Shown here one piece after another: positions 1 to 24,647 of a DNA stretch of 24,647 bases. A program made the position numbers and the translations under genes. Origin of the DNA: a virus (taxonomy: Duplodnaviria; Caudoviricetes); the IMG/VR virus record IMGVR_UViG_3300020252_000104, positions 1-24,647 of that record. One strand, given 5' to 3'. The notes under the pieces were generated by a model that was not told where the DNA came from, ran no database searches, and saw only the letters and a list, made by a program, of their open reading frames with translations. Positions within the stretch are counted from its first letter, which is position 1; each line of letters opens with the position of its first letter.

Positions 1-2
1 AT

Positions 3-332
3 AATGCTACAACGGAATATGAGATTAGATTTGCCAGGGGATACGTCCACCACTGGACTAGCACTGCTTATCGCCAAGAAGTAGAAATCACTGTACTTAT
101 GCCTTCTCATAGAACCCAAACTTGCTATATTAGTATTACTGAGGGGAGTCTCAACACAGGAGCTGGCAATGTTTATAGGGTCGTCAAGAATAAGACGATC
201 CAAGCTGGTTATAACAGTAGTGCTCTTGAAGCAGGTGCTATTACTCTTGATATTACTTCTCCTAGTGGAAACCTATTAGAATTTGCTCCTATTGAAACCA
301 CTGCCTCTAGATTCGCCATTAACGTTCCCTAG
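3..332 (+). CDS. 3' part of a hypothetical (probably virion) protein, truncated by the window start
   Basis: The frame of track ORF 99..332 is open back to base 3 (NATTEYEIRFARGYVHHWTSTAYRQEVEITVLMPSH...), so Met99 is probably internal. Stop TAG at 330-332. Confidence 0.7.
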   Translation, partial: NATTEYEIRFARGYVHHWTSTAYRQEVEITVLMPSHRTQTCYISITEGSLNTGAGNVYRVVKNKTIQAGYNSSALEAGAITLDITSPSGNLLEFAPIETTASRFAINVP

Positions 333-352
333 CAGTGATTATTTAATCCTAT

Positions 353-360
353 AATAAATA
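353..360 (+). promoter_or_regulatory. T4-type late promoter core (AATAAATA)
   Basis: 7/8 match to TATAAATA in the intergenic gap 14 nt before ATG 375. Confidence 0.6.
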
Positions 361-374
361 ACTAAAAACATCCG

Positions 375-1115
375 ATGGCAATAAATTTTCCCAACAATCC
401 TAGTAATGGAGATACCCATACTTTTAATGGGATAACTTGGACTTGGGATGGTACTACTTGGAAAGCTGACCCTTCATCTGTATCTGGTGCTTCTGTTACT
501 GTTAGTGATAATCCACCAACTTCACCTACTCCAGAAAATGGTGATTTATGGTGGGAAAGTGATAGTGGAATATTAAAAGTTTATTACACTGATGGTGATT
601 CTAATCAGTGGGTTGATGCTAGTCATGGTTCAGGCGCTCCTGGTCCTACAGGTCTTGCAGGTCCTCCTGGTGCAGCTGGTGGTCCCGGTCCTGCCGGTTC
701 TCCCGGTCCTCCTGGTCCTGCCGGTCCTGCTGGTACAGATGGAACGGATGGTACTAATGGTCCTCCCGGTCCTCCTGGTCCTGCTGGTGGTGGTGGTGGT
801 GGATCAACTGGAAATGGATCTTGGACTGTTAGTGTTGGTACACTTGAGGTTATAGATACACTTGGTATTAGTAATATTGCTGTTGAGTATCTTTTACATT
901 TTAGTAATACTCTCGGAAAACAGATTCAAAAAGTTGCTATTTTAAATAATGGTACTACTGCATACTCTCAAAATTTTGCAGTGACTTATGATAATCATCC
1001 TCTAGTGTCGGTTGGTGCTTCCGTTTTTGGTGGCAATTTGACTCTAAATGCAATGCCAGAAACTGGAGTAACTGGAACCATAGACTACAAATATTTTAGA
1101 ACACAACTATCATGA
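375..1115 (+). CDS. Collagen-like (Gly-X-Y) fibre/virion protein
   Basis: N-terminal [22 protein letters not shown] and [23 protein letters not shown] motifs typical of cyanophage fibre proteins, 17 Gly-X-Y triplets, beta-rich C-terminal domain. Confidence 0.8.
633..785 (+). repeat. Collagen triple-helix repeat, 17 x Gly-X-Y (GPP/GPA/GTD)
   Basis: [51 protein letters not shown] read directly, followed by a poly-Gly linker. Confidence 0.9.
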
Positions 1116-2974
1116 TAAGTACACATTTAGATCCTAATACTGGTAGAGTTCTAGTTGACATTCCAGATGAACCACAACCATATCTTGTAATGGTTCATAA
1201 TGCTTCCGACTGGAAGGAAGTGCATGATTATATTATTAATGAAAATGAGATAGATAATATTCCGAATAGAAAAATTGATTGTACTTCTGAAATGAAGTGC
1301 TCTCCCAAGAGATCTGTTTATGTAATTTCTCCAGCAGAGGCGGAAGTATTAAAACAACATCCCAAGATTTCTCATGTAGAAAGATCTTCATTGTTTAATC
1401 AGTATGAATTAGAACAAAGAAAGATTGATGAATTAGTTGATCCTCATATTTTTACTGATAGATTTCCAAATATATCAATGAATAATGTTAGGAGATCTGG
1501 TAATTCATCTGCAGATCATACTTCTACAACTATTAATAGTGAGAATTTCTTAACCTTCACTCAATGGGGTCTTTTGAGACACGCCAAGAGAGCCAATGAG
1601 TTTTCGACCAATACTCAAATGGTTCAAGATTCTCAATATACATTGACTGGTAAAAATGTTGATGTTGTTATTATGGATACAGGTGTTAGATGGGATCATC
1701 CGGAGTTTTTAAAACCAGGATTTTATACTGTTCCCAATAATTTGGCTTGTGAAGAATATACAAGAGTAAGAGATATTTTAATTCATGGAGAATCTGAATA
1801 TGGTATCAATTGGGCAACTGAAGGATTAACTGCTCCTGGATCTGGATCTTTAGGAAATTATAATGTTTATGGTGCTCTTCATCACCGGTCCGGTGGTAGT
1901 TCCAGTGGTAGTTTTGTTTCTTATCATGGTTCTCATTGTGCAGGAACTGCTGCCGGTAATGTTTTTGGTCATGCTTTTGAAGCAAATATTTGGAGCATTG
2001 CTTGTGTTGATAGATCCGATTTGGGGTGGAGTGAGCCATCAGATGGGTTTGATTATATTAAAGTTTGGCATAAGAATAAACCGATTAATCCTGAAACTGG
2101 TAGAAGAAATCCGACAGTAGTTAATTGTAGTTGGGGGCATAGGCAATTTGTTGCCAAAACCACTTATGGTGGACAAATGAGGGGCGATGTATTTAATCAA
2201 AATAGTGTTAGTACAACATATGCTCCTGCAGTTCATTATATGAGTACAATAAATATTGGATCTAATTATTTACAGTTTACTGCGGCTCGTCTGACTGCTA
2301 GTGGACAAGCACAGGCTGATGAAGCATTTGATGATCCAGATTGTAAGGATATTGTTTGGTGTTTTGCTGCTGGAAACTCTGATGATAAGCAAGATGTTCC
2401 AAATGGTGCTGATTATGAAAATGAATTTAATGATGGAACTTTTTACTATCCCAGCAATGATAAACATTTCAATAGATCTGGAACTCCAGGTATAACTCAT
2501 CAGGGTCTACCTGATGCTGGTATTGTGGTTGGTGCTATGGATTCTACCAGACAATCTGGATCTCAGGAAAGATGCTCTAGCTTTAGTAACAGAGGACCTG
2601 CTATTGATGTTTGGGCAGCTGGGTCAGATATATTAAGCCCATATGGGTCTGGAACCATTGATCCTAGAGACACTACTAGCACTCATAGAAATTATGCAAT
2701 TAGTGGTACTAGTATGGCAACACCACAAGTTTGTGGAGTAATGGCTCTTTATAAAGAATCTCATCCAAATTCTACTAGAGAGGAATCTAGAAAGTGGTTA
2801 CTGACTCATGGATCAGTTGATCTATCTGATACTGACTATTATGACCCTTATCAAAGTAATGCTAAAAATGATTCTAATTATTGGGGAAGCACTTATAGTT
2901 TAAAATCATCAACTCGAAGAGTGCTATATAATCCATATGCAAATAATGGAACTGTTAGATTCAGTGGATTCTAA
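1112..2974 (+). CDS. Subtilisin-family (peptidase S8) serine protease with N-terminal propeptide-like region
   Basis: Catalytic motifs in subtilase order: VDVVIMDTG (Asp, 1676), HGSHCAGTAAG (His, 1925), AAGN (oxyanion Asn), GTSMATPQV (Ser, 2711); also FSNRGPAIDVWAAG. ATGA overlap with the collagen gene. Confidence 0.95.
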   Translation: MISTHLDPNTGRVLVDIPDEPQPYLVMVHNASDWKEVHDYIINENEIDNIPNRKIDCTSEMKCSPKRSVYVISPAEAEVLKQHPKISHVERSSLFNQYELEQRKIDELVDPHIFTDRFPNISMNNVRRSGNSSADHTSTTINSENFLTFTQWGLLRHAKRANEFSTNTQMVQDSQYTLTGKNVDVVIMDTGVRWDHPEFLKPGFYTVPNNLACEEYTRVRDILIHGESEYGINWATEGLTAPGSGSLGNYNVYGALHHRSGGSSSGSFVSYHGSHCAGTAAGNVFGHAFEANIWSIACVDRSDLGWSEPSDGFDYIKVWHKNKPINPETGRRNPTVVNCSWGHRQFVAKTTYGGQMRGDVFNQNSVSTTYAPAVHYMSTINIGSNYLQFTAARLTASGQAQADEAFDDPDCKDIVWCFAAGNSDDKQDVPNGADYENEFNDGTFYYPSNDKHFNRSGTPGITHQGLPDAGIVVGAMDSTRQSGSQERCSSFSNRGPAIDVWAAGSDILSPYGSGTIDPRDTTSTHRNYAISGTSMATPQVCGVMALYKESHPNSTREESRKWLLTHGSVDLSDTDYYDPYQSNAKNDSNYWGSTYSLKSSTRRVLYNPYANNGTVRFSGF

Positions 2975-2981
2975 ATTATTT

Positions 2982-2989
2982 CATAAATA
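2982..2989 (+). promoter_or_regulatory. T4-type late promoter core (CATAAATA)
   Basis: 7/8 match to TATAAATA, intergenic before ATG 3016. Confidence 0.6.
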
Positions 2990-3015
2990 AAACTACTAGA
3001 CAATCATTAAAAAAA

Positions 3016-3315
3016 ATGGGAAGATTCGTAGGTGTAGGAGGAGATCGTGCTACTGGCGGTGGCGGTGGTAGTGGAACTATTGTACAAACTTCTCCTTTCT
3101 CTAAAGCAACCGGTATTACAACAGACTCAAGTAACAATGTTACTGCTGTGACTCTTGGTGAGAATTCATATTCTAGTGTTCAGTATAATAATGTTGGATT
3201 GATTACTGGATACAATGAAGTTATTGGTACTAATACTAAAGGATGGGTATTGTCTTATGAAGCAGATACTAACTTGATATCAACTATTGTTGAGAGAGAT
3301 TCGCCCCATCCATAA
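3016..3315 (+). CDS. Small protein consisting only of the N-terminal module shared with the next two genes
   Basis: MGRFVG...ATGITTDSSNNVTAVTLGENSYSSVQYNNVGLITGYNE aligns by eye with the N-termini of 3349..5367 and 5367..7988. Confidence 0.8.
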   Translation: MGRFVGVGGDRATGGGGGSGTIVQTSPFSKATGITTDSSNNVTAVTLGENSYSSVQYNNVGLITGYNEVIGTNTKGWVLSYEADTNLISTIVERDSPHP

Positions 3316-3318
3316 GAA

Positions 3319-3326
3319 TCTAAATA
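3319..3326 (+). promoter_or_regulatory. Possible T4-type late promoter core (TCTAAATA)
   Basis: 7/8 match to TATAAATA in the short gap before ATG 3349. Confidence 0.45.
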
Positions 3327-3348
3327 CTATTGAAAATTTTATGCAGAC

Positions 3349-5367
3349 ATGGGAAGATTTGTAGGGCTAACGCATAATAGGCACAATAAAGGAAGTGGCG
3401 GATCTTCCAATATACTCAGGACGACTGAGTATGAAAGTGTGGCGGGTATTACTACAGATTCTGATAATAATGTCACTGAGATTACTTTAGGTGAAAATAA
3501 GTATGAAGACGTAAAATATAATAACGTAGGACTCATAACGAGTTACGTTGAAAATATTGGTGGGAACAGTATTACGTATAATCTTCTTTACGATGCTGCT
3601 GGAATTGTAACTTCAATACAAGAATTTGTTCCACCAATTCCAACTTATACGTTTGTTGGTATACCTACATCTATAAGTGAAGGTTCTACCGGTATAGTTA
3701 CAGTACAAGTAACTGGTATGAATCCTTCTTCTGTATTATACTGGGATATAACCAACCCTGCTGATTTTACTACGAGTTCTGGAAACTTTTCTCTCGATTC
3801 AAACGCACAGGGGACAGTAAGTATAGGTCCTCTTGCGGATCAACTTACTGAAGGACCTGAAACATTTGTATTTAGAGTTAGAACAGGATCTACTACAGGT
3901 GCTATTGTTACTACAAGTGATCCAATAACAATTAATGATACTTCAAATACTCCAACTTTCGCCCTTACTCCACCCTCATCTATAGATGAAGGTAGTGCAG
4001 GTCTTATTACTTGTACCACGACAGATATTTTTGACGGAACTACTTTATACTGGGATGTAATACCAACAACTGATTTTACTGCTTCTGATGGATCAGTTAC
4101 AGTTAATTCAAATAGTGCAGATATATACGTAACTCCTGATGCGGATCAAACAACTGAAGGACCAGAAACTTTTCAGTTAAAACTTTATACTGATGCTGCT
4201 AGAACGGTGAACGTTGCAACTAGTAGTAGTATAACAATTAATGATTCATCTCAGACACTAGCTTACGCTTTTTCTAATGTTCCTTCATCCATGAATGAAG
4301 GACAAACGATTAATCTTACAGTTACTACTCTGAATACTCCTGATGGTACAACATTATATTGGGATATATTAGGAGGTTCTGGTGTAAATTCTAGTGACTT
4401 TGCAGTATATCAAGATTCAATCACAGTAAATAATAATACCTCTTTAGTTCAAATTAGTACAGCGAATGATAACTCTTCTTCCGAGGGGACGGAAACATTT
4501 CAAGTTAGATTATTTACAGATTCTGCTAGAACAAATCAAGTAGCTATAGCTAGCACTATTACTATTAATGATACTTCTTTCTCTCCACAAGTTGTATATC
4601 AAAATGCTGGAACCTATAGTTGGATATGTCCTGCAGGTGTAACATCAGTATGTGTTGTCTGTGTTGGTGGTGGTGGTAAAGGTGGTGGCGGCGGAGGCGG
4701 CGGAGGCGGTCTCGGATGGAAGAATAATATATCTGTAACAGCAGGTCAATCATATACTGTAGTCGTTGGTGCGCGTGGATCGGACAGTGCAAATGGAGGA
4801 AATTCTTATTTTATAAGCACTGGTACAGTAGCTGGATATGGTGGTAACACTGCCACTAGTTCTTTAGGTACTAATAATACAGCTGGCGGTAGTTATGTTG
4901 GTGATGGCGGTGGTAGTGGTGGAAATGGTAGTAGTTCAAATGCATGGGGAGGCGGCGGCGGAGGTGCTGGCGGATATTCTGGCAATGGTGGATCTTCTAA
5001 CACTGTAAGTGGTAATTCTGGATCTGGCGGTGGCGGTGGAGGTGGCGCTGGTCACTCTAGCACTGACTCTAATGATGGCAAACGTAAAGGCGGCGGTGGT
5101 GGTGGAGTTGGTCTTTTAGGGCAAGGTAGTTCTGGTGCTGGTGCCCCTAGTAGCAGTTATGGTGGTGATGGCGGTTACGGTGGATCTGGCGGTGCAAATG
5201 GAACTCAATCCGGTGCACACGCCGGAGGTGCTGGCGGCAACTATGGCGGTGGCGGTGGAGGATCAAATGATACATCAGGTGGCTTCAGTGGAGGTCCTGG
5301 TAAAGGTGCTGTTAGAATTATTTGGGGCTCTGGACGCTCCTTCCCCTCAAATGCAGGTGATATTTAA
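3349..5367 (+). CDS. Putative tail fibre/adhesin: shared N-module, 3 Ig/Calx-beta-like repeats, Gly-rich tip domain
   Basis: Three ~100-aa repeats (S[IM]xEG...LYWD...TEGPETF...ITINDTS), then YSWICPAGVTSVCVVCVGGGG, poly-Gly tracts and C-terminal GAVRIIWGSGRSFP. Confidence 0.8.
   Translation: MGRFVGLTHNRHNKGSGGSSNILRTTEYESVAGITTDSDNNVTEITLGENKYEDVKYNNVGLITSYVENIGGNSITYNLLYDAAGIVTSIQEFVPPIPTYTFVGIPTSISEGSTGIVTVQVTGMNPSSVLYWDITNPADFTTSSGNFSLDSNAQGTVSIGPLADQLTEGPETFVFRVRTGSTTGAIVTTSDPITINDTSNTPTFALTPPSSIDEGSAGLITCTTTDIFDGTTLYWDVIPTTDFTASDGSVTVNSNSADIYVTPDADQTTEGPETFQLKLYTDAARTVNVATSSSITINDSSQTLAYAFSNVPSSMNEGQTINLTVTTLNTPDGTTLYWDILGGSGVNSSDFAVYQDSITVNNNTSLVQISTANDNSSSEGTETFQVRLFTDSARTNQVAIASTITINDTSFSPQVVYQNAGTYSWICPAGVTSVCVVCVGGGGKGGGGGGGGGGLGWKNNISVTAGQSYTVVVGARGSDSANGGNSYFISTGTVAGYGGNTATSSLGTNNTAGGSYVGDGGGSGGNGSSSNAWGGGGGGAGGYSGNGGSSNTVSGNSGSGGGGGGGAGHSSTDSNDGKRKGGGGGGVGLLGQGSSGAGAPSSSYGGDGGYGGSGGANGTQSGAHAGGAGGNYGGGGGGSNDTSGGFSGGPGKGAVRIIWGSGRSFPSNAGDI
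3481..3524 (+). repeat. 44-bp exact direct repeat, copy 1 (copy 2 at 5493-5536)
   Basis: attactttaggtgaaaataagtatgaagacgtaaaatataataa is present in both paralogues; a 30-bp identical block also occurs at 3898-3927 and 5913-5942. Confidence 0.9.
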
Positions 5368-7988
5368 TGGGTAGATTTATAGGTTTAAGTCACGATAGAT
5401 TTGATGGTGATGGTTCTGCCAATATACTTAAGACGGCTGAATATGAAAGTGCCACTGGAATTACTACAGATTCCAATAACAACGTCACAGAAATTACTTT
5501 AGGTGAAAATAAGTATGAAGACGTAAAATATAATAATGTTGGTTTGATTACTAGTTATGTTGAAATTATTGATGGAGAAAGTATTACATTTAATCTTCTT
5601 TACGACGCTGCTGGAATTGTAACTTCAATACGTGAACAGCAACCTCCGGAACCAACATATATTTTTTCTGCTATTCCCACATCTATAGGTGAGGGAAGCA
5701 CGGGTATTTGTACTGTAGTAACAACAGATGTAAATCCAGGAGCTGTATTTTATTGGGATGTAACTAATCCTAGTGACTTTGATGTAAGTCAACAATCTGG
5801 TTCGTTTACTCTTGGTGCTGGCATAGGAACTTTTAGTGTTGGACCAAGAATTGATTATTTAACCGAAGGTGTTGAAAGTTTTAGAGTAAATATCAGATAT
5901 CCCTCTGCATCGGGTGCTATTGTTACTACAAGTGATCCAATACAAATCGCAGATGATTCATTAACGCCAACTTATTCTGTGCAAGTTCCTGTTTCAATTG
6001 ATGAGGGATCCACTGGTATTTGTACTGTAGTTACTACTAGTCTCTATGATGGTGATATTGTTTATTGGGATTTACTTCCTTCTGGCATGACAGCAGATAT
6101 TGTTTCAACATCTGGTAGTTTGTCTATGACAGCAAACACTGCGACAATAAATTTAACTACGATAAATGATTATACTGTGGAAGGACCAGAAACTTTTCAG
6201 GTAAAACTTTATAGTGATTCTGCTAGAACTGTAAATGTTGCAACTAGTAGTAGTATAACAATTAACGACACTTCTCAATATGCTGAGGGACAACAATCAT
6301 ATACAAGTCCTGGAACATACAGTTGGACTGCTCCCGAAGGAGTTTCTTCAGTTTCTGTTGTTTGTGTTGGTGGTGGTGCCGGTGGTGATAATGGATGGTA
6401 TGAAACTGCTCAAAGAACTCATGGTGCTGGTGGAGGTGGTGGACTAGGATATGTTAATAACATATCAGTAACGGAAGGACAATCATATACTGTTGTCGTT
6501 GGATATGGTGGAACTGGAGGATCATCAGGTCTAATACCGGAAGATGCAGGTGATGGTGGTGATTCTTGGTTTTTGAGTGAGACTACTGTCAATGGTAAAG
6601 GTGGAAAGGCTTGGCACAAGCGAAATATGTATTATCTAACTGGTGGTAATAAAACAAATATAAGTTATCGAGATAGCAGTTCATCAAATCTTAACTTACA
6701 AGGTAACTCTGAGGTTCATGCTGAAGGTGGAGATTTCAATGTATATTACAGACTTGATGGAACCAAAGGAGATAATGCCTCATATGGTGGTAATGGTGCT
6801 TATGTTGCAGGAACTGTCAGAATAAAAGATGGGATGAAAATAAAATGTCGTCTAGATCGAGGGAATGCTGCGATATATCATGAACCATCGTCATTTCAAA
6901 GATCGCATTGTGTTATGTGTGCTGCTGCTGGTGGTGATAAGGGTACTCCTAGAGATGATCTTGGTGGATGGGGTGGTGGACACCCGTCTAGACCTAGAGA
7001 TAGATATGGTGGTGCCGCTGGATCTAATTCTGGTAATAGTGGGGAAAGTTTGAATGGTTCTGGTGGTGGTACAGGTGGAACGACTAGTGGATACATGAGT
7101 GGTAGTGATGGTGTAGGTGGTGTAAATGGTGGGGATCTAATGAGTGGTTCTGCTGGAAGTGGTACACATTTTGTTGGTGGAAATGGTCCTGGTGGTATTG
7201 ATGGAGATGGTGGTAATGGTGGTTCTGGATATTTTAGCGGCGGCGGTGGCGGCGGCGGTTGGGATAGCAACTGGGATTATGGTGGATATTTCGGTGGCGG
7301 TGGTGGAGGAGGATCTACTTATAGTGGAGGACTTCCAAGTCCATCGGTAGATTCAAGAAGTCCTGCTGAAGTTCTTGTTACTAGTGTCTCTGATGGTGGT
7401 AATGGTAGTAATTCAAATAACACTGCTTATATTTCCACTGTTGAAATAGTTTATGGAACAGAAACTAGTAATGGTCAGGGTATTGGTGGTACTTATATTG
7501 GTGATGGTGGTGGTAATGGTGGAAAGGGTGGAAGAGATTCATACAACACAGCAGGTGGAGGTGGTGCCGGTGGATATTCTGGAAATGGTGGAGATGGACA
7601 GGATAATATAAATTCAACTCTTGCAACTGATGGTTCTGGTGGTGCAGGTGGCGGTGGATCTACGGGTAATCGAGATTCTAGTCTTTATGGTGGAAGTGGT
7701 GGTGGAGTCGGTCTACTAGGTGAGGGAACTAGTGGTGCATCTGGTTCTTTTGATTCAAATGATGGATCAACAAGTATCAATCGTGCTGGTAAAGGTGGAT
7801 CTGGCGGTACTGATGGTGATTATGGATCTGGTGGTTCAACTGCTGGAGATTTTGGTGGAGGAGGACGTTCTGGATTGCAGTTTAGTAATGGTAACGTAAC
7901 TGCTGGATCTGCTGGTGCTAGTGGTGGTGTAAGAATTATTTGGGGTCCAAATAGATCTTTCCCATCTACCAATACTGGTGATGTTTGA
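5367..7988 (+). CDS. Putative tail fibre/adhesin paralogue: shared N-module, 2 Ig-like repeats, Gly-rich tip with a nested second Gly-rich domain
   Basis: TAATG-coupled to the upstream paralogue, same architecture, ends GGVRIIWGPNRSFP; ~290-aa insertion at 6606-7481. Confidence 0.8.
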   Translation: MGRFIGLSHDRFDGDGSANILKTAEYESATGITTDSNNNVTEITLGENKYEDVKYNNVGLITSYVEIIDGESITFNLLYDAAGIVTSIREQQPPEPTYIFSAIPTSIGEGSTGICTVVTTDVNPGAVFYWDVTNPSDFDVSQQSGSFTLGAGIGTFSVGPRIDYLTEGVESFRVNIRYPSASGAIVTTSDPIQIADDSLTPTYSVQVPVSIDEGSTGICTVVTTSLYDGDIVYWDLLPSGMTADIVSTSGSLSMTANTATINLTTINDYTVEGPETFQVKLYSDSARTVNVATSSSITINDTSQYAEGQQSYTSPGTYSWTAPEGVSSVSVVCVGGGAGGDNGWYETAQRTHGAGGGGGLGYVNNISVTEGQSYTVVVGYGGTGGSSGLIPEDAGDGGDSWFLSETTVNGKGGKAWHKRNMYYLTGGNKTNISYRDSSSSNLNLQGNSEVHAEGGDFNVYYRLDGTKGDNASYGGNGAYVAGTVRIKDGMKIKCRLDRGNAAIYHEPSSFQRSHCVMCAAAGGDKGTPRDDLGGWGGGHPSRPRDRYGGAAGSNSGNSGESLNGSGGGTGGTTSGYMSGSDGVGGVNGGDLMSGSAGSGTHFVGGNGPGGIDGDGGNGGSGYFSGGGGGGGWDSNWDYGGYFGGGGGGGSTYSGGLPSPSVDSRSPAEVLVTSVSDGGNGSNSNNTAYISTVEIVYGTETSNGQGIGGTYIGDGGGNGGKGGRDSYNTAGGGGAGGYSGNGGDGQDNINSTLATDGSGGAGGGGSTGNRDSSLYGGSGGGVGLLGEGTSGASGSFDSNDGSTSINRAGKGGSGGTDGDYGSGGSTAGDFGGGGRSGLQFSNGNVTAGSAGASGGVRIIWGPNRSFPSTNTGDV
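5493..5536 (+). repeat. 44-bp exact direct repeat, copy 2
   Basis: Identical to 3481-3524. Confidence 0.9.
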
Positions 7989-7994
7989 TAAATA
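7987..7994 (+). promoter_or_regulatory. T4-type late promoter core (GATAAATA)
   Basis: 7/8 match overlapping the upstream stop codon, 20 nt before ATG 8015. Confidence 0.55.
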
Positions 7995-8014
7995 TAAAAA
8001 AAGTACTTGATTAG

Positions 8015-8806
8015 ATGGCTGATAAAGATTTTGGTGTAAAAGGATTGAGATTAGTTGGACCTTCGGGTACTCCAACTATTCATAGTCCTAATAATTTAAA
8101 TGTAAACGCTGTAAATGTTGCCATCAGTACTGACATTTCTATTGGCGGAACATGTACTGCTTATCAATTTGATGGTGCAATCGCTGGTTGGAATATTACT
8201 AACGATTATACAAATCATTATATTTTCACTGGTCCTGGTTTAGGATCTTCTTCTTTTTATGATCCAGATATACATCTTGTTAGAGGACAAAAATATATCT
8301 TCCATAATAGATCATCAGGACATCCTTTCAGGATCCAAAGTACACCTAACGGTAGTACGGGTACGCAATATAACCTTGGTGTAGTTAATAATGATGGTTC
8401 TGCACCAACAGACATCATATTTGATGTTCCTTTTGAGGCACCAAATGTTTTGTACTATCAGTGTACATCACACCCTGCTATGGGTGGTAGAATTATTATA
8501 GGAGGTGGTGGAAACATTCCACAAAATGCTAAAACATCATCTTATACATTAATTGCTTCTGATACTGGTAAGCATGTAAGTATTTCATCTGGAAATATAA
8601 CTGTTCCTTCAAGTGTTTTTAGTGTAGGTGATATTGTCACCATCTTTAACAATAGTTCTAGCACAATGTCAATCGTTGCTAGTGGAACTACTTTAAGAAA
8701 AGCAGGCACTACTGGAACTGGAACATGCACTCTTGCTGTATATGGAAGGGCGTCTATTCTATGTGTTAGTACTGATGTATTTGTAGTCTCTGGTAATATA
8801 ACTTGA
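8015..8806 (+). CDS. Putative virion/fibre protein with a central cupredoxin-like domain
   Basis: HPF (His 8321) ... LYYQCTSHPAMGG (Cys 8462, His 8471, Met 8480) matches the type-1 copper ligand pattern; C-terminal NIPQNAKTSSYTLIASDTGK beta domain of the kind seen in phage fibres. Confidence 0.7.
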   Translation: MADKDFGVKGLRLVGPSGTPTIHSPNNLNVNAVNVAISTDISIGGTCTAYQFDGAIAGWNITNDYTNHYIFTGPGLGSSSFYDPDIHLVRGQKYIFHNRSSGHPFRIQSTPNGSTGTQYNLGVVNNDGSAPTDIIFDVPFEAPNVLYYQCTSHPAMGGRIIIGGGGNIPQNAKTSSYTLIASDTGKHVSISSGNITVPSSVFSVGDIVTIFNNSSSTMSIVASGTTLRKAGTTGTGTCTLAVYGRASILCVSTDVFVVSGNIT

Positions 8807-8807
8807 T

Positions 8808-8906
8808 ATGTCAGTAGTAAGTCAACAGCATTTATTTTCATCCTCTGCTATGATGATCGGCGGATCAGTTTCATTTGATGGTGTGGATCAAAATTACACA
8901 CCATAA
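8808..8906 (+). pseudogene. 32-aa mini-ORF, probable truncated gene remnant (MSVVSQQHLFSSSAMMIGGSVSFDGVDQNYTP)
   Basis: Starts 1 nt after the upstream stop and fills the gap exactly. It ends just after GGSVSFDG, which resembles the start of LamG/ConA-like domains. Not in the ORF track. Confidence 0.45.
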
Positions 8907-8909
8907 ATA
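8902..8909 (+). promoter_or_regulatory. T4-type late promoter core (CATAAATA)
   Basis: 7/8 match, 20 nt before ATG 8930. Confidence 0.6.
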
Positions 8910-8929
8910 TCTAATAAAGTATCAATATA

Positions 8930-9742
8930 ATGGCATTCAATAGAGAGCTATCACAATTTGGTCATTATGTATTCGTAGATGATACTACTGGAAAGATTGG
9001 TATAACTACTACCTCTACTCCAAATGTGGGTATTGGTACAACCAATCCAGAGTATAAACTCGATGTACATGGTGATGCAAGAGTTACTGGCAATCTATTA
9101 GTTAGTGGTGATATTACTTATGATGAAGTTGTTGGTAGAAACCTCAATATTACGGGTGTTTCTACATTTGTTGGTGTATCAACTTTCCAAAGTGATGTTT
9201 TTATTGGTGGTGATTTAGATTTTAAAGGTGATCTATATCAAGATGGGCAATTATTTACTGCTGGTGTAGGTATTGGTTCTACTAATAACCGAGTAGGATC
9301 TGATGTAATTACGAATAAAATTGGTGTTGGTTTTACCGACATTAATTTTGTTGGTTCTGGATTAGTAGTGACCGGTGCTGGTTCTACAGTTATTGTTGAT
9401 CTTACTGATTTGGAAGTTACTGCTGAAGCAACTGTCCCATCTCTCGCATTACTATCATCTTCAATAGTTTTAAATAATATTGATAAGAATAAATCTTTCT
9501 TAACTAACACTGTTGGTACTGGATTTACGGTCACATTAATGGCATCTAAATCTCCTGGTGATTTTATTGAATTTCATGATACAGAATCTACTTGGGACAT
9601 AAATAATCTTATGGTTGAAACCCAAAATAGCGAACAGTTTAAAAATCATTTAGGCACCATCGATTCTCCTCTAGCGTGTGATGTTGCCGGTGCCGCTGTT
9701 AAGTTAGTTTGGACTGGCAATTACTGGAGGTTATTTACATGA
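8930..9742 (+). CDS. Putative tail fibre/baseplate-associated structural protein
   Basis: NVGIGTTNPEYKLDVHGD fibre-shaft motif and TGVSTFVGVSTF repeats; C-terminal TVTL..SPGDFIEFHD...WDINNL.V..KLVWTGNYW resembles T4 gp9/gp10-like modules. Confidence 0.65.
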   Translation: MAFNRELSQFGHYVFVDDTTGKIGITTTSTPNVGIGTTNPEYKLDVHGDARVTGNLLVSGDITYDEVVGRNLNITGVSTFVGVSTFQSDVFIGGDLDFKGDLYQDGQLFTAGVGIGSTNNRVGSDVITNKIGVGFTDINFVGSGLVVTGAGSTVIVDLTDLEVTAEATVPSLALLSSSIVLNNIDKNKSFLTNTVGTGFTVTLMASKSPGDFIEFHDTESTWDINNLMVETQNSEQFKNHLGTIDSPLACDVAGAAVKLVWTGNYWRLFT

Positions 9743-10122
9743 CGATGTTCCTAAGTGGGAGTATGGTATCCGGCACTTCAAGTGGGGGAGGGGGAGGACT
9801 CTTATTTGGACAACAAGATAGCTTTACCGTTCATGCTCTGAGAAGAGATGATGATGGGATGCTTAGATATACCAAAGTAAAAACCACAGATACTGAAGTT
9901 GTTGATGTTTCTCATAGACTTGATGGAACTCCTTATCCAGAATTTTTAGAAGGTCTTGATTATGTTGAAGAGACAACTGAAGAGAAAACATATAAAAATA
10001 ATATCTACGATAAATACCAACAGTTCAGGTTTGATTTTAGGAAAATTTCCTACTACATTGATGATGATGGATATCTAACTGTATCTTTTAGTGATCATGA
10101 TTATTCCGCAGGACCAAAATAG
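9739..10122 (+). CDS. Hypothetical phage protein (127 aa)
   Basis: ATGA overlap at 9739-9742 favours this start over track start 9709; acidic/aromatic globular sequence (HALRRDDDGMLRYTK, YQQFRFD..ISYYIDDDGYL). Confidence 0.7.
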   Translation: MTMFLSGSMVSGTSSGGGGGLLFGQQDSFTVHALRRDDDGMLRYTKVKTTDTEVVDVSHRLDGTPYPEFLEGLDYVEETTEEKTYKNNIYDKYQQFRFDFRKISYYIDDDGYLTVSFSDHDYSAGPK

Positions 10123-10138
10123 GAGTTAAAGAAAAGCA

Positions 10139-13100
10139 ATGGCTGAATTTAGACTTGGTAGATTAAAATTCAACTGGAGAGGTGACTGGACTGTTAACAC
10201 CGCTTTTGTCATTGATGACATTGTAAAGTATGGTGCTAATACTTACGTCTGTAAGGCTAATCATACCTCCCCTGGCAACGAAAATCTTTTTTATTCTACA
10301 AATTTTAGTACCTACTGGTCCTTACATACTGAAGGTATTGCTAGTAAAGGTGACTGGCAAGCAAATACTTGGTATAAGATAAATGATATCTATAAGTATG
10401 GAAATACTCAGTATAGAGTAACAACGGGTCATACCTCTGGGGTTTCTTTTGTTAATGCCAACCATGAGAAGTATGTTGAATCATTTAATTATGAGGATAC
10501 TTGGGACGCATCAACACAATATCAAGAAGGTGATGTTGTAGCTTATGGTGGTTATACTTATATTTCTAAGAGTATTAATACTGGTGTAACTCCACACAAT
10601 AATGCAGGAACTTGGGATATTTTAACTACAGGATTTAATGTAGTTGGTGAGTGGAACAGTTCCACTGCATATAAGCAAGGTGATGTAGTCCAATATGGTG
10701 GATATACTTACGTTGCTATTGCTAACACGACTAATGTTGTACCTACAACTACTGCAAGTTGGACATTAGTATCTAAGGGTATTAATTGGAAAGGTAATTG
10801 GAATTCAACAACTCAGTATCAATTAGGTGATGCTGTTAAGAGATTAAGTAATAGTTATATTGGTATTGCAACTGCTGGTAGCCTTAATCAGGATCCTTCT
10901 ACTGATACCAATAGTACTTATTGGAGTCAGTTGGTAGAAGGTGCTGCTAACAATGTTATGACCACCAGTGGTGACATGGTGTTCTATAACACTGGTGCTG
11001 CAAGACTACCTATTGGTAATGATGGTCAAACTTTAGCAGTAAATTCTGCAGGTTTACCTACTTGGGAGAGTAATAGTGTAAGTCATCCAGTTTTCTATGT
11101 AACTGAAGAGGGTAGTGATACTAATGATGGCTCAAACATCAGTAGGTCTTTTGCTTCTGTTAAGCATGCTTGTAGAGAAGTAGGACTTACTACTAGTAGA
11201 GCATCTATCTATGTAAAAGCAGGTACTTATCTAGAGCAACTTCCTATCGTTGTACCTGAAGGTGTATCTATTGTTGGAGATAACTTAAGATCTACAAAGA
11301 TTAGACCAAAGTCTGGTCTTGCTCATCAACAGCATTTAACTCTTGCTACTGCACCATCTTCAGTTTCTTATGGTTCTTCTATCTTTACTGGTGATGGAAC
11401 TAAGTGTGCATCTATTTTAGACTCTTCATACGACGAAAAAACTATTGAAATTCGTTGTATTTCTGGTGGTCTATGGGATACTAATGATACTTGGGAGAAT
11501 GGTGCTAGTGATATTGCGATTACTAATGTAGAAACCAGACCAAACGAAGAAGCTAATATGTTCTTAATGAGCAATGCTTCAATGCTCAAGGACATCTTGA
11601 TGGAAAATCTGACAGGTTTTGAACCTGCAGGTATTGTAACTGCCAGAACAGTGACTATTTCTGAAACTGTAATGACTGGTAGCGATTTCTTCCCCGATCT
11701 GGTAGGAACTACAGTTGTTGGTGCTGGTGTATCAACTGGTACTAAGGTTTCTGGATTTGTGAACACCACTACCGTTGAAGTTGACAAACCACAAACTGTT
11801 AGTTCTGCAACTAGTGTTACTTTTGAAGCACAAGACTATGACCCCAACAACGCTAAGATTAGGGGTGTATTCGTTGCACTAAATCCTGAAAGTAGAATTA
11901 TTAAATCACCTTATGTATCTAACTGTTCTTCATCTTCAGTAAAAGGTATTGGTGCAGTTGTAGATGGTGGTATTCACCGTCAGTTTGTTGATGGATCTGC
12001 AACTCCATCAAACAAATCCATTGTGTTTGACTCCTTTACCAATATTCATGACGAAGGTATTGGTTTCTGGATTACTGATGGTGCTGTTGCTGAAACTGTA
12101 TCTTGTTTCACATATTACTGTCATATTAGTTACGCTGCAACCCGTGGTGGAAGACTTAGATCACTGGTTGGTAACTCTTCTTGGGGTAAGTATGGTGTTG
12201 TTAGTTCTGGATTTAGCCCTCTTGAAGTTTCCAGAGATGGTTTCATCGAAGGACTAGTTCTTCAATATGATGAAAGTACTTTAGCTGGTGGATCTTTCGC
12301 TCCTGGTGAGAGAATTAGAGGTACTACTTCTCAAGCTATAGGTAAGATCAATACCATTCAGGGAGCACTTCAGAATCAAATTTACTACAGTGTAATCACT
12401 GAAGGACCTGTTGGTGTTGGTACTGGATTCGTTGGTGGTGAAACAATCACTGGTCAAACTACTGGTGTTACTGCAACTCTGGCTTCAAACGGTCCAGAAG
12501 CTAACAGAGGTCAAAGTGGATTTGCTCTAGTTCTTTCTGGACTTGGAACTAATCCTCCCGTAGCTACTAACGGTAGTATTGAATTTGAAACTGGTTCTGG
12601 TAATGGTGGATTTAATAGTGCCGATATAACTGGTGCAGATCCATTCACATTTGTTATCAATGGTGTATCTCAGATAGGACCTTCTGGAAGAGGTAGTATC
12701 GTCATTGATAGAGCACAATTACAATCTACTGGAGCTGCTCATACTGGTGGTAATACCACCTTTATCAAATATCCAGTTACATCTGACACTGCTACTTTCC
12801 TTACACCAGCTACTAACTCAGAAACTACTATTCAGGTCAGTAGCATTGCTGGATTTACTCCTGGTGGATATGTGCTATCACCATCTGGTGAGTTGATGAA
12901 GGTTAGTTCTTTCCCAACTGCCAACTCAATCGTTGTAGCTAGAGCACAAGATGGTGCTGGCATTGCATCCTCTTATGCTATTGGCGAAACTATTACTGCC
13001 ATTGGTACTACTAGTTTCCTGAATGCTGTTGAAGTTAATAAGGACTTTACCGGCATTGCTACGCAGTTTAAAGCAACTTCTTCATCAACATTTGGTGGTA

Positions 13101-13822
13101 CTGAGGGTAGTTTCCTTAAGATTGATGATGAATTTGTTAAGGTGACTGGTATTACTACAGATACTTTTGGTACTACTACAGTTACTTTGGTTGAAGAGAA
13201 GGCAGCGAAGGCATTTGATCAGCAGGAAATTAAGATCCGCTACATCTACAGTCAAGCAAGACTAACTGGTCATGACTTCTTGCAAGTTGGTACTGGTGGC
13301 ACTGCTACAACTAACTGGCCAGCAGCACCTACTTATCAACCAGTTCCTACTCAGGAAATTACTGAATCGTTCCCAGGTCGTGTATTCTACGTTTCAACTG
13401 ATAATGAAGGTAACTTCCGTGTTGGTAAGTACTTCCGTGTTAACCAGGCAACTGGTTCTGCAACTTTGAACGCTAGTGCATTCGATCTATCTGGTCTAAC
13501 TTCATTGCGATTGGGTTCTATTGGTGCTCAGTTGGGTGCTCAAATTAATGAGTTCTCTACTGATCCAACAATGTCTCAAAACAGCAATGAGAAAGTTCCA
13601 ACTCAAGCTGCTGTTAGACAATTTGTTGAGTCTCAAGATGCTTCAACTTTACTTGCAGCACAAAATGCTGCACAGTTGGGAATTGCAACTGCTACCGTAC
13701 ACGCTAATGCTGGTGTTAGTACTGCAATATCCCATGCTAATGCTGGAATCGGTACACTCAGAACAGAGAATGCCACTCAGATTCAGGCATCTGAATATTT
13801 TGTTAGCCAGATGATTGGCTGA
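10139..13822 (+). CDS. Large virion structural protein: N-terminal CBM-like aromatic repeats plus pectin-lyase-like beta-helix region
   Basis: AGGAG RBS at 10121-10125; five W-x5-[YF]-x2-[GDN]D-x-x-x-[YR] repeats; VFYVTEEGSDTNDG..FASVKHA, IYVKAGTYLEQLPIVVPEGVSIVGDNLR, SPYVSNCS and HDFLQVGTG motifs typical of cyanophage structural proteins. Confidence 0.8.
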   Translation: MAEFRLGRLKFNWRGDWTVNTAFVIDDIVKYGANTYVCKANHTSPGNENLFYSTNFSTYWSLHTEGIASKGDWQANTWYKINDIYKYGNTQYRVTTGHTSGVSFVNANHEKYVESFNYEDTWDASTQYQEGDVVAYGGYTYISKSINTGVTPHNNAGTWDILTTGFNVVGEWNSSTAYKQGDVVQYGGYTYVAIANTTNVVPTTTASWTLVSKGINWKGNWNSTTQYQLGDAVKRLSNSYIGIATAGSLNQDPSTDTNSTYWSQLVEGAANNVMTTSGDMVFYNTGAARLPIGNDGQTLAVNSAGLPTWESNSVSHPVFYVTEEGSDTNDGSNISRSFASVKHACREVGLTTSRASIYVKAGTYLEQLPIVVPEGVSIVGDNLRSTKIRPKSGLAHQQHLTLATAPSSVSYGSSIFTGDGTKCASILDSSYDEKTIEIRCISGGLWDTNDTWENGASDIAITNVETRPNEEANMFLMSNASMLKDILMENLTGFEPAGIVTARTVTISETVMTGSDFFPDLVGTTVVGAGVSTGTKVSGFVNTTTVEVDKPQTVSSATSVTFEAQDYDPNNAKIRGVFVALNPESRIIKSPYVSNCSSSSVKGIGAVVDGGIHRQFVDGSATPSNKSIVFDSFTNIHDEGIGFWITDGAVAETVSCFTYYCHISYAATRGGRLRSLVGNSSWGKYGVVSSGFSPLEVSRDGFIEGLVLQYDESTLAGGSFAPGERIRGTTSQAIGKINTIQGALQNQIYYSVITEGPVGVGTGFVGGETITGQTTGVTATLASNGPEANRGQSGFALVLSGLGTNPPVATNGSIEFETGSGNGGFNSADITGADPFTFVINGVSQIGPSGRGSIVIDRAQLQSTGAAHTGGNTTFIKYPVTSDTATFLTPATNSETTIQVSSIAGFTPGGYVLSPSGELMKVSSFPTANSIVVARAQDGAGIASSYAIGETITAIGTTSFLNAVEVNKDFTGIATQFKATSSSTFGGTEGSFLKIDDEFVKVTGITTDTFGTTTVTLVEEKAAKAFDQQEIKIRYIYSQARLTGHDFLQVGTGGTATTNWPAAPTYQPVPTQEITESFPGRVFYVSTDNEGNFRVGKYFRVNQATGSATLNASAFDLSGLTSLRLGSIGAQLGAQINEFSTDPTMSQNSNEKVPTQAAVRQFVESQDASTLLAAQNAAQLGIATATVHANAGVSTAISHANAGIGTLRTENATQIQASEYFVSQMIG

Positions 13823-13834
13823 TTTTATTATAAC

Positions 13835-13842
13835 TATAAATA
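13835..13842 (+). promoter_or_regulatory. T4 late promoter TATAAATA
   Basis: Perfect consensus, intergenic before ATG 13869. Confidence 0.8.
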
Positions 13843-13868
13843 ATACAAGACAAAGGAAACTTTAAAAA

Positions 13869-14189
13869 ATGGCATCTGGTATTTTAGGACAATCTGCATT
13901 GTCCGCAACTACAAATACATCAGTGTATACGGTTCCTGCCAGTACTCTTTCTGTTGTTAATGTAAATGTTTTGAATAGATCAACATCGAGTGCTGCTTTA
14001 GTTAGACTTGCTGTTGCTGCGACTGGTACTCCCAATAATGCGGAATATCTTGAATATGATGTATCTATCCCTAAAAGTGGTGTTCTTGAGAGAACTGGTT
14101 TAGCACTGAATGCATCTAAACAAATAGTTGTATATGCTGATACTGCTGATGTTTCCGTAAGTGTTTACGGAATTGAACAGGCAGTTTAA
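13869..14189 (+). CDS. Small beta-rich putative structural protein (106 aa)
   Basis: Late promoter upstream; the domain (SG[IV]L..[VI]YT.P..EY[LI][ED]Y..L.A...G) recurs twice at the N-terminus of the 23218 ORF. Confidence 0.75.
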   Translation: MASGILGQSALSATTNTSVYTVPASTLSVVNVNVLNRSTSSAALVRLAVAATGTPNNAEYLEYDVSIPKSGVLERTGLALNASKQIVVYADTADVSVSVYGIEQAV

Positions 14190-14225
14190 ATTACACCCAT
14201 TATAACCTACTGAGGCAATAAAAAA

Positions 14226-15293
14226 ATGGCAGCAGACGTTTTAGCATATAATGCTCTGGCGGAAATAAATCAAGAGTTAAGAGAGCAAGTTGTTGGTCTA
14301 ACAACCGCTATCGTTGATGCGGGTGGTACTTTAGGACAACCACTTCAGTGTGCTCCTGGCGTTGATTTAAGTGAAAGAAAGCGTTGTATTCTTAATAACG
14401 CCGGATCACCTAATGCAGGTATGTGGTGCATGATTCCTAAGTTACCAGCATCTGGTTCCAATTGGACTACTGGGTTTAAGGTTTGTGATACTACATCTTA
14501 TAGGAGATGTGGTGCTACTTGTACTTGGACTGTTCCTAGCGGAACTGATTGTGTAAGATTCCAAGTTTGGGGTGCAGGTGCAGGTTCTGGATCTGGTTGT
14601 TGTTGTGGTGGATCACCTAATGGTGGTCAAGGTGCCTATTCATCTGTAATTATGCCTGTGCAATCGGGTTGGACCTATACTCTCTGTGCCGGTTGTGCAT
14701 ATTGCTGTTACGTAGAAAGAGCACAGTTTGATGTAGATGGTAATTCTAGTTACGTTCAAGGATGTAATCTATGTAACTTCTGTGCTGAAGGTGGTGAAGG
14801 AAATATTTTCTGTGAAGCAAAAACCAGGCAATATTATGCATCCAACATTTTTAGTTGGTGCATATACATGGCAACTTGTATTTGTAATAATGGAACGGAT
14901 TACTGCTTTGAACAAACAACTCCAGGACTAGGGTATCCCCAGGGGAGAAGAGATGCTAGTGGTCAAGCAACTCAAAGTTGTAAGAGGGGTTATGGATGTG
15001 TTTATGAGTGCCCGAATCAAGTATATAATATTCCTGGGCAGTACAGTTACTTTGCAATGGATTATGGAATGGATCAATTCTGTCTGTATCAACCAGGTGC
15101 TTATGGATACAGAACTCAAAGTTGCTGCTGCCACTGTGTGAATAATGAAAACAGTGGATGCTGCTATCAAGCATGTTACTGCCACCAGATGGCACCAGGT
15201 CAAGGTGGTGTTGGATATTCTACCTGTGGTGGTGATACCAGCGGATGTGGTGATGTAGGTAGAATGGGTATGGTTTGTGTATCATACTGTTGA
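14226..15293 (+). CDS. Cys-rich protein, paralogue 1 (adhesin-tip-like framework)
   Basis: About 38 Cys in 355 aa by hand count; CTWTVPSG..RFQVWGAG, CCC, TYTLCAGCAYCCY, SYVQGCNLCNFCAEGG, GRMGMVCVSYC. Confidence 0.8.
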   Translation: MAADVLAYNALAEINQELREQVVGLTTAIVDAGGTLGQPLQCAPGVDLSERKRCILNNAGSPNAGMWCMIPKLPASGSNWTTGFKVCDTTSYRRCGATCTWTVPSGTDCVRFQVWGAGAGSGSGCCCGGSPNGGQGAYSSVIMPVQSGWTYTLCAGCAYCCYVERAQFDVDGNSSYVQGCNLCNFCAEGGEGNIFCEAKTRQYYASNIFSWCIYMATCICNNGTDYCFEQTTPGLGYPQGRRDASGQATQSCKRGYGCVYECPNQVYNIPGQYSYFAMDYGMDQFCLYQPGAYGYRTQSCCCHCVNNENSGCCYQACYCHQMAPGQGGVGYSTCGGDTSGCGDVGRMGMVCVSYC

Positions 15294-15294
15294 T

Positions 15295-15302
15295 TATAAA
15301 TA
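15295..15302 (+). promoter_or_regulatory. T4 late promoter TATAAATA
   Basis: Perfect consensus, intergenic before ATG 15337. Confidence 0.8.
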
Positions 15303-15336
15303 ACTACTAGGTAAAAACCAGAGGTCGTACAAAAAA

Positions 15337-16011
15337 ATGGCAAACATTACATCATCGTTCACTCATCTACTCCCAACTGAATTATATGTGGCTGGTATAT
15401 CCACAAATGTAAGTGGTAGCTATACATATAATGGTCCTGAGACCTTTGATGTATGGATTGAGGCAGCCACTGGTAAATTTATTCAGGTAAAATCTGAACC
15501 TGCTCCAGAAGCAGGTATTTTATCGAAAACTATCAATGCTGCTGATCCATCACAATTACCTGCTGCATATCTGGTAAGTCATTTCTTCCATGATGATTAC
15601 CAATGGAACTATGTCCTTGAAGACGAAGTTCAATCTAATGGAGATGTTTATAAGAAAATTACCAATCCCGACTTAAGAGATGCATATGAACTTAGGTGGG
15701 ATTTTGATACTAGTAAATGGGTATTTGATCAAATTCTTAAGTTAATGTCTAATGACGCCGTCGATGAGGCGAAGCGAAGAAGAGATTATGTAAAGACCTA
15801 TGCCGATCAATATGATTTTGGTGATACTATTAATACTAAAATAGATCATTACATAGCAGGTATTGGAACCTTTATTGGAAATAATCCTGAGCATAAAACT
15901 TGGAAGTTTGTAACTCTTCCTGATCCAGTTGGAACTATTCCAAAAATTCCAGTTGAGATTAGTGTTGAGTTGTCAAAAGTTTCAATTAGTGGTTTAAGTG
16001 TTGGAGGTTGA
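15337..16011 (+). CDS. Hypothetical protein, possibly a tail-fibre assembly chaperone
   Basis: Lies between the two Cys-rich paralogues; helical C-terminus (DEAKRRRDYV...PKIP) is loosely reminiscent of fibre assembly chaperones; contains no Cys. Confidence 0.55.
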   Translation: MANITSSFTHLLPTELYVAGISTNVSGSYTYNGPETFDVWIEAATGKFIQVKSEPAPEAGILSKTINAADPSQLPAAYLVSHFFHDDYQWNYVLEDEVQSNGDVYKKITNPDLRDAYELRWDFDTSKWVFDQILKLMSNDAVDEAKRRRDYVKTYADQYDFGDTINTKIDHYIAGIGTFIGNNPEHKTWKFVTLPDPVGTIPKIPVEISVELSKVSISGLSVGG

Positions 16012-16019
16012 TTGAGTAA

Positions 16020-17084
16020 ATGGATGTATTAGTCTACAGTGCGCTTAACGAACAAGCTGCACTTAAAAAAACTGTTAGAGAAATGCAGCACTGCTTGTTC
16101 TGTTTAACAGACAAGTGTGCTCCCCCAACACCACCACCATCTGCAATTACTCCTGCTTCTTGCTGGCTTGCTCAAGAGAAGAGTATGTGGCATGAAGTCT
16201 GTTGGTGTTGTTGGACATTAATTGATACTGGATCATACAATAATAATACCTGGACTGGTGAGATAAATGTATGTGATGATACTGGATATTATCGTTGCGG
16301 TAGAAGTTGTAACTGGACTGTACCTAGTGGTGTAACAAAAGCTAGATTCCAACTATGGGGTGCTGGTGGTGGTGCAAATAAACCACCTTGCTGCTGTGGA
16401 CATACTAACTTTGGTAATACTGGCGCTTATATGTCAGTTATTATTCCAGTAACTGCAGGACATACTTATACTTTATGTGCTGGTTGTGCGTACTGCTGTT
16501 ATGCATACAGTACATCTGGTGCTAATAGAATGTCTGGATGCCCTTCATATGTTCAAGGATGCCACTTCTGTAATTTCTGCGCAGATGGTGGACGTGGTTC
16601 ATATGCAACATGGAATGGTGATATTGGATCATATTGTGCTTGTAGATTCTCGGGTTATGCTCAACCAGGTTATGGATTCCACATATGTAATACTGGTGGA
16701 GATCTTTGCCATACTGGATATAATACGTGTTGCCATATTAAATATGCATCAGGTGCTGGATATCATGGTGCTATTACGGATATAGATAATCCAACTGAAG
16801 AGAATGTTGTTTATGGTATCCGTGGTTTGTGGCCTTGTCTCTGTAATGATAGTAACAACTATGGTTGGGAGTGTCATGCTCCAATTTACTGCTTCCACGA
16901 CAACACTAGATGTAATCCTTCTTGGTCTTCTGGAAACTGTTGTGGATGCCAGTGCTCTGCCTGGACAAGTAGTTATCTTAGATATCCTGGTGCAGGTGGT
17001 TTCTACTCTCATGCAATGGGTGGTGGTACTGGACTTTATGGGGACTCTGGTAGATTTGGAATGGTTCGTGTATCCTACTGTTAA
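16020..17084 (+). CDS. Cys-rich protein, paralogue 2
   Basis: About 37 Cys in 354 aa by hand count; same conserved blocks as 14226..15293 (CNWTVPSG..RFQLWGAG, CCC, TYTLCAGCAYCCY, SYVQGCHFCNFCADGG, GRFGMVRVSYC). Confidence 0.8.
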   Translation: MDVLVYSALNEQAALKKTVREMQHCLFCLTDKCAPPTPPPSAITPASCWLAQEKSMWHEVCWCCWTLIDTGSYNNNTWTGEINVCDDTGYYRCGRSCNWTVPSGVTKARFQLWGAGGGANKPPCCCGHTNFGNTGAYMSVIIPVTAGHTYTLCAGCAYCCYAYSTSGANRMSGCPSYVQGCHFCNFCADGGRGSYATWNGDIGSYCACRFSGYAQPGYGFHICNTGGDLCHTGYNTCCHIKYASGAGYHGAITDIDNPTEENVVYGIRGLWPCLCNDSNNYGWECHAPIYCFHDNTRCNPSWSSGNCCGCQCSAWTSSYLRYPGAGGFYSHAMGGGTGLYGDSGRFGMVRVSYC

Positions 17085-17117
17085 GTAGTAATTACCACAC
17101 AACTGAATAAAACACTG

Positions 17118-17151
17118 TACCATCGGTTGACTAAATAAATCACCGATGGTA
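17118..17151. repeat. Inverted repeat TACCATCGGT-N14-ACCGATGGTA (hairpin/operator-like)
   Basis: Perfect 10-bp arms at 17118-17127 and 17142-17151, extendable by 2 bp with one bulge; AT-rich loop. Confidence 0.85.
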
Positions 17152-17155
17152 TAAT
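17127..17155 (+). promoter_or_regulatory. Sigma70-type early promoter: TTGACT-17 bp-TATAAT with extended -10 TG
   Basis: -35 TTGACT 17127-17132, TG 17147-17148, -10 TATAAT 17150-17155; RBS GAGGT 17166-17170 precedes ATG 17180. Confidence 0.8.
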
Positions 17156-17179
17156 TTTAGGCATTGAGGTTTGACTTGA

Positions 17180-18307
17180 ATGAATAAAGCGTTTTTCATT
17201 AACGGAGGGGCGGGGAGAGTTCTCTGTTCTATCCCTGCATTAGAGAAGTATGCAGAAACCCACGACGATTTTATTATCGTAGCGGAATCTTGGGGAGAAC
17301 TTTACTTATGTTGTCCCAATCTAAGAGAACATGTTTATCCTATGGGACATAAGGGTCTCTTTGAAGAAAAATTATTAGATAAAAAGATTATATCTCCAGA
17401 ACCATATAGAGTTAATCAATACTTCAATCAAAAATGCAATTTGATTCAAGCATTTGATATTATTATTAATGAACTTGATGAACCTAGAGAACTTCCAAAG
17501 ATTAAACTTGATATTAGCAAAGAAGATCAAATAACTGGTTATAATATTATTACTGAAGTTAGGCAAAATTTAGAAAAAGAAAAGGTTATTGTATTTCAAC
17601 CCTTTGGACAAGGATCAAAAGTATCTGGCAATTTCATATATGATTCTAGCGGTAGAAGTTTTGAAGTTTCTAACGTGATTCAAATAATTGAAAGACTGAA
17701 AGAAAAATATGGAGTTATCTTGATGTCAGATATTGACATCCCTGGTTGGACGCAAATGGGTGTTGCTAGACCAAAAGAAATTGGTTTAAATGGATGGGCT
17801 GGTGTTATCAATGGTGCTGATTATTTCCTAGGATGTGATAGTGTAGGACAGCACTTTGCACATGCTGTTAATACACCAGCTTGTGTTGTTATTGGATCAA
17901 CTTTCCCCGAAAATATTTCATATCCACAGTCTAGTAACTTTAATATTATTGATAATGGTAAAGGTAAGAGGAAGTATAGTCCTATTAGAATTACTTTTAA
18001 TATAGACTGTGATCGAAATAACGAAAGTCTTATGGTGATGGAAGAAAAACAGATTGATGAGATTATTAAGACGATTGATAAAAAACTAAAACCATCTAAA
18101 AGTTTTAGTGGGTCTAAATTGAATGGTATTAAACCTTCTTCAAAAGGTGGACCTTCATCTGCTCCACTAGTAAACTTTAAGCCAGCAACTCCTGGTTCAT
18201 TTAAAAAAGAAAAAACTGCAAAGAAAAAACCAATTGATGAAATAATGGAATTAGAAGTGAGTAAAACAAAAGAACAAACTACTGAAGTTGAAAAAGTAAT
18301 TTCCTGA
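17180..18307 (+). CDS. GT-B glycosyltransferase, family 9 (heptosyltransferase)-like
   Basis: N-terminal FFINGGAGRVLCSIPAL, VIVFQPFG and ADYFLGCDSVGQHFAHAVNTPACVVIGST, resembling the GT9 motif DSGxxHxAxAxxxPxxxxFG; Lys-rich C-terminal tail. Confidence 0.7.
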   Translation: MNKAFFINGGAGRVLCSIPALEKYAETHDDFIIVAESWGELYLCCPNLREHVYPMGHKGLFEEKLLDKKIISPEPYRVNQYFNQKCNLIQAFDIIINELDEPRELPKIKLDISKEDQITGYNIITEVRQNLEKEKVIVFQPFGQGSKVSGNFIYDSSGRSFEVSNVIQIIERLKEKYGVILMSDIDIPGWTQMGVARPKEIGLNGWAGVINGADYFLGCDSVGQHFAHAVNTPACVVIGSTFPENISYPQSSNFNIIDNGKGKRKYSPIRITFNIDCDRNNESLMVMEEKQIDEIIKTIDKKLKPSKSFSGSKLNGIKPSSKGGPSSAPLVNFKPATPGSFKKEKTAKKKPIDEIMELEVSKTKEQTTEVEKVIS

Positions 18308-18318
18308 GGTTTATAGTA

Positions 18319-20064
18319 ATGAGTATTATTGTATCTGTAGCTCGTGGACATAATGCGAGCACCACTCTCCTTGTCAATGGAGAAATTGTTTTTTATCTTG
18401 AAGAAGAGAGACTTTCTAGATTAAAGAGGGACGGAACTCCCTTTATGGGTTTGGCTAAAGTGTTTGATTACGTAGATCATATTGATGATCTAGTCGTTTG
18501 TCATACTCACCGCCAGGGAGCACAAGCCGATTGGACTGGTGAAGACATTTATTTAAATTTTGTGAGAAAGTTCACGAAGAAAAAATTTAAATTTCATACT
18601 ACATTCATTGATACTATCCATCATCAATTACATGCAGAATGTGCATTTGTTAATTCTGGATTTGATGATGCCGCCTGTGTTGTAGTTGATGGTGCAGGAT
18701 CTTTCTTAAAAGGTGAAGGTATTGAAGATACTGTTTTTGAATTTGAATCAATTTTTGAAGCCAAAAAACCATTAAGAGTTAAAACTGCTTTTAGGCATCT
18801 AGGAACTAAATCACCAATTGGAGTTATGGTCAGTGGAAATGACCTTGTCACTGAGTATCCCGGTATTGTTAAAGAATACGAATCAGTAACTAGATATTGT
18901 GGATTCTCTTCAATTGATGCTGGAAAAACCATGGGTCTTTCTCCTTATGGGAAAGAGAATCCGCAGATTCCTGAGATGTTCCCTGGTGGATATGGCAATA
19001 GAGATCTTTTTATACCAGACTATCCTAATGGATCTACTATTAATGTTTCTAGATATAAAATTCTTAGTGATGATGCGCGAGAACACAAGACTGGTGAATA
19101 CACTCAGGTTCAAAAAGATTTAGCATATGCAATTCAAAGGGAGAGTGAAGAACAAGTTTGTAGACTTATTCAACTAGCTGCCACAAAAACAGGTAAAACA
19201 AATATTTGTATATCTGGTGGATATGGATTGAATTGTGTAGCAAATTATAAATTTAAGAAGAGGTTCCCTGAACTCAATATCTATGTTGAACCTATCTCTC
19301 ACGATGGAGGAACATCTATAGGAGGTGCTTATCATCTTTACTACAATAGAACGAAGAAAAAGTTTAGAGATTTACCCAACATTCATCCTCCTAAAGATCT
19401 ATATTATGGTCCAAAATGTGATCCTCAAACATACCTAGATGATATTCCTGAAGATTTAGCTACAGTAACTGATACCTCTTATGCTGATGTTGCAAAACTA
19501 ATTCGTGATGGGAATATTGTAACTATCTTCCAAGGAAAATCTGAAGGAGGTCCTCGCGCACTTGGCAACAGATCTATTCTTTTTGATCCTACTATCAAAG
19601 ATGGTAAGGACATTGTGAACAAAGTAAAGCGTCGTGAATTTTTCCGTCCGTTTGCTTGTTCTGTTCTTGCTGAAAAGGCAAAAGACTGGTTTGATCTTGC
19701 GGGCATGGATGAATCTCCACATATGATGTATGCTGTAGATTGTTTACCTGGCGTTGAAGAGAAAATCCCTTCTGTTATCCATGTTGATGGTACTTGTAGG
19801 ATTCAAACAGTTACAGAGGAACAGAATGATCATTATTATAAATTGATCAGTGCATTTGAAAAACTCTCAGATACTCCTATCTTATTCAATACTTCATTTA
19901 ACCTTGGTGGAGATCCTCTGGTTGAAACTATTGAAGATGCTATCCTTACTTTGAGTAATAGTGAATTGAATTATATGTATCTCCCAGAGATACAAAAACT
20001 TGTCTATGTAGAAACAACTCAAACGGATTACGAACCATGGGAAATTGCATCAACAATAAACTAA
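18319..20064 (+). CDS. Carbamoyltransferase, NodU/CmcH/TobZ family
   Basis: EEERLSRLK, HHQLHA, VVDGAG, GKTMGLSPYG, SGGYGLNCVAN, HDGGTSIG, EGGPRALGNRSIL, VKRREFFRPFA, HVDGTCRIQTV, NTSFNLGGDP. Confidence 0.95.
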   Translation: MSIIVSVARGHNASTTLLVNGEIVFYLEEERLSRLKRDGTPFMGLAKVFDYVDHIDDLVVCHTHRQGAQADWTGEDIYLNFVRKFTKKKFKFHTTFIDTIHHQLHAECAFVNSGFDDAACVVVDGAGSFLKGEGIEDTVFEFESIFEAKKPLRVKTAFRHLGTKSPIGVMVSGNDLVTEYPGIVKEYESVTRYCGFSSIDAGKTMGLSPYGKENPQIPEMFPGGYGNRDLFIPDYPNGSTINVSRYKILSDDAREHKTGEYTQVQKDLAYAIQRESEEQVCRLIQLAATKTGKTNICISGGYGLNCVANYKFKKRFPELNIYVEPISHDGGTSIGGAYHLYYNRTKKKFRDLPNIHPPKDLYYGPKCDPQTYLDDIPEDLATVTDTSYADVAKLIRDGNIVTIFQGKSEGGPRALGNRSILFDPTIKDGKDIVNKVKRREFFRPFACSVLAEKAKDWFDLAGMDESPHMMYAVDCLPGVEEKIPSVIHVDGTCRIQTVTEEQNDHYYKLISAFEKLSDTPILFNTSFNLGGDPLVETIEDAILTLSNSELNYMYLPEIQKLVYVETTQTDYEPWEIASTIN

Positions 20065-20465
20065 TTTGGTGTAATGGAACGTTTGATATACTTCACCCAG
20101 GTCATATAGAGTTATTTAAAACTGCTAAAAATCTGGGCGATAAGTTGATTGTAGCTACGGATAGTGATGAAAAAATCCGAAAGGATAAAGGTGAGCATCG
20201 CCCTATGAATGATTTGTGCTCAAGGTTAGCGATGCTCTCTGCAATTAAGTATATTGATGATGTATTGTTTTTCAATGATAGAAAGCATCTTGAAGACTTA
20301 ATTAAATTATATTCTCCTGATATTATATTATTGGGAAGTGATTGGGAAAATGGTGATGTTGTTGGTAGAGAGTATGCTAAAGAAGTTAGATTCCTTCCAA
20401 GGTATGGTGGATACTCCAGTACTAAAATTATTGAGAAAATAAATGAAAGTTCTTCTACTCGGTGA
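20037..20465 (+). CDS. hldC: Heptose 1-phosphate adenylyltransferase-like (HldE/RfaE domain II; HxGH nucleotidyltransferase)
   Basis: NGTFDILHPGH, GDKLIVATDSD, KGEHRP, GYSSTKII; adjacent to the RfaE kinase domain. Confidence 0.8.
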   Translation: MGNCINNKLIWCNGTFDILHPGHIELFKTAKNLGDKLIVATDSDEKIRKDKGEHRPMNDLCSRLAMLSAIKYIDDVLFFNDRKHLEDLIKLYSPDIILLGSDWENGDVVGREYAKEVRFLPRYGGYSSTKIIEKINESSSTR

Positions 20466-21189
20466 TAGTTGTGAAGATGAATACATTTATGGCAGGTGTG
20501 AGCGTATTAGTCCAGAAGCACCTGTTCCAGTTTTAAAGTATGCAAAGATAAAAACTAAACCTGGAATGGCAGGTAACGTTTGTTTAAATCTTCAAGCATT
20601 TGGTATTGATGTAACTTTTTTAACTAACTCTGAAAGCATAGTTAAAACTAGATTCATTGATGAAAAATCAAATCAACAAATTTTAAGAATGGATAATGAA
20701 GAAAAGGTAAAACCTCTTCTTGTTCCTGTGTCTACTAGTAGTTTTGATGCTGTTGTAATTTCTGATTATAATAAAGGTTATCTGACCTATGATAAGATTG
20801 ATGAAATTGTAGAAAGTTCTTCTTGTCCTGTTTTTATTGATAGTAAAAAAACGATTCTTCCTAATAAAGAAAATTGTTTTGTTAAAATTAACGATTTAGA
20901 ATATGAAAATCTGAGAGAGGATTGTCATATTGATAACTTAATTGTTACTAAGGGATCTGAAGGTTGTGTTTATAAACAAACTCTATATCCTGCAGAAAAA
21001 GTAAATGTTTATGATGTCGTAGGTGCAGGAGATACATTTTTGTCTGCTCTTGTATATGGATACATAACTTGTGGAGATATTGAGTATTCTTTAATGCTTG
21101 GTAATAGAGCTGCTGCTAAAGCAGTTCAACAACCTGGAACTTATATTTTAACTGAGGATGATATAGATGAGATATTGCATAGACATTGA
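20443..21189 (+). CDS. hldA: Heptose 7-phosphate kinase (HldE/RfaE domain I, PfkB family)
   Basis: LLLGD..DEYIYG..RISPEAPVPV, GMAGNV..NL, KTRF, VVISDYNKG, VYDVVGAGDTF. Confidence 0.9.
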   Translation: MKVLLLGDSCEDEYIYGRCERISPEAPVPVLKYAKIKTKPGMAGNVCLNLQAFGIDVTFLTNSESIVKTRFIDEKSNQQILRMDNEEKVKPLLVPVSTSSFDAVVISDYNKGYLTYDKIDEIVESSSCPVFIDSKKTILPNKENCFVKINDLEYENLREDCHIDNLIVTKGSEGCVYKQTLYPAEKVNVYDVVGAGDTFLSALVYGYITCGDIEYSLMLGNRAAAKAVQQPGTYILTEDDIDEILHRH

Positions 21190-21496
21190 TGGAACAATTT
21201 GTAGTCCAACTGTAGGGAGGAACTATCATGAAGCACAACCTTGGTATGATAGAATAGAAAGAGTGAATAAAATGTATGATGAGGGTCATTACATAATCTA
21301 CTTCACTGCGAGAGCGATGGGTAGATTTGCAGGTGATCCTGATGCAGCATCTAAAGCAACTGTATTAATGAAGGATTTAACTACAGAACAGTTAAATACT
21401 TGGGGGTGTAAATACCATGAATTAATTCTTGGTAAACCACACGCCGATCTATTCATCGACGATAAAGGAATTAACTGCGATGACTTCTTCAATTAA
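21167..21496 (+). CDS. Minimal HAD-superfamily phosphatase
   Basis: YCIDIDGTI (DxDGT), FTAR, GKP and FIDDK motifs; lacks the GmhB DRDG and Zn-binding motifs. Confidence 0.8.
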   Translation: MRYCIDIDGTICSPTVGRNYHEAQPWYDRIERVNKMYDEGHYIIYFTARAMGRFAGDPDAASKATVLMKDLTTEQLNTWGCKYHELILGKPHADLFIDDKGINCDDFFN

Positions 21497-21833
21497 ATAT
21501 GTTCCCAAGGGTTGGGGATATGAGAAGTGGATTGTAAACAATGATTCTTACTGCGGAAAACTTTTGTTCATTGAAAAAAATAAAAGATGTTCTTGGCATT
21601 ATCATAAAGTAAAAGATGAGACCTTCTATTTACAGAGTGGTCTCATCTCATTGTACTATGGTTATGATGATGATTTGGCAAAAGCAGAACTTATCGTCCT
21701 CACTCCAGGTGAAAAGTTTCATGTTCCAATTGGATTAAGGCATCAAATGGTTGCTTTGGAAAATGCCGAATTGTTTGAATTTTCAACTCAGCATTTTGAT
21801 GAAGATAGTTATAGAGTAATTAAAGGAGATTAA
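21480..21833 (+). CDS. Cupin protein (sugar-phosphate isomerase-like)
   Basis: VPKGWGYEKWI, CSWHYHKVKDETFY, HVPIGLRHQM cupin metal motifs; ATG 21480 preferred over track start 21429. Confidence 0.8.
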   Translation: MTSSIKYVPKGWGYEKWIVNNDSYCGKLLFIEKNKRCSWHYHKVKDETFYLQSGLISLYYGYDDDLAKAELIVLTPGEKFHVPIGLRHQMVALENAELFEFSTQHFDEDSYRVIKGD

Positions 21834-22414
21834 TGCTTCAAACACTGACCCACAATTATTATTCAATAATTGATCCACCTAACGTGGAGGAATTATTGGA
21901 TGCGGTGGAGAATGCAAATCTTATGGATGAGCAAGAATTTACTTGGACTGATGGTTGTCTTATTGAAGTGGAAAGGTTAAATCTTAATGATAATTTTTTT
22001 AATTTGATAAGACCATCTTTAAGTATATTTTTTGATGAGTTAAATATAGATCCAACAAATCTTGGTGTACATTGCCATGAAGTCTGGAGAAATACTTATA
22101 AGAAAAATTTTTTCCAGGAAATCCATGATCATACTCCTATGACTTTATCTGGAGTTTTATTTCTAACGGATCAAGATCAAGATGATGGTGGTATGTTCTT
22201 CTTTTACAATGAAGGATTTAAAGAAGTTCCTTCAGAATTAAGAGAATTAAATTTTTCTGGGTGTAGGGAATATATTTTTTCCAAAAGGGGTAGAGTATTA
22301 TTATTTCCATCATATATGTTACATGGAGTAACTAGATATAAATCAGATATCCCAAGAAAAACAGTATCATTTAATATAATACTTCGTCCTAACATTCAAG
22401 ATACTGAGGAATAG
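21833..22414 (+). CDS. 2-oxoglutarate/Fe(II)-dependent oxygenase-like protein
   Basis: WRNTY..FQEIHDH..LSGVLF, GRVLLFPSYMLHGV, RKTVSFNI; TAATG coupling to the cupin gene. Confidence 0.85.
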   Translation: MLQTLTHNYYSIIDPPNVEELLDAVENANLMDEQEFTWTDGCLIEVERLNLNDNFFNLIRPSLSIFFDELNIDPTNLGVHCHEVWRNTYKKNFFQEIHDHTPMTLSGVLFLTDQDQDDGGMFFFYNEGFKEVPSELRELNFSGCREYIFSKRGRVLLFPSYMLHGVTRYKSDIPRKTVSFNIILRPNIQDTEE

Positions 22415-23180
22415 TTTTAAATTTATAGTCCCCCCATAGTTTTTTCGCACAAGTGTAATCTTGATATTTACCTTTTAAATGGTCGGGAAATGGAATGTAT
22501 TCTATATCTCCGCCATATTTTTTTATGCAGCATTCTGCAACAAATTGAAAACTAACAGGAGCACTAGTACCTAAATCATAGATACCAGATTTCTTTCCAT
22601 TACCTAATACTAGATCTACAATATCATCAACACAGATAAAATCTCTCAGATAATTTTCAGATCCTTCAAAGAGTTTTAGTTTACCAGTTTCTTTGATTTG
22701 CTTTGTAAACTTACTTACAGGGCTTGCTTGATCTGCTTTGTGATTCTCACCATCACCATACACATTGAAGTACCTGAATCCTTGAATAAGTGGAAACTCC
22801 TTCATGTGATCTTCTACCCAATAATCAATAGTTACTTTGGATAGTGCATAATAATTTAGAGGATTAATAATACCTGTTTGATTTCCATACACAGATGCTG
22901 ATGAAGCATACTTCACAGGTATATTATACTTAGCAGCCATTGTAAATAACCATTGACTAAAGTCAATGTTATATTCATAAATTTTATCTAGATTAGTTTC
23001 GGTTGTTGATGATATTGCACCTTGATGAATGATCATCTCAACATCATTCCAACTATTAAAATAGTTACGAAAGTATGAGCAATCATTTTGCTCCACTCCA
23101 AGAACTTTTTTACCTAATTTTACCAAGGCAGTATCAAATTTTTTACCAATAAAACCTTTGTGACCTGTGAGAATAATCAT
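22389..23180 (-). CDS. hldD: ADP-L-glycero-D-manno-heptose 6-epimerase (extended SDR)
   Basis: MIILTGHKGFIG Rossmann start at 23180, HQGAISSTTE, YASSASVYG, PLNYYALSK, RYFNVYGDGENHK, RDFICVDD, YIPFPDHLKGKYQDYTCA. Confidence 0.9.
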   Translation of the reverse strand: MIILTGHKGFIGKKFDTALVKLGKKVLGVEQNDCSYFRNYFNSWNDVEMIIHQGAISSTTETNLDKIYEYNIDFSQWLFTMAAKYNIPVKYASSASVYGNQTGIINPLNYYALSKVTIDYWVEDHMKEFPLIQGFRYFNVYGDGENHKADQASPVSKFTKQIKETGKLKLFEGSENYLRDFICVDDIVDLVLGNGKKSGIYDLGTSAPVSFQFVAECCIKKYGGDIEYIPFPDHLKGKYQDYTCAKKLWGDYKFKTIPQYLEC

Positions 23181-23187
23181 ATAAATA
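23180..23187 (+). promoter_or_regulatory. T4 late promoter TATAAATA
   Basis: Perfect consensus 30 nt before ATG 23218; overlaps the minus-strand hldD start codon by 1 nt. Confidence 0.75.
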
Positions 23188-23217
23188 CTTAAAATTGTTG
23201 TATTCGGTTGATATAGG

Positions 23218-24647
23218 ATGGCGTTTGGACTTCTTAATTCTATTATACCAGATCCTGGGACGGTACTCAACCTTTACACTGGTCCTGCAGGAAAATTGAC
23301 TGTAGGTAAGATAACTATTAATAGTAAAAATTATAATCCTTCTAGAATTCAGATTGGATATAAAGATGGTAATAATATAAGATATTTTGAATATAATAGA
23401 TCTATTAAATACGGAGAAACAATTCAAACTGAAGATATTTATTTGGGTGCGGGGCAAGAATTGGTAGTTAAATCTACAGAAACAGATGTAAACTTTTTAT
23501 TTTATGGGCAAACACAGAGTGATACAGTAAATCCAGTAAGGTCTGGCGTACTCAATCATGTTTCTTCAGTTGGTACAACTAAACAGATAATTTATACCGC
23601 ACCTCAAGGATCTCAAACTGAATCTACAATTTCAATTGTTAATTTAGGTCCTGATGTATCTACTGTGAAGTTAGGCATCTCTAATGCAGGATTAAATGAT
23701 TTTGACTCAACTGAATATATTGATTATGGTTTTGATATTGGACCTGGTCAGACATATACTAGACCTGGAATTAAATTAAGTGCCGGTCAATCTTTGATAG
23801 GATTCTCAAATACTGGATCTAATATATCTTTCCTTTCTCATGGTATACTATACTATCAGGCAACTGGTTTACCCACTAGTGATGATCTGATGGTTCTTGG
23901 TGATTCAAGAATCACTGGTAATCTAGGTATTGGTAGAACAGCAGAATATAAGTTAGATGTTCTGGGTGATACTAGAATCTCTGGAGTTACTACAATAGGA
24001 GATAATCTAACTGTTGGTGGTGGATTGGAAGTTGTGGGAATGTCTACATTCTCAGGCATCTCCGTTAATTCTGGAAATATTAGTATTACTAGTATCGATA
24101 CTAATAGACTGTTTCAGACTGGTATTGCAACTTTTAGAGGTAGTACTATAATTGACGGTGAGGAAGCAAAATTCCAAACAAGTTATTTCAGATCACTGGC
24201 AAATCAAATAGTATTGGGTTACAGTACCTCCACCACTTTTAGGGGTTATGGTACTGCTAATACTAATGTTGTTAATATGAATCAAACATGGATGACATCT
24301 GATGAGTTAAGTAATACTAAAGATTTACTTGATGGTGCTACACTTTCTCTTGTAAGTAGTGAAAATGGATTACTGACATTAGACTCTGGAACAACTATTC
24401 AGTCAAAAACTTTTGATTCTGAGGGTAAGTTAGCTTCTCTTACACTTTCAAATAATTTTGGTGGATCAGGTTTTGGTATTTGTACTTTCTCAATAAATGG
24501 ACCCGCAGATGCGAGTGCAAATAATGGTGGTATAGTGATTAAAGGGACATCTGATAAACATTTTCTCTATCGACAATCATCAGGTTGCTTTGAGTCTTCA
24601 GATGGTATAAAAATTAATACTGGAGATTTAAAATTTTCCGGTGGAGG
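23218..24647 (+). CDS. Putative tail fibre/structural protein, 5' part (at least 476 aa; absent from the ORF track)
   Basis: Translated by hand: MAFGLLNSIIPDPG... open to the window end; two tandem copies of the 13869 domain, then GNLGIGRTAEYKLDVLGDTRISGVTT resembling the 8930 protein. Confidence 0.85.
   Translation, partial: MAFGLLNSIIPDPGTVLNLYTGPAGKLTVGKITINSKNYNPSRIQIGYKDGNNIRYFEYNRSIKYGETIQTEDIYLGAGQELVVKSTETDVNFLFYGQTQSDTVNPVRSGVLNHVSSVGTTKQIIYTAPQGSQTESTISIVNLGPDVSTVKLGISNAGLNDFDSTEYIDYGFDIGPGQTYTRPGIKLSAGQSLIGFSNTGSNISFLSHGILYYQATGLPTSDDLMVLGDSRITGNLGIGRTAEYKLDVLGDTRISGVTTIGDNLTVGGGLEVVGMSTFSGISVNSGNISITSIDTNRLFQTGIATFRGSTIIDGEEAKFQTSYFRSLANQIVLGYSTSTTFRGYGTANTNVVNMNQTWMTSDELSNTKDLLDGATLSLVSSENGLLTLDSGTTIQSKTFDSEGKLASLTLSNNFGGSGFGICTFSINGPADASANNGGIVIKGTSDKHFLYRQSSGCFESSDGIKINTGDLKFSGG

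Follow-up and report, generated by a model that had tools for sequence, protein, structure and literature searches.

The closest described counterpart of the locus is the T4-GC302-308 cluster of marine cyanophages, found in P-SSM2 (PSSM2_307-313), S-CAM1 (SXBG_00222-216) and S-SSM7 (SSSM7_120-133). Such cyanophage "LPS genes" were catalogued between 2005 and 2010, and the accessible text of those reports gives no chemistry and no fibre acceptor, suggesting a change of the host surface or filler (PMC1079782, PMC3037559). Viral heptose enzymes are active according to two commentaries on Tang et al. 2024, and commentary on that work states that viruses lack the phosphatase and that what viral heptose does is unsolved. 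In mycobacteriophages, virion glycosylation occurs on capsid and tail tube C-termini (Freeman et al. 2023, as cited in PMC12619734). Phage-encoded modification of virion proteins would be common to that system and the one proposed here, whereas the target predicted here is the receptor-binding tip and the donor pathway is the phage's own.

Aah and TibC, described as iron-bound dodecamers, heptosylate serine on adhesins, and the TibC-type gene adjoins its target. The glycocin S-glycosyltransferases SunS and ThuS place sugar on the cysteine of small peptides, using a GT-A fold and UDP-hexose donors; sugar on cysteine is what they would share with the glycosyltransferase (GT) described below, and no homology is claimed.

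Organization of the cassette

The window, meaning the whole stretch of 24,647 nucleotides that was analysed, derives from a marine T4-like cyanophage; the contig comprises the window only, and its genome is known as a fragment. All eight genes of the original prediction, from the GT through the HldD-like gene, are present as open reading frames (ORFs) at 17180-23180, flanked by fibre/structural genes.

14226..15293, + strand: Cys-rich fibre-tip protein 1 (receptor-binding type); 38 Cys in 355 aa; predicted acceptor
15337..16011, + strand: probable fibre assembly chaperone, from its position between two tip genes
16020..17084, + strand: Cys-rich fibre-tip protein 2; 37 Cys in 354 aa; predicted acceptor
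17118..17155, + strand: sigma70-type promoter TTGACT-17-TATAAT, extended -10; best of 50 sites
17180..18307, + strand: GT9/TibC-fold glycosyltransferase with invariant Arg13; T4-GC302, phrog_8954
18319..20064, + strand: NodU/CmcH-family O-carbamoyltransferase; T4-GC303; PF16861 E 1.5e-57, PF02543 E 2e-22
20037..20465, + strand: HldC-like heptose-1-phosphate nucleotidyltransferase; TIGR02199 115 bits (cut-off 181.5)
20443..21189, + strand: HldA-like heptose-7-phosphate kinase (PfkB); TIGR02198 150 bits (cut-off 345)
21167..21496, + strand: minimal EcbF/BcbF-type HAD phosphatase; TIGR01689 E 1e-8; DIDGT...K...DD motif
21480..21833, + strand: metal-binding cupin; PF07883; H38, H40, E45, H86 (analysis numbering)
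21833..22414, + strand: 2OG-Fe(II) oxygenase, variable passenger; PF13759 E 2e-12
22389..23180, - strand: HldD-like ADP-heptose 6-epimerase, convergent; TIGR02197 203 bits (cut-off 274.6)
23242..23270, - strand: sigma70-type promoter-like site before HldD, TTGAGT-17-TATAAT, extended -10; second of 50 sites

By match the cassette corresponds to PSSM2_307-314 of P-SSM2 (identity 69% for the GT and 84% for the kinase), in agreement with the earlier remark that LPS-type genes are known in cyanomyoviruses. Genes, order and strands are those of the T4-GC302-308 cluster, the place of the 2OG gene being the only difference, and since P-SSM2, S-CAM1 and S-SSM7 all keep this order it is not due to chance. 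Seven genes lie on the + strand; the HldD-like gene lies on the - strand and converges on them, which the prediction had not mentioned. P-SSM2, S-CAM1 and the Vibrio phage SBP1 (see below) are cultured phages.

Fold of the glycosyltransferase

The GT model was closest to the GT9 structure 3tov (VIA Z 22.8, rmsd 3.6, 278 aligned), followed by WaaF (Z 21.1), TibC (Z 19.6, rmsd 3.1, 262 aligned) and WaaC (Z 19.3), with the next GT class at Z 12.2. The predicted structure is clearly a GT-B fold of GT9 type, and its nearest relative is an LPS-type GT9, ahead of TibC. The GT9-like call made beforehand is thereby borne out at the level of structure (Z 19-23), with a PF01075 (GT9) score of 17.9 bits that lies under the 22-bit gathering cut-off; a Vibrio homologue passes it with 25.4 bits. 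The GT profile returned no matches against the PDB by sequence, and the placement comes from the fold search alone.

WaaC and WaaF (CAZy GT9, PF01075), whose heptose goes to Kdo-lipid A, share this fold (Z 19-21) and the region of a C-terminal DS..H motif at 12-16% identity. Unlike them, the cassette GT carries an arginine at the position of WaaC Asp13, the catalytic residue (general base). Arg13 is present in 68 of 68 aligned GTs and in 83 of 85 GTs at the loci. The comparison of GT and WaaC/WaaF profiles covers only 50 C-terminal columns (probability 69%), so the register of Arg13 and Asp13 rests on global sequence alignment rather than coordinates. The fold core is likewise common to TibC; unlike TibC, however, the cassette GT aligns only from TibC residue 97, leaving the N-terminal 96-residue region uncovered, and has no TIGR04414 match among NCBIfam matches at E 0.001. 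A complex prediction for the GT with tip protein 1 scored 0.00 and was counted neither for nor against interaction.

Candidate enzymes for ADP-heptose and its tailoring

The cassette shares HldA-, HldC- and HldD-like genes with the GmhA-HldE-GmhB-HldD pathway to ADP-L-glycero-beta-D-manno-heptose. Their best NCBIfam matches are heptose families, every score being under the curated cut-off, and to that extent the predicted heptose pathway agrees with the sequences. The separate HldE adenylyltransferase and kinase proposed at the outset correspond to the HldC-like ORF (37% identity to the E. coli HldE C-domain) and the HldA-like ORF (28% to its counterpart); the HldD-like protein is 39% identical to E. 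coli HldD. The STTR5 motif of a promiscuous nucleotidyltransferase has Arg at position 5, as given in two commentaries on viral heptose enzymes, whereas the HldC-like protein has Tyr there.

The canonical set does not extend to GmhA, which is absent from the contig ORFs; SIS-fold GmhA was found in 0 of 37 distinct phage records and 0 of 240 loci. A cupin and a minimal HAD stand in place of GmhA and GmhB. The small HAD gave no blastp match to E. coli GmhB, the two gene types shared a locus in 0 of 5 cases, and the HAD is likely a GmhB stand-in. It is labelled 'phosphoheptose isomerase' in PHROG/RefSeq, the wrong gene for that label. The cupin tracks the heptose kinase and is likely a sedoheptulose-7-phosphate isomerase in place of GmhA; only 23 of 80 viral cupin loci contain this GT. 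No paper joining cupin, GmhA, sedoheptulose, isomerase and heptose was found in a search of mainly open-access literature.

The carbamoyltransferase lies near the GT in all 80 GT loci and is predicted to cap a sugar hydroxyl. The 2OG gene has a tblastn match in only 9 of these 80, and because it is not conserved the hydroxylation of the heptose that had been envisaged was set aside.

Cys-rich fibre-tip proteins and their linkage to the GT

Tip proteins 1 and 2 are paralogues (36% identity, both phrog_35878). The model of tip protein 1 (pLDDT 82) best matches the Pam3 fibre gp24 (Foldseek E 4e-6; VIA Z 13.4, rmsd 16, 219 aligned), followed by the Bxb1 tail tip (Z 11.3, rmsd 4.2, 190 aligned), and is predicted to adopt a gp24-type fibre fold (helix, TNF-like and Gly-rich domains). 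In Pam3 gp24/gp25, too, the tip gene adjoins a chaperone; identity between gp24 and the tip proteins is 15-18%, and the text of the Pam3 paper mentions neither cysteine nor glycosylation. The 15337..16011 ORF, beside which TATAAATA occurs at 15295, has no Pfam match itself; the family at this position in other loci reaches 25.2 bits with PF16778 Phage_tail_APC, just below the 26.6 cut-off.

An ORF with at least 5% Cys lies within 4 kb in 60 of the 62 IMG/VR GT loci that have at least 4 kb upstream, against a background of 7 among 733 other ORFs of at least 200 aa. Reciprocally, the GT is present in 50 of 50 Cys-protein loci with at least 3 kb downstream (52/55 overall); GT loci are related to each other, so such counts overstate independence. 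The association extends to unrelated phages. In Aeromonas phage HJ05 the GT lies directly 3' of a fibre gene whose product has a C-terminus rich in Cys and Gly (no relatives of this fibre were found in the phage collection), and in the N4-like Vibrio phages SBP1 and D497 it lies directly 5' of the gene for a 41-Cys tail protein. Related tail proteins of the N4-like Vibrio phages 1.261.O and PG11, which have no GT, contain 7 and 4 Cys; in this contrast of two lineages with two, 15 of 19 SBP1 cysteines are matched by polar residues in the alignment with 1.261.O (background 50%, p 0.01). Divergent GTs (22-36% identity) have a Cys-rich neighbour in 17 of 28 loci versus 3 of 48 control loci, including RCC1, Lcl_C-like and Phage_Tail_Tip proteins. 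Of the 11 loci that missed this test, one was rescued under table 4, and L333 is a clear miss. Divergent single-protein scans found nothing.

We lean towards the view that the phage heptosylates, and probably also carbamoylates, its own receptor-binding proteins. Among the acceptors named in the original prediction, the fibres are best backed by linkage, in the form of Cys-rich tips rather than Ser/Thr-rich fibres. Replacement of the Asp base by Arg13 is consistent with a thiolate acceptor, for which no general base is required, and this makes S-heptosylation of cysteine the favoured, if still tentative, form of this modification.

Promoters, host and alternative explanations

The two best sigma70-type sites of the window lie at the two cassette starts, before the GT and before the HldD-like gene, so the cassette cannot be described simply as a late operon; the earlier view of its context holds for the fibre/structural flanks, and purely late expression is not supported. 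The GT promoter sits inside an inverted repeat (hairpin z -3.5) whose loop carries a late-like CTAAATA. Motif counts are at chance (TATAAATA 3 versus 2.9 expected, sigma70 sites 50 versus 47.6), and position alone is informative. Among 84 GT upstream regions, 38 have a sigma70-type score of at least 10/12 and 36 a late-type motif, which a structural gene shows in 26 of 29 cases. No expression time course for P-SSM2 was found in the literature.

A sigma70-type promoter before the GT fits early host remodelling equally well. Remodelling of LPS or surface glycan that blocks superinfection, after Sullivan et al. 2005, would also suit the second promoter, the LPS-type GT9 as best fold and the heptose genes held by other cyanophages in LPS-like clusters. 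The host, however, mostly appears to lack the acceptor setting of WaaC/WaaF. Across the 81 genomes of the family of G249, which holds 8 Pcb-type genes over the cut-off and whose family we infer to be picocyanobacterial, a Kdo transferase match was found in 8 (6 strong) and an HldC match in 3. This upholds the predicted absence of the normal acceptor, and by sequence the host would mostly be unable to make ADP-heptose; Synechococcus LPS has been reviewed as lacking both Kdo and heptose (PMC4377996). A first sample, in which 40 small genomes were drawn phylum-wide, carried Kdo transferase, HldC and GT9 nearly throughout; it was dropped because a chlorophyll antenna gene was found in 0 of 5 checked, so these were not picocyanobacteria. 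Moreover, where hosts already have heptose-LPS, the GT of their unrelated phages still goes together with Cys-rich tail genes, and by clustering no flippase or export gene is prominent in the loci. We regard envelope remodelling as unlikely.

It is about as doubtful that the GT modifies fibres with a different donor or chemistry, using another NDP-sugar or with the cysteines serving as disulfides or metal ligands, while the heptose genes feed other GTs. Six of the 38 tip cysteines are at least 90% conserved, as expected of such structural residues, and Arg13 removes the canonical base. GT and heptose genes are also separable both ways. A kinase is nearby in 38 of 80 GT loci and anywhere on 20 of 30 contigs, a complete 65-kb genome has the GT and neither kinase nor cupin, and Hld genes were found within 6 kb of divergent GTs in 0 of 28 loci, so the GT donor may differ. 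Conversely, in S-SM2, P-TIM68 and S-T4 the heptose genes lie next to other glycosyltransferases, this GT being absent. Against this, ADP-heptose is the donor of every top fold whose activity is known, and Hld genes lie directly behind the GT and carbamoyltransferase in about half of the cyanophage-type loci (elsewhere in others, such as G002). Vibrio and Aeromonas hosts supply ADP-heptose, which fits the finding of no cupin and no carbamoyltransferase in their GT phages.

Carbamoyltransferase and heptose genes together recall secondary-metabolite clusters, and 'stuffer DNA' was raised by Sullivan et al. 2010; a free heptose metabolite or dispensable filler is nevertheless improbable, as the genes are intact and conserved across hundreds of contigs and reciprocally linked with tip genes. 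Hypermodification of DNA, as in the 5-carbamoyloxymethylcytosine system, would suit the early-type promoter and the action of PF16861 phage carbamoyltransferases on 5hmC (PMC8670742), but is very improbable given the position in the tail module, the adjacency of carbamoyltransferases to glycosyltransferases on unmodified contigs (PMC8670742) and the presence of the PF00303 thymidylate-synthase homologue, which co-occurs with that system, in 0 of 5 GT-bearing genomes that are complete or nearly so (the cassette's own genome being a fragment).

Proposed pathway and implications

Under heptosylation of the tips, the cassette would make ADP-heptose inside a host mostly unable to do so. The cupin, as putative isomerase, would convert sedoheptulose-7-P to heptose-7-P, the HldA-like kinase would yield the 1,7-bisphosphate, the small HAD presumably the 1-phosphate, the HldC-like enzyme ADP-D,D-heptose and the HldD-like enzyme ADP-L,D-heptose. 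The GT would then act in the cytoplasm, moving heptose onto the tip proteins ahead of assembly or while it proceeds, and the carbamoyltransferase would add an O-carbamoyl group to the sugar. All of the reactions are our inference, as are donor, acceptor and purpose, the last perhaps being host range or tip shielding. More broadly, and slightly more tentatively than for cysteine as acceptor here, a GT9-fold phage family could S-heptosylate receptor-binding cysteines across T4-like, N4-like and other phages, the cysteines having been gained as attachment sites, with cyanophages adding their own carbamoyl-heptose pathway with a cupin isomerase. No paper on this mechanism was found in mainly open-access literature.

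The proposal offers a direct test of what cyanophage "LPS genes" do, open since 2005, and of why viruses make heptose. The cupin, if correctly assigned, would give ADP-heptose synthesis a first enzyme that had gone unrecognised, in Woesearchaeota too, and would correct the labels 'cysteine dioxygenase' and 'phosphoheptose isomerase'. A GT-B enzyme that densely S-glycosylates the cysteines of a folded structural protein would, if true, be new chemistry. Glycosylated tips would mean that, for abundant ocean phages, a sugar coat determines host range alongside sequence.

Organization of the predicted heptose cassette

The window is an entire 24.6-kb viral contig in which all genes outside positions 17180–23180 encode tail or fibre proteins. 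The eight cassette genes named in the original prediction are all present; seven are plus-strand genes whose ends overlap, whereas HldD-like is encoded on the minus strand. The principal features are as follows.

14226–15293: Cys-rich fibre-tip protein (38 Cys in 355 residues)
16020–17084: second Cys-rich fibre-tip protein (37 Cys in 354 residues)
17118–17155: inverted repeat upstream of the glycosyltransferase
17180–18307, plus strand: glycosyltransferase (GT)
17180–23180: cassette (GT, carbamoyltransferase, HldC-like nucleotidyltransferase, HldA-like kinase, small HAD, cupin, 2OG oxygenase, HldD-like epimerase)

The kinase, nucleotidyltransferase and epimerase find their top NCBIfam matches in heptose families, with every score under the curated cut-off (150 against 345, 115 against 181.5 and 203 against 274.6 bits, respectively), with 28, 37 and 39% identity to the E. 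coli proteins. The same gene order is found in cyanophages P-SSM2, S-CAM1 and S-SSM7, and from the likeness to P-SSM2 (GT 69%, kinase 84%) we infer that the host would be a picocyanobacterium. A subtilase gene amid the fibre genes (1112–2974; PF00082, E 6e-27) also occurs in P-SSM2 (PSSM2_297).

The cassette genes are already known, and their chemistry is predicted only. P-SSM2 was described with 24 LPS genes, for which a change of the host surface was suggested (Sullivan 2005, PMC1079782), and T4-GC304, 305, 307 and 308 co-occur, with the authors unsure of functionality (Sullivan 2010, PMC3037559). Two commentaries on Tang 2024 (PMC11573728, PMC11461863) describe the viral heptose enzymes as active, the phosphatase as not found in viruses, and the purpose of the enzymes as unsolved. 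Neither a fibre acceptor nor a cupin isomerase came up in our literature search.

Fold of the glycosyltransferase

The GT model, built from 68 sequences (pLDDT 89.7), matches GT9 structure 3tov (Z 22.8), WaaF (21.1), TibC (19.6) and WaaC (19.3), followed by a GT9-fold NDH subunit (Z 19), after which scores fall to 12. The predicted fold is compatible with a lipid or a protein acceptor alike and cannot tell them apart. Arg13, invariant in the 68 aligned sequences and present in 83 of 85 locus copies, pairs in the alignment with WaaC Asp13, the catalytic base. By the tests run, the GT belongs neither to WaaC/WaaF nor to the Aah/TibC family, although its system is like the latter in logic. The GT's own family is broad, with 578 clusters at 50% identity (E ≤ 0.001). 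A variable, Lys-rich C-terminal tail (approximately residues 310–375; window 18110–18307) is missing from the Vibrio homologs.

Association with Cys-rich tip proteins

Among GT loci with 4 kb of upstream DNA, 60/62 have an ORF of at least 5% Cys within 4 kb, versus 7/733 other ORFs; 18 loci with shorter upstream DNA were omitted. In the reverse search, the GT was present in 52 of the 55 loci found by the Cys protein, and in all 50 of those with 3 kb downstream. In cultured phages, relatives of the window Cys protein and of the S-CAM1-type protein all lie in GT-bearing records, with one exception, a partial single-cell contig with the match at its end. For divergent GTs (22–36% identity), 17 of 28 loci passed a preset Cys-window test versus 3 of 48 control loci; the 28 include several near-duplicates, three misses with under 1.2 kb upstream, one clear miss (L333), and four loci that read badly under table 11, one of which passes under table 4. 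Ten Cys-rich neighbours scanned against Pfam gave one RCC1, two weak Lcl_C and one Phage_Tail_Tip match and six without match, and Cys enrichment therefore recurs on different folds next to the GT. The GT phage contigs L322 and L333 (and L324, L325) are readable with TGA as a residue, with coding cover of 0.92 and 0.77 under table 4 versus under 0.05.

The window Cys protein is modelled (pLDDT 82) as a fibre of the Pam3 gp24 type; Pam3 gp24 is described as receptor-binding, with an adjacent chaperone (Wei 2022, PMC9608196). As a point against Cys serving as sugar acceptors, six of the 38 in the window protein are near-invariant, although 20 are under 50% conserved; they could possibly form disulfides or bind metal. 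The contig offers its own comparison, as a pair of Gly-rich proteins of fibre type (3349–7988), which carry Calx-beta-like repeats, have less than 1% Cys and the tip proteins 10%.

The N4-like Vibrio phages SBP1 and D497 and the Aeromonas phage HJ05 have no cupin and no carbamoyltransferase, and the GT stands alone beside a Cys-rich tail protein in each. The SBP1 and D497 tail proteins contain 41 Cys, related proteins in the Vibrio phages 1.261.O and PG11, which have no GT in the genome, contain 7 and 4, and three partial homologs contain 4, 6 and 14. Where SBP1 Cys are aligned to 1.261.O, 15/19 stand opposite polar residues (p 0.01), which points to surface positions.

We lean towards heptosylation of the fibre tip; that the fibres are modified by other chemistry is unlikely. 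A carbamoyltransferase is near the GT in 80/80 IMG/VR loci, kinase and cupin in 38 each, and HldD in 36. The surroundings of the GT differ in duplicated carbamoyltransferases and in genes for a halogenase, a methyltransferase and SGNH-like proteins (L003, L016, L053, L058, L076), suggesting variable tailoring. In about 20 loci (L018, L023, L025, L029, L037 and L038 among them), the GT and carbamoyltransferase are followed by genes for a heme oxygenase (PF01126) and a ferredoxin-dependent bilin reductase (PF05996).

Proposed donor pathway

Sedoheptulose-7-P is an intermediate of the Calvin and pentose-phosphate pathways. GmhA was found in 0/37 phage records and 0/240 loci. Cupin and kinase agree in 76/80 GT loci (36 both, 40 neither), and the 80 prokaryotic loci found by the cupin contain the kinase in 41, GmhB in 27, a WaaF-like GT in 20 and GmhA in none. 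Many are Woesearchaeota operons ordered GT9-cupin-HldD-kinase-GmhB-HldC, as in L120, L126, L128, L136, L140 and others, with no GmhA in the operon. Approximately half lack heptose genes in the vicinity of the cupin. Some top matches resemble phage contigs in MAGs. L088–L092, in MAGs labelled Planctomycetaceae, Euryarchaeota or Verrucomicrobiales, have cupins 70–76% identical, several in phage-type gene order, and are probably phage DNA in the bins.

The nearest solved sequences to the cupin are, weakly, lyxose and ribose isomerases (E 6e-4 to 0.07). The cupin is quite likely an isomerase, although a sub-cut-off GmhA-like gene lies elsewhere in 15/50 genomes of cupin loci and 10/28 operon-bearing ones, counts to which one unpublished genome (G036, locus L127) adds one. 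No locus combines the small HAD with a gene of the GmhB type (0/5), and nine kinase loci have neither; the small HAD is probably a phosphatase.

Timing of expression

Within 11 kb, the sigma70-type sites that rank first and second precede the GT and HldD, and TATAAATA stands before three structural genes. Upstream of the GT, 38/84 loci score at least 10/12 for a sigma70-type site and 36/84 have a late-type motif, compared with 6/93 and 9/93 upstream of the carbamoyltransferase and 0/29 and 26/29 upstream of a small structural gene. With both promoter types ahead of the GT, expression may begin early and persist into the late phase; reading the cassette as a late operon is thereby weakened. At 17118–17155 the sigma70-type site and a late-like motif overlap within the inverted repeat (z -3.5), with the motif in the loop, and this is possibly an operator or early/late switch. 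A similar arrangement is seen in P-SSM2 relatives.

Alternative acceptors

An early start fits donor stockpiling or host remodelling alike. In 81 genomes from the family that includes a Prochlorococcus-like genome, there were matches to Kdo transferase in 8 (6 strong), HldC in 3 and GmhA-like genes in 17, none of the latter over the cut-off, and Synechococcus LPS is without heptose and Kdo according to a review (PMC4377996), which would explain why the cyanophage brings its own donor pathway. This scarcity removes the usual acceptor, and another host glycan is still compatible; we regard remodelling of the host envelope as unlikely. Other explanations are improbable, and DNA modification by the cassette is very improbable, as DNA-modifying carbamoyltransferases are tied to PF00303 (Yang 2021, PMC8670742), which occurs in 0/5 GT-bearing genomes.

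Proposed separable modules

In S-SM2 (L085), P-TIM68 (L086) and S-T4 (L087) heptose genes lie amid other glycosyltransferases near hli genes, without the GT, a second context that may have a different target. In a complete 65-kb genome, GT and carbamoyltransferase are both present, whereas kinase and cupin are missing. We infer a system of two modules, in which the GT and Cys-rich tip would form the core and donor supply would be added where needed.

Follow-up and report, generated by a model that had tools for sequence, protein, structure and literature searches.

A cupin and a minimal HAD protein as likely replacements for GmhA and GmhB in a putative heptose cassette of a cyanophage

A gene cassette carried by a cyanophage probably makes NDP-heptose from the sedoheptulose-7-phosphate (S7P) of its host, with a small cupin taking the GmhA step and a small HAD protein taking the GmhB step; we put the probability of this reading at roughly 0.78. 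To our knowledge, all manno-heptose pathways are taken to begin with GmhA, which also serves as their marker, and a literature search turned up no report of a cupin acting as GmhA.

The DNA analysed, called here the window, is a stretch of 24,647 bases that makes up the whole genome record; gmhA and gmhB outside it were looked for in related genomes. Synteny with genes 299-315 of Prochlorococcus phage P-SSM2 identifies it as a fragment of a P-SSM2-like, T4-like cyanomyophage. The cyanobacterial context assumed in an earlier note on this sequence was thus not borne out, and the S7P used by the phage cassette is likely that of the host, a point which that note had missed. The two reading frames on which it centred were recovered where it had put them, a HAD of 109 aa and a cupin of 117 aa counted from its own ATG, and they follow the kinase in overlapping frames (23 nt between kinase and HAD, 17 nt between HAD and cupin; Table 1). 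GmhA and GmhB, described there as missing, were indeed found by neither of the profiles made for this analysis in a six-frame scan of the window. Purine-rich words resembling ribosome-binding sites (GAGGA, AAGGA) lie upstream of the HAD and cupin starts. In comparison with close relatives, the cupin has 31-44 silent and 15-19 changed codons (7 loci) and the HAD 24-26 silent and 2-3 changed codons (2 loci); as the differences are mostly silent, both are real genes under purifying selection.

Table 1. Features of the cassette and its surroundings, with positions in the window.
Feature	Position	Strand	Basis or remark
Sigma-70-type promoter-like site, TTGACT-17-TATAAT, extended -10	17127..17155	+	Head of rightward gene run; putative function
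GT9/TibC-fold glycosyltransferase, likely heptosyltransferase (NDP-heptose consumer)	17180..18307	+	Weak PF01075/RfaQ, fold search
NodU/CmcH-type carbamoyltransferase	18319..20064	+	PF16861 and PF02543 above cut-off; phrog_1601
HldE domain II-like (HldC) heptose-1-phosphate nucleotidyltransferase, start codon uncertain	20037..20465	+	TIGR02199
HldE domain I-like (HldA) heptose-7-phosphate kinase, shortened, 248 aa	20443..21189	+	TIGR02198
Cap-less mini HAD phosphatase, EcbF/BcbF-AfhF-like; likely GmhB replacement	21167..21496	+	Motifs, PDB matches
Monocupin (KxWGxE subfamily), D-lyxose isomerase-related; likely S7P isomerase replacing GmhA	21480..21833	+	Profiles, model, gmhA exclusion
2OG-Fe(II) oxygenase, variable cassette passenger	21833..22414	+	PF13759 above cut-off; many relatives without it here
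HldD/GmhD-like ADP-heptose 6-epimerase, convergent on cassette	22389..23180	-	TIGR02197
Sigma-70-type promoter-like site upstream of epimerase, TTGAGT-17-TATAAT	23242..23270	-	Second-ranked; putative function

The site at the head of the gene run is the best-scoring of 33 promoter-like sites between 16900 and 23400, a count at chance level (29.8 expected). P-SSM2 and the loci L004, L038 and L339 have the same pattern a short way upstream of their orthologous gene (5 of 346 loci match). Late-promoter words, TATAAATA, occur at chance level in comparison (3 versus 2.9). One metatranscriptome has contigs that span the whole cassette, and four other RNA runs hold next to none of its words; since such contigs cannot show transcription, they are evidence neither for nor against it.

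The kinase, nucleotidyltransferase and epimerase described in the earlier note are present, and HldE/HldD-type families are their best matches by wide margins, each below the curated cut-off. The best NCBIfam match of the kinase is HldE domain I (E 8.4e-44, versus 6.7e-11 for ribokinase), that of the nucleotidyltransferase is HldE domain II (E 1.9e-33), and that of the epimerase is HldD (E 3.2e-60, versus 3.3e-7 for GalE). Compared with HldE domain I, the phage kinase is shorter by about 60 residues; its GAGD motif is kept in 75 relatives, while the nucleotidyltransferase carries HxGH and C-terminal GYSST motifs. For the glycosyltransferase, the PF01075 and RfaQ matches are below cut-off and a PDB sequence search with a GT9-like alignment gave no match; only the fold search matched, with WaaF (1psw), the GT9 protein 3tov, WaaC and TibC as top Foldseek hits (E 3e-9 to 9e-8) of an AlphaFold model with a pLDDT of 79.7. 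A GT9-type heptosyltransferase candidate, which may use a heptose donor, occurs in 34 of 80 viral cupin loci. The C6 stereocentre on which HldD works does not exist in hexoses; HldD needs a heptose. Taken together, HldD and the GT9-fold glycosyltransferase suggest that the product is a heptose.

Cupin loci were collected by means of a DNA pattern. It picked up lyxose-isomerase-like proteins as well (33 of 231 domains), and these were split off by the KxWGxE motif; the pattern itself accounts for part of the conservation of Y24-C25, K27, H40, H42, K45 and E47 in this set. Of the 80 viral cupin loci, 75 have a small HAD, which lies directly before the cupin in 68, while an HldE-type kinase is found in 71 and a nucleotidyltransferase in 69. 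In L073 and L075, both with the HAD, and in L083, without it, the cupin is flanked by an HddA-like kinase on one side and an HddC-like transferase on the other. The cupin thus goes along with HldE-type as well as HddA/HddC-type genes, and the steps that these two heptose routes have in common are those of GmhA and GmhB. Fusions connect it to the same enzymes: among 36 longer cupin relatives, three carry an HldE kinase, three an HldE nucleotidyltransferase (one of them weak) and one a HAD (P0134), and further fusions in genomes involve the kinase (L114, L120), HldD (L132) and the HAD (L152). Seven DPANN, CPR and archaeal loci combine the cupin with a kinase, a nucleotidyltransferase and a canonical GmhB and lack gmhA. 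An HldE part is absent near the cupin in 43 of 59 cellular KxWG loci; planctomycete cupins adjoin ddl, permease or acyl-CoA dehydrogenase genes, and an 82-kb contig fragment (L061) has the cupin without HldE parts.

The HAD displays motifs I-IV of its superfamily (DxD, T/S, K, DD), with D6/D8, T47, K90 and D94-D99 conserved at 0.99-1.0 in 89 relatives and D6-x-D8, T47, K90 and D99 invariant in 36 aligned relatives. Its PDB matches are 9iqw (E 1.7e-11) and 1xpj (E 1.8e-7), which were also the sole significant PDB matches in a full-length profile search (E 1.2e-19 and 3.5e-12, respectively); TIGR01689 was matched with E 1.2e-8, at 35 bits versus a cut-off of 162. The protein falls outside the GmhB family, with no TIGR00213 or TIGR01656 match, a BLAST E value of 0.83 against GmhB and 109 aa versus about 180. 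The label "phosphoheptose isomerase" attached to the HAD was rejected on motifs and fold. Its homologues include RB69 gp51-type proteins, which are analogous to AfhF. Phage AfhF is reported to convert arabinofuranose-1,5-bisphosphate to the 1-phosphate (PMC13326640). It is our guess that PDB 9IQW, titled just "Capsule biosynthesis protein", is AfhF itself.

It is conceivable, if improbable, that the cupin replaces GmhA while the HAD serves another substrate, with heptose-1-phosphate arising through a host phosphatase or a kinase route. The loss of cellular GmhB is often tolerated, members of the HAD family occur widely among T4-like phages that lack heptose genes (390 records), and second copies occur in other sugar modules. 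In one of the viral cupin loci, L063, the small HAD and, at a distance of about 9 kb, a GmhB-like gene are both present, and in two HddA-type loci (L083, Bellamy) the cupin has no adjacent HAD. Against this stand the position of the HAD directly before the cupin, the two HAD-cupin fusions and the pattern of alternation: the 16 cellular cupin loci with an HldE part contain GmhB in 7, the small HAD in 4 and both in none, and the two do not co-occur in 80 viral gmhA loci. Moreover, the relative AfhF is reported to perform the exactly parallel step (PMC13326640). The EcbF/AfhF-like family and the alternation with GmhB thus argue that the HAD probably replaces GmhB, somewhat less strongly than the cupin is argued to replace GmhA.

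The case for the cupin starts from its resemblance to D-lyxose isomerases, with profile matches to 2y0o (E 3e-12) and 7nzo (E 1.4e-11) and a model (pLDDT 95.5, all-beta cupin) whose best Foldseek match is 7nzp. A metal site of three His and one Glu is present (H40, H42, E47, H88), with E47 invariant. The sugar and Mn ligands of the Thermofilum D-lyxose isomerase (TsLI) include K62, H75, H77, K86, E88, H143 and E156 (PMC8378251). Seven of the eight sugar- and Mn-binding residues of that enzyme are identical in the aligned cupin, and K27, K45 and E100 align exactly with TsLI K62, K86 and E156; the eighth, D163, has D107 as its pairwise partner, yet D109 is the conserved Asp of the cupins. The manno configuration produced by fructose/mannose interconversion is the one that the conversion of S7P to heptose-7-phosphate requires. 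The PF07385 score of 16.9 bits lies below the cut-off of 20.8, and the length of 117 aa below the 160-250 aa of that family. The cupin belongs to a clade of its own (support 0.95), and K10, W12, S38, H105 and R112 are absent from lyxose-isomerase-like neighbours. The cupin fold by itself is not diagnostic, and a narrow VIA-align search, in which CapF, Pac13, KdgF, Thermococcus phosphomannose isomerase (PMI) and lyxose isomerase were tied within about 1 Z unit, cannot rank cupin families. The label "cysteine dioxygenase", which comes from phrog_7851, was rejected, as there is no CDO Pfam match and both the invariant E47 and the fold are against it. Neither the cupin nor the HAD matches the SIS-fold signature (TIGR00441, PF13580).

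Cupin and gmhA alternate across genomes. In the Planctomycetota sample (HldE kinase in 245 of 281), 24 genomes have the cupin only, 200 gmhA only, one both and 20 neither (Fisher P 4e-20, with kinship ignored). The corresponding numbers for Nanoarchaeota (kinase in 70 of 281) are 16, 39, 2 and 13 (P 2.5e-6), and the kinase is present in 18 of 19 cupin genomes (P 3e-11). A gmhA-like gene was detected in one of 11 complete cupin-carrying cyanophages, SynMITS9220M01, where it lies in a second operon, and in none of 50 viral contigs; the GmhB family was found in none of nine complete phages. In the reverse count, the cupin occurs in 2 of 80 viral gmhA loci and in none of the 20 of those with an HldE-type kinase. 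Single-protein viral scans were too narrow, with one locus for a cellular GmhA query and none for a cellular kinase query. The mutual exclusivity of cupin and gmhA, which the earlier note proposed as a check, nearly holds in Planctomycetota, Nanoarchaeota and viruses, and the search of relatives for true gmhA and gmhB genes outside the window agrees with its proposal. The lyxose-isomerase active site, the HldE, HldD and HAD fusions and this near-exclusion in two phyla and in viruses all suggest that the cupin replaces GmhA.

The cupin could instead be mainly a PMI, converting fructose-6-phosphate to mannose-6-phosphate for an NDP-hexose cassette, or be equally active on C6 and C7 substrates, which we judge to be a slim chance. 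The N-terminal KxWG and C-terminal D-x-x-R resemble the type II PMI motif, one of the structural matches in the tie is a Thermococcus PMI, and some relatives match PF01050 weakly, the window cupin itself giving no match at E 0.01. In Binatia-like genomes gmd (GDP-mannose 4,6-dehydratase) follows the cupin directly, with another PMI found in just one of nine. However, the exclusion is with gmhA and not with type I PMI, which occurs in 19 of 25 cupin and 18 of 25 gmhA planctomycetes; the fusion partners are HldE and HldD parts, HldD requires its C6 stereocentre, and the transferase folds like heptosyltransferases. A hexose-phosphate side activity is compatible with the replacement of GmhA, and in some lineages, such as the Binatia-like genomes, the cupin may double as a PMI or act on hexose phosphates, a possibility absent from the earlier note.

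Even less probable is an accessory cupin, an anomerase or an NDP-heptose epimerase/isomerase of the RmlC, CapF or FdtA kind, with heptose-7-phosphate supplied by the host or another enzyme. The CapF cupin domain tops the VIA-align results (Z 15.7, tied), cupin and gmhA are found together in 7 of 37 KxWG genomes, and 33 hldE genomes (20 planctomycete, 13 nanoarchaeal) have neither gene, which indicates a further route or missing data. Yet an accessory enzyme should accompany gmhA, whereas the cupin excludes it and keeps the residues of an aldose-ketose isomerase; S. elongatus, the sole cyanobacterium in the control set, gave no gmhA match at E 0.01. Finally, a shift of the whole cassette to another sugar (for example xylulose-5-phosphate to lyxose-5-phosphate) or to a different heptose isomer is very improbable: the closest solved cupin relatives are pentose isomerases, the kinase is shortened, all partners score below cut-off and many loci bear further sugar-modifying genes, but the cellular partners of the same KxWGxE clade reach or come close to the cut-offs for HldE, HldD and GmhB, and HldD requires a heptose.

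In the preferred pathway, the metal-bound cupin would isomerise S7P to D-glycero-D-manno-heptose 7-phosphate via a cis-enediol, as proposed for D-lyxose isomerase, with H40, H42, E47 and H88 holding the metal, K27, K45, E100 and D109 contacting the sugar and the subfamily-specific K10, W12, S38, H105 and R112 as a candidate phosphate pocket. The HldE-type kinase would then make the 1,7-bisphosphate, the HAD would remove the 7-phosphate, the HldC-type enzyme would add AMP (or CMP/UMP) and HldD would epimerise C6. The GT9/TibC-fold enzyme may move the heptose to an acceptor, either a host surface glycan or a virion protein, where it is perhaps carbamoylated. We infer these substrates, the product and the acceptor from the genes, their order, family relations, conserved residues, fusions and distribution, all of which are observed.

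A broader picture, which we favour with some reserve, is that KxWGxE cupins form a second, unrelated S7P isomerase family in cyanophages, other viruses, Nanoarchaeota, Patescibacteria, Binatia and part of Planctomycetota, with the Binatia enzyme feeding both heptose and GDP-mannose pools. Together with the mini HAD, they would give viruses a self-sufficient NDP-heptose pathway, by which cyanophages would attach heptose to a target on the host or the virion although the infected cells produce no heptose of their own. If true, the cupin analogue explains many hldE genomes without gmhA (24 of 44 planctomycetes and 16 of 29 nanoarchaea sampled), and more organisms would be predicted as NDP-heptose makers. 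The mini HAD would also explain why heptose phosphatases were missing from viruses in a survey across kingdoms (PMC11461863). Two propagated misannotations are corrected as well: the HAD has been labelled "phosphoheptose isomerase", and the cupin "cysteine dioxygenase" or "nucleotidyltransferase".

Compared with known systems, the cassette resembles the HldE/HldD-type ADP-heptose pathway in having a kinase, nucleotidyltransferase, 6-epimerase and GT9-fold transferase with these families as best matches, as well as in the four-step logic (PMC11573728). It differs in having the cupin and the 109-aa HAD in place of the SIS-fold GmhA and HAD-IIIA GmhB, and in being carried by a phage of hosts with heptose-free LPS, cyanobacterial LPS being described as lacking heptose (PMC4390846). 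With GmhA itself (TIGR00441) the cupin shares the predicted reaction and pathway place, alternating with gmhA across genomes, but fold and sequence are unrelated, so that it is an analogue and not a member. The D-lyxose/D-mannose isomerases (PDB 7NZO, 2Y0O, 3KMH) are its best sequence and Foldseek matches and share the active site, whereas the cupin is about 60 residues shorter, has a biosynthetic context and probably acts on a phosphorylated heptulose. Type II/archaeal cupin PMIs (PF01050; PDB 7ZVM, 7ZVY) are likewise monocupins with a sugar-phosphate substrate and a manno-configured product (profile E about 2e-4, Z about 15), but the window cupin has no PF01050 match and does not displace PMI in planctomycetes. 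The AfhF/RB69 gp51/EcbF-BcbF mini HADs (PDB 1XPJ, 9IQW) offer the closest parallel for the HAD, phage arabinose activation following the same isomerase-kinase-phosphatase-transferase logic (PMC13326640); unlike them, the window HAD is tied to heptose genes, and its substrate is probably heptose-1,7-bisphosphate.

Tail-fibre and virion genes come first among the ORFs of the window and a sugar cassette comes after them; the gene order is that of genes 299-315 of Prochlorococcus phage P-SSM2. The closest annotated DNA to positions 17000-23300 is that of P-SSM2/P-SSM5 (72.7% identity, 79% covered). From its gene content, this shared order and the DNA identity, the window, which is all that the underlying genome record holds, is identified as a fragment of a T4-like cyanomyophage. 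Two phrog_35878 paralogues border a 224-aa gene, an arrangement kept in P-SSM2 (304-306), and possibly represent metal-binding tail-tip proteins or glycosylation targets.

Coordinates of the features discussed in the window
Feature	Positions	Length	Remarks
Subtilase (Peptidase_S8)	1112-2974	620 aa	E 6e-27; among tail-fibre genes
Cys-rich, Gly-rich paralogue (phrog_35878)	14226-15293	355 aa	
Cys-rich, Gly-rich paralogue (phrog_35878)	16020-17084	354 aa	
Predicted GT9-fold transferase (phrog_8954, unannotated phage family)	17180-18307		first gene of the run
HAD phosphatase	21167-21496		candidate GmhB replacement
Cupin	21480-21833		candidate GmhA replacement
HldD-like epimerase	22389-23180		opposite strand

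The earlier note had proposed that the cupin and the HAD, lying in overlapping frames, replace GmhA and GmhB. Their coordinates were borne out, as were the overlaps (23 and 17 nt shared with neighbours), and both genes diverge from their relatives mainly at silent positions. The kinase, nucleotidyltransferase and epimerase that it had named have HldE domain I, HldE domain II and HldD as top NCBIfam matches, each below cut-off, and the absence of GmhA and GmhB from the window was confirmed. The proposed non-orthologous replacement itself appears real and is well supported by comparative genomics, with a probability of roughly 0.78 that the cupin acts at the GmhA step and the HAD at the GmhB step jointly.

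Taken singly, the cupin very probably carries out the GmhA step. In profile searches against PDB, D-lyxose isomerases rank first (2y0o, E 3e-12; 7nzo, E 1.4e-11; next match 3e-8), and the AlphaFold model (pLDDT 95.5) has as top Foldseek match 7nzp, a lyxose isomerase with fructose. VIA-align, a method that does not rank cupin families, also gave its highest identity, 32%, to a lyxose isomerase. In PMC8378251, sugar and Mn binding by D-lyxose isomerase is assigned to K62, H75, H77, K86, E88, H143, E156 and D163, and a cis-enediol mechanism is proposed. These residues correspond in the window cupin to K27, H40, H42, K45, E47, H88, E100 and D107 or D109, counted manually on pairwise/profile alignments with a 24-residue tag offset; a 50-sequence alignment has G13, E15, Y24, C25, K27, H42, K45, E47, G54, H88, E100, S102 and D109 invariant. 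Stereochemically, the conversion of sedoheptulose-7-phosphate (S7P) to D-glycero-D-manno-heptose-7-P corresponds to that of fructose to mannose, extended to seven carbons. The N-terminal motif KxWGxE opens 198 of the 231 collected cupin domains, the other 33 being lyxose-isomerase-like, and K10, W12, S38, H105 and R112 are 98-100% kept in the former versus 0-15% in the latter. In a FastTree phylogeny of 90 domains (short alignment, modest support), KxWG proteins form a single clade (0.95) that includes the phage proteins.

Among the best 80 of about 680 viral cupin loci, 75 carry a small HAD, 71 an HldE-type kinase, 69 a nucleotidyltransferase and 34 a GT9-like gene; the HAD lies immediately upstream of the cupin in 68 and the exact order nucleotidyltransferase-kinase-HAD-cupin occurs in 38, counts affected by several loci that break off at the cupin and by one cupin ORF missing from the ORF calls. 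One locus in this sample (L063) has a GmhB-like gene besides the cupin. No gmhA (TIGR00441, E 0.01) was found in 50 whole contigs from these 80, mainly longer ones and nearly all fragments. Among 11 complete isolate genomes with the cupin, the same search found gmhA in one, where the SIS gene sits in a second kinase operon, and the GmhB family was found in none of nine. Reciprocally, the best 80 of 158 viral gmhA loci include the cupin in two, and in none of the 20 with an HldE-type kinase; GmhB occurs in 13, a small HAD in one and both together in none. A nucleotidyltransferase query returned eight further loci, close relatives only, all with kinase, HAD and cupin and none with gmhA.

Other contexts were also observed. 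An HddA-like kinase and HddC-like transferase accompany the cupin instead in L073, L075, SynMITS9220M01 and Bellamy. In two large viruses (L059 and L061, 4400-13400; about 500 kb implied by CheckV) the cupin lies within NeuB/NeuA/aminotransferase clusters; HldE parts occur farther along the L059 contig, and none were found in the L061 fragment. Beside the cupin module, L083 (at 17574-20650) and L121 (at 9258-12343) carry a second module of a GHMP kinase, a SIS isomerase, a HAD/nucleotidyltransferase fusion, in which a small HAD is joined to a cytidylyltransferase-like domain, and an epimerase. Eight loci (L043, L044, L055, L062, L066, L074, L076, L082) share an NTP-transferase fusion, GT61, class II aldolase and second HAD copy, a further conserved cyanophage sugar module at about 10350-14000 in IMG/VR loci. 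The contigs of L107, L121 and L124 are filed in archaeal or actinobacterial MAGs; their cupins cluster with the phage clade, and the contigs are probably phage DNA within bins.

Cellular cupin loci were collected with a DNA pattern (120 of about 640; flanks for 80). An HldE part lies nearby in 16 of 59 KxWG loci (43 without) and in none of 19 lyxose-isomerase-like loci; those 16 hold GmhB in seven, a small HAD in four, both in none and SIS in one. All sampled cellular genomes are MAGs, so gene absence is uncertain in the comparisons that follow, and exclusion P values ignore kinship. Across 50 genomes from the pattern-derived loci, one dropped for lack of a cupin match, gmhA-like genes occur in 7/37 KxWG versus 9/12 lyxose-like genomes (P 7e-4), and several of those seven sit in separate GHMP-kinase clusters. 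Among 281 Planctomycetota (phylum of G096), 245 have the HldE kinase, and at a cupin E of 1e-30 these divide into both genes 1, cupin only 24, gmhA only 200 and neither 20 (3/25/198/19 at 1e-20; 6/26/195/18 at 1e-12). Planctomycete cupins are not linked to hldE, and their scatter over several tree positions argues for more than one event. In 281 Nanoarchaeota (phylum of G054, a Woesearchaeota record), the kinase is present in 18/19 cupin genomes versus 70/281 overall; those 70 comprise both 2, cupin only 16 (one of them the unpublished G079), gmhA only 39 and neither 13. Within 6 kb of the nanoarchaeal kinase, the cupin and gmhA never occurred together (cupin 11, gmhA 34, both 0, neither 25). 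The 33 kinase genomes with neither gene (Planctomycetota G108, G119, G143 and others; Nanoarchaeota G389, G446, G458 and others) may reflect incomplete assemblies or a third isomerase. In the controls Caulobacter vibrioides and Synechococcus elongatus, the HldE kinase was matched (E below 1e-60) and gmhA was not (E 0.01); these two may rely on a different isomerase.

Binatia-like genomes (for example L088 and L097, cupin at about 9800-10280) count against a purely GmhA role. There an epimerase-family gene lies directly downstream of the cupin, GDP-mannose 4,6-dehydratase scoring over cut-off in both tested, and phosphomannose isomerases (PMI) are few in these genomes (type I 1/9, type II 0/9, PGI/PMI 0/5); the same nine have the HldE kinase in 9/9 and lack gmhA in 7/9. 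A dual-substrate PMI/GmhA enzyme is possible and the simplest reading there. In planctomycetes, type I PMI occurs in 19/25 cupin versus 18/25 gmhA genomes, and type II in none versus three.

That the HAD carries out the GmhB step is likewise quite probable, slightly less so than the isomerase assignment. Its motifs are kept across relatives; PDB matches were only 9iqw and 1xpj, and it gave no alignment with a GmhB. T4-like enterophage homologues (about 38-40% identity) include proteins labelled RB69ORF051c, and part of PMC13326640 describes HY126 AfhF, analogous to RB69 gp51, as converting arabinofuranose-1,5-bisphosphate to the 1-phosphate. Fusions of the cupin were also seen: among 36 longer proteins picked from 150 listed relatives, three carry an HldE kinase, three an HldE nucleotidyltransferase (one weak), one a small HAD, and single cases a NUDIX or nucleotide-kinase domain; genome loci add fusions to kinase (L114, L120), HldD (L132) and HAD (L152). 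The RefSeq and PHROGs labels 'phosphoheptose isomerase' for the HAD and 'cysteine dioxygenase' or 'putative nucleotidyltransferase' for the cupin are contradicted by motifs and fold.

The GT9-fold gene has a predicted fold like WaaF, WaaC and TibC, of the GT9/TibC heptosyltransferase type, and a carbamoyltransferase gene follows directly 3'. Promoter-like sites of host type stand at the head of both converging units, the left one common to P-SSM2, which hints at early expression and hence at a target on the host surface or at precursors being made early; virion glycosylation is suggested by the location amid tail-fibre genes. A section of PMC4390846 gives heptose as absent from cyanobacterial LPS, and for similar pelagimyophage genes host O-chain modification is favoured in passages of PMC7029224.

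The literature searched, which covered few subscription journals, yielded no description of a cupin acting as S7P isomerase. Heptose genes of SynMITS9220M01 are already listed in part of PMC7378029, and 'phosphoheptose isomerase' is employed as a viral marker in an excerpt of PMC9238414. According to a commentary that discusses Tang et al. 2024, viruses and eukaryotes lack the heptose phosphatase (PMC11461863), and the summary by Tang et al. themselves lists the viral heptose role as open (PMC11573728). The cassette would be the known heptose pathway with a double non-orthologous displacement, a reading that is well supported by comparative genomics.
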